Of a stretch of 54,803 nt of DNA, positions 1 to 54,803 are shown piece by piece. Positions within the stretch are counted from its first letter, which is position 1, and each line of letters starts with the position of its first letter. The stretch lies in contig REBX01000131.1 in assembly GCA_007692505.1 (NCBI GenBank), positions 1 through 54,803 on the forward strand. The letters are read 5' to 3'. The notes under the pieces are model-generated. The model did no database searches and was not told the origin of the DNA. It was given only the letters and a program-made list of their open reading frames with translations. The translations under genes and the position numbers were made by a program. Origin of the DNA: Gemmatimonadales bacterium (GTDB lineage Bacteria > Gemmatimonadota > Gemmatimonadetes > Longimicrobiales > Gaopeijiaceae).

Positions 1-1016
1 TGGAGGAGCTGGCCCGTCGGCTGGGGGTGTCGGTGGCGGACATCCACCGGGACCTGGAGGAGCTCCGCGCCCGCTCCGACTACCACCTGGCGGGGCTCGG
101 CGACGACATCCAGGTCGTGGCCCTGGACCGGGAGCGGGTGGAGCTCTGGACGAAGGGGCTCCTCCAGCGCCCGGTGCGCCTCTCCCCCCGGGAGGCCCTG
201 GCCCTGGACCTGGGGCTCCGGGCCCTGGAACGCCAGCAGACCGATGCAGCGTCCGAGGACCCCTCCCCGGACGAGGCCCTCTCCGCCGTCCGGAAGCGCC
301 TCCTGGAAGCCCTGGCCGCCCCCACCGGTCCGGCGGGGGCCCCGGCCGATCCGGCGTCCCTCCGCCTGGCCGACCTGGAGTCCCCCATCCCCCGGGAGGT
401 GGAGCGGGCCGCCGTGGACGGAGGCCTCCTCCGGATCCTCTACCGAGCCCCCGGGCGGACTCCGGCACCCAGGACCGTGGCTCCAAGGGAGCTGGTCCGC
501 GCCGAGGGGGCGTGGTACCTCCTGGCCTTCGACCCCGGTCGGGACGACCTCCGGGCCTTCCGCCTGGACCGGGTGCTGGAGGCCAGGGCCCTCCCCGACG
601 AGGCCCCGGCCCCCACACCGGCCGAGTCCCGTCGGCTGGCGGAGCTGGTGGAGGACGGAGCGGTCTTCGGACCCTCTGCCCAGGAGGACCTCCCCCGGGC
701 CACGGTGCGCTACGACGCCTCCATCGCCCGCTGGATCCGGGAGCGAGGCTGGCCCAGGACCCGGGAGGAGGAGGACGGCTCCCTCCTGGTGGAGCACGAC
801 GTGGCGGATCCAAACTGGCTGGTGGAGCATGTCCTGGGCTACGGGGGGGCGGCCCGGGTGCTGGATCCACCGGAGTTGGCCGGGAAGGTGGCGGAGGCGG
901 CGTCCCGGGTGGCCCGCCTCCACGAGGGGAACCCGGCGCCCACACCGGAGCCACGGGACCCCCCGGGCAAGCTCCGTCGGGCCGGTATGGACCCAGGCAA
1001 AGACCCCCGCACGTGA
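1..1016 (+). CDS. WYL-domain transcriptional regulator (wHTH-WYL-WCX, PafB/PafC/BrxR-like); N-terminus lies outside the window
   Basis: The frame is open from nt 3. EELARRLGVSVADIHRDLEEL looks like a wHTH. WYLLAFDPGRDDLRAFRLDRV is the WYL motif. The C-terminal ATVRYD...WLVEHVLGYGGAARVLDPPEL looks like a WCX extension. Stop is TGA at 1014-1016. Confidence 0.8.
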   Translation, partial: EELARRLGVSVADIHRDLEELRARSDYHLAGLGDDIQVVALDRERVELWTKGLLQRPVRLSPREALALDLGLRALERQQTDAASEDPSPDEALSAVRKRLLEALAAPTGPAGAPADPASLRLADLESPIPREVERAAVDGGLLRILYRAPGRTPAPRTVAPRELVRAEGAWYLLAFDPGRDDLRAFRLDRVLEARALPDEAPAPTPAESRRLAELVEDGAVFGPSAQEDLPRATVRYDASIARWIRERGWPRTREEEDGSLLVEHDVADPNWLVEHVLGYGGAARVLDPPELAGKVAEAASRVARLHEGNPAPTPEPRDPPGKLRRAGMDPGKDPRT

Positions 1017-1999
1017 AGCTCTCCGCTCTCCTGGCCCCCCTCCTCCTCGTCGCCTCCTGGGGCGTCCCGGACGACCCGTGCCTGGCCCTGGAGCTGGGCA
1101 CCTGGACCCCCGATCTGGTTCAGCCCGCCGACTCCATCCAGTTTGCCCTGCCAGGCCGGATCCGCCTCGCCGGACCCGCCGAGGACCTCCCCCCACCCCA
1201 TCCAACCCCCACCTCCGACTCCACCCCCGGCGCGACCCCCGCCGCCCACCCGGACGACGCGCACACCGAGGGGGCGATCCAGGTCCCCGACGGAGTCCTG
1301 GGAAGTGTCCACGGGCATCGGCGCTGGGAAGCCGGCCCCGACGGCAACCTGCTCTTCTCCTTCCGCGAGGGAGGCCTCCGGGTCCAGGTGGAGCTGGGTC
1401 GGCCCGACCCGGAGGGCCATCGGATCGGTTCGGCCAGGGGCACCCGCCAGGTGGAGGGCGAGGTGGAACGGGTGACCGAGGTCACGGCCCGTGCCGTGGA
1501 CTGCGGGGCGCCCATCCCCGAGGAGCATGCCTTCCGCTGGGAGTTCCCCGCCTCCCTCCCCCTGGGAACCGGCGACACCCTCCGGCTGGGTGGCACCGTC
1601 CCCTCCCCGCTCCTCGTTCCTGTCGAGGAGGCTCCGGGCGCCGGGGCCCCGTCCCCCATCATCCGGACCCCGGGGGTGGAGGAACGGGTCCTCCTGGGCC
1701 CGGAAGCGGCCTCGGGGATCCTGACCGGGGCCGGGCGAATCGAGGTCGGGCTCGCCCCCGACGGCCGAGTCCTGCACATTGACGTGGTCTTCCCCCCCGA
1801 GGGGAACGAGCGCAGGGACCTCCTGGACCGGATGTACCATCGTTTCGGGGACCCGACGATCTACTATGCACAGACCTTCGCGTGGGACGGGCGGGTCGTC
1901 CGACTCACCTTCGGCTCCCAGGTCACCGGACCCGGATGGGTCCTCCGGATGTCCGTCCGGGGAGACGACCTCCCGACTCGAGCTGCACCGGCCCCATGA
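1013..1999 (+). CDS. hypothetical secreted protein (signal peptide, no recognisable domain)
   Basis: A GTG at 1013 overlaps the upstream stop (GTGA). The N-terminus VKLSALLAPLLLVASW is signal-peptide-like. Composition past nt 1013 looks protein-like, whereas the Pro/Arg/Gly-rich upstream part of ORF 512..1999 does not. Confidence 0.55.
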   Translation: MKLSALLAPLLLVASWGVPDDPCLALELGTWTPDLVQPADSIQFALPGRIRLAGPAEDLPPPHPTPTSDSTPGATPAAHPDDAHTEGAIQVPDGVLGSVHGHRRWEAGPDGNLLFSFREGGLRVQVELGRPDPEGHRIGSARGTRQVEGEVERVTEVTARAVDCGAPIPEEHAFRWEFPASLPLGTGDTLRLGGTVPSPLLVPVEEAPGAGAPSPIIRTPGVEERVLLGPEAASGILTGAGRIEVGLAPDGRVLHIDVVFPPEGNERRDLLDRMYHRFGDPTIYYAQTFAWDGRVVRLTFGSQVTGPGWVLRMSVRGDDLPTRAAPAP

Positions 2000-2556
2000 A
2001 CCGATCCGCCGTTCTCCACTCCCGTCGAACCCGGGCCTCCGCCTGGTTCGCCTCCCTCCTCCTTTCCCTGCTCATGGTATGGGGAACCGAGGGAGCCGGG
2101 GCCCAGACCCCTCCATCCGACCCGACGGTCCAGCCCCATGGCTCCGTCCTGGTGGGCCAGGCCGGAACCGGAACGGCCGTCCATCGCTGGTTGGGACTGA
2201 ACGCCGGGGTGGTCCACGGTCGGTGGGGACTGGCCGGAGAGGTGCACCGGGGAGGAGGGAACGGCTTCTCGTCCATGTACCTGGGCGCCGGTCCCCTCAT
2301 CCGGCACTCGGTCCACCCCCGCCTGGAGGTCCGGGTCTTCACCGGCATCGGACACTACCGGGAACAGCTGGACCGGGATCGGCGGTCCCGGAGCGTGACG
2401 GGCCCCACGGCAGGGATGCAGTTCCGGGTACCTGCGGGCCCCATCGTCGTCCTGCTGGGCGCCACGGGCTGGCTCGGGTCCCACCAGGGAGAAGACACTC
2501 CCGAGGAAGCCATTCCCGGTCGAGGCCTCCGGCTCCTCCTGGGAGTCGGCCGATGA
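1996..2556 (+). CDS. small hypothetical outer-membrane/secreted protein (possible beta-barrel)
   Basis: ATG at 1996 overlaps the upstream stop (ATGA). Signal peptide is ASAWFASLLLSLLMVWGTEGAGAQ. The Gly-rich alternating pattern and C-terminal LRLLLGVGR suggest an OMP-like fold. Confidence 0.55.
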   Translation: MNRSAVLHSRRTRASAWFASLLLSLLMVWGTEGAGAQTPPSDPTVQPHGSVLVGQAGTGTAVHRWLGLNAGVVHGRWGLAGEVHRGGGNGFSSMYLGAGPLIRHSVHPRLEVRVFTGIGHYREQLDRDRRSRSVTGPTAGMQFRVPAGPIVVLLGATGWLGSHQGEDTPEEAIPGRGLRLLLGVGR

Positions 2557-5348
2557 GAACCCGGATCCCTGCCTCCTCCCGGCTCCACCTCCTCCTGCCG
2601 GCCCTCGTCCTGCTGGGCACCGCCTGGGGATGCACCGACGCCGACTCCATCCTCTTTCCCGGAACGGCACAGGTCCTGGTGGAGGTGGAGACGTCCACGG
2701 AGGGCCGGGCCGGGGAAGTCCTGGGGACCCCCCTCGTCCTGCGGACCGTGGACCGCTACGGGAATCCCGTTCCTGAAGTCGACCTCGTCTTCGACGTGGT
2801 AACCGGAGGCGGAGCAGTGGAGAACCCGCCGCCCCGGACGGACCGGAGCGGACGTGCTACCCTTCCACGCTGGCGCATGGGCCCCCAACCGGGCCGGAAC
2901 ACGCTGGAGGTTCGGGCCGGAGGCTCTGTCGTCACCCGGGTCGACGTGGCCTCCGGTCCGGGCCTGCCCCACCTCCTGCGCCTGGAGGGTGGCCCCTCCC
3001 CGGACTCGGTGACGGTGGCCCGGACGCTGGACGCGCTTCCCGCCGTCGTGCTGGAGGATCGATTCGGGACACCCATTCCCGACACGGTGCTCCTGGTCAG
3101 TGCGTCGTCCGGGGGATCCCTCTCCGGTTCGGAGCTCCGAACCGATGACCGGGGACGGGCCACCCTTCCGGCCTGGACCCTGGGGACAGGGGCCGGCCCC
3201 CAGTTCCTCCTGACGCGCCTCGGGGGCGTCACGGCTCGAATCGAAGTGGAGGCCCTCCCCGATGAACCCGCCCAGATCGAGTGGACTCCCCCCCTCGACC
3301 TCCAGGCAGTGGCCGGCCTCGAGCTTCCGGGCCGGCTGCAATTGGAACTCCTGGACCAGTTCGGAAACCGGATCCGGGCAGGCCACCAGGTCTCCGTAAC
3401 CGTTGCCTCCGGTGGCGGCTCCCTCCGGGACAGCTCCCTGGCCCCCGATGGAGCGGGAAGACTGGATGTCGGCATCCTGACTCTGGGCCCGACGCCGGGT
3501 CCCAATCGGATCCAGGCCGAGGTCGTCGGCCTGGAGTCGGCCGAACTCGTGGTGGAGGGAATGCCGGAGGAGTGGGAGCCCAGCGGCCTCTTCTTCCGGG
3601 TGGGAGCAGTGCACATGAACCAGGGCTCCCAACGGATGGACGGGAGCATCGGCCTCGTCCGGCATCGGGCAGGCATCGTCCGCGTCCTGCCCGTGTCGGG
3701 GCGGGTCGCCCCGAAGCTTCCCCCGGCCGAGGTCACCGTGTTCCGGGACGGACTGGAGGTTGCCCGACAGGTGGTCGAGCCCTCCAGCGCCCCCGTACCC
3801 GAGATGCTGGATCCCACCGGTGTTCAGGTCTCCTGGAACCTCCCGCTTCCTGCAGAGGCCGTTCTGGGGGACCTGGAGGTGCAGGTCCTCATCGATCCCG
3901 ACGAGGAGGCCCGGGTCGTCTCCCGTCGCTACCACACCTGGCCGGAGGACGGAGTCCCTCACCTCCTGGAGGTCGAGGATCTCCCACCCTTCATCGTGCG
4001 CTTCGTGAGCATGCGGGATGCATCCACCGGGATACGGGGCAACATCGACGAGGACAACTTCGACGCCTTCATCCAGGACACGAGACGGGTCTTCCCCATC
4101 GGCCGGGACTCCCTCTACCTGGGCCCCGACTTCGTCACCAGCCTCTTCAACGGTGGGGAGGTGACCACCGGCGCCCTGGTCCGCCTCTGGAACGCGTGGA
4201 ATGCCAGCCCCGAGCTCCGCAACGAGTTCCTCCACGGCATCTTCCCAGCCGGTCGGGCCAGCGGGTTCTCCGGTGTCGCATACCTGGGGACGAACCCCAC
4301 CAGCCCCTTCCTCCGCCCGGTGGGCATCACCTGGGATGCGCTGGGCTCCGGGGCCGGATTCACCGTGGCCCACGAACTGGGACACAACATGGGCCAGCCC
4401 CACGCACCCTGCGGGAACCCCTCGGGGGTGGACCCCAACTTTCCCCACCCCAACGCCTCACTGGGTGTGGTGGGCTACGACCACATCGATGGTCGACTCG
4501 TGACCCCCAACAACCACCGGGACCTCATGAGCTACTGCGGTCCCCGCTTCATCAGCGACTACAACTACGAGAGGGTCCTGGTGTGGAGAGACACCAGCCC
4601 CATGGGACGCGGAGGCCCGGGATCGGGGGGGACCGGCTCCGGAGCGGCGTTGCAGGGCGCAGGCCCCTCGGGTCCCGCAATCCAGGTGAGTGCGGTGGAG
4701 ACCGACAAGGGAATCCGCACCGGTCCCATCCTCCCGGTCCGGGTCCCGGCCACCCCCGAACCCTCCACCCCCTCCCACCGGATCCGGGGGTGGGATGCAC
4801 GGGGCCAGCTCCTCTTCGACCGGGGAGCCCAGGCCGTGACCCTCTCCCACGCCCCCGACCCCTCCGAGCAGCATGTGGGCGCCGTGGTCCCCCTCTCTGC
4901 AGTGGACCTGGAGGCGCTGGACCGGGTCAGTGTGGACCCGGTGGGGGCGCCATCGGCCGCCCCGCCCGTGCCCCCCACCGCTGCCCTGGAGGATCGAACG
5001 TCCGATGATGCCCCTTCCCGGGTGCAGTGGAGTCGGGTGTCCCGTCTGGACGGAGGCCTGGAAGAGGCCCGCTCAGGCATTCGCCTGGAGGGGCCGGGCA
5101 TCCTCATGGAACCCGGTCCGGGCAGGGCCCCACCGGCCTATCTGGAGAACGGCCTGGAGCTCCACTGGGACCCCATGGTGTTCGTGCAGGTCGTGGTCCG
5201 GCACCCGGACCGGGACCAGATCCTGGGGATCGTGGATGGAGGTCATCTCCGTCTCGACCTCTGGGACCACCCGGTTGAACTGGAGTTCTCCGACGGCATC
5301 CGGAGCTGGTACTGGGGCTCCGACGGGCTGGAGCCACGGACGCCCTGA
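2553..5348 (+). CDS. probable lipoprotein with three Ig-like (Big/invasin-type) repeats and a C-terminal metzincin-type zinc metalloprotease domain
   Basis: ATG at 2553 overlaps the upstream stop (ATGA). The LLGTAWGC sequence is lipobox-like. Three repeats of the form D(R/Q)(Y/F)GN/TP(V/I)...GGG(A/S)...D..GRATLP are present. HELGHNMGQPH matches HExxHxxGxxH, followed by a DLMSYC Met-turn candidate. Confidence 0.75.
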   Translation: MRTRIPASSRLHLLLPALVLLGTAWGCTDADSILFPGTAQVLVEVETSTEGRAGEVLGTPLVLRTVDRYGNPVPEVDLVFDVVTGGGAVENPPPRTDRSGRATLPRWRMGPQPGRNTLEVRAGGSVVTRVDVASGPGLPHLLRLEGGPSPDSVTVARTLDALPAVVLEDRFGTPIPDTVLLVSASSGGSLSGSELRTDDRGRATLPAWTLGTGAGPQFLLTRLGGVTARIEVEALPDEPAQIEWTPPLDLQAVAGLELPGRLQLELLDQFGNRIRAGHQVSVTVASGGGSLRDSSLAPDGAGRLDVGILTLGPTPGPNRIQAEVVGLESAELVVEGMPEEWEPSGLFFRVGAVHMNQGSQRMDGSIGLVRHRAGIVRVLPVSGRVAPKLPPAEVTVFRDGLEVARQVVEPSSAPVPEMLDPTGVQVSWNLPLPAEAVLGDLEVQVLIDPDEEARVVSRRYHTWPEDGVPHLLEVEDLPPFIVRFVSMRDASTGIRGNIDEDNFDAFIQDTRRVFPIGRDSLYLGPDFVTSLFNGGEVTTGALVRLWNAWNASPELRNEFLHGIFPAGRASGFSGVAYLGTNPTSPFLRPVGITWDALGSGAGFTVAHELGHNMGQPHAPCGNPSGVDPNFPHPNASLGVVGYDHIDGRLVTPNNHRDLMSYCGPRFISDYNYERVLVWRDTSPMGRGGPGSGGTGSGAALQGAGPSGPAIQVSAVETDKGIRTGPILPVRVPATPEPSTPSHRIRGWDARGQLLFDRGAQAVTLSHAPDPSEQHVGAVVPLSAVDLEALDRVSVDPVGAPSAAPPVPPTAALEDRTSDDAPSRVQWSRVSRLDGGLEEARSGIRLEGPGILMEPGPGRAPPAYLENGLELHWDPMVFVQVVVRHPDRDQILGIVDGGHLRLDLWDHPVELEFSDGIRSWYWGSDGLEPRTP

Positions 5349-5388
5349 CCACGATCACGGGCCGGGGACAGGGCAGCAGACGACATGC

Positions 5389-5417
5389 TTGACCCCCGGC
5401 TGTGACTCCGGTCATCT
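5389..5417 (+). promoter_or_regulatory. candidate sigma70-type promoter for the TetR gene (possibly leaderless), with an embedded TGAC-N4-GTCA palindrome
   Basis: TTGACC (5389-5394), 17-nt spacer, TCATCT (5412-5417). The ATG at 5424 lies 7 nt after the -10 element. The palindrome TGACtccgGTCA sits inside the spacer. Confidence 0.3.
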
Positions 5418-5423
5418 TGGAGC

Positions 5424-6173
5424 ATGACCTCTTCCAGCCCTCATTCCGGTTCTCCTGCCCGACGGCGCCGCGCCCGTCGCCGCACCCGACTTCCTGCAGC
5501 CGAAATCCATCGGCAACTCTACAGCACGGCCCTGGACCACTTTCGGGCCCGGGGATACGAGGAGACTTCGGTGGCGTGCCTGACCCGGGAGGCCGGGGTC
5601 GCCAAGGGCACCTTCTTCAACCACTTCCCCTCCAAGGAGCACCTCCTGGGGACCTGGTTTGCCCGACGCTGGACGGAGGCGCTGGCCCGGGCCCACAAGG
5701 AGGACGCCCGGGGAACAGATGCTGCCGTGGTGGTGGCCGCCGACCTGGCCGATTCGGTGAGGGCCGACCCCAGCCTGGCCCGGAGCGCCCTGGAGCGGTG
5801 GCATGCCCTCCCCTGGCCCGATAACGGGGAAGGGATCCAGGAGGGGGGTGGGATCGCTCCCGGGGGCCGGACCGGGACCACGGTGCCCACCCGAGTCCGG
5901 TCCTGGTTCGAAGCCCGCCTGGCCGAAAGCCTTGCCATGGCGGTTCCCCTGGAGCCCGTTGAGCCTGAGGACCTGGCGGCGATCCTGACAGCGGCCCTCC
6001 CGTCCGCACTCCTGGACGCCCTGCCCCCGGCCGACGCCTCTCCCTCTTCCGACTTCTCCGATGACGGGGAGCCGGGGGCTGCGGCCCGACGAACGGCGAC
6101 CCTCCTCCGGGCATCCGGGTATGTCGCCATGAACCCGCCGGACCCCCGGGGCCCGGAGCGCTCGGCGGATTGA
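5424..6173 (+). CDS. TetR/AcrR family transcriptional regulator
   Basis: The N-terminal HTH LYSTALDHFRARGYEETSVACLTREAGVAKGTFFNHFPSKEHLL is a typical TetR_N signature. Confidence 0.85.
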   Translation: MTSSSPHSGSPARRRRARRRTRLPAAEIHRQLYSTALDHFRARGYEETSVACLTREAGVAKGTFFNHFPSKEHLLGTWFARRWTEALARAHKEDARGTDAAVVVAADLADSVRADPSLARSALERWHALPWPDNGEGIQEGGGIAPGGRTGTTVPTRVRSWFEARLAESLAMAVPLEPVEPEDLAAILTAALPSALLDALPPADASPSSDFSDDGEPGAAARRTATLLRASGYVAMNPPDPRGPERSAD

Positions 6174-6204
6174 CCCCCGCACCCCAGATCCAGAGCTCTT
6201 CCGA

Positions 6205-7284
6205 ATGACTCGTCGCTCGATCTCCCTCCCGGCTGCGCTCTCCGTGGCCGCGCTCCTCCCCCTGGCCCCGCTCCTCCACGGGACGGGTACGTCGGATACT
6301 CCTTCCTACCCCTCCCCCACGAACGCGCCCGTAAATGCACCGTCCACTGCTCCTGGCGCGTCGGTAGCCCATGGCGCGGAAGCCGCCGAGGCCCGGGCCC
6401 ACTCCTCTCGCGAGGATCGGGCCCACGCCTCCCGCCTGTGGGGCGCCGTGGGACATGGCTACGCGGCCACCGCCGCCATGGAGACCCTGCCGGAGGGCAT
6501 GCCCGAGTTCTTCCTGGAGGCCCGGGACCAGCTCGTCTGGCTGAACCCCGAGCCCGACCGGTGGCGGGACAGCGACTACCCCGAGATGAACGAGGGCTTC
6601 CGCTATGACCACTACATCGACCTGGAGAACATTCCGGATCCGTCCATCCTGGACGAGGCAGGCGATCGGTGGCAGTTCTACGCGGCGCTCCTCGAGGCTG
6701 GCGTGGAGAACCCCCAGCGGGACGTGGGCTTCCTCCCCTTCGCCGTGGTGGAACTCCAGCAGCGCCTCGTGAACGGCTTCGTCCGCTGGAGGACCGCCGA
6801 CGACCCGGTGGAGCGCCGCTGGATCGAGGAGCGGATCATCAACGATGCCGGCATCATGGGGCACTACATCACGGACGGGTCCCAGCCCCATCACACCACG
6901 ATCCACTTCAACGGATGGGACGAGGAACAGGTCCCCAATCCCGAGGGCTACACCACGGACCGGGGCTTCCACTCCCGCTTCGAGACCCGCTTCGTGAATG
7001 CCCACGTGGAGCAGGACCATGTCTCGCCCAGGGCGATGGCACGGGAGGCCCGGGATCTCTCCCACGACGTCCGCGGCGAGGTCATCGACTTCGTCCGCTA
7101 CGTGAACAGCTACGTGGAGGAGCTCTACCGCATCGACCGGGACCACGGGTTCGAGCCCGACGAGCCCGCAGACCCAGTGTCCCTGGAGTTTGCCGCCGAG
7201 CGGATCGCCGACGGAGCCGCCATGCTCCGCGACCTGTGGTGGTCGGCCTGGCTGGAGAGCGAGGCCGTGGCGGAGGGCGGCTGA
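6205..7284 (+). CDS. S1/P1 nuclease-like (zinc-dependent nuclease / phospholipase C superfamily) secreted protein
   Basis: A signal peptide is followed by WGAVGHGYAATAA (the WGxxGH start of mature S1/P1 nucleases). Also present are DHYIDLE and HYITDGSQPHHTTIHFNGW (an HxxxDxxQPxH-like zinc-ligand block). Confidence 0.6.
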   Translation: MTRRSISLPAALSVAALLPLAPLLHGTGTSDTPSYPSPTNAPVNAPSTAPGASVAHGAEAAEARAHSSREDRAHASRLWGAVGHGYAATAAMETLPEGMPEFFLEARDQLVWLNPEPDRWRDSDYPEMNEGFRYDHYIDLENIPDPSILDEAGDRWQFYAALLEAGVENPQRDVGFLPFAVVELQQRLVNGFVRWRTADDPVERRWIEERIINDAGIMGHYITDGSQPHHTTIHFNGWDEEQVPNPEGYTTDRGFHSRFETRFVNAHVEQDHVSPRAMAREARDLSHDVRGEVIDFVRYVNSYVEELYRIDRDHGFEPDEPADPVSLEFAAERIADGAAMLRDLWWSAWLESEAVAEGG

Positions 7285-7319
7285 CAGCCCGGCTCGATCC
7301 CGCCCGTCCCGGCAGGCCC

Positions 7320-7361
7320 GAACCGGCCGCCGGCCCCGGCTCCGGGGCAGGCGGCCGGTTC
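7320..7361. terminator. long GC hairpin between convergent genes (candidate bidirectional terminator)
   Basis: GAACCGGCCGCC ... GGCGGCCGGTTC forms a 12-bp perfect stem. It encloses an inner hairpin GCCCCGG-ct-CCGGGGC. No U-tract is present. Confidence 0.5.
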
Positions 7362-7398
7362 CATTCAGGTCAGCCGGGAACCCCGGGCAACCGGTGAT

Positions 7399-8136
7399 TC
7401 ATTCCGACCCGTGCCTCAGGGCACCCAGCGGCTGAAGGGCCTGGGCGTCCAGGCCAGGGCCACCTGGGGCCCCAGAGTTCGAGAGGTCATGGCCGTAGCT
7501 CACGTCCACCAGGAGCCGCTCGGGCACCACCTCCATGCGAAGCCCCGCCTGCGTCTCCACCTCGTCCGACCCCATACCGAAGACCTCGGCGATGACGGTC
7601 CAGCGCGAATGGATGGGGAGGTCACCCCGCACACCCCAGATGGCCGCGCTCTCCCGCTCCACCTCCCCGACCCCCTGGGGGTCTTCCGTTACCAGGAGCC
7701 GGTTCATCATGGCCCCTGCATTCAGGTGGAGCATGGCCTCCCGTCCCGCAGAGGTCAGGGTGAGGGGGAGGTAGGCCATGGCCTCGGCCACCCGGGGCCC
7801 GTCGGTGGAGAAGGGAACGGCCACGCCCCCTACCAGGCCCAGTTCGGCAACGCCCCGACTCCAGATCGTGCTCTTCCCCTCCAGGATGGCGTGTCCGCGA
7901 CGGCTCCCCATGCCGGCATCGAAGACGGCCACACCGGTGGTGACCTCGAAGCCCGTCACCAGCTGGCAGGCGGGGAGGAACCAGGCCTCCTCCCCGCCGC
8001 CCCATGTCTCCAGCTGACAGGCACCGTAGTCCGTGATGCCGGCATCGTCCACGACCCAGGGCTGGGCCTGGATCCCGGCGGGAAGGGCAAGGAGGGCGAG
8101 AACGAGGAAGAGGCTGCGAAAGCGTCCGTTCGTCAT
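7399..8136 (-). CDS. hypothetical secreted/outer-membrane protein
   Basis: ATG at 8136 gives MTNGRFRSLFLVLALLALPAGIQAQP, a signal peptide. The body is Gly/Ala/Val-rich with alternating beta-strand-like segments. The ORF track start at 8157 is a TTG. Confidence 0.6.
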   Translation of the reverse strand: MTNGRFRSLFLVLALLALPAGIQAQPWVVDDAGITDYGACQLETWGGGEEAWFLPACQLVTGFEVTTGVAVFDAGMGSRRGHAILEGKSTIWSRGVAELGLVGGVAVPFSTDGPRVAEAMAYLPLTLTSAGREAMLHLNAGAMMNRLLVTEDPQGVGEVERESAAIWGVRGDLPIHSRWTVIAEVFGMGSDEVETQAGLRMEVVPERLLVDVSYGHDLSNSGAPGGPGLDAQALQPLGALRHGSE

Positions 8137-8325
8137 GTCGGGTCGGGTTCGGGACAACAGGCAGAAGGCCGGTCAACAGGCCGGGGCCTCGACCTCGAAG
8201 GCGGGGCCGAACAAAAATCCGGAACCCAATCTCGAAGACCCCGACCCTCCTGTCCACGACCCCCGACCCGCTCCCAGGTTCGGGTTGGAGTGGTCCGGGA
8301 AGGGCGGACACCCGGACACTTCGGC

Positions 8326-8388
8326 GGCCACCTGGACACCTTTTCTGGCCACCTGGACACCTTTGCTGGCCGTCTGGACACCCTGGCG
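8326..8388. repeat. 21-bp tandem direct repeat x3 (GGCCACCTGGACACCTTTkCT); the GGACAC core occurs five times from 8303
   Basis: Read directly: units at 8326-8346, 8347-8367 and 8368-8388. Two more GGACAC cores occur at 8306-8320. Confidence 0.85.
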
Positions 8389-8414
8389 GCCGCACTCCAG
8401 CGCCCCGAGCCGCT

Positions 8415-8450
8415 GGTGCAGTTCCATTCATTATCGGCCGCAAGTGCACC
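8415..8450 (+). repeat. degenerate third copy of the GTGCAG...TGCAC hairpin element
   Basis: GGTGCAgttccattcattatcggccgcaaGTGCACC has a 6-bp stem and an AT-rich loop. The loop resembles those of the 8856/8915 hairpins (TTCAnTA..GG). Confidence 0.45.
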
Positions 8451-8559
8451 CGCAGCGCGCATTGGGCCGACGCCCACCCCGCCCGCCCTGCGACGCCCCG
8501 CGCCCCGTCCGACTCACTCGCCCCGCGCCCTCTGCCAAGCTTTTTACCCCCACCAACGG

Positions 8560-8625
8560 TAGAATATACTAAAAACTAATAAGTCCGTCGGCAGGGCAGT
8601 ACGCTATACAAAATACTAATAAGTA
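8560..8625 (+). repeat. AT-rich twin box (ATAyAnnAAAAnCTAATAAG x2); homologous to 31605-31670
   Basis: tagaatatactaaaaactaataag (8560-8583) and ctatacaaaatactaataag (8604-8625) stand out in a ~70% GC background. They align with the two boxes at 31605-31670, which have the same spacing. Confidence 0.8.
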
Positions 8626-8688
8626 GAGGGCGGCTCTGCTGCCCGCCATCCATTATTCGGACCCGGGGGATGGCACAAAAGAGCGGGG

Positions 8689-8759
8689 CCCAGCCCGCCC
8701 CACGGCTACGAAGCGAAGCCCACGGGCCCAGCCCGCCCCACGGCTACGAAGCCCACGGG
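8689..8759. repeat. tandem duplication, 38 + 33 bp (CCCAGCCCGCCCCACGGCTACGAAGC[GAAGC]CCACGGG)
   Basis: Read directly. The second unit is identical to the first except for a 5-nt deletion. Confidence 0.85.
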
Positions 8760-8855
8760 CTCGGAAAGACCCACGACCCCGAAGCCCCCACCGGAAGCCC
8801 GAAGTCTCCGCCGGGATCCAGGGGTTCGGAAGTCCGCGCCCCGATCCCCTGCGCG

Positions 8856-8949
8856 TGCAGGGTTTCGTTCAATAATGGGCAAAACCCTGCAATGGCTCCG
8901 GCGCCGGCACCGCGTGCAGGGTTTTGTTCAATAGTGGGCAAAACCCGCA
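8856..8949 (+). repeat. twin hairpin element (two ~36-nt stem-loops 59 bp apart), copy A
   Basis: H1 (8856-8891) is TGCAGGGTTTcgttcaataatgggcaAAACCCTGCA, with a perfect 10-bp stem. H2 (8915-8949) is TGCAGGGTTTTgttcaatagtgggcAAAACCC-GCA. The same pair occurs at 31746-31840 in the same orientation and at 27251-27348 in reverse orientation. Confidence 0.9.
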
Positions 8950-8962
8950 CACACAGAGGTTC

Positions 8963-9106
8963 GGAAAACCGCAGAGGCGGGACGGGCTCCGGCGGAATGG
9001 AAAAACGTAGAGGCGAAACTGGCCCCAGGGGAACGGCTAACCGCAGAGGCCGGACTGGGCCCAGGGGAACGGAAAACCGCGGAGGCCGGACCGGGCCCGG
9101 CGGAGC
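8963..9106. repeat. 36-bp degenerate tandem repeat x4, exactly phased
   Basis: Units are 8963-8998, 8999-9034, 9035-9070 and 9071-9106. The consensus is GGAAAACCGCAGAGGCCGGACyGGGCCCrGGGGAAy. Confidence 0.85.
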
Positions 9107-9283
9107 GGGCCCCGCGATCCGGTGGCTCCGCAGCGCCGGTGGCGCTTCGCCGCACCAATGGGCTCCGCGACGGAGAGGATCCGCGACACAGAGGGGCTCC
9201 GCGAAGGAGCACGGCTGCCCAACGGAGCGAGAGCACGATACGGTGCGGTGCTGCCGACCGAGAGGAGCCGGAAAACACCGGGT

Positions 9284-9323
9284 GTTCGGGTTGTATTCGG
9301 ACAATGATTCGGCTTATGTTCGG
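9284..9323 (+). promoter_or_regulatory. two tandem 17-nt direct-repeat boxes (TTCGG-N6-TTCGG type); candidate SOS/LexA-like operator of imuB
   Basis: Box 1 is GTTCGGGTTGTATTCGG (9284-9300), 3 nt before ATG 9304. Box 2 is ATTCGGCTTATGTTCGG (9307-9323). Box 1 matches CTTCGGGTTATCTTCGG at 23520-23536, which has an identical 3-nt offset to the dnaE2 ATG. Confidence 0.55.
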
Positions 9324-10620
9324 TTTCCGCCTCCCGAGCCCTTCCCGAATCCCCGGATCGCCCGTCCGCATGTCCGCCTCCCGCACCTCCCTCTGCCTCC
9401 GGCTCCCCGCCTTCGAGCTCCGGCTGGAGCTCGTCCGTTCACCGGAACTGGACGCCACGTCGGTAGCGCTCCTGGCCCCCGGCGACGGCGGGGCCCGCCA
9501 GGAGATCGCCCAGGCGTCGGAGCGGGCCGGGCGGGCCGGGGTGCGACCGGGGATGACGGTCTCCCGGGCCGTGGCCCTCTGCCCGGGCCTCACTCTCCTG
9601 GAGCCCGACCCGGCCCACTACAACGCCGCCATGGAGGCCATCCTGGACCGCCTGTCCCGGGCCAGCCCGGTGGTGGAGTCCGTGGAGCGGGGCTGCGTCC
9701 ACGTGGGCGTGGACGGGCTGGACCGGCTCCTGGGCTCTCCCAGGGAGCAGGTGGACCGCATTCTGGAGCTCCTCTTCCAGGTCCTCCCCCGCCCCGTGGT
9801 GGCCGCCTTCCGGGCCGGGCGGGCACCAGGCACCTTCGCAGCGCAGGTCGCCAGCCGGGCCGCCCGCCCCGGCCTCCCCGTCCTGGTCAACGAGGCTGCA
9901 CTTACCGCCTTCCTGGCCCGGCAGCCCATGGAGACCCTCCCCCTCTCCCCCCGGGAGCTGGAGCGGCTCCACCGCCTGGACCTCCGCACCCTGGGCGACG
10001 TGGGCCGCCTCCCCGAAGCCGCCCTCCTGAGGCACCTGGGCCGGAAGGGTCGCACGATCCGGGCGCTGGCCCGGGGAGAGCAGGTCGACCCGGTGACCCC
10101 GGCGCACCGCCCCGAACCCATCCGCGTCCTCCTGGACCTTCCGGCCCCCACCCGGGAGGAGGGCCCCATGACCCGGGCCCTGGAGCGGATGATCGACCGG
10201 ATCCTGGCCCACGGGGACCGGCAGGACCGGAGCCTCCGGGCGCTCCGACTGGCCGCCACCCTGGAGGAGGGCGGCTCGTGGACGGCGGAGATCACCCTCC
10301 GGACCCCGTCGGCTCGCCGGGCGGACCTCCTCCGTCCCCTGGCCCACCGGGTGACCCTCCGGCCTCCCCCTCGGGCCGTGACCGCCCTGGAGCTGGAGGC
10401 CTTCGACTTCGGCCCCTCCTCCCTGCAGACCGGCCTGTTCGACCGGAGCGAGACGGGTGCCCGCCCCACCCATCCCGCCCCCGGATCCACCCTGGCCGAG
10501 GCAATTCGAGAACTCAAGCTCCGTCTGGGACACGCCCCCCTCTACCGGGTGGTGGAGCTGGAGCCCGACTCCCGGATCCCCGAACGACGCCATGCCCTCC
10601 TGGCCCTGGAGGAGGGGTGA
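9304..10620 (+). CDS. imuB: Y-family DNA polymerase, ImuB-like (mutasome subunit)
   Basis: SLCLRLPAFELRLEL resembles the ImuB N-terminus. ...GVRPGMTVSRAVALCPGLTLLEPDPAHYNAAMEAILDRL... shows Y-family palm/fingers-like blocks. I chose ATG 9304 because its motif-to-ATG geometry matches dnaE2. ATG 9370 is an alternative start. Confidence 0.75.
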   Translation: MIRLMFGFRLPSPSRIPGSPVRMSASRTSLCLRLPAFELRLELVRSPELDATSVALLAPGDGGARQEIAQASERAGRAGVRPGMTVSRAVALCPGLTLLEPDPAHYNAAMEAILDRLSRASPVVESVERGCVHVGVDGLDRLLGSPREQVDRILELLFQVLPRPVVAAFRAGRAPGTFAAQVASRAARPGLPVLVNEAALTAFLARQPMETLPLSPRELERLHRLDLRTLGDVGRLPEAALLRHLGRKGRTIRALARGEQVDPVTPAHRPEPIRVLLDLPAPTREEGPMTRALERMIDRILAHGDRQDRSLRALRLAATLEEGGSWTAEITLRTPSARRADLLRPLAHRVTLRPPPRAVTALELEAFDFGPSSLQTGLFDRSETGARPTHPAPGSTLAEAIRELKLRLGHAPLYRVVELEPDSRIPERRHALLALEEG

Positions 10621-10763
10621 CCACGAGGCGGCGCCCCCCGGCGGGCCGGGGACGGCAGACCGGGCCCGGTCGGGGACCGAAGACAGGACCGGACCGGGGA
10701 AGGCGAACCGGACCGGACCCATCCGGCTCCCGCATCCTGCGCCCCCTGGGAGGACCTCTCCCC

Positions 10764-10994
10764 GTGGTCGTGCAGACCGACGAGGGCGAGATCCCCGTGG
10801 CGGTGAAGGGCCGCCGCGGTCCGGTCCGCATCGAGGCGGTCCGGGAGACCTGGCAGATCGACGACGAGTGGTGGCGGGTGCCCATCTCCAGGGTCTACCA
10901 CTCCGTCGTCCTGGAGGGAGGCCGCCTGATCACCCTCTTCCGGGACCAAACCGCCAACCCGCCCCGCTGGTACTTCCAGCCCGGCGCCCGATGA
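10764..10994 (+). CDS. small conserved-looking Trp-rich protein downstream of imuB (76 aa; possibly the DUF6504-type family)
   Basis: GTG at 10764 is preceded by GGGAGGA 9 nt upstream. The sequence VVVQTDEGEIPVAVKGRRGPVRIEAVRETWQIDDEWWRVPISRVYHSVVLEGGRLITLFRDQTANPPRWYFQ has globular composition. The Pro/Gly/Arg-rich upstream part of ORF 8670..10994 does not. Confidence 0.6.
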   Translation: MVVQTDEGEIPVAVKGRRGPVRIEAVRETWQIDDEWWRVPISRVYHSVVLEGGRLITLFRDQTANPPRWYFQPGAR

Positions 10995-11230
10995 CGCGCC
11001 CGGCGACCCGATACGCGGCCGGCGGCCGATACGCGGCCGAAACCCCGACCGGCACCGGACCCGGGTCCGGCCCCCTCCCGGTACCTGGCCCGGCCCCCTC
11101 CGGGCACCGGACCCCTCCACCCGGCCTCCGGGTAGGCGTCGGACGCAAGGGTCCGGGGGATTCGGGGGACACCCGAACCCCGCACCCGCTCCATTCGAAC
11201 CGTTCCCCCCCACACACACCGGAGCCACCC

Positions 11231-11566
11231 ATGACCATGGACCTGCTCTCGAGGCACTGCCAGCCCCTGGGCGAGGACGCCCTTCCCCTGGAGGGCGAGG
11301 CCCTCGACCACTACACCGAGGCGATCCCGGACCGATGGAAGGTGGTGGACGGCCACCACCTGGAGGGCACCTTCGAGTTCGAGAACTTCGTGGAGGCGCT
11401 GGAGTTCACCAACGCAGCCGGCGAGGTGGCCGAGGAAGAGAACCACCACCCCGAGATCACCGTCACCTGGGGCCGGGCCACCGTCCGGATCTGGACCCAC
11501 GACATCGACGGGCTCAGCGAGAACGACTTCATCCTGGCCGCCCGCATCGACGCCCGGGCCCGGTGA
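11231..11566 (+). CDS. 4a-hydroxytetrahydrobiopterin (pterin-4-alpha-carbinolamine) dehydratase
   Basis: W....dghhLegtFeFenFveAleFtnaaGevAEeenHHPeitvtWgratvriwTHdidGLsenDfilAaridA is the classic PCD/DCoH signature. A GGAG Shine-Dalgarno lies 8 nt upstream of the ATG. Confidence 0.9.
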   Translation: MTMDLLSRHCQPLGEDALPLEGEALDHYTEAIPDRWKVVDGHHLEGTFEFENFVEALEFTNAAGEVAEEENHHPEITVTWGRATVRIWTHDIDGLSENDFILAARIDARAR

Positions 11567-12057
11567 GCGGAGTCCGGGTCGGGATCGTCTCGGACACCCA
11601 CGGCCTCCTGCGGCCGGAGCTCTTCCACCTCCTGGAGGGGGTGGACCACATCCTCCACGCCGGCGACGTCGGGCGTCCCGACATCCTCACGGAGCTGGAG
11701 ACCCTGGCCCCGGTCACGGCGGTGCGGGGCAACACGGACGGCCTGGACATCCACGCCGTGGCCCCGGAGTCGGCCCGGACCGAACTCGCCGGTCGCACCG
11801 TGGTCGTGGTCCACGGCCACCTCACCGGGACCTCGCCGGCCGCCCTGGTGGACCACGCCCCCGACGCCGACGTCATCGTCTTCGGCCACACCCACCGGCC
11901 CGAGGTCCTGGAGCACCAGGGCGTCCTCCTGTTGAACCCCGGGAGCTGCGGGCCCCGGCGCTTCACCCAGCCCGTGTCCCTGGCCCTGGCCGACTTCGGG
12001 CCCGAGCCGGGCCCAGGCGGAATCCGGGTCCGACACCTGGAGATGGCCGACGACTGA
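11563..12057 (+). CDS. YfcE/MJ0936-family metallophosphoesterase
   Basis: A GTG start overlaps the upstream stop (GTGA). The motifs VGIVSDTHG, GDVG, GNTD, HGH and GHTH occur in canonical order. Confidence 0.85.
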   Translation: MSGVRVGIVSDTHGLLRPELFHLLEGVDHILHAGDVGRPDILTELETLAPVTAVRGNTDGLDIHAVAPESARTELAGRTVVVVHGHLTGTSPAALVDHAPDADVIVFGHTHRPEVLEHQGVLLLNPGSCGPRRFTQPVSLALADFGPEPGPGGIRVRHLEMADD

Positions 12058-12216
12058 CCCCAACTCGGGGCCTGCCGTGACCCCTCCGTGACCGGGCCGC
12101 TACCACCCCCTCTGCACGGAGCGGTAGATTCCCGCGTGACCGGACCCACCTTCCTCCCTTGCCCGCTCCTCCTGCGGGCCCGGGTCCAGTCCCACATCCG
12201 ATCCGGAGAGGGCTCC

Positions 12217-15200
12217 ATGCGTTTCTGGTTGTCCGTCGGCCGCCTTGCCGGCCTTGCACTCTTCCTGACGCTGGTCTCCGCCGCCCCGGCGCTGGCCCAG
12301 GCCGTCACCACCTCCTCGCTCAACGGACGCGTCATCTCCACGGAGGGACAGCCCCTCCAGAACGTCCGCATCACCCTCACGAACACCCAGACCGGGACCT
12401 CCCAGGCCGCCCTCACCCGAGAAGACGGGCGGTTCAACTTCTCGGGTCTCCGCCCCGGTGGGCCCTACCGCCTGGATGCCGAGGGCCTGGGCTACACCGG
12501 CGAGGCCCTGGACAACCTCTTCCTCGCCCTGGGCGAGACGGAGCGGGTGGACTTCATCCTCTCCCCGCAGGCCATCGCCCTGGAGGGCATCGAGGTGGCG
12601 GGCCAGCGCACCGGAGCCATCATCTCCCGGGGCCGCACGGGCACCGGGACCGTCCTGGACGAGCGGGTCGTGACCTCCACGCCCACCATCTCCCGGAACT
12701 TCACCGACTTCATCCGCCTCACCCCGCAGGTCACGGCCGCCACCCCGGGCACCTCGGCGGCAGGTCGAAACAACCGGTACAACAACATCCAGATCGACGG
12801 GGCCGTGAACAACGACCTCTTCGGGCTGGCCGCCTCCGGCACCCCCGGAGGGCAGGCCGATGCACGCCCCATCACGCTGGAGGCGATCCAGGAGTTCCAG
12901 GTGAACCTGGCGCCCTTCGACGTCCGGCAGGGCGGCTTCACCGGGGCGAACATCAACGCCGTCACCCGGGGCGGGACGAACGACCTGCAGGGCACCGTGG
13001 CCTGGTTCGGCCGGAACGAGTCCCTCATCGGCCAGTTCAACGACTTCCAGGGGAACCGCTCCCCCGAGGTCGCCGACTTCGACCAGTCGGACCTGGCCTT
13101 CTCCCTGGGCGGCCCCATCGTCCGGGACCGGGCCCACTTCTTCGTGGCCGGTGAGCTCTCCCGGCGCACGGACCCCTACCCCGCCGTGGTGGGCGAGAAC
13201 ACGGGGTCGCCGGCCGGCGCCATCTCCGCCGCCGACATCGCCGAGATCGACTCCATCGTCCGCGCACGCTACGACTACGACCCCGGCGTGGCCGGCCCCT
13301 TCGGCCGGAGCACCGACTCCAACAACCTCTTCGCCCGCCTCGACGTGCAGCTGGCCCCCGAGCACCGCCTCGTCCTGCGGCACAACTGGGTGGATGCCAC
13401 CCAGGACAACTCCACCGGCGGAGCCGGGGCCACCTTCGGCTACTCCAACTCGGGCTACGGCTTCAACTCCGTGACGAACTCCACGGTGGCCCAGCTCAAC
13501 TCCACCCTGGGCGACGGCCTCGACAACGAGCTCCGGGTAGGACTCACCACGGTGCGGGACAGCCGGGACATCGGCACGGCCTTCCCCCGCTTCCGCATCG
13601 ACCTGGGCGGTCCCAACAACGTCCGGGTGGGCCCCGACGAGTTCTCCGGGCAGAACGCCCTGGACCAGGACATCCTGGAGATCACCAACGACCTGACCCT
13701 CTCCCGGGGGAACCACACCTTCACGGTGGGGACCTCCAACGAGTTCTTCCGGTTCTCCAACCTCTTCGTCCGGAACGCCTTCGGGAACTGGCGCTTCGGC
13801 TCCATGGAGGCCTTCCGGAACCAGACCCCCAACACGTACGAGTACTCCTTCCTCCTCCCCGGCGGGAACGAGCGGGCGGAGTTCCCCGTCCGACGCTGGT
13901 CCCTCTACGGGCAGGACCGCTGGGAGGCCACCCGGGACCTGGTCCTCACGTACGGCCTCCGCATGGACCTGACCCAGCTCCCCGACACCCCGGCCCGGAA
14001 CCCCGTCCTGGCCGCTGCAAACCTGGGACGGAATACCGACGAGGTCCCCTCGTCGGCCCTCCAGTTCAGCCCCCGACTGGGCTTCAACTGGGACGTGTAC
14101 GGCGACCGGACGACCCAGCTGAGGGGCGGCCTGGGCCTCTTCTCGGGCCGGACCCCCTTCGTCTGGATCTCCAATGCCTACGGGAACACGGGCATCGACT
14201 ACGTCCGGTTCACCTGCCGGAACGCCGAGGTCCCCACCTTCAGCGCCGACCCCTCGGCCCAGCCCACGGCGTGCGCCGGGGGCGACGCCGCCTTCGCGCC
14301 CAACGAGATCAACACGGTGGACCCGGACTACCGGTTCCCCCAGGTCTTCCGGGCCTCCACCGCAGTGGACCGGGAGCTGGGCATCGCAGGCATGGTGGGC
14401 ACCCTGGAGGGCCTCTACACCCGGACCCTGCAGGACATCCGGTACCAGAACCTCCTCATCGAGGAGGACACGGGCGCCGGGATGGTGGAGGGACGCCCCC
14501 AGTTCCGGGTGAACCGCCTGGAGGCCGGTGAAGGCGAGATCCCGGTGGGCGAGGTCATCGACATCACGAATACCTCCAAGGGCTACAGCTGGAACCTGAC
14601 GGCCCAGCTCCAGCGCCCCGTCCTGGACGGCTGGGGCTTCGGGGCCGCCTACACCCTCTCGGAGGCGCAGGACGTGAACCGGGGCGGCTCCAGCCAGGCC
14701 GTCTCCAACTGGCGCTTCAACCCCACTGCCGGCGATCCCAACAACCTGCCGGCAGCCCGCTCCAACTTCCTGATCCGCCACCGGATCCTGGCCTCCACCA
14801 CCTGGGAGGTGGCGGTCTCCGAGCGCTTCCCCACACTGGTCTCGGTGGTCTACGTGGCCGAGAGCGGCCAGCCCTACACCTACGTGTATTCGGGCGACCT
14901 GAACGGCGACGGCCAGACCTCAAACGACCTCATCTGGGTGCCGGCCGGGCAGGACGAGATCCGGTTCCGGAGCACCTCCGACGTGTCGGCGGACCAGTCC
15001 TGGCAGAACCTGAACGCGTATATCGACTCCACCCCTTGCCTCCGGAACGCCCGGGGCGGGATCGTGGAGCGGGGCGCCTGCACGGAGCCCTGGCACCACC
15101 AGTTCGACCTCCGGCTCGCCCAGGAGGTCCGGACCTTCGGGACCCAGCGGGCCGAGGTGGTCCTGGACATCCTGAACGTGGGGAACCTGCTGAACCGGGA

Positions 15201-15399
15201 CTGGGGCCGAAAGGAGTTCGTGTCCAACGAGTCCTTCAACCTCCTGGAGGTGGCCAGCGCCAGCCAGCGGGGCGACGAGCCCGCCGTGGTGAACGGCCGG
15301 GCCCTCATGAACCCCTTCGGACCCAGGGAGACCTCCAACTCCATCAGCAACCTGGCCTCCCGCTACCAGATCCAGCTGGGGGTGCGCTACTCCTTCTGA
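12217..15399 (+). CDS. TonB-dependent receptor with an N-terminal carboxypeptidase-regulatory-like domain (Oar-like)
   Basis: Signal peptide is MRFWLSVGRLAGLALFLTLVSAAPALAQA. The CarbopepD_reg-like block is LNGRVISTEGQPLQNVRITLTNTQTG...DGRFNFSGLRPGGPYRL. The length is 1060 aa and the protein ends in the terminal beta-strand QLGVRYSF. Confidence 0.85.
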   Translation: MRFWLSVGRLAGLALFLTLVSAAPALAQAVTTSSLNGRVISTEGQPLQNVRITLTNTQTGTSQAALTREDGRFNFSGLRPGGPYRLDAEGLGYTGEALDNLFLALGETERVDFILSPQAIALEGIEVAGQRTGAIISRGRTGTGTVLDERVVTSTPTISRNFTDFIRLTPQVTAATPGTSAAGRNNRYNNIQIDGAVNNDLFGLAASGTPGGQADARPITLEAIQEFQVNLAPFDVRQGGFTGANINAVTRGGTNDLQGTVAWFGRNESLIGQFNDFQGNRSPEVADFDQSDLAFSLGGPIVRDRAHFFVAGELSRRTDPYPAVVGENTGSPAGAISAADIAEIDSIVRARYDYDPGVAGPFGRSTDSNNLFARLDVQLAPEHRLVLRHNWVDATQDNSTGGAGATFGYSNSGYGFNSVTNSTVAQLNSTLGDGLDNELRVGLTTVRDSRDIGTAFPRFRIDLGGPNNVRVGPDEFSGQNALDQDILEITNDLTLSRGNHTFTVGTSNEFFRFSNLFVRNAFGNWRFGSMEAFRNQTPNTYEYSFLLPGGNERAEFPVRRWSLYGQDRWEATRDLVLTYGLRMDLTQLPDTPARNPVLAAANLGRNTDEVPSSALQFSPRLGFNWDVYGDRTTQLRGGLGLFSGRTPFVWISNAYGNTGIDYVRFTCRNAEVPTFSADPSAQPTACAGGDAAFAPNEINTVDPDYRFPQVFRASTAVDRELGIAGMVGTLEGLYTRTLQDIRYQNLLIEEDTGAGMVEGRPQFRVNRLEAGEGEIPVGEVIDITNTSKGYSWNLTAQLQRPVLDGWGFGAAYTLSEAQDVNRGGSSQAVSNWRFNPTAGDPNNLPAARSNFLIRHRILASTTWEVAVSERFPTLVSVVYVAESGQPYTYVYSGDLNGDGQTSNDLIWVPAGQDEIRFRSTSDVSADQSWQNLNAYIDSTPCLRNARGGIVERGACTEPWHHQFDLRLAQEVRTFGTQRAEVVLDILNVGNLLNRDWGRKEFVSNESFNLLEVASASQRGDEPAVVNGRALMNPFGPRETSNSISNLASRYQIQLGVRYSF

Positions 15400-15465
15400 T
15401 GGTCCCCCGGTGGACCTCCGGCCTCCGGGCCGGGGGCCTCCGCCGGAAGCAGAGCAGCCGGCAGG

Positions 15466-15496
15466 CGGCCGGGCTCCCCAGGTGGGGGCCCGGCCG
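15466..15496. terminator. GC hairpin between convergent genes (candidate terminator)
   Basis: CGGCCGGGC-tccccaggtgggg-GCCCGGCCG forms a 9-bp stem, followed by TTCGTC. Confidence 0.45.
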
Positions 15497-15528
15497 TTCG
15501 TCATGGTGGCGGACCTCCTGCCCGTCCG

Positions 15529-16905
15529 TCACTCCTCCAGGGCCACCCGGAGCGTCTTCACGTTCACGAACTCCAGGATCCCGGCCCGTCCCAGCTCCCG
15601 GCCGTAGCCGCTGTCCTTCACCCCGCCGAAGGGAAGGCGCGGGTCGGAGGCCACCGACTCGTTCACGGACACGATCCCCGCCTCCAGCTCCTCCCGGGCC
15701 AGGCGCTCCCCCAGGGCCTGGTCGGCGGTGAAGACGGCGGCCCCCAGCCCCCAGGGAGAGTCGTTCGCCACCTGTACGGCCTCCTCCGTGCTCCCCACCG
15801 GGAGGATGGCCGCCACCGGCCCGAAGAGCTCCTCGTCGGCCGCCGGCATCCCCTTTCGTACGTCGGCCAGGACCGTGGGCGGGTAGTACCAGCCGCGGCC
15901 CTCGGGGACCTCCCCTCCCAGAAGGAGGCGGGCCCCGGCCTCCACGCTCTCGGTGACCTGGCGGTGGAGGGTGTCCCGGAGGTCCTCCCGGGCCAGGGGA
16001 CCCACCGTGCTGGCACTGGCCAGCGGGGGTCCCACCACCGCCTTCCGCATCTGGGCCACCAGCGCCTCCTGGAAGGCCTCCAGGACCTCCTCCACCACCA
16101 CGAAGCGCTTGGCGGCCACGCAGGACTGCCCCGAGTTCACCAGGCGGGCCCGGGCCGCGACGCGGGCCGCCTCCTCCACCCGGGCGTCGGCCAGGACCAG
16201 GTACGGGTCGCTCCCGCCCAGCTCCAGGACCGTCTTCTTGAGGGCCCGCCCTGCCGAGGCAGCCACCTCCCTGCCCCCCTCCGTGCTCCCGGTGAAGGTC
16301 ACGGCCCGGATCTCGGGGCGCGCCATGAGGGCCCCTGCCCCCTCGTGGTCCGTGTACACGGCCTGGAAGAGCCCGGGGGGCGCGCCGGCCTCCACCCAGA
16401 GCTCCTCCAGCGCCGCCGCGCAGCCCGGCACGTTGGGGGCGTGCTTCAGGAGGACGGCGTTCCCCGCCATGAGGGCCGGGCACCCGAAGCGGAGGGCCTG
16501 CCAGAAGGGGAAGTTCCAGGGCATGATGGAGAGGATGACCCCCAGGGGCCGATACACGACCCGGGCCCGGGCCCCCTCCACCTCCACGGGCTCGTCGGCC
16601 AGGTGGGCCGCCCCGTGCTCCGCGTAGTACCGGGCCGCCCAGGCACACTTCTCCGCCTCCTTCCGCCCCTGGGCCAGGGGCTTCCCCATTTCCGAGGCCA
16701 TGAGGCGACCCCACCGGTCCGCGTCGTCCTCCAGGAGGCCGGCCAGCGCCTCCAGGACCCGGGCCCGCTCCTCGAACGACCAGCCCTCCCAGCGGCGCCG
16801 GGCCTCCACCGCACTCCGGACCCGGGCTTCCAGCTCGGCCTCCGAATCCAGGGGCTGTTCCTTCACGGTCCGGCCGGTGGCCGGGTCGATCACCCGAAAC
16901 GCCAT
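15529..16905 (-). CDS. NAD(P)-dependent succinate-semialdehyde dehydrogenase-like aldehyde dehydrogenase (YneI/Sad-like)
   Basis: Long colinear similarity to E. coli YneI as I recall it: YRPLGVILSIMPWNFPFWQ, LLKHAPNVPGCA, VTFTGSTEGG, ELGGSDP, GQSCVAAKRF, FGGVKDSGYGRE. Confidence 0.85.
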   Translation of the reverse strand: MAFRVIDPATGRTVKEQPLDSEAELEARVRSAVEARRRWEGWSFEERARVLEALAGLLEDDADRWGRLMASEMGKPLAQGRKEAEKCAWAARYYAEHGAAHLADEPVEVEGARARVVYRPLGVILSIMPWNFPFWQALRFGCPALMAGNAVLLKHAPNVPGCAAALEELWVEAGAPPGLFQAVYTDHEGAGALMARPEIRAVTFTGSTEGGREVAASAGRALKKTVLELGGSDPYLVLADARVEEAARVAARARLVNSGQSCVAAKRFVVVEEVLEAFQEALVAQMRKAVVGPPLASASTVGPLAREDLRDTLHRQVTESVEAGARLLLGGEVPEGRGWYYPPTVLADVRKGMPAADEELFGPVAAILPVGSTEEAVQVANDSPWGLGAAVFTADQALGERLAREELEAGIVSVNESVASDPRLPFGGVKDSGYGRELGRAGILEFVNVKTLRVALEE

Positions 16906-17095
16906 TGTGACTCCCTTGTGGGGCTGTTGAAGAAATACGGTGGCCGCGGGGAAGAGGAGCCCGGTGTGGCATCGCCTCGGGGCCCGGCCTACCTTGGATC
17001 CCCGGGCCGGGTTCGTCGTTCCGTTTCCGGCGTCCGACCCGCCGCTCCCGTACCGTTCGAACCGCTCATCCCCAGGTCACTTCCCGGAGGTCCCC

Positions 17096-19528
17096 GTGCC
17101 CCCTGTCCGCCCCGCCTGCCCCACGCCCGCCCCGTCCCTCCCGTCCGGGCCCCGCGGGGCACGGCTCGCTGCCCTGCCGGCCCTCCTGGCCGGAACCGTC
17201 CTCGTCCTCCTGTGGGCCCTCCTCCCGGCCGGTCTGGGGGCCCAGACGCCGGCCCCGCCCACCCCGGCCACCGGCGGCGCCCAGGGAGCCATCCCCACCC
17301 CCCTGGAGCACTTCGGGCACGAGCTGGGCGCAGAGGGCGAGCTGGCGAACTGGGACGACCTTCTGGCCTACTACGACCAGGTGGCGGCGGCCAGCGACCG
17401 GATCACCCTGGACACGCTGGGCACCTCCACCCTGGGGCGGCCCTTCGTGAAGATGATCATCACCAGCGAGGAGAACCACCGGAACCTGGACCGCTACCGG
17501 GAAATCCAGCACCGGCTGGCCGACCCCCGCACCATCGGGTCCGAGGAGGAGAAGCGGGCCCTCATGGAGGAGGGGCGCACCGTGGTCCTCACCACCTCCC
17601 ACATCCACTCCACCGAGGTGGGAGCCGGGCAGGTCCCGGCCCGCCTGGTCCACCGCCTGGCCACCACGGACGAGCCCGACCTCCTCCACGTCCTGGACGA
17701 GACGATTCTGGTCCTGGTGCCCTCGCTGAACCCCGACGGCACCCAGCTGGTGAGCGACTGGTGGCACGAGTGGAGGGACACCGAGTTCGAGGGCGCGCCC
17801 CTGAACCGCCTCTACCACCACTACATCGGGCACAACAACAACCGGGACTGGTTCTTCTTCGCCCAGAAGGAGACCCGGATGACGGTGAAGGGGGTCCACA
17901 ACACCTGGCGCCCCCAGATCGTCCACGACATCCACCAGATGGGCTCCGGGGCCGCCCGCTTCTTCGTGCCGCCCTACATCGACCCGGTGGAGCCCAACGT
18001 GGATCCCCTCCTGATCTCGGCGCTGAACTCCCTGGGCACCTGGATCCGGGCCGACATGACCCGGGAGGGCTTCGACGGCATCGTCACCGACGCCATCTTC
18101 GACATCTACACCCCGGCCCGGGCCTACATGCACTACCACGGCGGGGTGCGGATCCTGTCGGAGACGGCCAGTGCGAGCTGGGCCCGCCCCATCGAGATCG
18201 ACTTCGAGAACCTGGGGGGCACGGCGGACTACAACGCGCAGCAGATGAGCTCCAACTTCCCGTCGCCCTGGATGGGCGGGCGCTGGGGGCTGGACGACGT
18301 CCTGGACTACATGGAGGCGGCCTCCCTCACCATCCTGGTGAACGCCGCCCGGAACCGGGCTTTCTGGCTGGACAACTTCGTGCGGATCCACGAGCGGGCA
18401 GTGGCCGGGTGGGACACCTGGCCCGACGCCTGGGTGATCCCGGCAGGACAGGAGTACGACGCCGGCATGGAGCAGCTCCTCCGGGTCCTCACAACCGGCG
18501 ACGTGGAGGTCCACGTGGCGGAGGAGGGCTTCACGGTGGAGGGACGCCAGGTCCCCGAGGGCTCGTGGGTCGTCCCCATGCAGCAGCCCTACGCGGCCTT
18601 CGCCCAGACCATGCTGGAGCCCCAGGAGTACCCCGACCTCCGCCAGTACCCCGGCGGCCCGCCGGTGCGGCCCTACGACGCCACGGCCCACTCCCTCCCC
18701 CTCCTCTTCGGCATCGAGGCCTTCCCGGTGGAGGCCCTCCCCCAGGTGAGCCTCTCGGCGCCGGTGGAGCGCTTCACCGAGTTCTCCTTCCCCGTTCCCG
18801 CCCACCTCATGGGGGCCGACGCACCCCGCATCGGGCTCTACCGCTCGTACGCCGAGCCCATGCCCCAGGGGTGGACCCGCTGGCTCTTCGACCTGGCTGG
18901 GATCCGCTACACCCCCCTCCGGAATGACGACATCCGGGCCGGCGGGCTCGCCAATGACCTGGACGTGATCATCTTCCAGGACCAGGGGGCCAACTCCATC
19001 CGGAACGGCCACTCCCCGCAGCGGATGCCCGAGCCCTACGCCGGTGGGATCGGCGAGGAGGGCGAGGCGGCGCTCCGGGACTTCGTGGAGGCCGGGGGCC
19101 GCATCGTGGCCATCGACGCCGCCACGGACTGGGCCATCGACGCCTTCGACCTGGGGGTGGCCAATGCGGTGACGGACCTGCCCTCCCAGGACTTCTACAT
19201 CCCGGGCTCCATCCTCCACCTGGACCTGGACCCGGACCACGAGATCGCCCGACAGGTCCCCACCGAGAACTTCGCCTGGTACTGGCGGACGAGCCGGGCC
19301 TTCCAGGTGTCGGACCCCGATGCCCGCATCGTGGGCACGTACGGCGAGGGCGACCCCCGCCTGGCCGGCTGGGTGCTGGGCGAGGAGTTCGTGGCGGGCC
19401 TGCCCGCCCTGGTGGACGTGCCCATGGGCCAGGGGAACGTGATCCTCTTCGGGTTCCAGCCCAACTTCCGGGGGCAGACCGTGGGCTCGTGGCCCCTCTT
19501 CTTCAACGCCCTCCGCCGGAATGAGTGA
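17096..19528 (+). CDS. secreted M14-family metallocarboxypeptidase-like protein with a C-terminal GATase1-like domain
   Basis: GTG at 17096 lies 5 nt after GGAGG. Signal peptide is ALPALLAGTVLVLLWALLPAGLGAQ. Supporting blocks are TTSHIHSTEVGAGQ (HxxE zinc motif), PSLNPDG, NNNRDWFF and DIHQMG. The C-terminal DVIIFQDQG...GGRIVAIDAA is GATase1-like. The start is uncertain. Confidence 0.75.
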   Translation: MPPVRPACPTPAPSLPSGPRGARLAALPALLAGTVLVLLWALLPAGLGAQTPAPPTPATGGAQGAIPTPLEHFGHELGAEGELANWDDLLAYYDQVAAASDRITLDTLGTSTLGRPFVKMIITSEENHRNLDRYREIQHRLADPRTIGSEEEKRALMEEGRTVVLTTSHIHSTEVGAGQVPARLVHRLATTDEPDLLHVLDETILVLVPSLNPDGTQLVSDWWHEWRDTEFEGAPLNRLYHHYIGHNNNRDWFFFAQKETRMTVKGVHNTWRPQIVHDIHQMGSGAARFFVPPYIDPVEPNVDPLLISALNSLGTWIRADMTREGFDGIVTDAIFDIYTPARAYMHYHGGVRILSETASASWARPIEIDFENLGGTADYNAQQMSSNFPSPWMGGRWGLDDVLDYMEAASLTILVNAARNRAFWLDNFVRIHERAVAGWDTWPDAWVIPAGQEYDAGMEQLLRVLTTGDVEVHVAEEGFTVEGRQVPEGSWVVPMQQPYAAFAQTMLEPQEYPDLRQYPGGPPVRPYDATAHSLPLLFGIEAFPVEALPQVSLSAPVERFTEFSFPVPAHLMGADAPRIGLYRSYAEPMPQGWTRWLFDLAGIRYTPLRNDDIRAGGLANDLDVIIFQDQGANSIRNGHSPQRMPEPYAGGIGEEGEAALRDFVEAGGRIVAIDAATDWAIDAFDLGVANAVTDLPSQDFYIPGSILHLDLDPDHEIARQVPTENFAWYWRTSRAFQVSDPDARIVGTYGEGDPRLAGWVLGEEFVAGLPALVDVPMGQGNVILFGFQPNFRGQTVGSWPLFFNALRRNE

Positions 19529-20321
19529 GGCCGCCGAACCAGGCCCCACCGGTCCCGCCACGCCCCCCGACTCGCACCCCGAACCCGTGGAGGACCCGGC
19601 CCGAGCCGCCGCCGGGTCGCCGGACCTGGCCACCCTGAACGCGGCCGTGGCCAGCTGCCGGGCCTGCCCCCGGCTGGTGGAGTGGCGGGAGACGGTGGCC
19701 CGGGAGAAGCGGGCCTCCTACGCCGACGAAACGTACTGGGGCCGCCCCGTGCCGGCCTTCGGCGACCCCCGTGCCTCCGTCCTGGTGGTGGGGCTGGCCC
19801 CGGCGGCCCACGGGGCAAACCGCACGGGCCGCATGTTCACCGGCGACCGCTCCGGCGACTGGCTCTTCCGTGCCCTCCACCGGGCCGGGTTCGCCTCCCG
19901 GCCCGACGGGCGAAGCGCCGACGACGGCCTCCGGCTCCGGAACCTCTGGCTCACCGCCGCCGTACACTGTGCCCCACCGGACAACCGCCCCACCGCCGAC
20001 GAGCGCCGCACCTGCCGCCCCTGGCTGGAACGGGAGCTGGACCTCCTGGCCCCGGGGCTCCGATGCATCGTCTCCCTGGGGGGGTTCTCGTGGGACCACG
20101 TCCTCCGGGTCCTCCGGGACCGGGACTGGCCCGTGCCCGTTCCCAAGCCCCGCTTCGGGCACGGCGCCGAGGTGACGGTGGAGGGGCCCCATGGACCCCT
20201 GGCCCTCCTGGCCTCGTACCATCCATCCCAGCAGAACACCTTCACGGGCCGCCTCACCGAGCCCGCCTTCGACCGGGTCTGGTCCCGCGCACGGGTCCTG
20301 GCCGACACGCCCACCGAATGA
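19521..20321 (+). CDS. uracil-DNA glycosylase, family 5 (UDGb-like)
   Basis: CRACPRLVEWRE is present. GLAPAAHGANRTGRMFTGD matches the family-5 motif rather than the family-4 GE.PG motif. AVHCAPP and SLGGFSW are also present. The ATG overlaps the M14 gene end by 8 nt. Confidence 0.8.
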   Translation: MSEAAEPGPTGPATPPDSHPEPVEDPARAAAGSPDLATLNAAVASCRACPRLVEWRETVAREKRASYADETYWGRPVPAFGDPRASVLVVGLAPAAHGANRTGRMFTGDRSGDWLFRALHRAGFASRPDGRSADDGLRLRNLWLTAAVHCAPPDNRPTADERRTCRPWLERELDLLAPGLRCIVSLGGFSWDHVLRVLRDRDWPVPVPKPRFGHGAEVTVEGPHGPLALLASYHPSQQNTFTGRLTEPAFDRVWSRARVLADTPTE

Positions 20322-20406
20322 ACCCATACCAGTCCGCCCTCCCCTGCTCCGGCCCGCCTCCCCGGGCCCGCTTCACCGAGCCCTCCTCCTCCGGGGACGG
20401 CTCCGC

Positions 20407-21246
20407 ATGAGGAGCCGCTCCCGTCTCCGCATCCTGGTGCCGGGCCTGGTGGCCCTCCTCCTCCTCATGGCCACCCAGGGGTGCCGCTCCGGAGAGCCCG
20501 CCGCCGAGCCCTCCCCCCTGGAACGCGCCCAGGAGGAGCACTGCCGCTCCCTGCAGGAACTCCTCCCCCTCTCCCTGGAGGCCGCCCTGGACATGGAGGC
20601 CCTGGAGGCATGGAGCGAGGCCCGGGACCCCGACGCCCCCGGAGGCACCATCCTCCTCTCGGTGAACCGCTGGATGCTGGACCCGGACGAGAACTGGGTC
20701 CGGCCCCTGGACGGCTCCCTCCCCGACGAGGTGGCCGACGAACTCGCCGGTGCCGTGGCCGGTGCCCTCGTCCCCCTCCCAGAATCCGCCTGGGCAGGGT
20801 TGGAGGAGGGCCTCCCGACCCCCGTGGGTCCGCTGGCGGGAGCCACCCCCGTGGACCCGGAACGCTACCGGGTGCGGAGGGAGACGGATCCTGGCAGCGC
20901 GTTCCGCCTGAGGGTCGCCCTCCCCGAGGGCCCCAGCCGGGTCCTCACGGCCTCTCTGGAGCCCAGCACGGACTGCCCTCCCATCCTCCGGAATGGCGCC
21001 GACCTGGCCACCCGCCTGGCTGCCCTGGGGGAGGAGGTGGATGTGGGGGTGACCTTCCAGACGATCCTCCTGGTGGACGGCGAGGGCGAGGTGGAGGCTG
21101 CGGGGCTGGCCGGCACCGACGGGACCCCGGTGGCCCGAGACCGGGTCCTTCAGGTGGCCCGGGAAGCCCGGTTCACCCCTGCCCGCATCGACGGCTTCGC
21201 CGTGCCGGCCCGGACCCTGGTCCCCCTGGCCTTCCCCGACCCGTGA
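20407..21246 (+). CDS. probable lipoprotein with a TonB C-terminal-like domain
   Basis: MRSRSRLRILVPGLVALLLLMATQGC is a signal peptide plus lipobox. The C-terminal VLQVAREARFTPARIDGFAVPARTLVPLAF resembles a TonB_C fold signature. Confidence 0.6.
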   Translation: MRSRSRLRILVPGLVALLLLMATQGCRSGEPAAEPSPLERAQEEHCRSLQELLPLSLEAALDMEALEAWSEARDPDAPGGTILLSVNRWMLDPDENWVRPLDGSLPDEVADELAGAVAGALVPLPESAWAGLEEGLPTPVGPLAGATPVDPERYRVRRETDPGSAFRLRVALPEGPSRVLTASLEPSTDCPPILRNGADLATRLAALGEEVDVGVTFQTILLVDGEGEVEAAGLAGTDGTPVARDRVLQVAREARFTPARIDGFAVPARTLVPLAFPDP

Positions 21247-21314
21247 GCGGGCACCGGGAACGGGCTGCGAGCCAGCCCCGGGAACGCGGCGGCGGCGGGG
21301 GGGTTCAGGGCCCC

Positions 21315-22400
21315 ATGACCACCCTGACCTCGCCTCGCGCCCTCAGCCTCACCCAGCAGCCCGTAACCCGTCCGCAGGTGACGGACCTCCGGACCCTCCT
21401 CGCGGAGGCCGGCGAGGACGGGCTCCTCCGGAACCATCGTCGCCTCCTGGCCGTATCGCACCACACAACGGCGGGCTTCCCCGATCGGGTGCTCCGTCGC
21501 CGTCTGGGCGACGACCGGGCCCGGCTGGACACCTATCTGGAGGCGCTGGCCGGTCTCTTCCCCCCGGAGGCGGGCTACCACCATGACCGCCTCCAGCTCC
21601 GGGACGAGCTCTCCTCCGAGCAGAAGGAGACGGAGCCCCTGAACGCCGACGCCCACCTCTCCTTCATCGGGGGCGGGTTCACGAACTGCGCGGAGTTCGC
21701 CGCAGGCCCCGGAGGGCCCCTGGAAGAGCGCCCCCTATGGTTCGTGGACTTCGACGGGGTCTACCGCGACAGGGACAACACCGAAATCCGTCGGACCCGG
21801 CGGACCACCTTCGTGGGCTACAACGGGGAGGAGCGGGTGGCCTCGGCGGAATTGGAGGTCCCGGTGCCCCGGGGACGGGTGGCTCTGGACCTGGCCTCCG
21901 ACCTGGTCTCCACGGATCCGTCCGGGGGCCCCACGATCCCTGCCGGGGCCCTCCTCCAACCCATCCTGGAGGCCATCTCCACCCACGGGGTCACCCACGG
22001 ACGGATCCAGCTCCACCTCCACCCCGAGGAGCGGGGGGCGGGGCTCACCGTGAACGAATTCGAGGCCCTCCTCATGACCCGCGACCTGGTGGAGCTCTTC
22101 GAGTCGCCCCTGCGCTGGGCCGCGGCCCGACAGGCCGGAAACGCCCTCCTCTCGGCCCTCCGGGCGCTCCGGATCAGCCGGGAGCGGAGGGAGAGGCTCC
22201 GGGACCGAGTCCTGGCCCGACCCACTCCGCGGATCCTCCGGCTCCGGCGGGACCTTCGCCTCCCCCTCCTCCCCGACGGCCCCCCGGGGGCTCCGGCACG
22301 CCCGGTCCAGGGTCGCTACCAGAGCCCCATCCTGGTCCAGTGGGACCCGGCCCCCGCCGGGGTCCGGCGGGTCCGGGCCACCCTCTGGCGCTTCCGCTGA
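21315..22400 (+). CDS. hypothetical protein with an N-terminal YjbQ/UPF0047-like region and a long C-terminal extension
   Basis: LLAVSHHTTAGF and NADAHLSFIGGGF resemble the HTTA and aHl blocks of UPF0047. The remaining ~200 aa are unassigned. Confidence 0.5.
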   Translation: MTTLTSPRALSLTQQPVTRPQVTDLRTLLAEAGEDGLLRNHRRLLAVSHHTTAGFPDRVLRRRLGDDRARLDTYLEALAGLFPPEAGYHHDRLQLRDELSSEQKETEPLNADAHLSFIGGGFTNCAEFAAGPGGPLEERPLWFVDFDGVYRDRDNTEIRRTRRTTFVGYNGEERVASAELEVPVPRGRVALDLASDLVSTDPSGGPTIPAGALLQPILEAISTHGVTHGRIQLHLHPEERGAGLTVNEFEALLMTRDLVELFESPLRWAAARQAGNALLSALRALRISRERRERLRDRVLARPTPRILRLRRDLRLPLLPDGPPGAPARPVQGRYQSPILVQWDPAPAGVRRVRATLWRFR

Positions 22401-22453
22401 CCCGGCGGGGGGAACGGGCGGGCCGACAGCTCGTCGCTCCCCCCGTCCGGACC

Positions 22454-22489
22454 CCGGGGACGACCCGTACCGAAGCGGATCGTCCCCGG
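22454..22489. terminator. GC hairpin between convergent genes (candidate terminator)
   Basis: CCGGGGACGA-cccgtaccgaagcgga-TCGTCCCCGG forms a 10-bp perfect stem. Confidence 0.45.
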
Positions 22490-22496
22490 ACCGGCC

Positions 22497-23273
22497 TCAG
22501 ATGAGGGACCGGCCCTGGCTGCCATCCACCGGGATGCAGGTTCCGGTGAGGAGGCTGGCACGGGGCGACGCCAGGAAGGTGACGAGGTTCGCGACCTCCT
22601 CCACCGTACCGAAACGACCCAGGGGCAGGTTCTCCTCCACGAAGGCCTCCATGGCCTCGGGCTGCTCCTTCACCCGGCGATCCCAGCTCCCGCCGGGAAA
22701 GCGGATGGAGCCCGGCGCCACCGAGTTCACCCGGATCCCCTCGGGGGCCAGCTCCAGGGCCATGATGCGGGCCGCACTGATCATGGCGCTCTTCGTGGTG
22801 TTGTAGATGCTCAGGCCGGGGCCACCGGCCTCCCGCCCGAAGATGGACGACACGAAGACCACCGAGCCCCCGCCCCGCTTCCGCATCTCGGGGATGGCCG
22901 CCCGGGTCGTGCGGAACGCCGTGTTCACGTTGAGGTCGAAGAGCTCGCTCCAGTCCTGGTCCGTGGTCTCCTCGAAGGGCTTCCGGCGGTTCCCCCCCAC
23001 GTTGTTCACCACCACGTCCACACCGCCGAAGGCCTCCACCGCAGCCGAGACCAGGGTGGCGGCGGCATGGGGCTCGGTGAGGTCCAGGGCCCGGGACACC
23101 ACCTCCGCCCCCAGCTCCTCCAGCTCCCGGGCGGCCTCCTCCAGGGCCTCTGCCCCCCGGGCGCAGATGGCGAGGCGACATCCCTCCCGGGCGAGTCCCC
23201 CGGCAATGCCCCGCCCGATCCCGCGGCTGGCTCCCGTGACGATGGCGACGCGGCCTTCGAGCTCCATGTCCAT
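22497..23273 (-). CDS. SDR-family oxidoreductase (FabG-like)
   Basis: The start is MDMELEGRVAIVTGASRGIGRGIA (TGxxxGxG). NNVG, the catalytic S...YxxxK (SIYNTTKSA), and PGSIRFP are all present. Confidence 0.9.
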   Translation of the reverse strand: MDMELEGRVAIVTGASRGIGRGIAGGLAREGCRLAICARGAEALEEAARELEELGAEVVSRALDLTEPHAAATLVSAAVEAFGGVDVVVNNVGGNRRKPFEETTDQDWSELFDLNVNTAFRTTRAAIPEMRKRGGGSVVFVSSIFGREAGGPGLSIYNTTKSAMISAARIMALELAPEGIRVNSVAPGSIRFPGGSWDRRVKEQPEAMEAFVEENLPLGRFGTVEEVANLVTFLASPRASLLTGTCIPVDGSQGRSLI

Positions 23274-23505
23274 GTCCGTCGATCTCCCGTTCCTGGTGCA
23301 GTGTCTCGCCAATGTCCCGCGGCATTCGACGGACGTTGGCCGCACTGCACCGGCTGATCCGTACCGGGGGGCCAGCGCCTGCCGGCCCCGATCCCCCGGG
23401 GTGAAGGGCGACGTACCCGATGGGGCACCGGCAGGTCCGCCGCCGGACCCCGGGCAGGAGCCTATCCCCGCCGCCCGCGCCCACCGGGCCCGGGTGCCCT
23501 GCACC

Positions 23506-23536
23506 TTGAAGCCCCACGTCTTCGGGTTATCTTCGG
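23506..23536 (+). promoter_or_regulatory. candidate dnaE2 promoter (TTGAAG-16 nt-TATCTT) overlapped by the 17-nt direct-repeat box CTTCGGGTTATCTTCGG
   Basis: The -35 is at 23506-23511, the -10 at 23528-23533 and the box at 23520-23536. ATG 23540 lies 7 nt after the -10, which would make the transcript leaderless. The box matches 14 of the 17 positions of the imuB box. Confidence 0.5.
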
Positions 23537-23539
23537 TAC

Positions 23540-26500
23540 ATGTCCCCCTCCACGTCCCCTTCCACCTCTCCCGGCACCCCCCCGTACGTGGAGCTCCATG
23601 CCCACTCCGCCTACTCGTTCCTGGACGGGGCCTCCCACCCGGAGGAGCTCGTCCTCCGGGCCCGGGAGCTGGGGCAGCCGGCCCTGGCGCTGACGGACCA
23701 CGACGGGCTCTACGGGAGCATGGAGTTCGCCCGGGCCGCCCTGGAGGCGGAGCTCCACCCCATCACCGGCGTGGAGCTCACGGTGGCCCTCCCCCCGGTG
23801 GCCCTCTCCCCCGGCGGCCGAGGGGCAGCAGGGACCGTCGGGGACCCGGACCAGCCCCCGGAGCGACAGACGGCCCACATCACCCTCCTGGCCGAGTCGT
23901 CGGAGGGGTACGGCAACCTCTCGGAGCTGGTCACCGAGTCCCACCGGCGGGGGCCTCGGGGCGCCCCAGCCCTCCCCCTGGAGGAGGTGCTGGACCCGGC
24001 CCGGACCGAGGGTCTCGTCCTCCTCACCGGGTGCCGCGACGGCCCCCTCCACCATGCCGCCCGGCGTTCGGTGGCCCGGGCCGAGGAGGTGGCCCGGGAG
24101 ATGGTGGAGGCCTTCGGGCCCGGGCAGGTCTACGTGGAGCTCCAGGAGAACCGGGTCCGGGGCGATGCCCGGCGCACCCGGCTCCTGGGAGCGCTGGCGG
24201 ACCGGATGGACCTCCCGGTGGTGGCCACGGGGAACGTCCACTACCACCGGCCCGGGCTCCACCGGCTCCAGGACGTCCTCACCGCCATCCGCCACCGGAC
24301 CACGCTGGACGGCGCCCACGCCCACCGACGGCCCAATGCCTGCTTCCACCTGGCCCCTCCGGAAGAGATGGCCCGGCGGTTCTCCAGCCGCCCCGACGCC
24401 CTCCGCTCCACCCTGGAGATCGCGGACCGCTGCCGGGGCTTCCACCTGGCCCGGGACCTGGACTACGTCTTCCCCGACTTCCGGGGGAGCGACCGGGGGT
24501 CCGCCATGGAGGTGCTCTCGGCCCTGACGGGGGCACGGCTGGAGGAGCGGTACGGCCCCGAGGATCGGGACCGGGCCCGGGCGCGTCTGGACGAGGAGCT
24601 CCGGCTGGTGGAGCACCACGGCCTGGCGGGCTTCTTCCTGGTCTACCGGGACATCATGGAGCTGGCCCGCGAGGTGGCCCACCGGGTGCGCCGGGGGTCT
24701 GCCCGGAGCCGGGCCGGCCTCCCGCCGGGCCGGGGGCGGGGGTCGTCCGTGTCCTCCATCATCTGTTACCTCGTCGGGCTCTCCCACGTGGACCCGGTGG
24801 AGTCGAACCTCTTCCTGGGCCGGTTCCTTAACGACGCCATGGGCTCTGTCCCCGACATCGACCTGGACTTCCCCCGAGAGATCCGGGAGGAGCTCATCCT
24901 GGAGGTCCACCGGCGATGGGGTCCGGACCACACCGGCCTGGTGGCCACCTTCCCCACGTACCGGCTCCGCTCGGCGGTGCGGGAAGTGGGCAAGGTGCTG
25001 GAGATCGCCCCCGGCGACCTGGAGAAGATCGCCCGGCTGGCGGAGCACCGGTCCGCCGGCGGGCTCCGGGAGGACCTGGAGCACATGCCCGAGTTCGCGG
25101 ACCGGGCCGAAAGCCGCCCCTGGCAGCACTTCCTGGAGCGGGTGGACGAGATCGCCGGGCTCCCCCGCCACATCTCCCAGCACGTGGGGGGGATGGTGAT
25201 CTCGAGCCGGCCCCTCCACCGCCTGGTCCCCCTGGAGCCCGCCGCCATGGAGGGCCGGACCCTCTGCCAGTGGGACAAGGACTCCTGCTCCGATGCGGGC
25301 TTCATCAAGATCGACTTCCTGGCCCTGGGCATGCTCTCCCTGGTGGAGGAGGCCGTGGACCTCATCGATGCCCGCCGACCCGCCGGGGAGGAGGCCCTGG
25401 ACCTCTCCCGCATCGACCTGGAGGACGAGGCGGTCCACGACCGCATCGCGGCAGGGGACACGGTGGGGATCTTCCAGGTGGAGAGCCGGGCCCAGATCCA
25501 GATGATCCGGAGGACCCGGCCCCGGACCCTCCCGGACCTGGCCATCCAGGTGGCGCTGGTCCGGCCGGGCCCCATCGTGGGCGGCGCGGTGAACCCCTAC
25601 GTCCGACGCCGGGAGGCACTCCGGAAGGACCCGACGTACCGGCCCCCGGTGGACCACCCCCTCCTGGAGGAGCCCCTGGCCGAGACCCTGGGGATCATCG
25701 TCTTCCAGGACCAGGTCCTCCAGGTCTGCCGGGCGCTGGCGGGGTTCACCGACGGCCAGGCGGAGAGCCTCCGGCGGGCCATGAGCCGGAAGCGGTCCGG
25801 CGAGGCCATGCGGGCCCACCGGGACGCCTTCCTGGAGGGCGCCCGGGCCCGGGGCGTCGACGAGGAGACGGCAAACCGGATCTTCCAGCAGGTGGTGGGC
25901 TTCTCCGAGTTCGGCTTCCCCAAGTCCCACGCGGCGGCCTTCGCGCTGCTGGCCTACCAGTCCGCCTGGCTCCGGCACCACTTCCCCACCGAGTACTACG
26001 TGGCCCTCTTCAACAACCAGCCCATGGGCTTCTACTCGCTGGACGCCCTGGGCCGCGATGCGGGCCGAAACGGGATCCGGATCCTCCCGCCCCACCTGGA
26101 ACACAGCCGGGTTCGCTGCACCCCCGAGGGCGACGACCTGAGGGTGGGGCTCGCTTTCGTCCGGGGGTGGGGCGAGGAGGTGGCCCGGCAGGTCGTGGCG
26201 GAGCGGGAGGCCCGGGGCCCCTTCCGGAGCCTGTCGGACTTCCTGGCCCGAACCCCCTCGGCCCTCCGGCGCCCGGCGGTGGAGAACCTGGTGTGGGTGG
26301 GCGGGCTGGACCACCTGGGGTTGGGGCGCCGCGAACTCCTCTGGCAGGCCGGGCTCTGGCTGGGCCCCGACGAGGAGCGGGGCCGGGGGCGGGGGCGGGC
26401 CGACGACCCCCAGCTCGCCCTGGGGCTCGGCGACCTGGAGGACCGGGCCACCCGGTTTCGCCCGGTGGACGACCGGGACGAGCTCGTGGCCGAGTACCGG

Positions 26501-27091
26501 ATGCTCCGCTTCTCCACCGCTACCCATCCCCTGGCCCTGGTGCGTGAGGAGCTCCCCCCCGGCCTGAGGACCTCCCGGGAACTCCCCGACACCCGGAACG
26601 GCACCCCGGTGACCCTGGCCGGCCTGGTGGTGGCCCGGCAGCGACCCCACACGGCCCGGGGCTACATCTTCATCCTGGTGGAGGACGAGCACGGCCACGT
26701 GAACGTCATCGTCCGACCGGAGGTCTACCGGGCCTGCCGGAACGCCGTGCGGCTGGAGCCCTTCCTGGAGGTGGAGGGGCGGCTCCAGAAGGACGGCGAC
26801 AGCATCAACGTCATCGCCACCGGGCTCCGGGCCCTCCGGACGGGACGGGGCACGGCGGCCTCCGGCAGCCTGCCCGACCCCATGCAGTACTGGCCCGACC
26901 CCAGGCGGGGTGGCGCCGGGGGGTCACCGGCCGGGCAAGGCGAGGCGGAGCAGGGCGAGGCGGTGGAGCGGGACGACGGGCCGGGCGATGGCGGGCGGCG
27001 CGCACCCAACGGCCCGCCGGCCAATGCCGACACTTGGCGCTTCCTCCGCACCCTGCGAGAGAGCCCCCCCGGCACGAAGAGCTGGGGGTGA
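23540..27091 (+). CDS. dnaE2: error-prone DNA polymerase III alpha subunit DnaE2 (ImuC)
   Basis: The PHP domain start is [44 protein letters not shown]. The polIII alpha core blocks [18 protein letters not shown] and FQVESRAQ are present. There is an OB-fold region but no tau/beta-binding C-terminal tail. Length is 1183 aa. Confidence 0.92.
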   Translation: [1183 protein letters not shown]

Positions 27092-27168
27092 GGGTGGTGT
27101 CGCGGTTGAAGTGTCGCCTGGGTCACCAGGGTCCCGTTCAGCACCGGCACAGGCGATGCGCGGTCGGG

Positions 27169-27245
27169 GAGCGAAGCCAGGGAGCGCGGCTCGATAGCGC
27201 GGGCCGGTAGCAAGGCCCGGGAGCGCAGCCAGGGAGCGCGGCTCG
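27169..27245. repeat. 25-bp direct repeat pair (GAGCGmAGCCAGGGAGCGCGGCTCG), 52 bp apart
   Basis: The copies at 27169-27193 and 27221-27245 are identical at 24 of 25 positions. Confidence 0.8.
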
Positions 27246-27250
27246 TGCCC

Positions 27251-27348
27251 GTGTAGGGATTTTCGCCACTATTCAGCATAACTCTACACGCGGTCCCGGC
27301 GCCCGGACCCTGTGCAGGATATTCCCCATAATTGACGAAAATCCTACA
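27251..27348 (-). repeat. twin hairpin element, copy B (reverse orientation relative to copies A and C)
   Basis: The reverse complement of 27312-27348 is TGTAGGATTTTcgtcaattatggggaATATCCTGCA. The reverse complement of 27251-27289 is GTGTAGAGTTATgctgaatagtggcgAAAATCCCTACAC. Spacing is ~60 bp, as in copies A and C. Confidence 0.85.
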
Positions 27349-27364
27349 CGCGCGGGCCGCCAGG

Positions 27365-27499
27365 CAGACCGCGTCCGGGAGGGGGGCGCCCCGCCAGGCA
27401 GACCGCGTCCGCGCGCCCCGCTAAGCAGACCGCGTCCGGGCCGGCTCGCGTCCGGGGGGGCCATCCCCGCAGACCGCGTCCGGGGGGGGCCATCCCCGC
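27365..27499. repeat. irregular tandem array of CAGACCGCGTCCG (x4) plus TCCGGGGGGGCCATCCCCGC (x2)
   Basis: Cores are at 27365, 27399, 27426 and 27470. The array abuts the stop codon of the MBL hydrolase gene. Confidence 0.8.
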
Positions 27500-28420
27500 T
27501 CACCCCTCCCGGCGGGCCAGGTGGAAGCGGACCCCGTCCCAGTCGCTGGCCGGGGAGAAGGCCTGGAAGTACCGCTCCGCCCGCTCCGTCCCCACATGGG
27601 CCGCGGCCACCTCCACCGCCTCCGCGTGGAACGCAGCCCGGTCCTCCTCCTCGGCCTCGGGTCCGGCCGCCATGGCCCGCCCCACCCGGGCCTCCATCTC
27701 CTCCAGGACCCGGGCCAGCTCCTCCCGGCGGCGGTCCAGCGAGTTCCGCTCCCCGTCCAGGACCCCGAAGTGGGCCAGGGCGAGCCCGTCGGGCCCCAGC
27801 CCGGCGTAGGTCTCCTCCAGGGTGTGGTGCCAGGCCGCCAGGTCCACCGCAGGGGGCGGTGTGGCCGGGTGGGTGGGCGCCTCAGGGTCCAGGATGATCC
27901 CCAGGCTGTCTCCGGCCAGGAGGATGCCGGCCCGCTCCGCCAGGTACGAGACGTGGTGGGCGATGTGCCCCGGGGAGTGGAAGAATCGCACATCCCGGAA
28001 CCCGCCGGCTTCCCCGGGGCGCCACGCCTGGATCCGCTCCGGCGGCACCGGTAGTACCGGGCCCCAGAGGCGGTCGTGGGCCTCCCCGAAGGTCCGGCGG
28101 GTGGAACGGACCAGGCGCTCCGGATCCGCCATGTGGGGGGCTCCGTCCGCGTGGACGTGCACCGTGACCCGGGGGTTCTCCCGGACCAGGTGCCCCGTGG
28201 CTCCGGCATGGTCCAGGTGGACATGGGTCAGGAGGATATGGCGGAGATCCGCCACGGCGAACCCCGCCTCCGCCAGTCCGGCCCGGAGGGCATCCAGGGA
28301 CGACGAAGGCCCCGGATCCACAACCACGGGATCCGGGGCCTCCAGTACATGCGCACAGATCGCCCCCTCTAGTCCATCGTGATGGAGGTCGAGGGGGACG
28401 ATCCGGTCGCTCCGGCTCAT
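27500..28420 (-). CDS. MBL-fold metallo-hydrolase
   Basis: LLTHVHLDHAG is the HxHxDH motif. Downstream His/Asp ligands are in SPGHIAHH and AGDSLG. Confidence 0.85.
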   Translation of the reverse strand: MSRSDRIVPLDLHHDGLEGAICAHVLEAPDPVVVDPGPSSSLDALRAGLAEAGFAVADLRHILLTHVHLDHAGATGHLVRENPRVTVHVHADGAPHMADPERLVRSTRRTFGEAHDRLWGPVLPVPPERIQAWRPGEAGGFRDVRFFHSPGHIAHHVSYLAERAGILLAGDSLGIILDPEAPTHPATPPPAVDLAAWHHTLEETYAGLGPDGLALAHFGVLDGERNSLDRRREELARVLEEMEARVGRAMAAGPEAEEEDRAAFHAEAVEVAAAHVGTERAERYFQAFSPASDWDGVRFHLARREG

Positions 28421-28433
28421 GCGGCCCGGCCGA

Positions 28434-29741
28434 TCAGCGCTGCCCGATGGGCACGAACTGCCGCTCGCCCACGCCAGTGTAGACCTGCCGGGGACGGGCG
28501 ATCTTCTGCTCCTTGTCCTCCAGCATCTCCTCCCACTGGGCCAGCCAGCCCACCGTCCGGGGGATGGCGAAGAGAACGGGGAACATCTCCACCGGGAAGC
28601 CCATGGCCTGGTAGATGAGCCCCGAGTAGAAGTCCACGTTGGGGTAGAGGTTCCGCTCCACGAAGTAGTCCTCCTGGAGCGCGATCTTCTCCAGCTCCAG
28701 GGCGATCTCCAGCAGCGGGTTCTTCCCCGTCACCTCGAAGACGTCGTGGGCCGCCTCCTTGATGATGCTGGCCCGGGGGTCGTACGCCTTGTAGACCCGG
28801 TGCCCGAAGCCCATCAGCCGCCGCTCGCCCTTCCGGACGCTCTCCATGAAGGCCGGGATGTTCTTCACATCGCCGATCTCGGTGAGCATGCGGAGGACGG
28901 CCTCGTTCGCCCCGCCGTGGAGCGGCCCGTAGAGGGCAGCCATGGCCCCCGAGAGGGAGCAGTACGGATCCGCCTGGGCGCTCCCGATGACCCGCATGGT
29001 GGTCGTCGAACAGTTCTGCTCGTGATCCGCATGGAGGATGAAGAGGATGTCCAGCGCCCGCTCCAGGACCGGGTTGCTCTCGTACTTCGAGACCCCGATC
29101 CGGAAGAGCATGTTCAGGAAGTTGCCCGTGTAGGACAGCTCGTTTTCCGGGTAGATGTAGGGCAGCCCCTGGAAGTGCCGGTAGGAGAACGCCGCCAGGG
29201 TGGGCATCTTGGCCACCAGGCGGACGATCTGGATCCACCGGTTGTCCGGGTCGTGGATGTCCTTCGCTTCCGGATAGAACGTGGAGAGCGCCGCCACCGA
29301 CGAGATCATGATGCCCATGGCGTGGGCATCGTAGCGGAAGCCGTTCAGCAGCTTCGTGATGTTCTCGTGGATGTACGTGTGGTACGTGACGTCGTGGACG
29401 AACTGGTCCAGCTCGTTGGAGGAGGGGAGGTCCCCTTTCAGGAGGAGGTAGGCCACCTCCAGGAAGTTGGACTTCTCCGCCAGCTGCTCGATGGGATACC
29501 CGCGGTAGCGCAGGATCCCCCGGGCACCGTCGATCTCGGTGACCGTGCTCCGGGTGGAGGCGGTGTTCGTGAAGGCGGGATCGTACGTCATCATCCCGAA
29601 GTCGCCGTCGTCCACCTTGATCTGGCGGAAGTCCATGGCGCGGATGACGTCTCCCTCGTGGATGTCGATCTCGTAGTCGCGACCCGTACGGTTGTCGCGA
29701 ACGCTCAGCGTGTTCCGGGGCTCGGTCCCGCTGTCTGCCAT
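28434..29741 (-). CDS. gltA: citrate synthase (type II)
   Basis: Full-length match to citrate synthase hallmarks: ILRYRGYPIEQLAE, LHADHEQNCSTTT, GPLHGGANE, GFGHRVYK, PNVDFYSG. Confidence 0.95.
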   Translation of the reverse strand: MADSGTEPRNTLSVRDNRTGRDYEIDIHEGDVIRAMDFRQIKVDDGDFGMMTYDPAFTNTASTRSTVTEIDGARGILRYRGYPIEQLAEKSNFLEVAYLLLKGDLPSSNELDQFVHDVTYHTYIHENITKLLNGFRYDAHAMGIMISSVAALSTFYPEAKDIHDPDNRWIQIVRLVAKMPTLAAFSYRHFQGLPYIYPENELSYTGNFLNMLFRIGVSKYESNPVLERALDILFILHADHEQNCSTTTMRVIGSAQADPYCSLSGAMAALYGPLHGGANEAVLRMLTEIGDVKNIPAFMESVRKGERRLMGFGHRVYKAYDPRASIIKEAAHDVFEVTGKNPLLEIALELEKIALQEDYFVERNLYPNVDFYSGLIYQAMGFPVEMFPVLFAIPRTVGWLAQWEEMLEDKEQKIARPRQVYTGVGERQFVPIGQR

Positions 29742-30003
29742 CTCCTTCCTCCTCGAACGTTGATCGGACCGCCCGCATCAGGCGAGCGGCAGGGCTGTCT
29801 GGTCGGCCTCGAAAGATCCCACGGGCCCGCCATTTGGACAACCCCGAACCCCGCCTGTCGTGCCGACTTCCGACATGATGGCCTCCTCCACGAGGGGGTA
29901 CCGGGGACCATCTCCGCGGACGTTCATCCGGGACTGGTGGCAGAGGACGACCTCCGGGGCCGCCAGCTCGAGTCCATCTCCTCGCCCGGTCGCCCCAGCC
30001 CCC

Positions 30004-31299
30004 TCAGGGCACGAAGGGCTCCACGGGACGGAAGATCCCCGTCTTCGTCATGTCGCGGCGGAGGGGGAAGCGCTGGAAGGCCCGGGGCAGGTGCACCTCC
30101 TCCAGGCGGTCGAACCGAATCTGCCCCCACGCTGCCCGCTCGATCCGGGCACTCAGGAGCACCTCGTCGGCATCGGCCCCTGTGGCCGGGTCCACGGCCT
30201 GGGTGAAGCCCGTCACCACCACCTCCTCCACCCCGGGCAGCGCGTGGAAGGCCTCGCCCACCGCGCGAAAGCAGAACCCGTGCACGTGGTCCCGATACTC
30301 CTCCCGCCTCTGCCGATCCGAACGCTCCCGCACCAGGATCCGGAGCTCCCGCTTCGCCGGCCGGGCCTCCTCCCGGGGAAACGCGTCCCGGGGGGCCAGG
30401 TCCACGTCGAGCCAGAGCCGGATCCCCCCATCCCCTCCGGGCTCAACCTCAAGTCCGACTTCGGTTTCCCGGGGCCAGGGCACATCGGCGAAGTGGTGCT
30501 CCAGCGCCTCCGCCACCGCCTCCTCGTCTCCGGCCCGAGCCGCCTCCATGGCCCCAAGCCGCTCCGATTCCAGCGCCTCGTGGGCCTGCCGGGCCTCCTC
30601 CCAGGCCTCCCGCTCCCGCCGGGCCGAATCCCGAACCCGGGCCGCCGCCTCCTCCCGGGCCTCCCGCCGCCCCGAAAGTACCCCCTCCACCAGCCGACCC
30701 AGCACCCCGGGGCCCTCCGGAAGCACCGGCTCCGCAGGCGGGGGCTCGGGGAACGGACGCGCACGCAGCGCCAGCGGGGGGTCCGGCGCGGGAGTCTCCA
30801 GGTGGAGCGCCAGGACCTGGTCCATGTCCCGATTCCAGTGCCTGCAGAGCTCCGCCATGGTCTCCCGGATCCCCGCCTCGTCCGCCCGTCGCACCTCTGC
30901 GAGCTCGGTCTCGGAGAGGGGAGTGCCATCTTCCCACAGGAACGTCAGATGCCCCGAATCTTCTGCCTGGATGCGGAGGAGGACGCCGCCGGAATCCGCC
31001 TCCGGGCCCCCGCCTGCGCCCCCCGCCGTTCGTGGGGGGGAGGCCGAAGCGGCCCCGGGATCACCTGCGGCGACCCGGGACCCGGCGGGGCCGCCTCGTC
31101 GATTCCCCTGCCCGGGCAGCCGGACCTTCTTCCGGTAGTGGAGCCCCGTACCCGGGAGCCCGGCATGCATGTGGGGGCCCGACGGCCCCACGCTGACGCT
31201 CCCGCCCCTCCCTCCCAGGGAGAGGCCGGGCCCCGTCTTGCTCAGGTTCAGGCGAATGCCGGGCAGGATCCGGATCCTGCGTCTGAATCTCCATCCCAT
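30004..31299 (-). CDS. DUF4236-domain protein with a Glu/Arg/Ala-rich central region and an unassigned C-terminal domain
   Basis: ATG at 31299 gives MGWRFRRRIRILPGIRLNLSKTGPGLSLGGRGGSVSVGPSGPHMHAGLPGTGLHYRKK, the DUF4236 signature as I recall it. A GGGAGGGGGAGG Shine-Dalgarno lies upstream. The ORF track start at 31449 lies inside tandem repeats. Confidence 0.65.
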   Translation of the reverse strand: MGWRFRRRIRILPGIRLNLSKTGPGLSLGGRGGSVSVGPSGPHMHAGLPGTGLHYRKKVRLPGQGNRRGGPAGSRVAAGDPGAASASPPRTAGGAGGGPEADSGGVLLRIQAEDSGHLTFLWEDGTPLSETELAEVRRADEAGIRETMAELCRHWNRDMDQVLALHLETPAPDPPLALRARPFPEPPPAEPVLPEGPGVLGRLVEGVLSGRREAREEAAARVRDSARREREAWEEARQAHEALESERLGAMEAARAGDEEAVAEALEHHFADVPWPRETEVGLEVEPGGDGGIRLWLDVDLAPRDAFPREEARPAKRELRILVRERSDRQRREEYRDHVHGFCFRAVGEAFHALPGVEEVVVTGFTQAVDPATGADADEVLLSARIERAAWGQIRFDRLEEVHLPRAFQRFPLRRDMTKTGIFRPVEPFVP

Positions 31300-31340
31300 G
31301 CCCGGAAGATGGCCTCCCCCTCCCACCACGGGCCAGCCTT

Positions 31341-31410
31341 GAATGCAGGGCACCATTTGATGCAGGGCACCCTTTGCTGCGGGGCACCCCTGGATACGGG
31401 GCACCCCGGG
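31341..31410. repeat. 17-18-bp tandem repeat x4 with core TGCrGGGCACC, directly upstream of the DUF4236 gene
   Basis: The four units are gaaTGCAGGGCACCattt, gaTGCAGGGCACCctttg, cTGCGGGGCACCcctg and gaTACGGGGCACCccggg. The TGCAGGG core is shared with the hairpin stems. Confidence 0.8.
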
Positions 31411-31511
31411 CCCCGACCATCGCCACCCTCCACCCGCTGCCTCCTGCACCTGCCACCTCCGTCCGGCACGAGGACGCTACTCCGGCAAGGAACTGGCCCG
31501 TGTCCCCTCCC

Positions 31512-31599
31512 CTGCCACCGGCTGTGCAGATCCCTGCCACCGGCTGTGCAGATCCCGGCCACCAGCTGTGCACATTCCTGCCAAAGGCTGTGCCCATCC
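31512..31599. repeat. 22-bp tandem repeat x4 (CTGCCACCGGCTGTGCAGATCC), abutting the AT-rich twin box
   Basis: Units are 31512-31533, 31534-31555 (identical to the first), 31556-31577 and 31578-31599 (the last two degenerate). Confidence 0.88.
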
Positions 31600-31604
31600 C
31601 TGGA

Positions 31605-31670
31605 CCAAATATATCAAAAACTCATAACCCCGACGGACAACCAGGGTACTATATTAAAAACTAATATCTG
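31605..31670 (+). repeat. AT-rich twin box; homologous to 8560-8625
   Basis: ccaaatatatcaaaaactcataacc and ggtactatattaaaaactaatatctgg are colinear with the copy A boxes. In both loci a short GC hairpin and the block AGGGGTTCGGAArTCCGC follow. Confidence 0.8.
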
Positions 31671-31745
31671 GCAGACCACCTTGGTCTCCGCCCCCCCAAC
31701 CTCGACGCCGGTCCGCGAACCAGGGGTTCGGAAATCCGCCCTGCA

Positions 31746-31840
31746 TGCAGGGTTTTGGTCAATAATGGGCAATATCCTGCAATGAGTCAGGCCGTAGTCC
31801 GCGCGTGCAGGGTTTCGTTCAATAATGGGTAAAACCCACA
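31746..31840 (+). repeat. twin hairpin element, copy C
   Basis: H1 (31746-31781) is TGCAGGGTTTTggtcaataatgggcaATATCCTGCA. H2 (31806-31840) is TGCAGGGTTTcgttcaataatgggtAAAACCCACA. Spacing is 60 bp. Confidence 0.9.
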
Positions 31841-31868
31841 CAAACGGAGCGGGGCTTTCCGCCGGGTA

Positions 31869-32035
31869 GGAGCTGCGGAAGCGGGGGGCCGGAGACCGGG
31901 GGGCTGTGAGGCCCGGGAGCTGCGGAAGCGGGGGCCCCGAGACCGGGAGCTGCGAACCCGGGGCGGCCAGACCGAGGGCCTCGAGACGGGAAGCCTTGAG
32001 ACCGGGGGCTGCGCAACCGGGGGCTGCTGGCCCCG
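31869..32035. repeat. degenerate ~30-bp tandem repeats (GGGAGCTGCGGAAGCGGGGGCCsGAGACC-like)
   Basis: GGAGCTGCGGAAGCGGGG occurs at 31870 and 31916. There is a related unit at 31945. GAGACC recurs at 31892, 31939 and 32008. Confidence 0.7.
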
Positions 32036-32143
32036 TACACCACGAGCCCCCAACGTCCAACCGGCCCGGACCGCCCCCCGAACGTGCTGTCCGGGAGGCG
32101 GCGCCGGACCGGCGCCAGGAATACCGCTGCCCTGCAGGGGTGA

Positions 32144-33280
32144 TCAGAAGGTCCGAACCTCCACGAAGGTCGGCCCCTGCCCCGCCTCGATCTCTTCTTC
32201 CAGCTCGAAGGCAGATCCCCCGAAGACGAAGATCTGGCCCGGCACGCCATCTCCCGGAGCCCCGAAGTGGACCTGCAGGAGCCGGCCCGCGTCATCGGTG
32301 GTGGCGCTGGCGGCGCCCAGGCAGACCCCCTCCACCTCCACACACACCGGGTTGTCGGGGCCCCGGAGGAAGCTGCGGCTCCCTGTGTCCCAGGCGGTGG
32401 TCCCGAAGCCGAAGCCCGAGATCCAGGCCGTGCCCGAAGCATCGATGTGGAGGGAGCCCGAGCCCGGGGCCAGCCCGTCCACGACCTCCACCAGCGTCGG
32501 GCCCGTGGGGTCGATGATGGCCATGGACGAGGGGTCCACGAAGTTGCCGGTGTTCACCACGTAGAGGAGGCCGTCGGGGCCCAGGGCGGCCGGGCCGGCG
32601 TTGGGGCCACCCGTGCCCACCTCACCCAGGACCTCCAGGGTCTGGCCGTCCACGAAGGTGACGATGCCGTCGCCCAGGGGCTGGAAGTTCTCGTCCAGGT
32701 TCCCCGAGACCACGGCCACGCCCGCCGGCGTGTCCACCAGGGAGGACGGGGCCGGGGGGACGTCCTGGAGCTCGGTGATGTCGTCGGAGTCCTGGCCCAG
32801 CTCGAAGGCGCCCACCTGGTCGTCCAGGAGGTTCAGGACCAGGAAGCGGTCCCCGCCCACGTGGAGGGAGCCCGAGGCGTTTCCGCCATCGAAGAGGAAG
32901 ATCCGCTCGACGGCGCGGGTCCGGGCGTTCACGTGGGCCACGGAAGCGGCGTTGCCCAGGGGCACGACGAGGTCCTCGCCCCGGGAGGTGAGGGAGGTGG
33001 CGGTGATGGAGCTGGAGGCACCCAGGCCGATGGTCCGGACCTCGGACGGGTCCCCGAGCTGGATCAGGCGGAGGGCGTTCTCGGTGGAGTTCACCACGAC
33101 GCCGATCCGGGGGTCGCCGTCGGCGCCGGCCAGGAAGCCCAGGTCCTCGGCGGGATCGGTTGAACTGTCGCTGCAGGCCGCCACCACCATGAGGAGGAGG
33201 GCCAGGAGGACCGGGGCCAGCCGGCGCCGGAAGGGATTGGACGAATGCCGCAGGGAATCGGACGAGTAGGGAATGCGCAT
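32144..33280 (-). CDS. surface/periplasmic lipoprotein, probable beta-propeller (YncE-like repeats), co-transcribed with the riboswitch-controlled TonB receptor
   Basis: LLALLLMVVAACSDS is a lipobox. Repeated motifs of the type GxxPxGxAxxxDG.LYVxN run through the protein (GPNAGPAALGPDGLLYVVNTGN, LVDTPAGVAVVSGN). The gene starts 46 nt after the receptor stop. Confidence 0.6.
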   Translation of the reverse strand: MRIPYSSDSLRHSSNPFRRRLAPVLLALLLMVVAACSDSSTDPAEDLGFLAGADGDPRIGVVVNSTENALRLIQLGDPSEVRTIGLGASSSITATSLTSRGEDLVVPLGNAASVAHVNARTRAVERIFLFDGGNASGSLHVGGDRFLVLNLLDDQVGAFELGQDSDDITELQDVPPAPSSLVDTPAGVAVVSGNLDENFQPLGDGIVTFVDGQTLEVLGEVGTGGPNAGPAALGPDGLLYVVNTGNFVDPSSMAIIDPTGPTLVEVVDGLAPGSGSLHIDASGTAWISGFGFGTTAWDTGSRSFLRGPDNPVCVEVEGVCLGAASATTDDAGRLLQVHFGAPGDGVPGQIFVFGGSAFELEEEIEAGQGPTFVEVRTF

Positions 33281-33326
33281 GTGTGGGTGCTCTCGTGAAG
33301 TTTGGATGGGGTTGAGTCGGCTGCGG

Positions 33327-35684
33327 TCAGCGGCCGGGTCGGAGGGCCAGGCGAACCCCGAAGGTCCGGCCCGGCAGGGGGTAGTCCACCAGGAGGGAGG
33401 CGGTCTGGTCCAGGAGGTTCTCCACCGACAGGTCGAGCTGCAGGTGGACGCGGCCCAGGGGGTCCGACTCCAGCGTGCGGCTGGAGGAGAGGCCTGCGCT
33501 CCAGCGGGTGTGGGCGTCCAGGCGGTTCACGTCGGAGCCGGCCTGCGAGCGCCGGCTCCCGATGCGGCGGACCCGGGTGTCCAGGTCCACGGGGCCCATG
33601 CGGAGGCGGGCGTCCACGGTGCCGGTGTGGAGGGGGCGGTACGCGACCTGCCCCGAGAGGGCCCGCCCCGTGTACTCCACCCCCTGCCGGTCCAGGCGAC
33701 CCCGCATGCGGAGCCGACCGCTCGGCGTCTCCAGGGCCAGGGAGGCAGATGCGCCCTCCCGCCGGACGTCGAAGTTCTCCGGCCGCCAGACGAAGCGGTG
33801 GTCCGGGAGCCAGAGGATCATCCCGTCCACGTCGGCCCGCCAGGCCGCGAGTTCGGCGGTGAGGAGGAGCCCGGCGAGCCCCTGCTCGTGGCCCAGACCC
33901 GCCTCCACCTCGCCCCGCACCCGCTCGGGCTCCAGGGTGGGGTTCGAGCGGGCCAGGACGCCCTCCTGGAAGTAGAGGTCCGAGAGGGAGGGAGCAGAGA
34001 ACGCCCGACCGGTGCGGAGCCAGCCCCGGGTCCCGCCGGCCACCAGCTCCAGCTGCGCCGCCGGAGAGACGGCGACCCCGCTCACCAGGTCGTGGCGGTC
34101 CAGCCGTCCGCCCAGGATCCAGCGGAGCTCACCCCGCCCCCCGGGCCCGGCCCGTCGGCCCTCCAGATCGGACCAGAGGGCGAGCTCGCCGATGGCATCG
34201 GGCGCGTTTGGGCCCAGGCCATCGGCCCGGATCCGGCTGGAGGCCAGCTGCACGCCGGCGGCCAACTCCATCCGCCCCAGAAGAGCGGAGGAGCCCATCT
34301 CCGGGAGGCGAAGGGACGTCTCGGCGTCGGCCCCCAGCCGGAGGACCCGGCTCCGGTCCGCGTAGGCCGGACCCAGGGGAGGGTCGGGGTCCGCAAAGCG
34401 GCCCTCGTGGGCCTCGGCGGCGCCGCCCAGGGCCCAGCCCAGGAGGTGGGCTCCCCCGTCTCCGGTCCACCGGGCCCGCAGCCCCAGCCGCTCCTGCACC
34501 TGGGTCCCGGTGGCCGAGGGCTGGACGATGGTGCCCGGGGTCCCCCGCTCCACCCTCTGGCCATGAGCCCGGATGCGGGCCTCCGTGGTCCGGCCGTCCC
34601 GGACGAGTTCGGTCTCGCCCCGGATCCGGCTGACCCCGGCGTTGCCGCGGACCGCCGTGCCTCCCCCCCGGACGTCGGGCCGGTCGTAGCGGAAATTCCC
34701 TTCCGCCTGCATCCACTCGCCCCCGACCCCCAGGCGCCAGGGGCCCGGGAGGCCGGGAATGGAGCCGGATTCCAGCTGGACGGACTCCTCTCCCAGCGAG
34801 CCCGCGGCCACGTTCGCCCGCCAGTCCCGGGCCCCGGCACTCCGGGTGGTGATGAGGATCGTGCCGGCGAGGGCGCCGCTCCCGTGGCGGCTGGACCCGG
34901 CGCCGGGGATTACGACCACGTCCTCCACAGAGGCCAGGTCCACCTGGGAGAGGTCGGCCTCCCCGGTAAGGGCAGAGTTGAGGGGGACCCCGTCCACCAG
35001 GACCAGGACCTGGTCCCCGGCGGAGCCCCGGATGGAGGGAACGGAAGGTGCACCGGGGCCGCCCCGGCGCTCCACCAGGACCCCGGGGGCCTCCTCCAGG
35101 AGGTCGGCCAGGGTACGCACGGAGGCCCCGGCCTCCGCAGGCCGGAGTCGGATGGAGCCCGCCGTGGGAAGGGCCTCGGTCTCGGGAGCGGCCCGGACCT
35201 GCAGGCCGGCCAGCACCACGGGATCGGGGTGGAGGCGGATGTCGATGCGGGTGCGGGAGCCGTTCTCCACCACGGCCTCGCTACGCAGGGGAAGCCAGCC
35301 GGTCCCCGACGCCCGGAGCTGGACCCGACCGGGCTCCAGCCCCCGGAAGCGGGCCACCCCGGAGGCATCGGTGCGCCCCGTGTCCCCCGATCCTTCCACC
35401 GTCACAAGGACCCCGGCCACCGGGCGTCCGTCGGAGGCATCCAGGACCCGAACCTCCAGGGTGGCCGGGACCTGGGCCTGGGCCCGGGAGGACGCCCCCG
35501 GGACGGCAGGGAGCTGGGTCCACGCAGGGAGGACGGGGCAGGCCAGCAGGATGGCCAGGAGGAAGGCGCCGGCGGAGGGCAGGCAACGGGCGCCCCGAAA
35601 GGAGGCCCGGCCGGATCGGGCAGGTACCGGCGAACGGAAGACGACGGGCAGGCGCGGGGGCCTGCTCCGGCGTCCGGGAGCCAT
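33327..35684 (-). CDS. btuB: TonB-dependent receptor, probable corrinoid/cobalamin outer-membrane transporter
   Basis: ATG at 35684 gives MAPGRRS. A CarbopepD_reg-like domain (LEVRVLDASDGRPVAGVLVTVEG) is followed by a plug (VRTLADLLEEAPGVLVERRGGPGAPSVPSIRGSAGDQVLVLVDGVPLN). The protein ends in a terminal beta-strand, FGVRLALRPGR. The btuB assignment rests on the upstream cobalamin riboswitch. Confidence 0.75.
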   Translation of the reverse strand: MAPGRRSRPPRLPVVFRSPVPARSGRASFRGARCLPSAGAFLLAILLACPVLPAWTQLPAVPGASSRAQAQVPATLEVRVLDASDGRPVAGVLVTVEGSGDTGRTDASGVARFRGLEPGRVQLRASGTGWLPLRSEAVVENGSRTRIDIRLHPDPVVLAGLQVRAAPETEALPTAGSIRLRPAEAGASVRTLADLLEEAPGVLVERRGGPGAPSVPSIRGSAGDQVLVLVDGVPLNSALTGEADLSQVDLASVEDVVVIPGAGSSRHGSGALAGTILITTRSAGARDWRANVAAGSLGEESVQLESGSIPGLPGPWRLGVGGEWMQAEGNFRYDRPDVRGGGTAVRGNAGVSRIRGETELVRDGRTTEARIRAHGQRVERGTPGTIVQPSATGTQVQERLGLRARWTGDGGAHLLGWALGGAAEAHEGRFADPDPPLGPAYADRSRVLRLGADAETSLRLPEMGSSALLGRMELAAGVQLASSRIRADGLGPNAPDAIGELALWSDLEGRRAGPGGRGELRWILGGRLDRHDLVSGVAVSPAAQLELVAGGTRGWLRTGRAFSAPSLSDLYFQEGVLARSNPTLEPERVRGEVEAGLGHEQGLAGLLLTAELAAWRADVDGMILWLPDHRFVWRPENFDVRREGASASLALETPSGRLRMRGRLDRQGVEYTGRALSGQVAYRPLHTGTVDARLRMGPVDLDTRVRRIGSRRSQAGSDVNRLDAHTRWSAGLSSSRTLESDPLGRVHLQLDLSVENLLDQTASLLVDYPLPGRTFGVRLALRPGR

Positions 35685-35747
35685 GGAGGCTCGCGGAGTC
35701 AGGAGTCCCAAGTGTCCCCTCCCTCGAGGGTGTCCGGGTGCTGGAGG

Positions 35748-35930
35748 GACGAGGAGGAGGTCTCCTGGCTCGAGGCAGTCACACTCGCCTTCCCGGAGCC
35801 CGCAGGCTCCAGTGGCATTCCTTCGAGTGGACCATCCGGAACGGCTCTCCCGGGGGAGGGCCATTCCGCACCTCTGACAGTGGCGGGGCCGCGCCGGATT
35901 CTCACCGGACTTCCGTGTTCCGCCTCGTCG
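35748..35930 (-). ncRNA. cobalamin (B12) riboswitch
   Basis: The minus strand reads GACGAGGcggaacacGGAAgtccGGTGagAAtCCggcGCgGcCCCGCCACTGTcag ... GCCACTGgagcctgcgggctccGGGAAGGCgag ... gAGCCAGGAGACCTcctCCTCGTC. This contains the conserved core, the GCCACTG...GGGAAGGC element, the B12 box and a closing P1 (GACGAGG/CCTCGTC). Confidence 0.9.
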
Positions 35931-35956
35931 CTTGTTTGTGCCTGAACGGTTAGGCA

Positions 35957-35982
35957 CCGGGGCCGAGCGGCGCAAGCCCCGG
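35957..35982 (-). terminator. GC hairpin after the DUF1232 gene (candidate terminator)
   Basis: CCGGGGC-cgagcggcgcaa-GCCCCGG forms a 7-bp stem. No U-tract is present. Confidence 0.35.
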
Positions 35983-36014
35983 CCCCTCCGACAGGGGCGT
36001 GCCCGAAGATCGGA

Positions 36015-36410
36015 TCAGCCCGAAACCCACCGCCAGACCAACCAGAGGATGAGGCCCCACATCATGAAGAGCCCCAGCAGGACCACGGACAAGGCCAGGA
36101 GGGGCCGGGTCACCCAGCGGTCGATGATCCGCCGGGCCCGGGCCTCCGATTCCTCCCGGGTCGTCCGGGGGAGCCGGGCCACCACCCGGCTCACGCCCCA
36201 GGGGACCAGGAGGAGGTCGTCCACCAGCCCCAGGACCGGGACGGCCAGGGGGATGAGGTCGATGGGGCTCAGGAGGTAGAGGATGAGCCCCGCCCCGGCC
36301 AGGCGGAGGTGGAGCGGGGTGTCGGGGTGCCGCACGGCCAGCAGCACTACCAGGATTTCCCGCCGGAAACGGAGGAAACGCCTGCGAACGAGCTGGGTGA
36401 TGGGGGCCAT
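36015..36410 (-). CDS. DUF1232 (YkvA-family) membrane protein
   Basis: LSPIDLIPLAVPVLGLVDDLLLV matches the DUF1232 signature SPiDlIPDfiPvlGllDD. A C-terminal TM helix is present. The start is taken at MAPITQL. Confidence 0.75.
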   Translation of the reverse strand: MAPITQLVRRRFLRFRREILVVLLAVRHPDTPLHLRLAGAGLILYLLSPIDLIPLAVPVLGLVDDLLLVPWGVSRVVARLPRTTREESEARARRIIDRWVTRPLLALSVVLLGLFMMWGLILWLVWRWVSG

Positions 36411-36544
36411 GGGCACCTGTGGCAAGCGGGGCTTCGGGCCGGCACGGACCCGGACTCCGAGTGTACGGTGGGAGGCGGGCCCGAGCCAGAGTTCGGTCCC
36501 GGCCAGCACCTTCGTCCCGCCTGCTGTCCCAGAGGTCCCAACAA

Positions 36545-37039
36545 ATGACCCCGGTCACACCCCTCCTCGGTTTCGTCCTGGCCCTCGCCCTCATGATCCC
36601 CGGGGCCGACCCCGATCCCGAGGGCTACTGGCTCACCGAGGACGAGAACGCGGTGCTCCGGATCCAGCTCTGCGACGAGGGGATCTGCGGGAGCCTCTAC
36701 TGGATGGAGGAAGGCGACGATCTCGTGGACCAGGAGAACCGGGACCGGAGCCTTCGGGACCGTCCCCTCTGCGGGCTCCAGATCCTGGGGGGTTTCGAGC
36801 AGGACGAGGACGACCCGGCGGAGTGGCGGGACGGCGAGGTGTACGCCCCCGACGACGGGCGGACCTGGAGCGCCCGGGTCCGGGTGACGGGCCCCGACGA
36901 GCTCGACCTGAGGGGGTACCGGGGGATCTCCCTCCTGGGCCGGACCCAGACCTGGACCAGGGTGGACCCGGACGACTACCCGGCCTGCGAGGCCGCCGGC
37001 GGCTCTACCGGGAGGAGCACGGTGAACGTGCTTCCCTGA
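36545..37039 (+). CDS. DUF2147-domain secreted protein
   Basis: A signal peptide is followed by EGYWLTEDENAVLRIQLCDEGICGSLYW...DQENRDRSLRDRPLCGLQILGGF...WRDGEVYAPDDGRTWSARVRVTGPDELDLRGY, the typical DUF2147 pattern. The 3-prime end overlaps the convergent kinase gene by 64 nt. Confidence 0.7.
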   Translation: MTPVTPLLGFVLALALMIPGADPDPEGYWLTEDENAVLRIQLCDEGICGSLYWMEEGDDLVDQENRDRSLRDRPLCGLQILGGFEQDEDDPAEWRDGEVYAPDDGRTWSARVRVTGPDELDLRGYRGISLLGRTQTWTRVDPDDYPACEAAGGSTGRSTVNVLP

Positions 37040-38748
37040 CCGGGCTTGCTGTCCACCAGGATCGTGCCGCCGGCCTGGCGCACGGTCCCGAAGGAGGAGG
37101 CGAGGCCCAGCCCGGTGCCCTTCCCCACCTCCTTGGTGGTGAAGAAGGGCTCGAAGACCCGCTCCATGACCCCCGGGCCCATCCCGCACCCGTTGTCCGT
37201 GACCCGGATCCGGAGGAGGGGGCTCCGGCCAGCCCCGGGCAGCCACGAGCCGATGACCAGGTCTGCCGCCAGGACCTCGGATGGGTTGGAAGCGTCTCCC
37301 GGAGGGCCATCGGCCCCTTCTCCGGACACCGCATCGGTGGACCGCTCCTGAGGGGGGACCCACGAGTCGACGGTGAGGCGAACCCGGCCCGGTTCCCCCT
37401 TGCCCCCTCCCTGCTCGACCTCCTCCCGGGCCAGGACTGCGTCCCGGGCATTCAGGGCCAGGTTCACGAGGACCTGCTGGAGCCGTGCCGGGCTGGATTC
37501 GATGTGGGGAAGGGGCTCGGACACCTCCACCTCCAGGGTCACGTCGGCTCCCAGGGCCCGACGGAGGAGCCCCTCCGTCTCCTCCACCAGGGCCGCCACA
37601 TCCACGGCCTCCACCGGGGTGACCTCGCCACTGGAGAAGGAGAGGAGGTGGCGGGTGAGTTCGCCGGCCCGCCGGGCCGCCCGCCGGATCTCCTCCACCT
37701 CCTCCATGAGGGGATGCCCCACCTCCAGGCCCGCATGGAGGAGCTCCACATTCCCCGAGATCACGGTGAGGAGGTTGTTGAAGTCGTGGGCGATGCCCCC
37801 GGCCAGCCGGCCCACCGACTCCAGGTGCCGAAGCTGCCGGATCCGTTCCCGACTGACCTCCAGCCGGTCCTCCATGCGGCGCTGGGCAGTGACGTCGCGA
37901 CAGGCCAGCTGCAGTTCGCGCCCGCCGGAGAGGGTGTTCCCCCCCTCCACGACCCGACCCCGGATCTGGACCCACCGACCGGTGTCCTCCCCCCCGTCGG
38001 CCAGCTCGCCGGGGGCCCCGATGCGCACCGGGGGAAGCTCGACGCTGCCCGGACCCCTCTCCAGGATCCCCGCCACCCGCTCCTGCCCTGCACCATCCAC
38101 CAGCTCGTCGAACCTCCTGCCCACGAGGGCGTCCGGCGAGACCCCCACCACGGCCCGGGCCGAGGGCGAGGCGTAGAGGATCTCGCCGCGGGCATCCAGG
38201 CGAAGGATGAGGTCGGTGGCGTGCTCCGCCAGGAGCCGGAAGCGGAACTCGCTCTCCTCAAGGAGGGTGCGGGCCCGATCCCGCTCCACCCGCGCCTGGC
38301 GGGCCCGGAGGACGGACCGGATCGTCTCGGGGAGGCGGCGGATGTGGCTGGGCTGCTTGATCACGTAGTCGTCGGCCCCGGACTTCATGGCCTCCACCGC
38401 GATCTCCTCGGACCCGGTGCCCGTCACGATGATGAGGGGCACCTGGGGCAGGTCGCGGCGCACCCGGGCCAGGACGTCGAGCCCCGTCATCCCCAGGATG
38501 TTGAAGTCGCTCAGCACCAGGTCGAAGGGGCCGGATCCGTCGGGGTCGACCTCCCCCCGTCCCGCCGCCATGGCCTCCTGGAGGATGGTCTCCAGCTCCT
38601 CCAGCGTCGCAGCCTCCACCAGGGTGAACCGCCCGCTCTCCACCTCCAGGGCGTCCCGGACCAGGGCCCGGTCGAACCGGGAGTCGTCCACGTAGAGCAC
38701 CCGGATCCTCTCCGTGCCCGCCCGCGGGTCAAGTTCGTCGTTGATCAA
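36976..38748 (-). CDS. hybrid sensor: receiver (REC) - PAS - HisKA - HATPase_c histidine kinase
   Basis: TTG at 38748 overlaps the frame-corrected stop of the upstream response regulator (TTGA). REC: RVLYVDDS...DLVLSDFNILGMTG...IIVTG...GADDYVIKQ. H-box: GGIAHDFNNLL. G-boxes: DNGCGM and GKGTGLGLA. Confidence 0.8.
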   Translation of the reverse strand: MINDELDPRAGTERIRVLYVDDSRFDRALVRDALEVESGRFTLVEAATLEELETILQEAMAAGRGEVDPDGSGPFDLVLSDFNILGMTGLDVLARVRRDLPQVPLIIVTGTGSEEIAVEAMKSGADDYVIKQPSHIRRLPETIRSVLRARQARVERDRARTLLEESEFRFRLLAEHATDLILRLDARGEILYASPSARAVVGVSPDALVGRRFDELVDGAGQERVAGILERGPGSVELPPVRIGAPGELADGGEDTGRWVQIRGRVVEGGNTLSGGRELQLACRDVTAQRRMEDRLEVSRERIRQLRHLESVGRLAGGIAHDFNNLLTVISGNVELLHAGLEVGHPLMEEVEEIRRAARRAGELTRHLLSFSSGEVTPVEAVDVAALVEETEGLLRRALGADVTLEVEVSEPLPHIESSPARLQQVLVNLALNARDAVLAREEVEQGGGKGEPGRVRLTVDSWVPPQERSTDAVSGEGADGPPGDASNPSEVLAADLVIGSWLPGAGRSPLLRIRVTDNGCGMGPGVMERVFEPFFTTKEVGKGTGLGLASSFGTVRQAGGTILVDSKPGQGSTFTVLLPVEPPAASQAG

Positions 38749-39208
38749 GGCTCGCTGCCCTCCCTTTCCGGCCCCACCCGGGGAGGGGGAGCGTTCCACT
38801 CCAGCCAGAAGTCGCCCAGCGAACGGACGGCGCCCAGGAAGCCATCCCAATCCCGGGCTTCACCAGGTAGCCATTCGCCCCCCCGTCGTAGGAGATGGCG
38901 CGGTCCTGTGCCTCCGCCGAGGAGGAGAAGATGAGGATGGGGACGCGGCGGAGGCGGGGCTGGCCCTTCACCCTGCGGAGGACCTCGTGCCCCGAGATCC
39001 CCGGGAGCTTGAGGTCCAGGAGGATGAGGTCCGGGGGCGTCCCTTTTCCCAGATGGGCCAGGGCGTCCTCCCCGGTGGGCGCCGAATCGACCCGGGTGTC
39101 GGGGAGGACCTCCGAGAAGGCGTCCAGGGTGAGGCGCAGGTCCAGCTTCGAATCCTCCACCAGGAGGACCCGGGCCGGGCCGGTGCGGCGGGCGGTTGCT
39201 GCGGTCAT
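38745..39208 (-). CDS. CheY-like single-domain response regulator with an apparent 1-nt frameshift near 38852-38857
   Basis: From ATG 39208 the frame gives VLLVEDSKLD...DLILLDLKLPGISG...ILIFSSS...GANGYLVKP. The expected C-terminus DWDGFLGAVRSLGDFWLEWNAPPP is in the adjacent frame (ORF 38745..39296). The switch maps to the CCCGGG run. Confidence 0.7.
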
Positions 39209-40677
39209 GTTCCCCGGCGTTCGTTTGAGGGAAAGGCGAGTTCGAAGGCGGCGCCGCCCAGCTCCGACGGCTGGATGGACACCGTGCCCCCGGCAAGTTC
39301 CACGGACTTCCGGACCACGGCGAGACCTACCCCGGCGCCGGGGATGTCCTCCTGCCGGTGCATTCGCTCGAAGAGGCGGAAGAGTCGGTCCCTGTGCTCC
39401 TCCGGGATCCCCGGGCCATTGTCCTCCACCTGGAGGCGGGTGCCGTTGCCGTTGGACCTCCCCGACACCCGGACCTGCAGGGGGCGGGACGGGTCGCGGT
39501 ACTTCACGGCGTTGCCCAGGAGGTTGTGGAGGACCCTCCGGAGGCTCGTCCGGTCCATGGGAAGTGTGGGGAGGGGCTCCGACACCTGGATCGTGCCCTT
39601 TGCCTCGGGGGCTGCCGCCTCCACCTCCCGGACCACCTCCAGGGCCACCGGGCCGGCCTCGGTGGCCGCCGCCCCCCCTTCCGGCGACTCCAGGCGCCCG
39701 AACTCCAGGAGCCCGTCGATGAGGAGGTCCATGTGTCCCCCGGCCTGGAGGATGTGCCCCAGGTACTCGCGGGCCTCCGGGGGGAAGTCCCTGGAGTAGC
39801 GGCGCTCCAGGATCTGGCCGAAGCCCAGGACGGCCCGGACCGGGGCCCTCAGGTCATGGGAGATGGAGTAGTTCAGGGCCTTCATGTCGGCGTTGGCCTG
39901 GGCCAGCTGTTCGGTGCGTCGGTGGACCCGGGCCTCCAGCTCCTGGTTGAGGCGCCGGACCTCGTCGGTGGCCTCCCGCTCCGCCGTCACGTCGTGGACC
40001 AGGGACATCATGGAGGCGACCTCGCCCTCCGAGTCGAAGACCCAGGAGTTGTACCACTCGCACCAGATGATGGAGCCGTCCTTCCGGTGGTTCCGATTCA
40101 GGGAGTAGGAGCCGCTGGCGTTCTCCTCCAGGCTCTGCTCCACCGTCCGGTCCACGGCGGGAAGATCCTCTTCCACCACGAACCGCCACCCGGGGTCCGT
40201 CCGCCAGTCCAGCCCCCGCACCTCGTCCTCCCGCCAGCCGAAGATCTCCTCTGCCCGGGGCGACCAGCGGACGACCCGGAGGTCGCGGTCCCACTCCACC
40301 AGGGCCAGGGGAGTGTTCTCCACATGGAGGTTCAGGCGGTGGTTTGCCTCCCGGAGCTCCTCGGTCCTTCGGCTGCGGCGGGCGTACTGGTGGCGGAGGA
40401 GGAAGAAGAGGAGGAGGCCCGTGACCAGGACGAAGGCGCTCCCCTTCCAGGTCTGTACCAGGGCGTAGAGCTCCTGCGACGGGATGAGGACCGCCAGGGC
40501 CCAGTCCGAGAGGAGGATCCAGAGGATCCCCACCGTGACGTACGCCAGGGCCACCAGGGCGGCGGAGCGAGACGCCGACGGGAGCGGCGGGACCTGGGCC
40601 GGCGGGTGCGGGGTCACGGGTATCGGGGCCTCCGTCGGGCCTCCGGGGCTTCCGCCGTAGATGCGGCAAGGATGCAC
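39205..40677 (-). CDS. membrane-anchored PAS-domain sensor histidine kinase
   Basis: Two TM segments are followed by a PAS domain (NTPLALVEWDRDLRVVRWSPRAEEIFGW). The H-box is SISHDLRAP and the N-box is NLLGNAVKY. G-boxes are DNGPGI and GAGVGLA. The stop overlaps the response regulator start (ATGA). The exact start is uncertain. Confidence 0.8.
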   Translation of the reverse strand: MHPCRIYGGSPGGPTEAPIPVTPHPPAQVPPLPSASRSAALVALAYVTVGILWILLSDWALAVLIPSQELYALVQTWKGSAFVLVTGLLLFFLLRHQYARRSRRTEELREANHRLNLHVENTPLALVEWDRDLRVVRWSPRAEEIFGWREDEVRGLDWRTDPGWRFVVEEDLPAVDRTVEQSLEENASGSYSLNRNHRKDGSIIWCEWYNSWVFDSEGEVASMMSLVHDVTAEREATDEVRRLNQELEARVHRRTEQLAQANADMKALNYSISHDLRAPVRAVLGFGQILERRYSRDFPPEAREYLGHILQAGGHMDLLIDGLLEFGRLESPEGGAAATEAGPVALEVVREVEAAAPEAKGTIQVSEPLPTLPMDRTSLRRVLHNLLGNAVKYRDPSRPLQVRVSGRSNGNGTRLQVEDNGPGIPEEHRDRLFRLFERMHRQEDIPGAGVGLAVVRKSVELAGGTVSIQPSELGGAAFELAFPSNERRGT

Positions 40678-40821
40678 GGAGGGCGATCTCGCTGAACGTA
40701 GATCGCAGGTGTGCGCTTCTGAAAGGGGGCGTAGGTTTGTTTCGTCGGGGTTCTGGCGGCCCGCGCCGGGTTACCTCCCTCCACCCCCTCCCACATCCCT
40801 GCCACCCTCCAAGCGCCTGCC

Positions 40822-43161
40822 GTGTCCACTACGCCGCCACCGCCGCCACCAGCCCCGTCCCCTCCAGGAACGCCCGTGCGCACCCTGGGCTTCGTGCAGG
40901 CCACCGGGATCGGGGTGGCCGCCATCGTGGGGGGCGGGATCTTCGTCCTGGGAGGCGTGGCCGTGGCGGAGGCGGGTACCGGGGCCATCCTGGCCTTCGC
41001 CCTGAACGGCGTCATCGCCCTCCTCACGGCGGCGGCCTTCGCCGAGCTGGCCACGACCTTCCCGGAGAACGGGGGCCAGTACGTGTACGCCCGACGCACC
41101 TGGTCCGTCCGGGCCGCCTTCGGGGTGGGGTGGCTCATGACCTTTGCCCACGTGGTGGCGGCGGTCCTCTACGCCCTGGGGTTTGCCGAGTACGCGGTGG
41201 CGGCGGTGGAGGCCCTCCTCCCCGCAGTCACGGACGCGCTTGCCGGGCGCCCCCTGCGGGTCCTCACCCTGGTCCTGGCCCTGGGGGCCAGCACGATCTA
41301 CGGGTGGCGGCTCACAAAGGTGTCCGCCGGGGGCGGGCAGCTGGAGAACGTGGGGAAGCTCGCGGTGTTCGGGGTGCTCATTGCCGCCGGGCTCGCCGTC
41401 ATCGTTCAGCGGGGTCCCGCCGAGGCCCTGGCGCCCCTGTCCCCCTTCCTGGACCAGGGGTGGATGGGGATCGTGGCCGCCATGGGCTTCACCTTCATCA
41501 CCTTCCAGGGCTTCGAGCTCATCGCCGGAGTGGCCGGCGAGGTGAAGGCCCCCCGGCGCACGATCCCCCGGGCCATGTTCGCCAGCCTGGGGGTGACGCT
41601 GGCCGTGTACCTCCCCCTCCTCCTGGTGGTCACCACGGTGGGGCTGGCCCCGGCCTTCGACGCGCCGACGGCCATGGCGGCGGCGATCCCCGAGACCTTC
41701 TTCGCCGTGGCGGCCTCCAGCTACCTGGGGGCCTTCGGATTCTGGCTCGTCATCGTGGCCGCCATCCTCTCCACCCTGACCGCTCTCAGGGCCAACCTCA
41801 TGGCGGCCTCCCGGGTGACGCTGGCCATGGCCCGGCACCGGACCCTCCCCCGGGGGCTGGAGCGGCTGGACCCGGAGTCCCGCCAGCCCGTGACCGCCAC
41901 CTGGTTCGTGGTGGCCACCGGGGGGCTCCTCATCCTCATCGTACCGGACCTGGCCGCCGCCGGTGCGGCCGCCTCCCTCATCTTCCTCCTCACCTTCGGG
42001 ATCACCCACCTGAGTTCGTGGCAGGTGCGCCGGCGCATCGGCGGAGTGGTGGACGGGGCCTGGCGGGCGCCCCTCTTCCCCGCCGTCCCCGCCCTGGGGC
42101 TCCTCTTCTGCGGGGGCCTGGTGGCGTTCCAGCTCTTGAACGTCCCCCTGGCCGGAGTCCTCCTCCTGGTCTGGCTGGGGGTGGGTGCACTCCTCTACAG
42201 CAGCTTCCTGTCCAGGCGGGCCGAGGCGCTGGATGCCGCGGTGGCGGGAGAGGACCCCCTCCTGGGGCGCCTCCGGGGACGCCAGACCTCCGTCCTGGTC
42301 CCGGTGGCCCACCCCGCCCGGGCCGGGGGGCTGGCCTCGGTGGCCGCCGCACTGGCCCCGCCCCTTTCGGGCCGGGTCCTCCTCCACCAGGTGGTGGTGG
42401 CCGATGCCCGGGCCGACGCCGAGACCGTCCGGCACCGCATGTCGGAGGGAAGCCAGGCCCTCTCCAATGCCCTGGTCCGGATCCGGGAGGACGGGGTGGA
42501 AAGCGAGCTCCTCCTCACCGTGGCCGATGCCCCCTGGGACGAGATCGTGCGAGTGGCCCGGGAGCAGGAGGTGGACAGCGTCCTCCTGGGGCTGGGCCCG
42601 GCCACCGGGGCCGCCGCCGACGAGGACGGGTCGGACCAGGCCGCCGGGGCAGGCCGCCCGGACCACCCCCTGGACCAGCTCCTGGCCCGCCTCCCCTGCG
42701 ACGTGGCCCTCCTCCACGCCGAGCACGCCTTCGACCTGGACCGGGTCCGCCGGGTCCTCATCCCCCTGAGCGGATACAACGACCATGCCCGCCTCCGAGC
42801 CCGGGTCATCGGGAGCCTGGCCCGAAAGGGGCTCGATGCCCTCACCTTCCTCCACGTCCTCTCGCCGGAGGCCGACGCCCGGGCCGAAGCGCGGGCCCGG
42901 CGCGCCCTCCGGACCTTCGTGGCCGACGAGGCCCGGGGCGCCGGGACCGCCGAGGTCTGCCGGGCCTCCGACCCCATCGCCGAGGTCGTCCGGCGGGCTG
43001 GCGAACACGACCTCCTGGTGCTGGGCATCACCCGCCCCAGGGGCGGCCGGAGCCGGATCGGGGCCCTCCTGGCACGGATGGTCCGGGAATCCCCGGGCCC
43101 CATCCTCATTATCTCCCACCCGCCGGGCTCGGGGGGCCGGGGGCGGGCGCGGCCCTTCTGA
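40822..43161 (+). CDS. APC-family amino acid/polyamine permease fused to C-terminal universal stress protein (Usp) domains
   Basis: The N-terminal TLGFVQATGIGVAAIVGGGIFVLGG...ELATTFPENGGQYVY is the APC signature, followed by about 12 TM segments. The C-terminal ~300 aa contain two Usp-like halves (SVLVPVAHP..., RVLIPLSGYND...DLLVLGITRPRG). Confidence 0.8.
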   Translation: MSTTPPPPPPAPSPPGTPVRTLGFVQATGIGVAAIVGGGIFVLGGVAVAEAGTGAILAFALNGVIALLTAAAFAELATTFPENGGQYVYARRTWSVRAAFGVGWLMTFAHVVAAVLYALGFAEYAVAAVEALLPAVTDALAGRPLRVLTLVLALGASTIYGWRLTKVSAGGGQLENVGKLAVFGVLIAAGLAVIVQRGPAEALAPLSPFLDQGWMGIVAAMGFTFITFQGFELIAGVAGEVKAPRRTIPRAMFASLGVTLAVYLPLLLVVTTVGLAPAFDAPTAMAAAIPETFFAVAASSYLGAFGFWLVIVAAILSTLTALRANLMAASRVTLAMARHRTLPRGLERLDPESRQPVTATWFVVATGGLLILIVPDLAAAGAAASLIFLLTFGITHLSSWQVRRRIGGVVDGAWRAPLFPAVPALGLLFCGGLVAFQLLNVPLAGVLLLVWLGVGALLYSSFLSRRAEALDAAVAGEDPLLGRLRGRQTSVLVPVAHPARAGGLASVAAALAPPLSGRVLLHQVVVADARADAETVRHRMSEGSQALSNALVRIREDGVESELLLTVADAPWDEIVRVAREQEVDSVLLGLGPATGAAADEDGSDQAAGAGRPDHPLDQLLARLPCDVALLHAEHAFDLDRVRRVLIPLSGYNDHARLRARVIGSLARKGLDALTFLHVLSPEADARAEARARRALRTFVADEARGAGTAEVCRASDPIAEVVRRAGEHDLLVLGITRPRGGRSRIGALLARMVRESPGPILIISHPPGSGGRGRARPF

Positions 43162-43214
43162 GGGCGACCTTCTGACGCAGGCCGGCCGACGTCCCGGGGC
43201 CGCGACGCCACCCA

Positions 43215-43244
43215 CTTTACAACTCCATTCGGAGATTTAATTTC
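43215..43244 (+). promoter_or_regulatory. candidate promoter in an AT-rich patch upstream of the 43326 gene
   Basis: TTTACA, 16-nt spacer, TAATTT, lying within ccactttacaactccattcggagatttaatttctgg. This is the only AT-rich stretch in the intergenic region. Confidence 0.3.
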
Positions 43245-43325
43245 TGGATCAGTTGGTGATTTCCGTGTCCCCTGACCGGGTTGCGGGGGACCGTTGACCG
43301 TCCCCACCACCTCCGGAGGGTTTCC

Positions 43326-44783
43326 ATGATTCGGTCTTCACTGCTTTGCCAGCTCCTTCCCTCCCTGGCCGTTCCTGCCACCCTCCTCCTGGCCGCAGCG
43401 CTGCTGGCCCCCCACGAGGCCGGGGCCCAGACGATCCGGGGCACCGTGGTATCCGCCGAAGACGGTCGACCCGTCTCCCAGGCCCGGATCCAGGTGGTCC
43501 CGGCAGACGAGGCCGGAGCGGCGACACCCGTGGCTTCCACCACCACGGGTCGAGACGGCTCCTTTTCGGTCTGGGCCCGGGAGCCCGGCGTGTACCGGCT
43601 CCAGGTGGAGTCGCTGGGCTTCGACGCCCTCCTCTCCCGGGAGTTCGTCCTCCAGGCCAACGAGGTCCGCTCCGTGGAGCTCCGCCTGGAGGTGGACGCC
43701 GTGGAGCTCTCCGCCGTGGAGGTCACCGGCCGCCGCTGGGAGCCCGACTTCATGGGAGACGTCCGACGTCGCCAGGCGCTGGGGATGGGCACGGTCTACA
43801 CCCGGGAGGACCTGGAGGCCCGCTCCGGAGCCCGGATCCAGGACATCCTGCAGGGCACCCCGGGTCTACGGGTGGTGAACGAGCCCTACGGGGGCCGGGT
43901 GGGCGTCGAGTCGAACCGGGGGCTGGCAGGCGCCTTGGGCCAGCCGTGCTTCTCCTCCATCTACGTGGACGGCTGGCGGGTCTTCGACGTGGGGATCCAC
44001 GCCGACGACGAAGGGGTTCCCCGGGCCGACCTCGTGGACCACGTGCGGGAGGTCCTGGAAGGTGGGGCGGACCAGGTGGAGGCCATCGAGGTCTACCGCG
44101 GGGTGGCCGCCCTTCCAGCCGAGTTCGGGGGGAGCTCCTCGCAGTGCGGGGTGGTGGCCGTCTGGACCCGCCGGGGCCAGGGCCCGGACACCTTCGGAAG
44201 CGGGGTCACCGGGCTTCAGTACGCCGTCCGCCTGGCTCTGGGTGCAAGCAGCCACGGGCTGTCCGGCGACGCCGCCCCCCGGCACGCCACCGGTCTGGAT
44301 GCCGCCGCCCACTGGTCCATCCGACCCCGGATCTCCCTGGGTGCACACCTCCGTCACGGGCAGCACGCCATGTCCGCCGAAACCCTCTCGGAGGTGGTGG
44401 AGGGGATGCCCGCCCTGGGCCCCGTCCGCTCCGGTCCCCTCCGCATGACGACGCTGGCCGTGGAGCCCCGCGTTACTCCCTTCCCCGAATGGCGCATCCA
44501 GCCCGTCCTCCAGGGGCGACTCCTGCTGGCTCGCCGGAGCTTCGAAATGCGGCAGGTGGGGGGAGAGGGCTCCGCGGACCCCTCATCCCTCGGGGTGGGC
44601 CTGGGCGCAGGCGTCGCGGCCGCCGTTTCGCTGCCTGGGAGGCTGGGCCTGGAAGCGGGGCTGGTCCGGGACCGGATCTCCTTCGAGGCCTACCCGGATC
44701 TGACCGAGGCCTCGCAGTCCCGGTGGAGTTCGACCGGGGCGCAGATTCGCCTGACCTGGGACGTGGCCCCGGTCCGTCCCTGA
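43326..44783 (+). CDS. outer-membrane protein with CarboxypepD_reg-like and TonB-receptor plug-like domains (too short for a full 22-strand receptor)
   Basis: GGAGGG Shine-Dalgarno lies upstream. Signal peptide is MIRSSLLCQLLPSLAVPATLLLAAALLAPHEAGAQ. CarboxypepD_reg block: IRGTVVSAEDGRPVSQARIQV...DGSFSVWAREPGVYRLQV. Plug-like block: RIQDILQGTPGLRV. Confidence 0.65.
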   Translation: MIRSSLLCQLLPSLAVPATLLLAAALLAPHEAGAQTIRGTVVSAEDGRPVSQARIQVVPADEAGAATPVASTTTGRDGSFSVWAREPGVYRLQVESLGFDALLSREFVLQANEVRSVELRLEVDAVELSAVEVTGRRWEPDFMGDVRRRQALGMGTVYTREDLEARSGARIQDILQGTPGLRVVNEPYGGRVGVESNRGLAGALGQPCFSSIYVDGWRVFDVGIHADDEGVPRADLVDHVREVLEGGADQVEAIEVYRGVAALPAEFGGSSSQCGVVAVWTRRGQGPDTFGSGVTGLQYAVRLALGASSHGLSGDAAPRHATGLDAAAHWSIRPRISLGAHLRHGQHAMSAETLSEVVEGMPALGPVRSGPLRMTTLAVEPRVTPFPEWRIQPVLQGRLLLARRSFEMRQVGGEGSADPSSLGVGLGAGVAAAVSLPGRLGLEAGLVRDRISFEAYPDLTEASQSRWSSTGAQIRLTWDVAPVRP

Positions 44784-44841
44784 CCGGGGGGGCCGGGCCC
44801 CCGGCGGGGGCAGGTCGTCCCCGACCGGAGGCCCCGGGCCG

Positions 44842-45903
44842 TCACCTGCCGCCGAACTCCCGGGCCCACGCCCCGGCAATGTCCGACATGAGGTGGGGCC
44901 CGGTGAAGATCATCCCCGAGATGAGCTGGACCAGGTCGGCGCCGGCCCGGAACTTGTCCATGGCGTCATCGGCCGAGAGGATGCCGCCGCAGGCCATGAG
45001 GGTGAACCGGTCGCCCCAGGCCTCCCGGGTCCTGGCCACCAGCTCGGTGGACCGCTCCCGGCAGGGGGCGCCGGAGAGTCCGCCCCGGTACTCCCCCGGG
45101 GCCTCGCCAGGGTGGTCCAGGGTGGCGTAGTCCTTGTTCAGGTTCCCGATGACGAGCCCCTGGAGGCCGTGTGCCTCCACCACGTCCACGATGCGCCTGA
45201 ACTCGTCCCAGTCCGGGTTGATGGGCATCTTGGCGTACACGGGTCGATCGTGTTCCACCCGGGAGAGGCGCTCCAGGAGGGGGGCCAGGTGGGCCGGGTC
45301 GGCGAAGCTCTCTCCCCCGTGGACGTTGGGACACGAGATGTTCACCGTGTAGTAGTCACCCACCCCGGCACGCACCAGCTGCTCCAGCGAGCGGGCGTAG
45401 TCCTCGATGCCCGCCTCCTCCCCCACGGCTTCGGCCCGGTTGCTCCGGGCAATGCTCACCCCCACCACGAAGTCGTCCGGTGTGGCCTCCGAGGCCAGGC
45501 GCTCCGTCACCACGTCGACGCCCTCGTTCTTCAGCCCCTTGTTCACCACGATGGAGCGGGAGCGGACCAGGCGCCGCATCCGGGGCGGGTCGTTCCCCGG
45601 GGTGGGGAGCGCGGTCACGGACCCCACCTCCACCCCCCCGAACCCGATGTTCGGCAGGACCTGCAGGAGCCGGCCATTGTAGTCGAAGCCGGCGGCCAGG
45701 ACGATGGGGGTCCGATACCGGAGGCCATCCACCGTCACGGACGCATCGGGGCCCCGGTACCCGTACATCCCGGAGAGGAGGGCCCGCCCGGCACGCCATC
45801 TCCCGACTCCCTCCCCCATGGAGACGAAGCCGTCGTGGACCCGCTCCGGGTCGAAGCGGAAGAGGACGGGCTTCAGGACCTTCTGGTACAGGAGGGGGAG
45901 CAT
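44842..45903 (-). CDS. pyrD: dihydroorotate dehydrogenase (quinone), class 2
   Basis: Supporting blocks are LAAGFDYNG, GFGGVEVGSVT, NISCPN and LSGAP, followed by the C-terminal GGILSADDAMDKFRAGADLVQLISGMIFTGP. Confidence 0.9.
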   Translation of the reverse strand: MLPLLYQKVLKPVLFRFDPERVHDGFVSMGEGVGRWRAGRALLSGMYGYRGPDASVTVDGLRYRTPIVLAAGFDYNGRLLQVLPNIGFGGVEVGSVTALPTPGNDPPRMRRLVRSRSIVVNKGLKNEGVDVVTERLASEATPDDFVVGVSIARSNRAEAVGEEAGIEDYARSLEQLVRAGVGDYYTVNISCPNVHGGESFADPAHLAPLLERLSRVEHDRPVYAKMPINPDWDEFRRIVDVVEAHGLQGLVIGNLNKDYATLDHPGEAPGEYRGGLSGAPCRERSTELVARTREAWGDRFTLMACGGILSADDAMDKFRAGADLVQLISGMIFTGPHLMSDIAGAWAREFGGR

Positions 45904-46026
45904 GGCGGGCGGGGGTGTGGGAATGGAGCCTGTCCGGGCCCCGGAGGCCGCAGGAGTACTCCCTGAAAGGTGCCGGGGTTCGTGAGGTTTGGCCAGTCGA
46001 GCCCGTGGTCCCCGTAAAGGTCGGCC

Positions 46027-46605
46027 TCAGGCCACGTTCCCGTTCCTGCCGCCGCCCCCGTTGCTCTCGCCCAGGTGCTCCCGGTGGCAGTCCGGGCACA
46101 TGCCATGCGACACCCGGGTGCCGGACTCCCTCTCCAGGTGCTCCTCGAGGGTCAGCCAGTCGCCGTCCTCCACATGGATCCGCTTGCACCACGCGCAGAT
46201 GGGAAGGAGGCGCCGGAGGCGCTCCACCTCGGCCTCGGCGGCCTTGAGTTCGGTGACGTCCGTTGCCGTGAAGAGGACAGCCACGAGGTGCCCCTCCTTC
46301 TCGATGGGGATCATCCGGCTCCGGAGCCAGCGGACGTCGTTCCCGGGGAAGACGGCCTGCACATCGTACTCCTGGACTTCACCGGTCTGCTTCAGGGAGT
46401 CCAGCGCCGCCAGGAAGGTGTCCTTCGAGTCCGGTGGAAGGTGCGACGCGACTCTCGTCCCGAGGACGGACTCGGGGTCGTCCCCCTCCATGACACGGTT
46501 TACGTACAGGATCGTCCCTTCCATGTCGGCCACTACCACGTACTCCGGCAACGCCGAGAGGACCTTTGCAAGGGAATCCGCATCTCCGACCAGCCGTCGG
46601 ACCAT
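46027..46605 (-). CDS. PAS-domain protein with a C-terminal Cys-rich motif (PICAWCKRI...SHGMCPDC)
   Basis: ATG at 46605 follows a GGGGGAGGTGG Shine-Dalgarno. PAS core: VVVADMEGTILYVNRV...VAVLFTATDVTELK. The C-terminal CxxC...CxxC module follows. Confidence 0.7.
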   Translation of the reverse strand: MVRRLVGDADSLAKVLSALPEYVVVADMEGTILYVNRVMEGDDPESVLGTRVASHLPPDSKDTFLAALDSLKQTGEVQEYDVQAVFPGNDVRWLRSRMIPIEKEGHLVAVLFTATDVTELKAAEAEVERLRRLLPICAWCKRIHVEDGDWLTLEEHLERESGTRVSHGMCPDCHREHLGESNGGGGRNGNVA

Positions 46606-46730
46606 TTCCACCTCCCCCTCGGGGATCCACGAACGAACCCGATAGCGCTCATTGCAACTGCATGATCGCATACACTACGCTCAAAGGGGCACGCGCTCCG
46701 GTCAACCGCTCGGGTTGCCGGAGCGCACCG

Positions 46731-47393
46731 TCACGGTGGCGTCCCGACAGCTTCGCCCCCCACCGTGGCCCGCACGAGCCGCACCCGGGACGGGGGCGCG
46801 TCCGACTCGTTCGCCACGAGTCCGATGCCGCGGGCAAAGAAGTGGGTTTGCGTCCCGGCTCCTTCCCGAGCGAGCTCCACCTTCACCACATCCCGGAAGC
46901 TGGTCCCGAAGACGTCCAGCTCGTCGTGGCGCGCAACCAGGGTGGTGGTGGCCACCCCGCCAGCCATCTCCACCGTGCGGGATTCTCCCTCTTCGAGGCC
47001 GAAGTCGGCCAGGAGGGAGAGGGACTCCGCATTCGGGCCCAGGTAGAGTCGGGGCCCGTCGTGCCGCACGATGAGGGTCTGCTCCCGCCCGACTGCATCC
47101 GTGCTCCGGATCCGGAAGACCACGGCCCCGTCCTGCACGGTGGAGTCGGCCACCTCGTTGGTGAACTCACCGCGGACCGAGGACTCGAAGGTCCAGGTGT
47201 CGCCGGGCTCGGTCGGGTAGTAGTCCCGGGCGTCCATCGGAGGCTGGGGGGCAACGGCTGCAACAAGTACGATGCAGGCCAGGGTGGCGGCCACCACGGC
47301 TCCGGACAGCCCCCGGGCCGCCCGCAGATGGGTGCGCCCTGCCGTGCCGGCCCGGAGCTCCGTGTCGGCCCGGGACTCCTTGCTCGCATCCAT
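46731..47393 (-). CDS. hypothetical membrane-anchored protein (N-terminal TM, ~170-aa extracytoplasmic domain)
   Basis: ATG at 47393 lies 5 nt after GGAGGAG. The sequence MDASKESRADTELRAG is followed by the TM helix GLSGAVVAATLACIVLVAAVA. The N-terminus and leader are paralogous to the next gene. Confidence 0.55.
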   Translation of the reverse strand: MDASKESRADTELRAGTAGRTHLRAARGLSGAVVAATLACIVLVAAVAPQPPMDARDYYPTEPGDTWTFESSVRGEFTNEVADSTVQDGAVVFRIRSTDAVGREQTLIVRHDGPRLYLGPNAESLSLLADFGLEEGESRTVEMAGGVATTTLVARHDELDVFGTSFRDVVKVELAREGAGTQTHFFARGIGLVANESDAPPSRVRLVRATVGGEAVGTPP

Positions 47394-47519
47394 GGTACTC
47401 CTCCATCTGGGGAAAGCGACAAACGCCGGACACGGCAAGATCCGAACGTCCGCGGGGCGCGCGAATTGCGCGGGTCCGGGGGGTGCGAGACCGCTGAGTG
47501 CGCGGCCGCTGCACCACCC

Positions 47520-47759
47520 TCAGCGGAAGTACGCATCCAGGATAACTTCAAGGACGACGAGGACCATGAAGAGCAGGAAGGAGGCGAGGAAAAGGACCAG
47601 GAAGATGGAAAGGCATCCCGCCCGCCCCCGGTCCATCATCTGTCCCTCGTGGGGATCCTCGGGAGGCGCCCCCTCCCCTTCCGGCGCCCCTCCCGTGTCC
47701 TGCTCAGTAGGGACCGCCTCGGCGTCAGCATCAGATTCCCTGTCGGCCCTGGACTCCAT
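47520..47759 (-). CDS. small hypothetical membrane protein (acidic N-terminus, C-terminal TM)
   Basis: MESRADRESDADAE... is followed by the TM helix CLSIFLVLFLASFLLFMVLVVL. An alternative GTG start lies at 47765. Confidence 0.45.
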   Translation of the reverse strand: MESRADRESDADAEAVPTEQDTGGAPEGEGAPPEDPHEGQMMDRGRAGCLSIFLVLFLASFLLFMVLVVLEVILDAYFR

Positions 47760-47908
47760 GTTCACATCGATCGTGCTTCTCCGTGTCGGGAAACGGCAAA
47801 CGCAGGAGCCCAAGGTACGGGCGTTCGCAGGGGCATGCGAACGAGGGGGCATGCCGACGATCCGGCGGATTCGCCCGAAGCGGAAGCCGAATCCCCGAGG
47901 AATCCCAG

Positions 47909-48871
47909 CTACGACTCGACCCCGGCGTCCGTCTGTACCCGAGCCCCCGCCTCCGCCTCCATACGCGCCCCCGCCTCGGCGTCCGGGCTCGGCTCGACCT
48001 CCGCCTCCACCTCACCCAGGACGCGGGCGGCGGCCCCCACGTCCAGGTTGCTCACATACACCTTGTCGATGCCGCGCCGGGCCAGCGCCTCCAGCGTCCG
48101 GGCACACACCTGGGCCGGGGTCGCACCCGCCGCAAACTCCCGGGTCAGGCCCTCCACGGGCACGGGCAGGAAGCGGGCCAGGCGCTCGAGCGTCGAGGGG
48201 CGGGCACTTCGGTAATGGAAGATGCCGAACAGCCCCGGCGTCTGGAGGCCCTGGCGATCAGCCTCGGCCAGGAAGCGATCCACCGGTGCCATGTCGTGAT
48301 GCGAGACCACCTGGGTGAGCCAGTAGTCGGCGTTGTGCCTCTCGCTCAGGAGGAGCTCCACCTGTCGGGCGGCATCGCGGTAGGGGTTTACCCACGCCCC
48401 CAGGGGCAATCCGGGTCGGCTGTGCTCCACCAGCCTGGAGCGGAGGTCGCGGGAGCGGGGCAGGCAGCGAGGCGGTCCCACCGTCCGGTCGCCACCCGTT
48501 ACGGTCACGCCCCCCAGCCCGTGGGCCCGCGCCCGGCGCACGAAGAGCTCGCAGTACTCGAGGGAGTGCTTGCAGGTCAGAAACGGCACCACCTGCGACA
48601 GGTCGATGTCGGCGCCCAGCCCGTGGGTGATGACCCGGAGGCTCTCTTCCTCCGGGTCGCCCACCGCGTCGTCCGTGAAGAGAACGAATCGACCCTCCGA
48701 AAGCAGCCGCCGGAGGCCCCGCTCGAGATCGATCCAGGCCTCCACCGATGCAGCCGGACCCAGGTCGGCACCGGGGGGACGCAGCTCCACGGCTCGAAGC
48801 GGACCCGGCCGCTCCAGCGCGTCCAGAAAGGGGGAGCGGGCCGGAGCAGAGGTGGCGTCGGGGCCACTCAC
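47909..48871 (-). CDS. methylenetetrahydrofolate reductase-like protein (divergent, stand-alone)
   Basis: Order-conserved MTHFR blocks are present: VELRPP, PFLTCKH (cf. PHLTC), VTVTGGD, LTQVV, PGLFGI and VYVSNL. The ATG overlaps the upstream stop (ATGA). Confidence 0.65.
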   Translation of the reverse strand: MSGPDATSAPARSPFLDALERPGPLRAVELRPPGADLGPAASVEAWIDLERGLRRLLSEGRFVLFTDDAVGDPEEESLRVITHGLGADIDLSQVVPFLTCKHSLEYCELFVRRARAHGLGGVTVTGGDRTVGPPRCLPRSRDLRSRLVEHSRPGLPLGAWVNPYRDAARQVELLLSERHNADYWLTQVVSHHDMAPVDRFLAEADRQGLQTPGLFGIFHYRSARPSTLERLARFLPVPVEGLTREFAAGATPAQVCARTLEALARRGIDKVYVSNLDVGAAARVLGEVEAEVEPSPDAEAGARMEAEAGARVQTDAGVES

Positions 48872-50901
48872 GACGCAGCCTCGGATGCGGCCTCAGACGC
48901 AGAAGCAGCTCCCGGTGCCTGGCGGAGGCGACGCACCACCTCCAGCGCCATCTCGACCTCCCCTGCAGAACACGACACATGGATGCCGGCAATCCGGCCG
49001 CGAAGCGCACGGGCCGCCTCCACGGCAATGGAGATCCCCTCTTCGCGAGCTCGCTCGGGCCCTTCCGCCTCGGCCCGGCCCATGCGCTCCATGACGGAGT
49101 CGGGTACGTGCACGCCGGGCAGCTCGTGGTGCAGGAATTCGGCCGTGCGCACCGAGGCCACGGGCCACAGGCCGGCCATCACCGGGATGGGCCGGATCGG
49201 AGGGGCGCCCTCCGCCGGGCCGTCTGCAGCAAAGGCACGGTCCAGGATGCGGTGGACGGCCTCCGCCTCGAACACCGGCTGCGTGACGGCAAACTCGGCA
49301 CCGGCCGCCACCTTCCAGCGAAAGCGGCGGAGCTCTCGCTCCAGGTCGGGGGCATGCTGGCCCAGCGCGACCCCGATGACGAAGGGGGTGGGCGGCTCCA
49401 CCGGATGGCCACCGGGGTCGACCCCGTGATTCAGGTGGTGCAGGACATTCACCAGGCCAATGGAGTCGATGTCCAGGAGGGCCGTGTGGTCCGGATAGGG
49501 ACCGGCAGGGCTCCGGTCGCCCGTCACCACCAGCACGTTTCGGATGCCCGTGGAGGCGGCGGCCAGGAGGTCGGAGATCATCCCCACCATGTTCCGGTCC
49601 CTGCAGGCGTAGTGCGCCACCACGTCGAGCCCGGTCTCGCGCTCCACCAGCGTCGCGGCCGGAAGGGAGGCCATGCGGGCCCTCCCCCGGGGGGCATCGG
49701 GGATGGCCACCACGTCCACCCCGGCCAGCCGGGCGCGGCGGGCGGCCGCCAGGAGGGGCGCCGGGTCCCAACCCGACGGGGGGACGAGTTCGATGGAGCT
49801 CAGGAAGGTCCCCTCCGACAGGCGGCGGCCCAGGGGGGACCGATCCGCCAGTGGGGATGGCTCGACCCGGCGGCTCAGGGGGCTCGACGGAACCACCGGG
49901 CCGGGAGCCCCGGACACATCGTGCGCCTCGTTCGACCGGGACGCATTCGCCCCCCGGTCCACCTCAAGGGAGGCCACGGCCCCGGCCATCTGCCGGATGT
50001 GCTCGGGCGTCGTGCCGCAGCATCCGCCCAGGAGGCGGGCGCCGGCCTGGGCCATCCGGCGGGCGTACCGGGCCATGTACTCGGGGCTCGCCATGTAGAT
50101 CTTGCGGTCACCCACCGAGCGGGGGAGCCCGGCGTTGGGGAGCGCCGACACCGGAAGCGAGGTGGCCCCCACCATGATCTCGACGGCATCGAGGACCTCG
50201 GCCGGCCCCACCGAACAGTTCAGCCCCACCGCATCGGCCCCGAGGGCCTCCAGGCGCCGGGCCGCCTCGGCCACCCCGGTTCCGTAGCTCGTGCGGCCAT
50301 CCGACTCGATGGTCACCTGCGCCACCACGGGGAGCGTCGAGAGCTCCCTCACGGCACGGAGCGCCTGCTCCAGCTCCCGGAGGTCGCTGAAGGTCTCCAG
50401 CACGAAGCCGTCCACACCTCCCTCCAGGAGTCCCTCGACCTGCCGGGCAAAGAAGCTTCGGGCCTCGGCCTCGGCGGTGGGTCCCCAGGGCTCGATCCGG
50501 ATGCCCAGCGGCCCCATGGCCCCCACCACGTGGAGGGACTCGGGCGGCGTGCCTGCCGGCAGTCGGGCCCGGGCAATGCCTCCCCGCACCCGGTCCACGG
50601 CGGCGCGGTTGATCTCGGCCGTCCGCGCCTCCAGCCCGTGGCTCGAGAGCTTGACCGGGTTCGCGCCGAAGGTGTTGGTCTCGAGGATGCGGGCACCGGC
50701 CTCGGCGTACTGGCGGTGCACGTCCTCCACCAGTTCGGGACGGGTCAGGTTGAGTTCGTCGTAGCAGACGTTCACGAAGACGCCCCGGTCGTAGAGGACC
50801 GTGCCCATGGCGCCATCCATGAGGTGGATGCCTCCCCCCGTCAGGCGCTGGCGGAGTCCGTCCGGTCCCTGGCCCGGGGCGGTGCCTGCAGGCGGCGTCA
50901 T
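48868..50901 (-). CDS. bifunctional homocysteine S-methyltransferase / methylenetetrahydrofolate reductase (YitJ-like)
   Basis: ATG at 50901 overlaps the metH stop (ATGA). The N-terminal domain carries [19 protein letters not shown] and [11 protein letters not shown] (the Hcy-binding zinc Cys set). The C-terminal domain carries [13 protein letters not shown] and FAVTQPVF (MTHFR). Confidence 0.85.
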
Positions 50902-53900
50902 GCCACCACCTCCTGCTCGTCCAGGTTCGGGCGCAGCCAGCGCTCCGCCTCCTGCAAGGTCATCCCCTTCCTGGCGGCATAGTCGGCCAGCTGGTCGGGC
51001 CCCACCCGGCCCACACCGAAGTAGAATGCGTCGGGATGGGAGAAGTACCATCCACTCACCGATGCGGTGGGCAGCATGGCGCAGCTCTCGGTGAGCTCGA
51101 TACCCAGGTCCCGGGCCCCCACTATCTCCATGAGGGTCCGCTTTTCGGAGTGGTCCGGACAGGCGGGGTAACCCGGGGCCGGCCGGATGCCCCGATAGCG
51201 TTCCCGAACGAGTTCGTGGTTGTTGAAGGATTCGTCGGGCGCATAGCCCCAGAGCGTTCGGCGCACCCGCTCGTGCAGGCGCTCGGCATAGGCCTCGGCC
51301 AGGCGGTCGGCCAGGGACCGGGCCAGAATGCTCCGGTAGTCGTCGTGTGCGGCATCGAAACGGGCCGTGAGGCCGTCGAGGCCAAGCCCTGCCGTCACCG
51401 CAAAGGCGCCCACCCAGTCGCCAGGCGCGCCGGCATCCCGAGCCTTCACGAAGTCGGCCAGCGCAAGGTTGGGCCGCCCGGCCCGCTTGTCGAACTGCTG
51501 GCGCAGGGTGTGGATGCGCGCCCTCACCTCGGTCCGTCCTTCGTCGGTGTAGAGTTCGATGTCGTCGCCCGTTCGGGCGGCCGGCATGAGGATGGCTGCG
51601 CCCCGAGCCTCCAGATGGCCTTCCCGGATGATCTCCTCCAGGAGGGTCTCCCCGTCCCTCAGGAGGTCCGAGGCCGCATCGCCCACCTCGGGGTCCGAAA
51701 GGATGTCGGGGTAGGTGCCCCTGAGCTCCCAGGCCGCGAAGAAGGGGGACCAGTCGATATACGGCCGGAGGGTCGCCAGGTCCTCCTCCACGAAGAGATG
51801 GCGACCGGGGACTGCCGGGCGAGGCGGCTTGTAGCCCGTCCAGTCGACGGGAAAGGGGTTGTCCCGGGCGGCCTCGATGGTGAGAAGCGGTGTCCGCTCC
51901 CGCCGACCCCGATACCGGTCCCTCAGCCCTGCGTACTCCTCCCGGGTGCGCGCCACGAAGGCCGGGGCATCGCGGGAGCTGAGCAGCCGACTCACCACCC
52001 CCACGGCCCGCGAGGCATCGTCCACATGGAGGACCGGCGCCCGCCGTGCCGCCTCGATCTTCACCGCCGTGTGGGTGCGAGACGTGGTGGCGCCCCCGAT
52101 GAGCAGGGGCAGCTCCACGCCCTCCCTCTCCAGCTCCCCGGCCACATGGACCATCTCGTCCAGCGAGGGCGTGATGAGGCCCGACAGACCAATGATGTCG
52201 GCCCCTTCCTCGCGGGCCTGGCTCACGATCCGGTCGGCGGGCACCATGACGCCCAGGTCCACCACCCGGTAGCCGTTGCACTGGAGCACGACCCCGACAA
52301 TGTTCTTGCCGATGTCGTGCACGTCGCCCTTCACGGTGGCCAGGAGGACCGTCCCCTTCCCCGCCTGCTCCGACACCTCTTCGCCGGCCGCCTCCGCCCG
52401 GGCCGTCTCGGCCTCGATGTGGGGAATCAGGTGGGCCACCGCCTTCTTCATGACCCGGGCGCTTTTCACCACCTGGGGCAGGAACATCCTGCCCGAGCCG
52501 AAGAGGTCGCCCACCCGGTTCATACCGTCCATGAGGGGACCCTCGATCACCTCGATGGCCCGGTCTGCGGCGAGGCGCGCCTCCTCCACATCGGTCTCGA
52601 CCCAGTCGTCCATCCCCTGGACGAGGGCGTGCACCAGGCGGTCCCTGGCACCGGCCTCCCGCCACGACAGGTCCTCCACCCTGCGGGCCTCCACGCCCCG
52701 GTGCGCCTCGGCCAGCTCGGTGAGGCGCTCGGTGGCGTCGGGGACTCGGCAGAAGAGGGCATCCTCCAGCGCCTCCCGCATCTCGGCGGGGATCTCGTCG
52801 TAGACCGGAAGGGCCCCGGCATTGACGATCCCCATGTCGAGCCCGGCCTTCACCGCGTGGTAGAGGAAGACGCTGTGGAAGGCCTCCCTCAGCCGCGGGC
52901 TCCCGCGAAACGAGAAGGAGAGGTTCGAGATGCCCCCCGACACCAGGGCGTGGGGACAGGCCTCCTTGATCTGTCGGGTGGCCTCCAGGAACGCCATGCC
53001 GTACGTGTCGTGCTCCGCCATTCCCGTGGCGATGGCGAAGACGTTGGGGTCGAAGATGATGTCCTCGGGCGGCACCCCCACCTCCTCGGTGAGGATCCGG
53101 TAGGCCCGTCGGCAGATGGCCAACTTCCGCTCGGCGGTGGCGGCCTGCCCCTCCTCGTCGAAGGCCATGACCACCATGGCGGCCCCGTAGCGGAGGATGC
53201 GGCGGGCCCGCTCCCTGAACACCTCCTCGCCGTCCTTGAGCGAGATCGAGTTCACCACCCCCTTGCCCTGGATCCGGCGGAGCCCGGCCTCCAGCACCTC
53301 CCACCTGGACGAATCCAGCATGATGGGGATCCGGGCGATGTCGGGCTCGGCCGCCACCAGGTTGAGGAACCGGACCATGGCGGCCTCCGAGTCGAGGAGG
53401 CCCTCGTCCATGTTGATGTCGAGGATCTGCGCTCCCCCCTCCACCTGGTGGCGGGCCACCTCGAGGGCCTCGTCGTAGCGCTCGTCCTCGATGAGCCTTC
53501 TAAAGCGCCTGGAGCCCGTGACGTTCGTGCGCTCCCCCACGTTCACGAAGTTCAGCTCGGGGCCGATGTTCAGAGGCTCAAGCCCACTCAGCCGACATCG
53601 AACCGGACGATCGGGCGCGGTGCGGGGCGCCAGGCCCTCCACGGCATCTGCAATGGCCCGGATGTGCTCGGGCGAGGTGCCGCAACACCCTCCGGCCACA
53701 TTGAGCCATCCCGCCTCCGCCCAGCCCCCGATGGCGTCGGCCATGTCGGTGGGCGTGAGGTCGTAGCCCCCGAACTCGTTGGGAAGCCCCGCATTGGGAT
53801 GGCAGGAGGTGCGCACCTCGGCCAGCCCCGAGAGCTCCTCCACGTAGGGCCTGAGCTGTGCCGGGCCCAGCGCGCAGTTGAGCCCCACCGAAAAGGGCCT

Positions 53901-54677
53901 CGCATGGCGCACGGAGTTCCAGAAGGCCTCCACGGTCTGCCCCGACAGGGTCCGGCCCGACGCATCGGTGAGGGTGCCCGAAATCATGACCGGGCGCCGG
54001 GTGCCCTCTGCCTCGAACACCTGGTCCAGCGCGTAGAGGGCCGCCTTGGCGTTCAGGGTGTCGAAGACGGTCTCCACCATGAAGAGGTCGACGCCGCCCT
54101 CCAGGAGGCCGCCGATCTGTTCCGCGTAGGCCCGGGCGAGCTCCTCGAAGGTGATGTTCCGGAAGCCGGGGTCCTCCACTTTGGGGGACAGCGACGCGGT
54201 GCGGTTCGTGGGCCCCAGGATTCCGCAGACGAAGCGGGGGCGGGAGGGGTCGACGGCCTCGGCAGCAGCGGCGGCCCGGCGGGCGACCCTGGCCGAGGCG
54301 GCGTTCATCTGGTGGACCAGGTGCTCGGTGCCGTAGTCCGCCTGGGCAATGGCCGTGGCCGAGAAGGTGTTCGTCTCGACGATGTCGGCGCCGGCCTCGA
54401 AGTAGGCCGCATGGATGCCCTCGATGACGTCGGGGCGGGTCAGCGACAACAGGTCGTGGTTGCCCTTGAGGTCGGAGGGGTGCTCGGCCAGGAGGGTGCC
54501 CCGGTAATCGGACTCCTCCAGGTCGTGGGCCTGAAGCATGGTGCCCATGGCGCCGTCCAGGACCAGGATGCGCGAGCGGGCGGCCGCTTCGAGGCGACGG
54601 GGCTCATGGGGGGCAGGGCCCGGGAGGTGGGCCCGGGTCCGATCGGAAAGGATGGGACCGGAACTGGAACGAGACAT
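50898..54677 (-). CDS. metH: cobalamin-dependent methionine synthase
   Basis: ATG at 54677 lies 8 nt after AAGGAG. Hcy domain: [19 protein letters not shown]. Pterin-binding domain: [11 protein letters not shown]12-binding motif: [13 protein letters not shown] (DxHxxG). SAM/reactivation domain: YPACPDH. Length is ~1259 aa. Confidence 0.95.
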
Positions 54678-54737
54678 GTCTGTTGCTCCTTCACACCGCC
54701 CCGGTCGTGCGCGGCGGGCGGTCGCGAAGGGGCAACG

Positions 54738-54768
54738 AAAAACCCCGGTCGCGAGATGCACGCCGGGG
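54738..54768 (-). terminator. intrinsic terminator-like hairpin with U-tract, ~60 nt upstream of the metH start (terminator of the preceding gene, or an attenuator)
   Basis: The minus strand reads CCCCGG-cgtgcatctcgcga-CCGGGG-TTTTT. This is the only hairpin in the window with a clear T-run. Confidence 0.5.
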
Positions 54769-54803
54769 AGTGGCCTTTTAGCGGTTCGGTTTCCCGGGTC
54801 GCA

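Follow-up and report, generated by a model that had tools for sequence, protein, structure and literature searches.

The window analysed here, the whole stretch of 54,803 nucleotides, is bacterial DNA with a G+C content of 72%, and its ImuB and citrate synthase homologues lead to Gemmatimonadota, near Gemmatimonadales MAGs. Genes were called from third-position GC together with Pfam and NCBIfam matches. The longest spacers between them, unusually long at 0.4 to 1.2 kb, are occupied by three copies of a module made of two hairpins. Module E1 (8856-8950, plus strand) stands in a spacer of about 1.2 kb between the divergent genes for an unknown secreted protein (7399-8136, minus strand) and for imuB (plus strand), which starts at 9304 in the database gene call and probably really near 9370. 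Module E2 (27252-27348, minus strand) separates the convergent 3' ends of a dnaE-like gene (23540-27091, plus strand) and an MBL-fold hydrolase gene (27500-28420, minus strand). The best model for the dnaE-like gene was the error-prone polymerase DnaE2/ImuC, at 936.7 bits, just below the 939-bit cut-off, with DnaE1 at 715 bits. Module E3 (31746-31841, plus strand) is found between two minus-strand genes, one for a DUF4236 protein (30004 to about 31299) and one unknown (32144-33280).

An earlier note on this DNA had placed the twin hairpins at 8856-8949, 27251-27348 (inverted) and 31746-31840, in three different gene contexts. The sequences are indeed there, with coordinates refined by 1 nt, and the contexts are as stated: divergent, convergent, and between two minus-strand genes. 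All six hairpin units are extragenic, and across these three contexts their placement is independent of the orientation of the neighbouring genes. The genes to the left of E1 and of E3 were compared as possible homologues, and none proved homologous. No transposase, integrase or HUH domain was detected in any window ORF scanned, and no gene of the RAYT or TnpA type was seen.

To define the repeat, we built an nhmmer profile on a 46-column gap-free alignment of the six hairpins. The profile returned exactly six full matches in the 54.8-kb window, with E-values of 1e-11 to 1e-14, and these form the three doublets only, no solo copies being present. Searching with a 21-mer and allowing up to three mismatches gave four matches in the window and none in 100 shuffles. 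The earlier view that the elements are more than random palindromes is therefore borne out: the repeat is real, non-random and hairpin-forming, and shuffled sequence yields none.

Each core module spans about 105 nt and comprises two palindromes of 36 nt, whose arms are rich in GC and whose AT-rich loop is conserved, with a small GC palindrome between them. In E1, hairpin a (H1a, 8856-8891, plus strand) consists of TGCAGGGTTTCG, a 12-nt AT-rich loop and CAAAACCCTGCA, and folds as DNA at -10.5 kcal/mol (z -3.7). It is followed by a mini-palindrome at 8898-8907 (CCGGCGCCGG), which forms the tip of an alternative long hairpin, and by hairpin b (H1b, 8915-8950, plus strand; -13.1 kcal/mol, z -5.1), whose 3' arm lacks a T so that A10 is bulged. 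On the minus strand, E2 carries hairpin a (H2a, 27313-27348; TGTAGGATTTTC...GGAATATCCTGCA), in which an A-T and a C-G pair are compensated, a spacer palindrome at 27292-27309 (GGTCCCGGCGCCCGGACC), and hairpin b (H2b, 27252-27288; TGTAG...CTACA), with a weak inner stem and a DNA fold of -5.4 kcal/mol. The hairpins of E3, both on the plus strand, are H3a (31746-31781) and H3b (31806-31841), the latter with a decayed outer stem and a DNA fold of -5.3 kcal/mol (z -1.5). According to the earlier note, the second hairpins of all pairs share one bulge geometry; this applies to H1b and H3b, while H2b is in a different register.

The start-to-start distances within the doublets are 59, 60 and 60 bp, and the three modules align across about 105 nt at 71-76% identity (24-29% divergence). 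Part of the spacer between the hairpins is conserved (TCCGGnCGCCGG), and in E1 and E2 the spacer forms a palindrome. The two hairpins of a module differ consistently at the 3' arm, which reads CCTGCAAT or CCTGCACA in the a-type and CC(G/A/T)(C)ACAC in the b-type; it is thus the doublet, not the single hairpin, that was inherited as a unit. One exception to this clean split is the 97% identity of H1a and H3b over 37 nt, a likeness in sequence which suggests that units may have been exchanged. By inspection, the loops TTCAATAATGGG run in the same direction in both units, which are about 92% identical when read as direct repeats and about 78% as inverted repeats. That AT-rich loops are conserved in a genome of 72% GC hints at a sequence-specific constraint. 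Small ORFs starting from an ATG after hairpin a were, on inspection, not conserved between the copies, and the loop complement, taken as a potential small-RNA target, matched nothing in the window apart from the hairpins themselves.

Since each unit is itself palindromic, a module has two competing folds, namely twin hairpins or one long hairpin. For E1 and E2 the lowest energy belongs to the long hairpin, which is capped by the spacer palindrome; the long-hairpin fold of each module had not been described in the earlier note. As RNA on the module strand, whole modules reach z-scores of -2.3 to -6.8. As DNA, the modules range from -2.9 to -4.5 and the single hairpins from -1.5 to -5.1, the energies of the latter being -5 to -13 kcal/mol, with H3b and H2b weak at about -5. 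Hairpin potential has been kept despite the 24-29% divergence between copies.

The individual compensatory changes listed previously are present in the sequence. In alignment A4, column 13-36 reads G-C, G.T and A-T in H1a, H3a and H2a, respectively, and TGCAG...CTGCA becomes TGTAG...CTACA in H2b, a change of C:G to T:A in both arms; column 18-31 adds a further compensated series (G-C, G.T, C-G). The general argument from covariation fared less well, as the six copies do no better than shuffles. Two pairs are altered on both sides, a count equalled in 170 of 500 shuffles of these six related sequences, and 74% of the cells in the six hairpins are paired as against 73% in shuffles. The case for covariation is thus anecdotal: of the pairs in six related copies, two to three are compensated. 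Added up for the six hairpins, the RNA folding energy was -102.7 kcal/mol on the module strand and -88.5 kcal/mol on the opposite strand, a slight advantage due to several pairs that are G.U on the module strand; H3b folds better on the opposite strand. A hairpin structure is plausible; selection on that structure and a preference for the module strand are possible.

The homology between E1 and E3 extends beyond the core. The two modules have in common some 140 nt surrounding the hairpins and, farther upstream, twin AT boxes, which makes at least 240 nt in total. Their common blocks are the box CCAGGGGTTCGGAAnTCCGC just 5' of hairpin a, a GTCTCCGCC block, and the twin AT-rich boxes TATAYYAAAAACTMATAAS. 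The box of E1 (8818-8851, plus strand; CCAGGGGTTCGGAAGTCCGC..CCCCTG) immediately precedes hairpin a, and the 36-bp tandem repeats on the right-hand side of the module (8954-9108) contain its motif again. The corresponding box of E3 (31720-31745, plus strand; CCAGGGGTTCGGAAATCCGCCCTGCA) is possibly a loop-deleted third hairpin unit, judging from an alignment score equalled in 16 of 2000 shuffles; this idea applies to E3 only, since the same likeness was not significant for the E1 box. The twin AT boxes, with a 40-bp period, lie on the plus strand at 8565-8623 in E1 (TATACTAAAAACTAATAAG / TATACAAAATACTAATAAG) and at 31610-31668 in E3, 233 nt and 78 nt from the hairpins, respectively. Strongly AT-rich islands are otherwise confined, in this window, to the hairpin loops and one promoter-like spot. 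E2 consists of the core alone and has no AT boxes. The ancestor of at least two of the copies was therefore a unit of 240 nt or more.

The module region also seems prone to local duplication. Private GC-rich tandem repeats, whose periods range from 13 to 38 bp, border every module to the left and to the right: four 36-bp repeats abut E1 (8962-9108), and other arrays occur at 8686-8787, 27158-27242, 27386-27516, 31343-31406, 31510-31602 and 31913-32027. The 22-bp repeats to the left of E3 were inspected as a potential sigma-54 promoter and dismissed, the GG-to-GC spacing being one base short. Neither the tandem repeats nor the shared E1/E3 flanks and AT boxes had featured in the earlier note.

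For comparison with Gemmatimonadales relatives, we fetched their loci through the proteins ImuB (L014, 67% identical, and L015, 62%) and citrate synthase (L016-L021, 87-89%), and tblastn confirmed the shared genes. Neither nhmmer nor covariance model R1 found a copy of the twin-palindrome element in these roughly 86 kb, some of which is near-duplicate. The region upstream of imuB in L014 and L015 is about 200 bp long and free of hairpins, and the spacer from tetR to imuB measures 194 bp, whereas the window has about 1.2 kb there. In L016-L021 the citrate synthase gene lies next to the MBL gene, as it does in the window, and the spacers are short. In L016 and L018-L020 a hut operon follows the MBL gene at the place that E2 occupies in the window, and a convergent dnaE2 lies farther along in L018 and L019. 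Four genes of the window, namely the two between tetR and imuB, the DUF4236 gene and the gene at 32144-33280, had no counterpart in the relatives' loci by tblastn. Compared with the gene order of these relatives, E1 and E2, and probably E3, thus sit where the order in this lineage differs. We also considered a composite transposon or island bounded by E1 and E2 or by E1 and E3, and rejected it because the genes lying between the modules show synteny with relatives in which the hairpins are missing.

Wider searches added no further copy. Scans of GTDB representative genomes and JGI metagenomes with the exact 20-mer GGGTTTYGKTCAATARTGGG gave only chance matches in low-GC DNA; the pattern is so strict that E2 itself fails it, and the scans consequently say little about diverged copies. 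A loop-pattern scan of viral contigs likewise produced chance matches only, and neither the module nor the AT boxes had a meaningful blastn match among plasmids and phages.

A scan of viral contigs for the stem arms (TGCAGGGTTT-N12-20-AAACCCTGCA) returned 13 loci, compared with 0 and 1 for two shuffled control patterns. Most of these matches are unrelated. Those in Moraxella phages are iteron or operator-like clusters downstream of a primase-helicase gene and are unrelated; the match in an actinobacterial prophage is an iteron cluster and coincidental; and one in a 138-bp tandem repeat is protein-coding and due to chance. Two further loci (L026 and L029) carry the hairpin within an IS5-family insertion sequence, inside its terminal repeats and 12 nt upstream of the transposase ATG. 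This 36-nt hairpin (TGCAGGGTTT(C/T)GT...AAACCCTGCAAT) agrees with H1a in loop length and at six positions beyond the searched pattern. Paracoccus-type IS copies retrieved through protein homology have kept the hairpin, and in them a CAAGG/CCTTG pair is compensated. A profile of the left end of the IS matched H1a with an E-value of 2e-5 in a search of the window, and covariance model R1 scored the IS hairpins at E 0.03 to 0.7. The match is post hoc, since the IS was found by searching with the window's own arms. Neither terminal repeats of the IS nor remains of a transposase are present in the window, and outside the hairpin nothing there is homologous to the IS. Compared with the 5' hairpin of these elements (L026, L029, L053-L056), ours is alike in the nearly identical 13-nt arm TGCAGGGTTT(C/T)GT, the 36-nt length, the AAT tail and structural conservation with a compensated pair. 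It differs in that the IS hairpin is single, internal and placed 12 nt before the transposase ATG, has an unrelated loop, and occurs in another host phylum.

The modules were also compared with known families. In agreement with the earlier note, an Rfam scan gave no match at the modules: at gathering thresholds the only match in the window was a cobalamin riboswitch (35738-35943, minus strand), away from the modules, and permissive scans of the E1 and E3 spacers produced generic long-hairpin miRNA matches far under threshold. Integron attC sites are recognised by paired core sites (R''/L''...L'/R', RYYYAAC...GTTRRRY), by cassette arrays and by a nearby intI. As the note had also held, the modules are not of this kind: inspection revealed no core-site consensus, the copies are separated by 4-18 kb of DNA that includes housekeeping genes, and the window lacks an integrase. 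A CRISPR array has direct repeats, unique spacers of about 30-40 nt, usually at least three repeats, and cas genes or a leader; a mini-array was rejected here because each locus has two units, its 23-nt "spacer" is not unique but conserved from one locus to the next, and cas genes are missing from the window. Nor do the modules match an IS end, just as the note had it, for no terminal inverted repeats were seen on inspection of the homology boundaries. A MITE of a DDE transposon was discarded on similar grounds, as inspection of these boundaries revealed no shared terminal repeats or target duplications, and the terminal repeat of the only candidate IS is absent from the window.

The one family comparison of the earlier note that we found unjustified is its contrast with REP/BIME repeats. 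Fixed doublets, a long-hairpin fold, compensatory changes and extragenic, orientation-indifferent placement are precisely traits of REP doublets (PMC3116915). REPINs are extragenic doublets of REP sequences at fixed spacing that form a hairpin as single-stranded DNA or mRNA; compensatory changes are common in them, and RAYT transposases mobilise them. The groups in Pseudomonas fluorescens have a spacing of 71 or 110 bp (PMC3116915). Like REPINs and the BIMEs of enterobacteria, the modules are made of short extragenic imperfect palindromes in doublets of fixed spacing (59-60 bp here). Further resemblances to REPINs are that the whole unit folds as a long hairpin, that compensatory changes occur, that placement is indifferent to orientation, and that terminal inverted repeats and target duplications are lacking (PMC3116915). 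There are also differences. The two units are direct here and inverted in REPINs; our units are longer (36 nt, with a stem of 12-15 bp) and have a conserved AT-rich loop; neither E1 nor E3 has a GTAG-type head; and the copies have diverged by 24-29%. Repeats of this class run to tens or hundreds per genome and flank a RAYT (Y1 transposase) gene; the 54.8-kb window shows three doublets and, in the ORFs scanned, no transposase domain. Because the inverted orientation was not found, we liken the modules to the REPIN class without filing them as members of it.

Other mobile repeats offer partial parallels. The PATEs, hairpin-only derivatives of IS200/IS605 elements, and IS608 carry two similar yet distinguishable subterminal hairpins in the same orientation on one strand; elements of the IS200/IS605 type have no terminal inverted repeats, produce no target duplication and are recognised as single-stranded DNA. 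Our modules resemble them in having two same-facing hairpins and in lacking terminal repeats and target duplications, and differ in that the window contains neither tnpA nor tnpB and the stems are longer than those of IS608; from three copies, no conserved target tetranucleotide could be read at the left junction. Rhizobial RIMEs and MITEs of the Correia/ERIC type are intergenic units of about 100 nt with large palindromes that form long hairpins when transcribed. We found no sequence similarity to these repeats, and the terminal inverted repeats and target duplications of the Correia type were not seen in our modules.

On balance, we read the three loci as a lineage-private extragenic palindromic doublet resembling REP doublets (REPINs), BIMEs, RIMEs or PATEs, with a probability of roughly 0.5. 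Taken together, the findings speak for a repeat that came into this lineage and diversified there, and not for a conserved regulator of particular genes. Absence from the spacers of relatives and a position at synteny breaks also favour a spreading repeat, although neither is among the REPIN traits in PMC3116915. The unit would have entered the lineage and multiplied as a non-autonomous element, its hairpins being the single-stranded DNA target of an enzyme whose gene lies elsewhere in the genome. The likeliest such enzyme would be a Y1/HUH transposase of the RAYT or TnpA-IS200 type, whose mode of action requires neither terminal inverted repeats nor target duplications; alternatively, the repeat may have spread by segmental duplication and gene conversion. 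Effects on neighbouring genes would be secondary, with the hairpins perhaps acting as stable RNA 3' ends, as blocks to read-through, or as hot spots of slippage and rearrangement. Against the doublet-repeat reading stand the mere three modules in 55 kb, the lack of a RAYT or TnpA gene among those seen, the conserved AT-rich loops with their hint of sequence constraint, the divergence of the copies, which gives no sign of recent activity, and the asymmetric loops that make the units direct, whereas those of REPINs are inverted. Moreover, the sharing of at least 240 nt between E1 and E3 would be easier to explain by duplication of a larger unit, for instance an RNA gene and its promoter, than by separate insertions of 105 nt.

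An RNA gene driven from the AT boxes is the main rival to the lineage-private doublet, if an unlikely one. The larger unit of E1 and E3 would then be a paralogous small-RNA gene or a cis-acting structured RNA, with the AT boxes as its promoter region and the hairpins as its body or 3' end, and E2 would be a truncated copy or an element of the MBL 3' UTR. The collinear conserved blocks running from the AT boxes to hairpin b in both modules agree with such a gene, as do the standing of the boxes as AT-rich islands, the sigma-70-like site that overlaps the first AT box on the module strand, the better summed folding energy of that strand owing to its G.U pairs, and the conservation of the loops. 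Yet no such promoter-like site was found at E3 or E2, hexamers resembling a -10 element are by inspection not conserved between the boxes, and the distance from box to hairpin shifts from 78 to 233 nt. Nor does an RNA gene sit well with the lack of boxes at E2, of a U tract after the hairpins, of an Rfam family, of significant covariation and of any copy in the relatives, or with H3b folding better on the opposite strand. A broader version of this thought, that the unit of at least 240 nt is an undescribed functional element of an uncultured Gemmatimonadota lineage, either paralogous structured small RNAs or the cis site of a new enzyme acting on single-stranded DNA hairpins and nicking the AT-rich loop, strikes us as rather improbable. 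Also quite unlikely is an array bound by protein on duplex DNA, the four TGCAGGGTTT half-sites per module serving as an operator, an enhancer, an insulator or a site for a nucleoid protein. Conservation within the element is indeed highest in the arms, the fixed spacing of the twin palindromes is reminiscent of paired operators, and identical half-sites occur in the iteron/operator clusters of unrelated prophages, where the shuffled controls gave 0 and 1. Half-sites 16 bp apart, a conserved loop and compensated arm changes nevertheless suit a hairpin better than the site of a dimer. Furthermore, one copy lies between convergent 3' ends with nothing there to regulate, the neighbouring genes share no function, imuB and dnaE2 have a motif of their own, and there is no candidate binding protein.

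We consider it doubtful that the modules are relics or derivatives of an insertion sequence, their hairpin being homologous to the conserved one 12 nt upstream of the transposase start in the Paracoccus-type IS5-family element. The shared arm, 36-nt length and compensated pair of L026 and L029, the left-end profile match to H1a and the agreement in loop length and at six further positions speak for this origin. They have to be set against a match that is post hoc and restricted to the arms, the modest R1 scores, the absence from the window of every other trace of the IS, and the clearly coincidental nature of the other matches to the same arm pattern; besides, an internal hairpin of a 5' UTR would not be mobilised on its own. 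The least probable reading is a module for terminating transcription or stabilising RNA 3' ends. E2 separates two convergent genes, E3 stands downstream of a minus-strand one, and a near-palindromic module could act in both directions. A canonical intrinsic terminator was rejected all the same, because no T run follows the hairpins on either strand, a terminator scan calls nothing at the modules, and E1 lies between divergent gene starts. Indeed, the other convergent gene ends in the window bear unique, GC-only hairpins unrelated to this family, which is therefore not the standard terminator of the genome.

We know of no described example of hairpin repeats of the REP/REPIN class in Gemmatimonadota. 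Should the REP/REPIN-like reading prove true, the class would be extended to this phylum by an unusual variant, with direct units, conserved AT-rich loops and an association with the growth of tandem repeats and with breaks in gene order, and it would be useful for genome annotation and for studying how repeats reshape compact genomes. If the modules were instead an RNA gene or the site of an enzyme, they would represent a new family, which the present data do not show. In the enzyme-site version, true homology of the arms to the 5' hairpin of the alphaproteobacterial IS5-family elements would mean a hairpin recognised across phyla.

The mutagenesis genes beside E1 and E2 have a candidate operator of their own. 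The direct repeat TTCGG-N6-TTCGG occurs three times in the window, where 0.11 occurrences are expected, and only before imuB (9285 and 9308, just upstream) and dnaE2 (23521, ending 4 nt before the start codon). It resembles the GTTC-N7-GTTC direct-repeat LexA box of Alphaproteobacteria and, as a candidate operator, would account for the regulation of both genes. The hairpins are thus not their operator, and the nearness of imuB and dnaE2 to E1 and E2 is probably incidental. This agrees with the earlier note, which took the different contexts to speak against a simple operator or terminator. For annotators, this means that the hairpins should not be taken as a regulator of the adjacent SOS mutagenesis genes. 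The same TTCGG-N6-TTCGG motif also precedes imuB in L014 and L015, the two relatives whose imuB loci are free of hairpins.

The direct repeat TTCGG-N6-TTCGG, equivalent to nTTC-N7-nTTC, has three matches in the window against 0.11 expected, and these sites are restricted to the regions upstream of the mutagenesis genes imuB (9304-10620) and dnaE2/imuC (23540-27091), which lie 13 kb apart. Two copies (9285-9300 and 9308-9323) are placed before imuB, and the third (23521-23536) is found 4 nt ahead of the dnaE2/imuC start codon. The repeat is also kept ahead of imuB in two relatives (L014, ~714-735; L015, ~9925-9946). We regard it as a candidate SOS/LexA-type box of this Gemmatimonadota group. 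No imuA-like gene was recognised adjoining imuB or dnaE2 in the window; in L014, imuB is directly followed by an ORF. At the left edge of the window, 8 kb from imuB, is a plus-strand gene (3-1016), truncated by the contig start, for a PafC-type regulator with HTH, WYL and WCX domains. In other phyla, WYL regulators are known to govern damage responses that are independent of LexA.

All three spacers bearing the twin-hairpin modules E1, E2 and E3 are crowded with private GC-rich tandem repeats with periods of 13-38 bp (8326-8382, 8686-8787, 8962-9108, 27158-27242, 27386-27516, 31343-31406, 31510-31602 and 31913-32027), and the 21-22-bp arrays to the left of E1 and of E3 have GGTGGC(C)AG in common. 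The corresponding genes in relatives are set apart by short spacers. At E2 the gene order itself differs: in relatives the MBL hydrolase gene is separated from dnaE2 by a hut operon, with urocanase, arginase-family and amidohydrolase genes, and by other genes (L018, a citrate synthase locus, 12252-18083), whereas in the window (27092-27499) these intervening genes are absent and the junction is taken by E2 and its tandem repeats.

Upstream of E1 and E3, and restricted to these two places, are twin 19-nt AT-rich boxes, TATAYYAAAAACTMATAAS, at an exact 40-bp separation (8565-8623 and 31610-31668). This 72% GC contig has very few other AT-rich islands. A small CCGnCGG element sits between the two boxes of each pair. 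Between the boxes and E1, CCATCCATTATTCGG (8648-8663) can pair with an 8-nt stretch in the loops of the hairpins (AATAATGG). This complementarity is probably due to chance, because CCATCCATTATTCGG has no counterpart upstream of E3.

Hairpins of other kinds were also encountered. Strong, unique and purely GC hairpins that lack U tracts occupy convergent gene ends in the window (7285-7398, 15400-15528, 44784-44841 and 46665-46740), which suggests that transcript ends in this organism depart from the canonical intrinsic-terminator pattern. A Paracoccus-type IS5-family insertion sequence (L026, 6083-7576; also L029 and L053-L056), with 21-bp terminal repeats and a 448-aa DUF772+DDE transposase, carries a conserved hairpin with a 14-bp stem 12 nt ahead of the transposase ATG. 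In one copy of the element the hairpin has a compensated change (CAAGG/CCTTG); we found no description of a role for this hairpin.

In phage loci, the 10-mer TGCAGGGTTT is clustered in either orientation, in part at 21-bp spacing, within an actinobacterial prophage spacer and immediately downstream of the primase-helicase gene of Moraxella phages (L022, 8630-8950; L023, 2060-2230; L049, ~3030-3100). These clusters resemble origin iterons or operators, and a relationship with the hairpin element of the window is unlikely.

On the minus strand, a TonB-dependent receptor gene (33327 to ~35700) is preceded by a cobalamin riboswitch (35738-35943; 58.8 bits, E 4e-12). Genes for a methionine synthase (MetH) and for a homocysteine methyltransferase/MTHFR are located at the right end of the window.

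Follow-up and report, generated by a model that had tools for sequence, protein, structure and literature searches.

The genes imuB and dnaE2 of a Gemmatimonadales bacterium, located 14 kb apart on one contig, are preceded by the same direct-repeat box, TTCGG-N6-TTCGG, and there are good grounds to regard such boxes as probable operators of a LexA-type SOS repressor in Gemmatimonadota. The stretch of DNA analysed, called here the window, is the complete contig of 54,803 nucleotides with a G+C content of 71.5%, and near-identical DNA is present in soda-lake metagenomes. The window holds three copies of the box, and this observation is confirmed as real and far beyond chance.

The imuB gene, which encodes an inactive Y-family polymerase homologue, occupies positions 9370..10620 of the plus strand (Pfam IMS, E = 5e-14). 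ImuB homologues number 889, the best of them 60-67% identical, and the named ones are ImuB proteins or belong to Gemmatimonadota, Gemmatimonadetes or Longimicrobiales MAGs. The dnaE2 gene, encoding an error-prone DNA polymerase III alpha paralogue with the Pfam domains PHP, DNA_pol3_alpha, finger, HHH_6 and OB, is located at 23540..27091 (+). Direct read-out of the sequence gives GTTCGGGTTGTATTCGG-aca-ATG at 9284-9306 and CTTCGGGTTATCTTCGG-tac-ATG at 23520-23542, the two boxes being identical at 14 of 17 positions and both standing 3 nt from an ATG, while a second imuB copy, ATTCGGCTTATGTTCGG, is found at 9307-9323, its start 23 nt from that of the first. On these points, as also on the TTGAAG hexamer placed 16 nt upstream of a box-internal TATCTT at dnaE2, the sequence-only reading from which this work started was accurate. 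Taken as 16-mers, the boxes are TTCGGGTTGTATTCGG (imuB box 1, 9285..9300, +), which overlaps a -35-like TTGTAT at 9291-9296; TTCGGCTTATGTTCGG (imuB box 2, 9308..9323, +), with a -10-like TATGTT at 9315-9320 inside it; and TTCGGGTTATCTTCGG (the dnaE2 box, 23521..23536, +), which contains the -10-like TATCTT at 23528-23533 and has the -35-like TTGAAG at 23506..23511 (+) upstream.

The pattern TTCGGNTTRTNTTCGG, with one mismatch at most, has only three matches in the window (9285-9300, 9308-9323 and 23521-23536) and was matched in none of 100 dinucleotide-preserving shuffles of the window. Because this pattern had been derived from the three window sites themselves, the test was repeated with a weight matrix built of 157 sites from other genomes, which is independent of the window boxes. 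The scores were 17.1 bits for imuB box 1, the weaker copy, 30.4 bits for imuB box 2 and 27.9 bits for the dnaE2 box, and no further position of the 54.8 kb reached 12 bits on either strand. A box at the position equivalent to imuB box 1 is present upstream of imuB in the relatives L003 and L011.

The footprint of the box across the phylum was followed in the imuB loci of 80 species genomes, nearly all titled as Gemmatimonadota lineages; these were obtained by a genome scan with an ImuB alignment as the query, a single ImuB protein having given no matches. In 79 of the 80 loci imuB is closely preceded by a box on its coding strand, the remaining locus having no upstream sequence, and most loci have the boxes in pairs, 17-25 nt apart from start to start. 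The matrix consists of two near-invariant TTCGG pentamers whose starts are 11 bp apart, each usually followed by T, with a T-rich spacer (n-n-T-W-T-n), so that the consensus can be written as TTCGGTTTWTnTTCGGT. All four independent dnaE2 promoters seen (the window, L040, L386 and L363) are likewise preceded by a box. In the window and in L386, a Gemmatimonadota-type contig whose DnaE2 is 63% identical, the order is box, 3 nt and ATG; in L040 the box is followed by an inverted second box and then by a leader of about 45 nt, and in L363 the leader is longer. In L037 dnaE2 stands after imuB, presumably in the same operon, and has no box of its own. Conservation in orthologous promoters, a test named in advance by the sequence-only reading, is thereby seen at 79 of 80 imuB loci and four dnaE2 promoters. 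Outside imuB, in about 600 kb of imuB-flanking Gemmatimonadota DNA, the only strong sites are the pair of boxes that immediately precedes dnaE2 in L040. UDG-family genes in the window and in three loci have no box, which speaks against an SOS operator.

Some details of these promoters may be added. In the Gemmatimonadales dnaE2 promoter of L040 (9223-9269) one box lies over the -10 and the second, inverted, 12 nt downstream, a layout which indicates that the TTCGG box would function in either orientation. In imuB loci with a long leader (about 250-300 nt) or an N-terminal extension, a further element, TCCCCGG-N3-5-CCGAC, is conserved 20-60 nt after the second box (L024, L034, L048, L057, L064, L070, L071, L074-L076, L078 and L080), and this element may be a structure of the leader RNA or a piece of a lengthened coding region.

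The position of the boxes with respect to the core promoter is regular. In 54 loci a TAnnnT is found at positions 8-13 of one box, and in 49 of these 54 a TTG stands 16-18 nt upstream of it, the spacing being 17 nt in 35 loci, while shifted controls (4-12 nt) gave such a placement in 0-2 loci. It follows that one box carries a -10 hexamer belonging to a promoter of sigma-70 type, the other box lying over the -35 or the start-site region, which is the geometry of a repressor. The predicted imuB promoter is composed of TTGTAT in box 1 and TATGTT in box 2, separated by an 18-nt spacer, with transcription starting at about 9327. At dnaE2 the predicted start is the A of the ATG at 23540; as this A is located only 7 nt after TATCTT, the dnaE2 mRNA is probably leaderless. 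The window promoters, with 8 of 12 consensus matches, are not picked up by a strict sigma-70 consensus scan; it is the comparison between loci that speaks for them. In the public metatranscriptomes of the same soda-lake study no reads fall on imuB or dnaE2, which is compatible with repression and proves nothing.

The box had been taken earlier as an argument that imuB starts at 9304, and this is not borne out. It is true that the automated call (P0001) begins with the ATG at 9304 and gives a protein of 438 aa, of which box 2 forms codons 2-7. The closest ImuB homologues begin with M-x-x-SRT-x-LC, corresponding to M23 and the ATG at 9370; the extension of 22 residues from 9304 is not conserved, and the extensions of other homologues are mutually unrelated. 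Even L003 and L011, which are the nearest relatives, lack the ATG in front of box 2; in other loci the box stands in different frames, and the predicted transcription start of imuB lies downstream of 9304. The peptide IRLMFGF is box 2 in translation, and the protein likeness reported there by tblastn is that of the conserved DNA box. The most likely imuB start, on this comparison, is the ATG at 9370, and the distance of 3 nt between box and ATG is a coincidence at imuB and a real feature at dnaE2, where it is repeated in L386.

The window and the 80 Gemmatimonadota imuB loci yielded neither imuA nor an imuA'/RecA-like gene, and recA, uvrA and ssb are absent from the window. Directly downstream of imuB there is an open reading frame of 76 codons (10764..10994, +; GTG at 10764, with GGGAGGA 10 nt upstream) whose product carries the motif RE-WRIDDEWWR-PISR-Y and has no Pfam match. 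It is found by tblastn at the equivalent place in about 75 of the 80 loci (L001-L080) and is probably part of the imuB operon. Since the Gemmatimonadota loci have no imuA, the 76-aa WRIDDEWWR protein could be a lineage-specific mutasome subunit; it could also be a split-off C-terminal module of ImuB.

As for regulators encoded nearby, a gene of WYL/WCX/HTH_PafC type (PafC-like) lies right at the beginning of the contig (27-1016, +), and its product is a possible DNA-damage regulator. A WYL gene is located near imuB in 2 of 81 loci, namely the window and L023, and a TetR-family gene in 15 of 80. Both were set aside as regulators of the boxes because they are not conserved beside imuB.

Several other features of the window are recorded here for completeness. 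The 1.1 kb upstream of imuB (8172-9284) contain no convincing gene and are occupied by tandem arrays at 8326-8382 (21-nt unit), 8686-8787, 8962-9108 (four copies of a 36-nt unit) and 9160-9205, by an AT-rich island at about 8555-8625 with the direct repeat ATAC(T/A)AAA(A)(C/T)ACTAATAAGT, and by two copies, at about 8855-8891 and 8914-8949, of a hairpin element of about 36 nt, GTGCAGGGTTTYGTTCAATARTGGGCAAAACCC. A pterin-4a-carbinolamine dehydratase gene (Pfam Pterin_4a) is located at about 11290-11566 (+), and the minus-strand open reading frame 11311-12063 was rejected as its antisense shadow, despite apparent conservation. A cobalamin riboswitch (Rfam RF00174, 58.8 bits) lies at 35738-35943 (-) upstream of a TonB-dependent receptor gene, from which it follows that the open reading frame called at 33327-35975 starts too early.

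Evidence as to what binds the box comes from other lineages. A metagenome scan with the consensus-like box TTCGGYTTWTNTTCGGT gave at least 119 loci, many low-GC matches being chance occurrences inside genes. In at least eight low- or mid-GC contigs a LexA of about 200 aa is encoded directly downstream of the box, which fills the spacer between -35 and -10 exactly, as in the lexA promoter of L343 (TTGACA-cg-TTCGGTTTATGTTCGG-TATAAT), and in at least two contigs of this kind the box is followed by a small open reading frame and then by lexA. One LexA derived from the scan was checked and has the domains LexA_DNA_bind and Peptidase_S24, its named relatives being from Patescibacteria or Berkelbacteria. 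In several high-GC contigs the box stands upstream of Gemmatimonadota-type imuB and dnaE2 and of genes for ImuA-like (RecA-fold), SplB-like radical-SAM and UvrD-like helicase proteins, and it is found before rarA too, in Patescibacteria or other high-GC contigs of the same scan. SplB, UvrD and imuA-imuB-dnaE2 are listed as members of the SOS regulon (PMC8565304). The Gemmatimonadota-type matches, about 6-7 among the matches listed, are all at imuB or dnaE2 and none at lexA; this counts against LexA, although the pattern was a restrictive one.

An exhaustive profile search together with a filter for GC-rich composition led to a GC-rich LexA clade with the recognition helix SSVATVAEH, a helix it shares with the box-linked LexA, and whose named members are Geothermincolia, Anoxymicrobiaceae or Actinomycetota. 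In the Geothermincolia-like clade lexA heads an operon lexA-dinB-dnaE2, and TTCGGTTTTTGTTCGG, scoring 31.1 bits, is located between the -35 and the -10 of its promoter. L438, of an unplaced lineage with 60% GC and the same helix, likewise has the box in the lexA promoter and a second one before the next gene. Where the LexA has another helix (ATVHKH or ATVHQH), the corresponding place of the promoter holds a repeat akin to the box but not identical with it, namely TTCGC-N6-TTTGC in L435 (Acidobacteriota), TTCGC-N6-TTCGC in L437 and TTCGG-N7-TTCGG in L436. TTCGG-N6-TTCGG is thus linked with the autoregulation of lexA in several lineages, and with genes typical of the SOS response.

Among the Patescibacteria-type contigs, L337, where 24 nt separate the box from the open reading frame, and L355, with its second box at 1896, have the box before a conserved protein of 82-88 aa which has no Pfam match and is a candidate small SOS gene product of this group. 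The matches in viral contigs (L187-L302) were judged irrelevant, most of them being trivial tandem repeats of 11 bp with TTCGG in the unit. Arrays of this 11-bp type, with box-like 16-mers about 26-27 nt apart, occur in the phage contigs L256/L261, L272, L297, L271/L280, L236/L281 and many others. In L256, the one viral contig checked, the array lies just upstream of a terminase-like gene, identified from its translation, and is probably a set of packaging-site repeats rather than LexA sites.

A Gemmatimonadota LexA was looked for by several routes. Searches by tblastn with the LexA proteins of E. coli and Patescibacteria found none in the window or the 80 Gemmatimonadota loci, a plasmid collection yielded none, and the literature searched contained no description of a Gemmatimonadota LexA or SOS motif. 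The GC-rich SSVATVAEH clade, considered for this role, turned out to be Actinomycetota, and other GC-rich LexA loci belong to Acidobacteriota or have no placement. The sole LexA labelled Longimicrobiales (L434, JAUYCO010000151.1) is probably on a contig of 1.1 kb mis-binned into a Gemmatimonadota MAG, because the polymerase gene beside its lexA fragment shares 90% identity with the Actinomycetota-type cassette of L429 and 29% with the window ImuB. The proposal that the boxes are SOS operators, made already in the sequence-only reading, is borne out as regards a conserved operator-like repeat lying over the -10; the box is found as well in lexA promoters, those of other phyla, and upstream of further SOS genes. 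Owing to the presence of the box in these lexA promoters and upstream of SOS genes, LexA is the best candidate for the protein that binds the box in Gemmatimonadota.

The mechanism which may be proposed is as follows. A LexA dimer, its winged-helix domains arranged head to tail, would bind the two TTCGGT half-sites on one face of the helix. At imuB there would be two such sites, one over the -35 and one with the -10, and at dnaE2 a single site with the -10 that ends 3 nt before the ATG, and the bound repressor would exclude RNA polymerase from both promoters. The paired boxes of imuB may allow a tighter, possibly cooperative repression. After DNA damage the self-cleavage of LexA, stimulated by RecA, would release the two unlinked promoters together, and ImuB, the co-transcribed small protein and DnaE2 would then carry out mutagenic translesion synthesis. 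Of this scheme the anatomy of the sites and the comparative association are observed; repression and the induction of imuB and dnaE2 by damage would follow from established SOS biology, and a leaderless dnaE2 from the layout of its promoter. In Alphaproteobacteria, Acidobacteria, Patescibacteria and Balneolaeota LexA is on record as binding direct repeats (PMC8565304; PMC7739468), and imuB and dnaE2 are typically regulated by LexA (PMC3919608).

Other explanations of the boxes have to be weighed against this. It is scarcely credible that the three boxes are a chance likeness or merely the translated N-terminus of ImuB, as the gene call that places box 2 within the protein would have it, for the shuffled sequences gave no matches, the DNA is kept in 79 of 80 genomes while the ATG and the reading frame are not, and unrelated genes are preceded by the same box. 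The box could instead belong to the promoter itself, whether as an extended -10 or a spacer signature peculiar to the lineage, as a site recognised by an alternative sigma factor, or as that of an OmpR/PhoB-like response regulator which activates from direct repeats. The constant supply of the -10 hexamer by one of the boxes speaks for this, as does the 11-bp direct repeat, which is a hallmark of OmpR/PhoB-type activator sites. Nevertheless, the position of the 16-mer relative to the core promoter varies, since it lies over the -10 at imuB and dnaE2, in the spacer between -35 and -10 at lexA, over the start site in the case of the second imuB box, and inverted after the promoter in L040. Sites over the -10 and the start suit repression and not activation, and the box is absent from all other promoters of the window, so that a role as a promoter element is regarded as very improbable.

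The main rival to a global LexA operator is a dedicated regulator of the mutasome, either a second, cassette-specific LexA, as in lexA2-imuA-imuB-dnaE2, or a non-LexA repressor, for which the box would be the operator without serving the SOS response at large. It agrees with the restriction of the box to imuB and dnaE2, both in the 600 kb or so sampled from the phylum and among the listed metagenome matches of Gemmatimonadota type, although the DNA sampled is the neighbourhood of imuB and the absence of other targets from it is weak evidence. The boxed lexA of the Geothermincolia-like clade heads a lexA-dinB-dnaE2 cassette, a unit which could move together with its own operator; elsewhere, in Patescibacteria and high-GC contigs, the box serves splB-like and uvrD-like genes, rarA and lexA alone. 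The TetR genes near some imuB loci and the WYL/PafC-like genes of the window and L023 would provide non-LexA candidates, but most imuB loci have neither, and TetR proteins as a rule bind palindromic sites. Altogether this explanation is considered unlikely, and a LexA-type SOS operator is still preferred. A broader and rather doubtful conjecture is that the box and the SSVATVAEH-type LexA form one module common to Patescibacteria, basal Actinomycetota (Geothermincolia) and Gemmatimonadota. Such a module would be a self-regulated lexA-polymerase cassette in Actinomycetota, and it may have arrived laterally in Gemmatimonadota, where it may act as the dedicated switch of an ImuA-less mutasome with the 76-aa WRIDDEWWR protein as its third subunit.

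Gemmatimonadota are a phylum widespread in soil and sediment in which almost no genetics has been done. With a precise operator and a matrix of 157 sites the prediction of a DNA-damage regulon becomes possible in this group, and a start codon is corrected at which the automated annotation translates an operator. A single direct-repeat LexA motif common to Patescibacteria, a basal clade of Actinomycetota and, by inference, Gemmatimonadota bears on the evolution and spread of LexA specificity. The control of imuB and dnaE2 by a LexA-type operator is in itself the expected arrangement and no new kind of system; that three very distant lineages have the same direct-repeat motif is a mild surprise.

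Among the known systems the nearest is the LexA box of Patescibacteria (Sanchez-Osuna, Barbe and Erill 2017, Environ Microbiol 19:3465), cited in PMC7739468 as a direct-repeat case. The lexA promoters of Patescibacteria seen here, in at least ten lexA loci (one LexA of which was searched for relatives), have the same half-site, the 11-bp period and the T-rich spacer, and judging from them the consensus of 2017 would be the TTCGG-N6-TTCGG motif. The placement differs, since the Patescibacteria box occupies the -35/-10 spacer of lexA, whereas in Gemmatimonadota, with 71% GC, it lies over the -10 of imuB and dnaE2. The likeness, suggested earlier, to the alphaproteobacterial LexA box GTTC-N7-GTTC (PMC8565304), itself the site of a LexA dimer, holds for the direct repeat and for the TTC triplets, 11 bp apart in both, but not for the G on their 5' side. 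In the Gemmatimonadota box this place is unconserved, with 0.28 and 0.11 bits (T/C/A/G = 75/48/22/12 at matrix position 0, and about equal A, C and G at position 11), and for this reason the box is not a member of the GTTC-N7-GTTC motif family; unlike that motif, it has a nearly invariant GG(T) on the 3' side of TTC.

For Acidobacteriota, the LexA box of Acidobacterium capsulatum (Mazon 2006) is cited by title in PMC7739468. The LexA of this phylum has the helix ATVHKH, in contrast to SSVATVAEH of the TTCGG-linked LexA, and the repeat of L435 takes the same spacer position. The A. capsulatum consensus from that 2006 work is reportedly GTTC-N7-GTTC. In mycobacteria the WYL-domain regulator PafBC activates the response to DNA damage through the RecA-NDp promoter motif, which is different in sequence. 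A damage-response motif at the -10, leaderless transcripts and the PafC-like gene of the window recall this system, yet PafBC is an activator with an unrelated motif, and the WYL gene is 8 kb from imuB and present in 2 of 81 loci. The LexA-regulated imuA-imuB-dnaE2 cassette (Abella 2004 and Erill 2006, as referred to in PMC3919608) is comparable in that imuB and dnaE2 share an operator, and the genes are split as in some other lineages. What distinguishes the Gemmatimonadota arrangement from this cassette is the lack of imuA, the 76-aa open reading frame after imuB, and separate operator-bearing promoters for imuB and dnaE2 at a distance of 14 kb.

Follow-up and report, generated by a model that had tools for sequence, protein, structure and literature searches.

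The window, by which is meant the whole 54.8 kb stretch of DNA that was analysed, is chromosomal Gemmatimonadales DNA of 71.5% GC, and its contig carries the housekeeping genes citrate synthase, dnaE and metH. Within it lies a non-coding module in two full copies, locus A (8.3–9.1 kb) and locus B (31.3–32.0 kb), which are placed 23 kb apart in long gene-free gaps with chromosomal genes around them. A scan of the 54.8 kb also revealed a third, partial copy near A and B, locus C, which consists of a twin-hairpin unit at 27251–27349 on the minus strand. All three loci fall inside 25 kb, both orientations are represented among them, and their six hairpins all lie within the window's three largest true intergenic gaps. 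No coding signal is present across gap A or gap B.

Each full copy has to its left a gene that begins on the minus strand, at 7399–8157 for A and at 30004–31299 (DUF4236) for B. The starts of these genes lie 407 bp (A) and 310 bp (B) from the first AT box of the module, in keeping with the 300–430 bp that an earlier, sequence-only reading of this DNA had given. The two left-hand genes are unrelated to each other, and the same is true of the right-hand neighbours: the next gene after the 36-bp array of A (76% matches) is ImuB-like, of the IMS family, and the right array of B is followed by the end of a convergent gene. This setting led to the rejection of a type III toxin–antitoxin (ToxI-like) interpretation, which would call for almost identical repeats of about 36 nt immediately before a toxin gene. 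Locus C sits between two convergent genes, dnaE (ending at 27091, plus strand) and Lactamase_B (stop at 27500, minus strand), and its unit lies 150 nt downstream of the stop codon of the gene on its own strand. Among the scanned window ORFs with coding signal, several of which have no family match, there are no rep, par, cas, integrase or transposase genes, as had been stated before for all of these except cas. Genes for a Y1 transposase, TnpA, TnpB or RAYT were likewise not found among the ORFs scanned in the window (approximately 55 kb), and the loci contain no DnaA boxes.

The order of the parts common to A and B is an AT-rich twin box, a short GC hairpin, a conserved sequence block and two hairpins, with tandem arrays on both sides. 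Such a colinear architecture had been proposed from the letters alone, and every part then listed was found at or next to its position, in the same order and on the same strand; locus C had been overlooked. When A and B are compared by gapped alignment and BLAST, significant similarity is restricted to the AT boxes, the block and the hairpins (90–97% identity), which are colinear and on the same strand, and the sequence between and around them has diverged beyond alignment. The similarity is thus not confined to the hairpins, and the structural claim of a module with a conserved core and variable repeat arms holds. At the level of sequence, this pattern of conservation indicates constraint, or else gene conversion, on the boxes, the block and the hairpins.

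AT-rich boxes, block and small hairpins

The pattern ATAYANNAAAANCTAATA, searched with up to two mismatches, occurs at exactly four sites of the window (8564, 8604, 31609 and 31649), against 0.00 expected in shuffles. These sites form two 18-bp AT boxes per locus, with a spacing of exactly 40 bp in both A and B, and a CCGWCGG palindrome stands between them at an identical offset. The twin box of A thus extends over 8564–8621 on the plus strand (box 1, 8564–8581; CCGTCGG, 8585–8591; box 2, 8604–8621), and that of B over 31609–31666, also on the plus strand (box 1, 31609–31626; CCGACGG, 31630–31636; box 2, 31649–31666). The earlier description of AT boxes with matching spacing, extremely unusual in GC-rich DNA, is confirmed by these four sites, and it is further supported by base composition: apart from the four boxes, the 54.8 kb have only three segments with at least 12 A or T in 16 bases, one at 43227 and two that are hairpin loops (out of six). 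AT-rich stretches are, then, extremely rare in the clade (seven in the window). Approximately 78 kb of related Gemmatimonadales DNA contain three of them, each immediately upstream of a gene; one, upstream of cobW in a relative, may be a metalloregulator (Zur/Fur-type) box.

The boxes are direct repeats with −10-like hexamers on either strand. On the plus strand the TATAYN hexamers are TATACT, TATACA, TATATC and TATATT; on the minus strand both loci have TATATT at the left end of box 1 and TATAGC or TATAGT at box 2. A sigma-70-like −35/−10 match, TTTACC-16-TATACT at 8543–8570, overlaps box 1 of A and has no equivalent in B. The boxes are present only where no gene of the same strand lies upstream (A and B) and are absent in C. 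Readings of the box as a sigma-54, IHF, CtrA, Fur or Bacteroidetes-type −7/−33 site were discarded, none being conserved by eye across the four boxes. A minus-strand intrinsic terminator made of the GC hairpin and the T-rich box was also rejected (8–9 nt separate the T-run from the stem, and the terminator search flagged just one box of the four).

A short GC hairpin follows box 2 at the same position in both loci, at 8627–8646 in A (plus strand; GGCGG...CCGCC, read from the sequence) and at 31670–31697 in B (plus strand; GGCAGACC...GGTCT..GCC, with the C-rich left arm GGTCTCCGCCCCCCC). The sequence-only reading had this hairpin followed by the block, and its presence stands in both loci; the hairpin sequence, however, differs between them, and in A an array intervenes before the block. 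This array, C-rich, made of 33–38-bp units called by TRF at 8686–8787 (plus strand) and found in A only, is the reason why the distance from box 2 to the block is 200 bp in A and 56 bp in B. The region of the B hairpin is complementary to 31883–31908 (26 nt, 77%), and its GTCTCCGCC also occurs in A at 8804–8812.

The block itself, AGGGGTTCGGAArTCCGC, was said to precede the twin hairpins in both loci, and perfect matches to the pattern are indeed found at 8820 and 31722. Extended by two bases to CCAGGGGTTCGGAArTCCGC (8818–8837 and 31720–31739), it is identical at 19 of 20 positions and constitutes the 5' half of a small hairpin, H0. In A the block CCAGGGGTTCGGAAGTCCGC (8818–8851, plus strand) forms H0 through CAGGGG...CCCCTG closing CGGAAGTCCG, and in B the block CCAGGGGTTCGGAAATCCGC (31720–31743, plus strand) does so through CAGGG...CCCTG. 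A tRNA-like character of the block (GGTTCGGAA) was considered and dropped, as ARAGORN returned nothing and a proper T-arm is absent. The box, block and hairpin patterns each have an expectation of approximately zero in shuffles.

Twin hairpins and tandem arrays

The core of the module is a twin-hairpin unit of approximately 105 nt, formed by two imperfect palindromes of 36–38 nt (H1 and H2) in direct orientation, 59–60 nt apart and joined by a small GC hairpin. The hairpin motif gave four matches in a pattern scan of the window, with 0 expected, and the copies are 90–97% identical between A and B, so the twin hairpins previously noted in both loci are well founded. In locus A, on the plus strand, H1 (8856–8891) pairs TGCAGGGTTT with AAACCCTGCA and has an inner GUUC/GGGC stem and an AAUAAU loop, and H2 (8914–8950) is built from GTGCAGGGTTTT...AAAACCCGCAC; the linker between them (8892–8913) contains the palindrome CCGGCGCCGG. 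In locus B, also on the plus strand, H1 (31746–31781) differs from that of A by a G.U pair and a U.U mismatch, and H2 (31805–31841) fits the hairpin pattern. Locus C (27251–27349, minus strand) reads 27349 to 27312 for the first hairpin and 27289 to 27251 for the second, with a spacing of 60 nt; it is inverted and more diverged than A and B, and it has neither AT boxes nor block.

In each of the three loci H1 and H2 form a direct repeat with position-specific 3' ends: CCTGCAATG/CCTGCACAG in the first hairpin and CCCRCACA/CCCTACAC in the second. The fact that these ends and the 59–60-nt spacing have been kept implies that the twin unit is ancestral and was copied whole. The linkers of 22–23 nt, of the CCGGCGCCGG type, are similar between A and C. 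The similarity shared by the three loci fades within approximately 10 nt outside the hairpins, and neither terminal or bounding inverted repeats nor target duplications were found around the three loci. An intrinsic terminator after H2 was not found in A or B.

The pairing of the hairpins is asymmetric between strands. Of the hairpin cells, 75% are standard pairs when the element strand is read, compared with 62% for its complement. At one inner position a U.G pair occurs throughout the six copies, and at a second position in three of them; neither of these columns is ever standard-paired on the opposite strand. Compensatory series are seen at two pairs (G-C to G.U to A-U at the first; G-C, G.U and C-G at the second), and the first hairpin of C carries a G.U pair on the opposite strand. 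Covariation across the six hairpins is not above shuffle controls, given that 157 of 500 shuffles reach the observed value. The predicted fold of the unit of C has −54.0 kcal/mol (z = −6.3) for the element strand and −38.6 kcal/mol for its complement; the folding stability of A and B has no strand preference. Both stems and loops are conserved in sequence, beyond what pairing alone would require, and this conservation fits recognition by a protein or a transposase equally well as it fits an RNA.

Moreover, H1 and H2, with their loops included, are quasi-self-complementary through G.U pairs, and two alternative folds are consequently predicted for the unit, a pair of hairpins and a single long helix of approximately 50 bp; the palindromic nature of each unit is what lets a direct doublet form a single long hairpin. 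Four other readings of the hairpins were tried and rejected. A leader peptide, (A/G)TG CAG GGT TTY GKT CAA TAR (MQGF(V/G)Q and a stop), can be read from A and B; these six-codon ORFs have no Shine–Dalgarno sequence, nearby genes do have one, and the ORF is broken in both copies of C (GTG TAG). A CRISPR mini-array is opposed by “spacers” of 22–23 nt that are similar in A and C, by repeats that always number exactly two and by the absence of cas from the window. A CsrB/RsmZ-type sponge would carry GGA motifs, which are not enriched over dinucleotide shuffles in B and are marginal in A, the hairpin loops carrying UGGG instead. Finally, the whole locus does not form a giant palindrome: its outer arms are complementary to a modest degree in A (z = 3.4) and weakly in B (z = 1.7), and C shows no such complementarity.

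All tandem arrays were called with TRF, which places them at 8326, 31510, 8962 and 31882, where arrays of 21/22 bp and of some 30–36 bp had been reported. The left array of A (8326–8388, plus strand) has the 21-bp unit GGCCACCTGGACACCTTTGCT (TRF 8326–8382, period 21, 2.7 copies, or about three) and is located 170–230 bp upstream of the left-hand gene (start at 8157, minus strand) and 175 bp from the AT boxes. To the right of H2, a small hairpin H3 (GGTTCGGAAAACC, 8958–8970) is followed by a G-rich array (8962–9108, period 36, 4.1 copies; the whole region is 8958–9108, plus strand) whose units contain the block-like GGWWCGGAAAACCGC. Locus B starts with a 17-bp array (31343–31406, plus strand; unit ATGCAGGGCACCCTTTG, 3.8 copies) just upstream of the start of the DUF4236 gene (31299, minus strand); the array unit resembles the 5' arm of the hairpins. 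Its 22-bp array (31510–31602, plus strand; unit CCCTGCCACCGGCTGTGCACAT, 4.2 copies) abuts AT box 1, and on the right side (31849–32035, plus strand) H3 (GCGGGGCTTTCCGC, 31849–31862) precedes G-rich arrays of 15/29 bp with the right arm GGGGGGCCGGAGACC at 31883–31897; TRF reports periods of 15, 16 and 29 over 31882–32027. The arrays that flank locus C (27158–27511) comprise 13/39-bp units at 27158–27245 and 27–34-bp units with GCAGACCGCGTCCG at 27349–27511.

The arrays of A and B do not align with each other, as the earlier statement that the repeat sequences differ between loci would have it; the 21-mer of A is about as close to the 17-mer of B, with which it has the core GGRCACC(C)TTTG in common, as to the 22-mer, neither likeness being strong. 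Ten of the 13 strongest arrays of the window nonetheless fall within the three loci, which make up 4.4% of it (P about 6e-12), and the link between arrays and hairpins is therefore real even though array sequence is not conserved; one other intergenic gap, at 10981–11039, also has arrays. The arrays would be fast-evolving local duplications around the hairpins, derived in part from pieces of the module itself, and not a conserved functional part.

Searches beyond the window

Rfam 15 produced no gathering-threshold match in the loci, with only noise at E <= 10 in both, and the sole gathering-threshold match of the window is a cobalamin riboswitch away from them. An exact-pattern scan for the hairpin motif in 185,579 species genomes, JGI metagenomes and IMG/VR, collections that do not include the window's own contig, returned single chance matches in unrelated genomes of 33–64% GC; a double match in a Peribacteria MAG proved to be an unrelated 64-bp tandem repeat. 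Comparison of the B module with plasmids and phages by blastn gave no match. In protein space, a word-index search with the open-frame translations of the unit gave no candidate, and exhaustive HMMER gave one irrelevant repetitive protein (E = 8e-4).

Closer to the source, nhmmer and a covariance model run with filters off found nothing in approximately 86 kb of related Gemmatimonadales DNA. Orthologues of the DUF4236 gene (48% identical) have short upstream gaps without the module, and relatives at 85–89% citrate synthase identity keep the citrate synthase–Lactamase_B pair with no element there; a clean empty site is not available in the relatives because synteny is broken. The module has no relative in any collection searched and is most likely private to its lineage. 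Gemmatimonadota are abundant in soil and genetically almost unstudied, and no promoter, small RNA or repeat family of the phylum matched the element in the libraries searched.

Candidate explanations

The inverted, diverged and partial third copy points to the class of dispersed intergenic palindromic repeats, which suggests that the unit behaves as a repeat of the REP, ERIC, BOX or PATE kind. This class had been left out of the sequence-only reading. The explanation that we put first, tentatively and at somewhat less than even probability, is that the module is a dispersed twin-hairpin repeat, private to the lineage, whose function is exerted as RNA and whose promoter, wherever transcription does not arrive from a neighbouring gene, is the AT twin box. 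The RNA would have the sense of A and B as written here. In these two loci none of the neighbouring genes is read in the direction of the unit, and we infer that their own twin box, upstream, acts as promoter; this promoter may work in both directions and be regulated, and would then serve the left-hand gene as well, which diverges from it. Hairpins H0 (the block), H1, H2 and H3 would all be part of the transcript. Locus C would be transcribed by read-through from the same-strand gene that ends 150 nt upstream, and this would explain why AT boxes are missing there. Once transcribed, the unit might form two hairpins or one helix of about 50 bp, the latter a type of structure that stabilises or processes transcripts.

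The evidence that argues for an action at the RNA level is the strand asymmetry of the pairing, the context of the boxes and the lack of coding signal. The same evidence favours one half of the function first proposed for the module, the promoter plus body of a non-coding RNA; the other half, a replication, partition or recombination site, is weak. Pneumococcal BOX elements (boxA, a variable boxB and boxC) and ERIC sequences (imperfect palindromes of about 127 bp, transcribed) are modular, intergenic and rich in stem-loops, and partial copies of them occur. The likeness lies in the pairing of conserved modules with tandem units whose number varies, in the intergenic location, in the long stem-loops predicted for the RNA and in partial copies; they differ in that there is no sequence similarity, the units of the module differ between loci and the twin box has no counterpart.

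A second explanation, the main rival and somewhat less probable than the repeat acting as RNA, is that of a mobile element working at the DNA level, in which the hairpins are single-stranded recognition structures for an HUH (Y1) transposase acting in trans. The element would be the twin unit of about 105 bp, either REP/REPIN-like, with a RAYT moving it, or a minimal PATE of IS200/IS605 origin; the AT boxes and the block would be part of a longer form or of the host's promoter region, and the arrays would be by-products of replication slippage induced by the hairpins. In its favour are the two similar imperfect palindromes, direct and on one strand, whose position-specific differences all three loci have preserved, the conservation of stem and loop sequences, the lineage-private and strictly intergenic copies in both orientations, and locus C, which is a bare twin unit without the other parts. 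Like the REP/BIME/REPIN family, the module has short imperfect palindromes that are exclusively intergenic, in both orientations, arranged as doublets of fixed spacing and lineage-specific; locus C shares with it the position in a 3' region between convergent genes, and the doublet can be folded into one long hairpin. The hairpin heads GTGTAG (C) and GTGCAG (A and B) also recall the GT[AG]G head of REPs. REP families number from tens to hundreds per genome, and the 54.8 kb covered here contain three loci. REPINs, however, are inverted doublets, whereas that of the module is direct, with long (16 nt), conserved, AT-rich loops and no RAYT gene in the window, and two of the copies add a conserved AT twin box and a small hairpin.

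The ends of IS200/IS605 elements and PATEs offer a similar picture, since the imperfect subterminal palindromes of their left and right ends resemble each other and share one strand (PMC10055086), and PATEs have often been reported to encode structured RNAs, the omega RNAs (PMC10055086; PMC7290912). The module resembles them in its same-strand palindromes with position-specific differences, in having no internal gene and in showing neither terminal inverted repeats nor target duplications, which is what would be expected of the IS200/IS605 family; it differs in that TnpA and TnpB are absent from the window, the hairpins are approximately 22 nt apart, and the AT boxes and the block would be outside such an element. 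More generally, the scan of the 55 kb found no Y1 transposase, TnpB or other transposase, an element of 105 bp leaves unexplained the conserved twin box and block located 30–290 bp upstream of H1, and three copies are too few to define boundaries, target and cleavage motifs.

The third proposal, that of regulatory DNA, is unlikely. It holds that the AT twin box with CCGWCGG is the promoter or operator of the diverging left-hand genes, the left arrays being leader regions and the hairpins double-stranded sites for a dimeric regulator or a nucleoid protein. The −10-like hexamers of the minus strand, CCGWCGG at the position of a −35 element, a minus-strand gene start 310–407 bp to the left of box 1 in both loci, the location of the relative's AT-rich segments just upstream of genes and the sequence-level conservation of the palindromes are all consistent with it. 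Nevertheless, the left-hand genes of A and B are unrelated, as are the right-hand neighbours, and locus C, between two convergent gene ends, has nothing to regulate; half-sites of 10 bp separated by 16 bp of conserved, asymmetric spacer would make an unusual operator, a leader of 300–400 nt is long, and an asymmetry that depends on G.U pairs is meaningless for double-stranded DNA.

More doubtful still is a self-contained non-coding RNA gene of a new class, private to a Gemmatimonadales lineage, with the AT twin box as its promoter and a four-hairpin RNA as its product, the twin hairpins of which would switch between two stem-loops and one helix of about 50 bp. Multicopy sRNA genes, which have a promoter each, are alike in their conserved upstream box and structured body, unconserved flanks, paralogous copies and strand-biased pairing; the module differs from them in having no terminator, a promoter match that is not conserved, one copy without boxes and no Rfam family. 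The four-hairpin RNA might also be an orphan guide or scaffold, omega-RNA-like and borne by a PATE, for a nuclease or transposase encoded elsewhere.

An iteron-type origin, a partition site or a site-specific recombination site whose initiator or recombinase is encoded elsewhere is very improbable. It is locus B that evokes it, with its 22-bp array of 4.2 copies abutting the AT boxes, followed by GC-rich structured DNA, an order shared with iteron-type plasmid origins and a layout that recalls plasmid oriV regions. An origin is expected once per replicon, yet two full modules lie 23 kb apart, and with the partial one they cluster within 25 kb of a chromosomal contig, among ordinary genes. The genes for Rep (or another initiator), Par and recombinases are absent from the window, as are DnaA boxes from the loci; the supposed iterons are completely different between loci, and the array of A is 175 bp from its boxes; C has no AT-rich part, and the plasmid and phage searches gave no match. 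Coincidence, that is, low-complexity GC-rich repeats around two unrelated hairpin pairs, is suggested by arrays that do not align and that recur in another gap (10981–11039), but it is refuted by the shuffles, the alignment and the clustering of arrays, since patterns with an expectation of about zero are colinear, with identical spacings of 40 bp and of 59–60 bp, and ten of the 13 strong arrays occupy 4.4% of the window.

The practical weight of the element is modest for now, with three copies on one contig. It provides a candidate promoter or regulatory box that stands out from DNA of 71% GC, and a candidate structured RNA or transposase substrate. If the repeat acts as RNA, as we favour, it would count among the earliest regulatory RNAs put forward for Gemmatimonadota; if it is mobile, it would be a useful strain marker. 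The hairpins might in addition nucleate the local array expansions seen at every copy, and the fact that each copy is ringed by different tandem arrays could inform the study of hairpin-seeded minisatellite growth in bacterial intergenic DNA.

The conserved core and the variable arrays

The two twin-hairpin loci A (8.3-9.1 kb) and B (31.3-32.0 kb) share one architecture, as the sequence-only reading had observed; every part that it listed is present, and the agreement is far beyond chance. The pattern of the AT twin box (two 18-bp AT-rich boxes, 8564-8621 in A and 31609-31666 in B) has exactly four matches in the window, where 0 are expected, and the boxes stand 40 bp apart in both loci; the hairpin pattern also has four matches against 0 expected, and the block has two perfect matches, its 20-bp version (CCAGGGG...) being 19/20 identical between A and B. 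When A and B are aligned (BLAST and gapped alignment), significant similarity is confined to boxes, block and hairpins, colinear and on one strand, while the tandem arrays, which TRF confirms, do not align; the proposed conserved core with variable repeat arrays is thus borne out. Both loci also carry a CCGWCGG palindrome between the two boxes (offset +21) and the sequence GTCTCCGCC upstream of the block. The spacing between boxes and block is 200 bp in A and 56 bp in B because of an extra 33-38-bp array at this position in A.

Stretches in which 12 or more of 16 bases are A or T are rare: only seven occur in the window, namely the four AT boxes, two hairpin loops and one further site, and three in about 78 kb of DNA from related Gemmatimonadales. 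The further site (43227-43251, ATTCGGAGATTTAATTTCTGGATCA) precedes a TonB-dependent receptor gene (43326-44783) by about 75 bp and may bind a regulator. A related Gemmatimonadales contig (L025) carries a 42-bp AT-rich segment at 18988-19029 (TATTAATAATACATACTCATTATCATAAAC) ahead of a cobW gene, with a TonB receptor gene also close by; it looks like a candidate Zur/Fur-type box. Rare AT-rich boxes in this clade tend to be regulatory sites.

The strongest tandem arrays of the window are concentrated in A, B and the third locus, C, which hold 10 of 13 in 4.4% of the sequence (P about 6e-12), so that arrays accompany the hairpins despite their differing sequences. Some array units are built from pieces of the module: the 36-mers of A include the block-like GGWWCGGAAAACCGC, and the 17-mer of B (ATGCAGGGCACC) is similar to the hairpin 5' arm. 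Outside the three loci, notable intergenic arrays occur only at 10642-10700 and 10981-11039 (24-bp and 19-bp units); they occupy the gaps flanking a 77-codon ORF (10764-10994) downstream of the ImuB-like gene and have no hairpin element.

A third locus and the folding of the twin unit

Locus C (27251-27349, minus strand), a twin-hairpin unit more diverged than A and B and overlooked by the sequence-only reading, came up while the frequency of tandem arrays in other gaps was being checked; a pattern search with three mismatches misses it. Searched by an nhmmer profile and by a covariance model run with filters off, the window has exactly six hairpins, all of them in the three loci. The hairpins of C are spaced 60 nt apart, with arrays on both sides (27158-27245 and 27349-27511), and the AT boxes and the block are absent. 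On either side, dnaE and a Lactamase_B gene converge on the unit, which shares the strand of the Lactamase_B gene and lies 150 nt past that gene's stop codon. Each of the three loci has CCTGCA(A/C) at the end of its first hairpin and CCC(R/TA)CAC at the end of its second, which implies an ancestral twin unit that was copied in one piece.

The block makes up the 5' half of the small hairpin H0, in which CAGGG(G)...(C)CCCTG closes CGGAARTCCG. The first twin hairpin, H1, consists of TGCAGGGTTT/AAACCCTGCA, an inner GUUC/GGGC stem and an AAUAAU loop. A GC-rich linker joins it to H2, which is closed by GTG(C)/(G)CAC; A and B then have a small hairpin H3. Since the hairpin loops are quasi-self-complementary via G.U pairs, the unit has two predicted folds, a pair of hairpins or a single helix of about 50 bp. 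The minimum free energy falls on the long helix in A (z = -5.9), in C (z = -6.3) and in the three-way consensus.

Standard pairs fill 75% of the hairpin cells on the element strand (the written strand in A and B, minus in C) vs 62% on the opposite strand. All six copies have U.G at one inner pair, and three have it at a second. Across the copies, one pair goes through G-C, G.U and A-U and another through G-C, G.U and C-G, and in unit C the element strand is the more stable by 15 kcal/mol. Taken together, these observations favour an RNA on the element strand or, less well, single-stranded DNA. Folding stability shows no strand preference in A or B, and covariation among the six hairpin sequences does not exceed shuffle controls.

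Each hairpin of A and B can also be read as a 6-codon ORF (8853-8876, 8912-8935, 31743-31766 and 31803-31826) of the form (A/G)TG CAG GGT TTY GKT CAA TAR, that is, MQGF(V/G)Q plus stop, with one synonymous and one V/G substitution between copies and either TAA or TAG as the stop codon. This is probably a coincidence: the ORF has no Shine-Dalgarno sequence, which the source organism does use, and it is broken in both copies of C (GTG TAG).

Genomic setting and distribution

The 54.8-kb contig (71.5% GC) encodes a citrate synthase (28434-29741, minus) that is 85-89% identical to proteins labelled 'MAG: Gemmatimonadales', and its remaining genes form an ordinary chromosomal set, including dnaE, UDG, an ImuB-like IMS-family polymerase, histidine kinases, metH, TetR and WYL regulators and TonB-dependent receptors; no rep, par, cas, integrase or transposase gene was found in the window. 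One receptor gene (33327-35975, minus) lies behind a cobalamin riboswitch (35738-35943, minus; 58.8 bits, E = 4e-12), and the likely promoter just upstream of it, TTGCGC-N17-TAACCG, shows that sigma-70-like promoters (TTGnnn-N17-TAnnnn) are in use in this organism. The three loci occupy the three largest true intergenic gaps, 8158-9303, 31300-32143 and 27092-27499, and GC-frame plots give no coding signal across the first two.

Locus A is directly followed by the ImuB-like gene (9304-10620), and C lies directly downstream of dnaE (23540-27091). No evidence was found for a link between the element and DNA-repair genes, and B has no such neighbour. B adjoins a DUF4236 gene (30004-31299, minus) whose best homologues are only 48% identical, the named matches below them being mostly from Halomonas and Vreelandella (Gammaproteobacteria) at 35-41%. 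The gene, and perhaps the entire segment holding B, may therefore be horizontally acquired or fast-evolving. The start called for this gene (450 aa) would run into the 17-bp array, and M51 (31299) matches the homologues better.

The element has no match in Rfam, none by BLAST in plasmids and phages, and only chance matches when its pattern is scanned against genomes, metagenomes and viral contigs; protein-space searches found no spurious ORFs called over other copies. A double match in a Peribacteria MAG contig (L012, 4760-4920) proved to be an unrelated 64-bp tandem repeat in 43% GC DNA. Relatives at 85-89% citrate-synthase identity keep the citrate synthase-Lactamase_B pair with no element behind it, and the gaps upstream of the DUF4236 orthologues, which are only 48% identical, are short. 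Within the reach of public data, the element thus appears private to its lineage. Absence from all related genomes had been proposed as a sign of coincidence; the element is indeed absent from the relatives sampled, but, because the evidence within the genome is strong, we take this to mark a young repeat family specific to the lineage.

Nature of the element

The feature is real and well defined, a new family of dispersed intergenic hairpin repeats or small structured RNA loci, whose function we infer. The inverted partial third copy, the strictly intergenic location and the lineage restriction place the hairpin unit among dispersed intergenic palindromic repeats; the AT-rich twin box in 71% GC DNA and the different set of tandem arrays around every copy are unusual.

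Our tentative preference is for a transcribed hairpin unit with the twin box as its promoter. The boxes, which with H0 set A and B apart from C, occur only where no upstream same-strand gene could transcribe the unit, and C, which lacks them, lies 3' of a same-strand gene; most simply, the unit must be transcribed and the twin box would supply the promoter. Around the CCGWCGG palindrome, -10-like hexamers occur on the plus strand (TATACT, TATACA, TATATC and TATATT) and on the minus strand (TATATT at box 1 of A and of B, TATAGC and TATAGT at box 2), so the promoter could be bidirectional and regulated, possibly also serving the left-hand genes 310-407 bp away. Since a canonical -35 occurs in A only, we infer this promoter role.

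The main alternative, a mobile element acting at the DNA level, seems somewhat unlikely. The twin unit, with two similar same-strand palindromes that differ by position and with no terminal inverted repeats, has the layout of IS200/IS605 ends and of the gene-less PATEs (PMC10055086, PMC7290912). REP and RAYT systems are close cousins. No IS200/IS605- or RAYT-type transposase was found within the 54.8-kb window. Because REP, ERIC and PATE elements are transcribed, and some act as RNA, a mobile origin and a role as RNA are compatible rather than mutually exclusive.

Purely regulatory DNA is improbable, as the neighbouring genes are unrelated and C sits between two gene ends. The iteron-type origin suggested by the sequence-only reading is very hard to sustain: the copies are more numerous than fits an origin, there is no initiator gene in the window and no DnaA box in the loci, the 'iterons' are unrelated between loci, and locus C is a counter-example.
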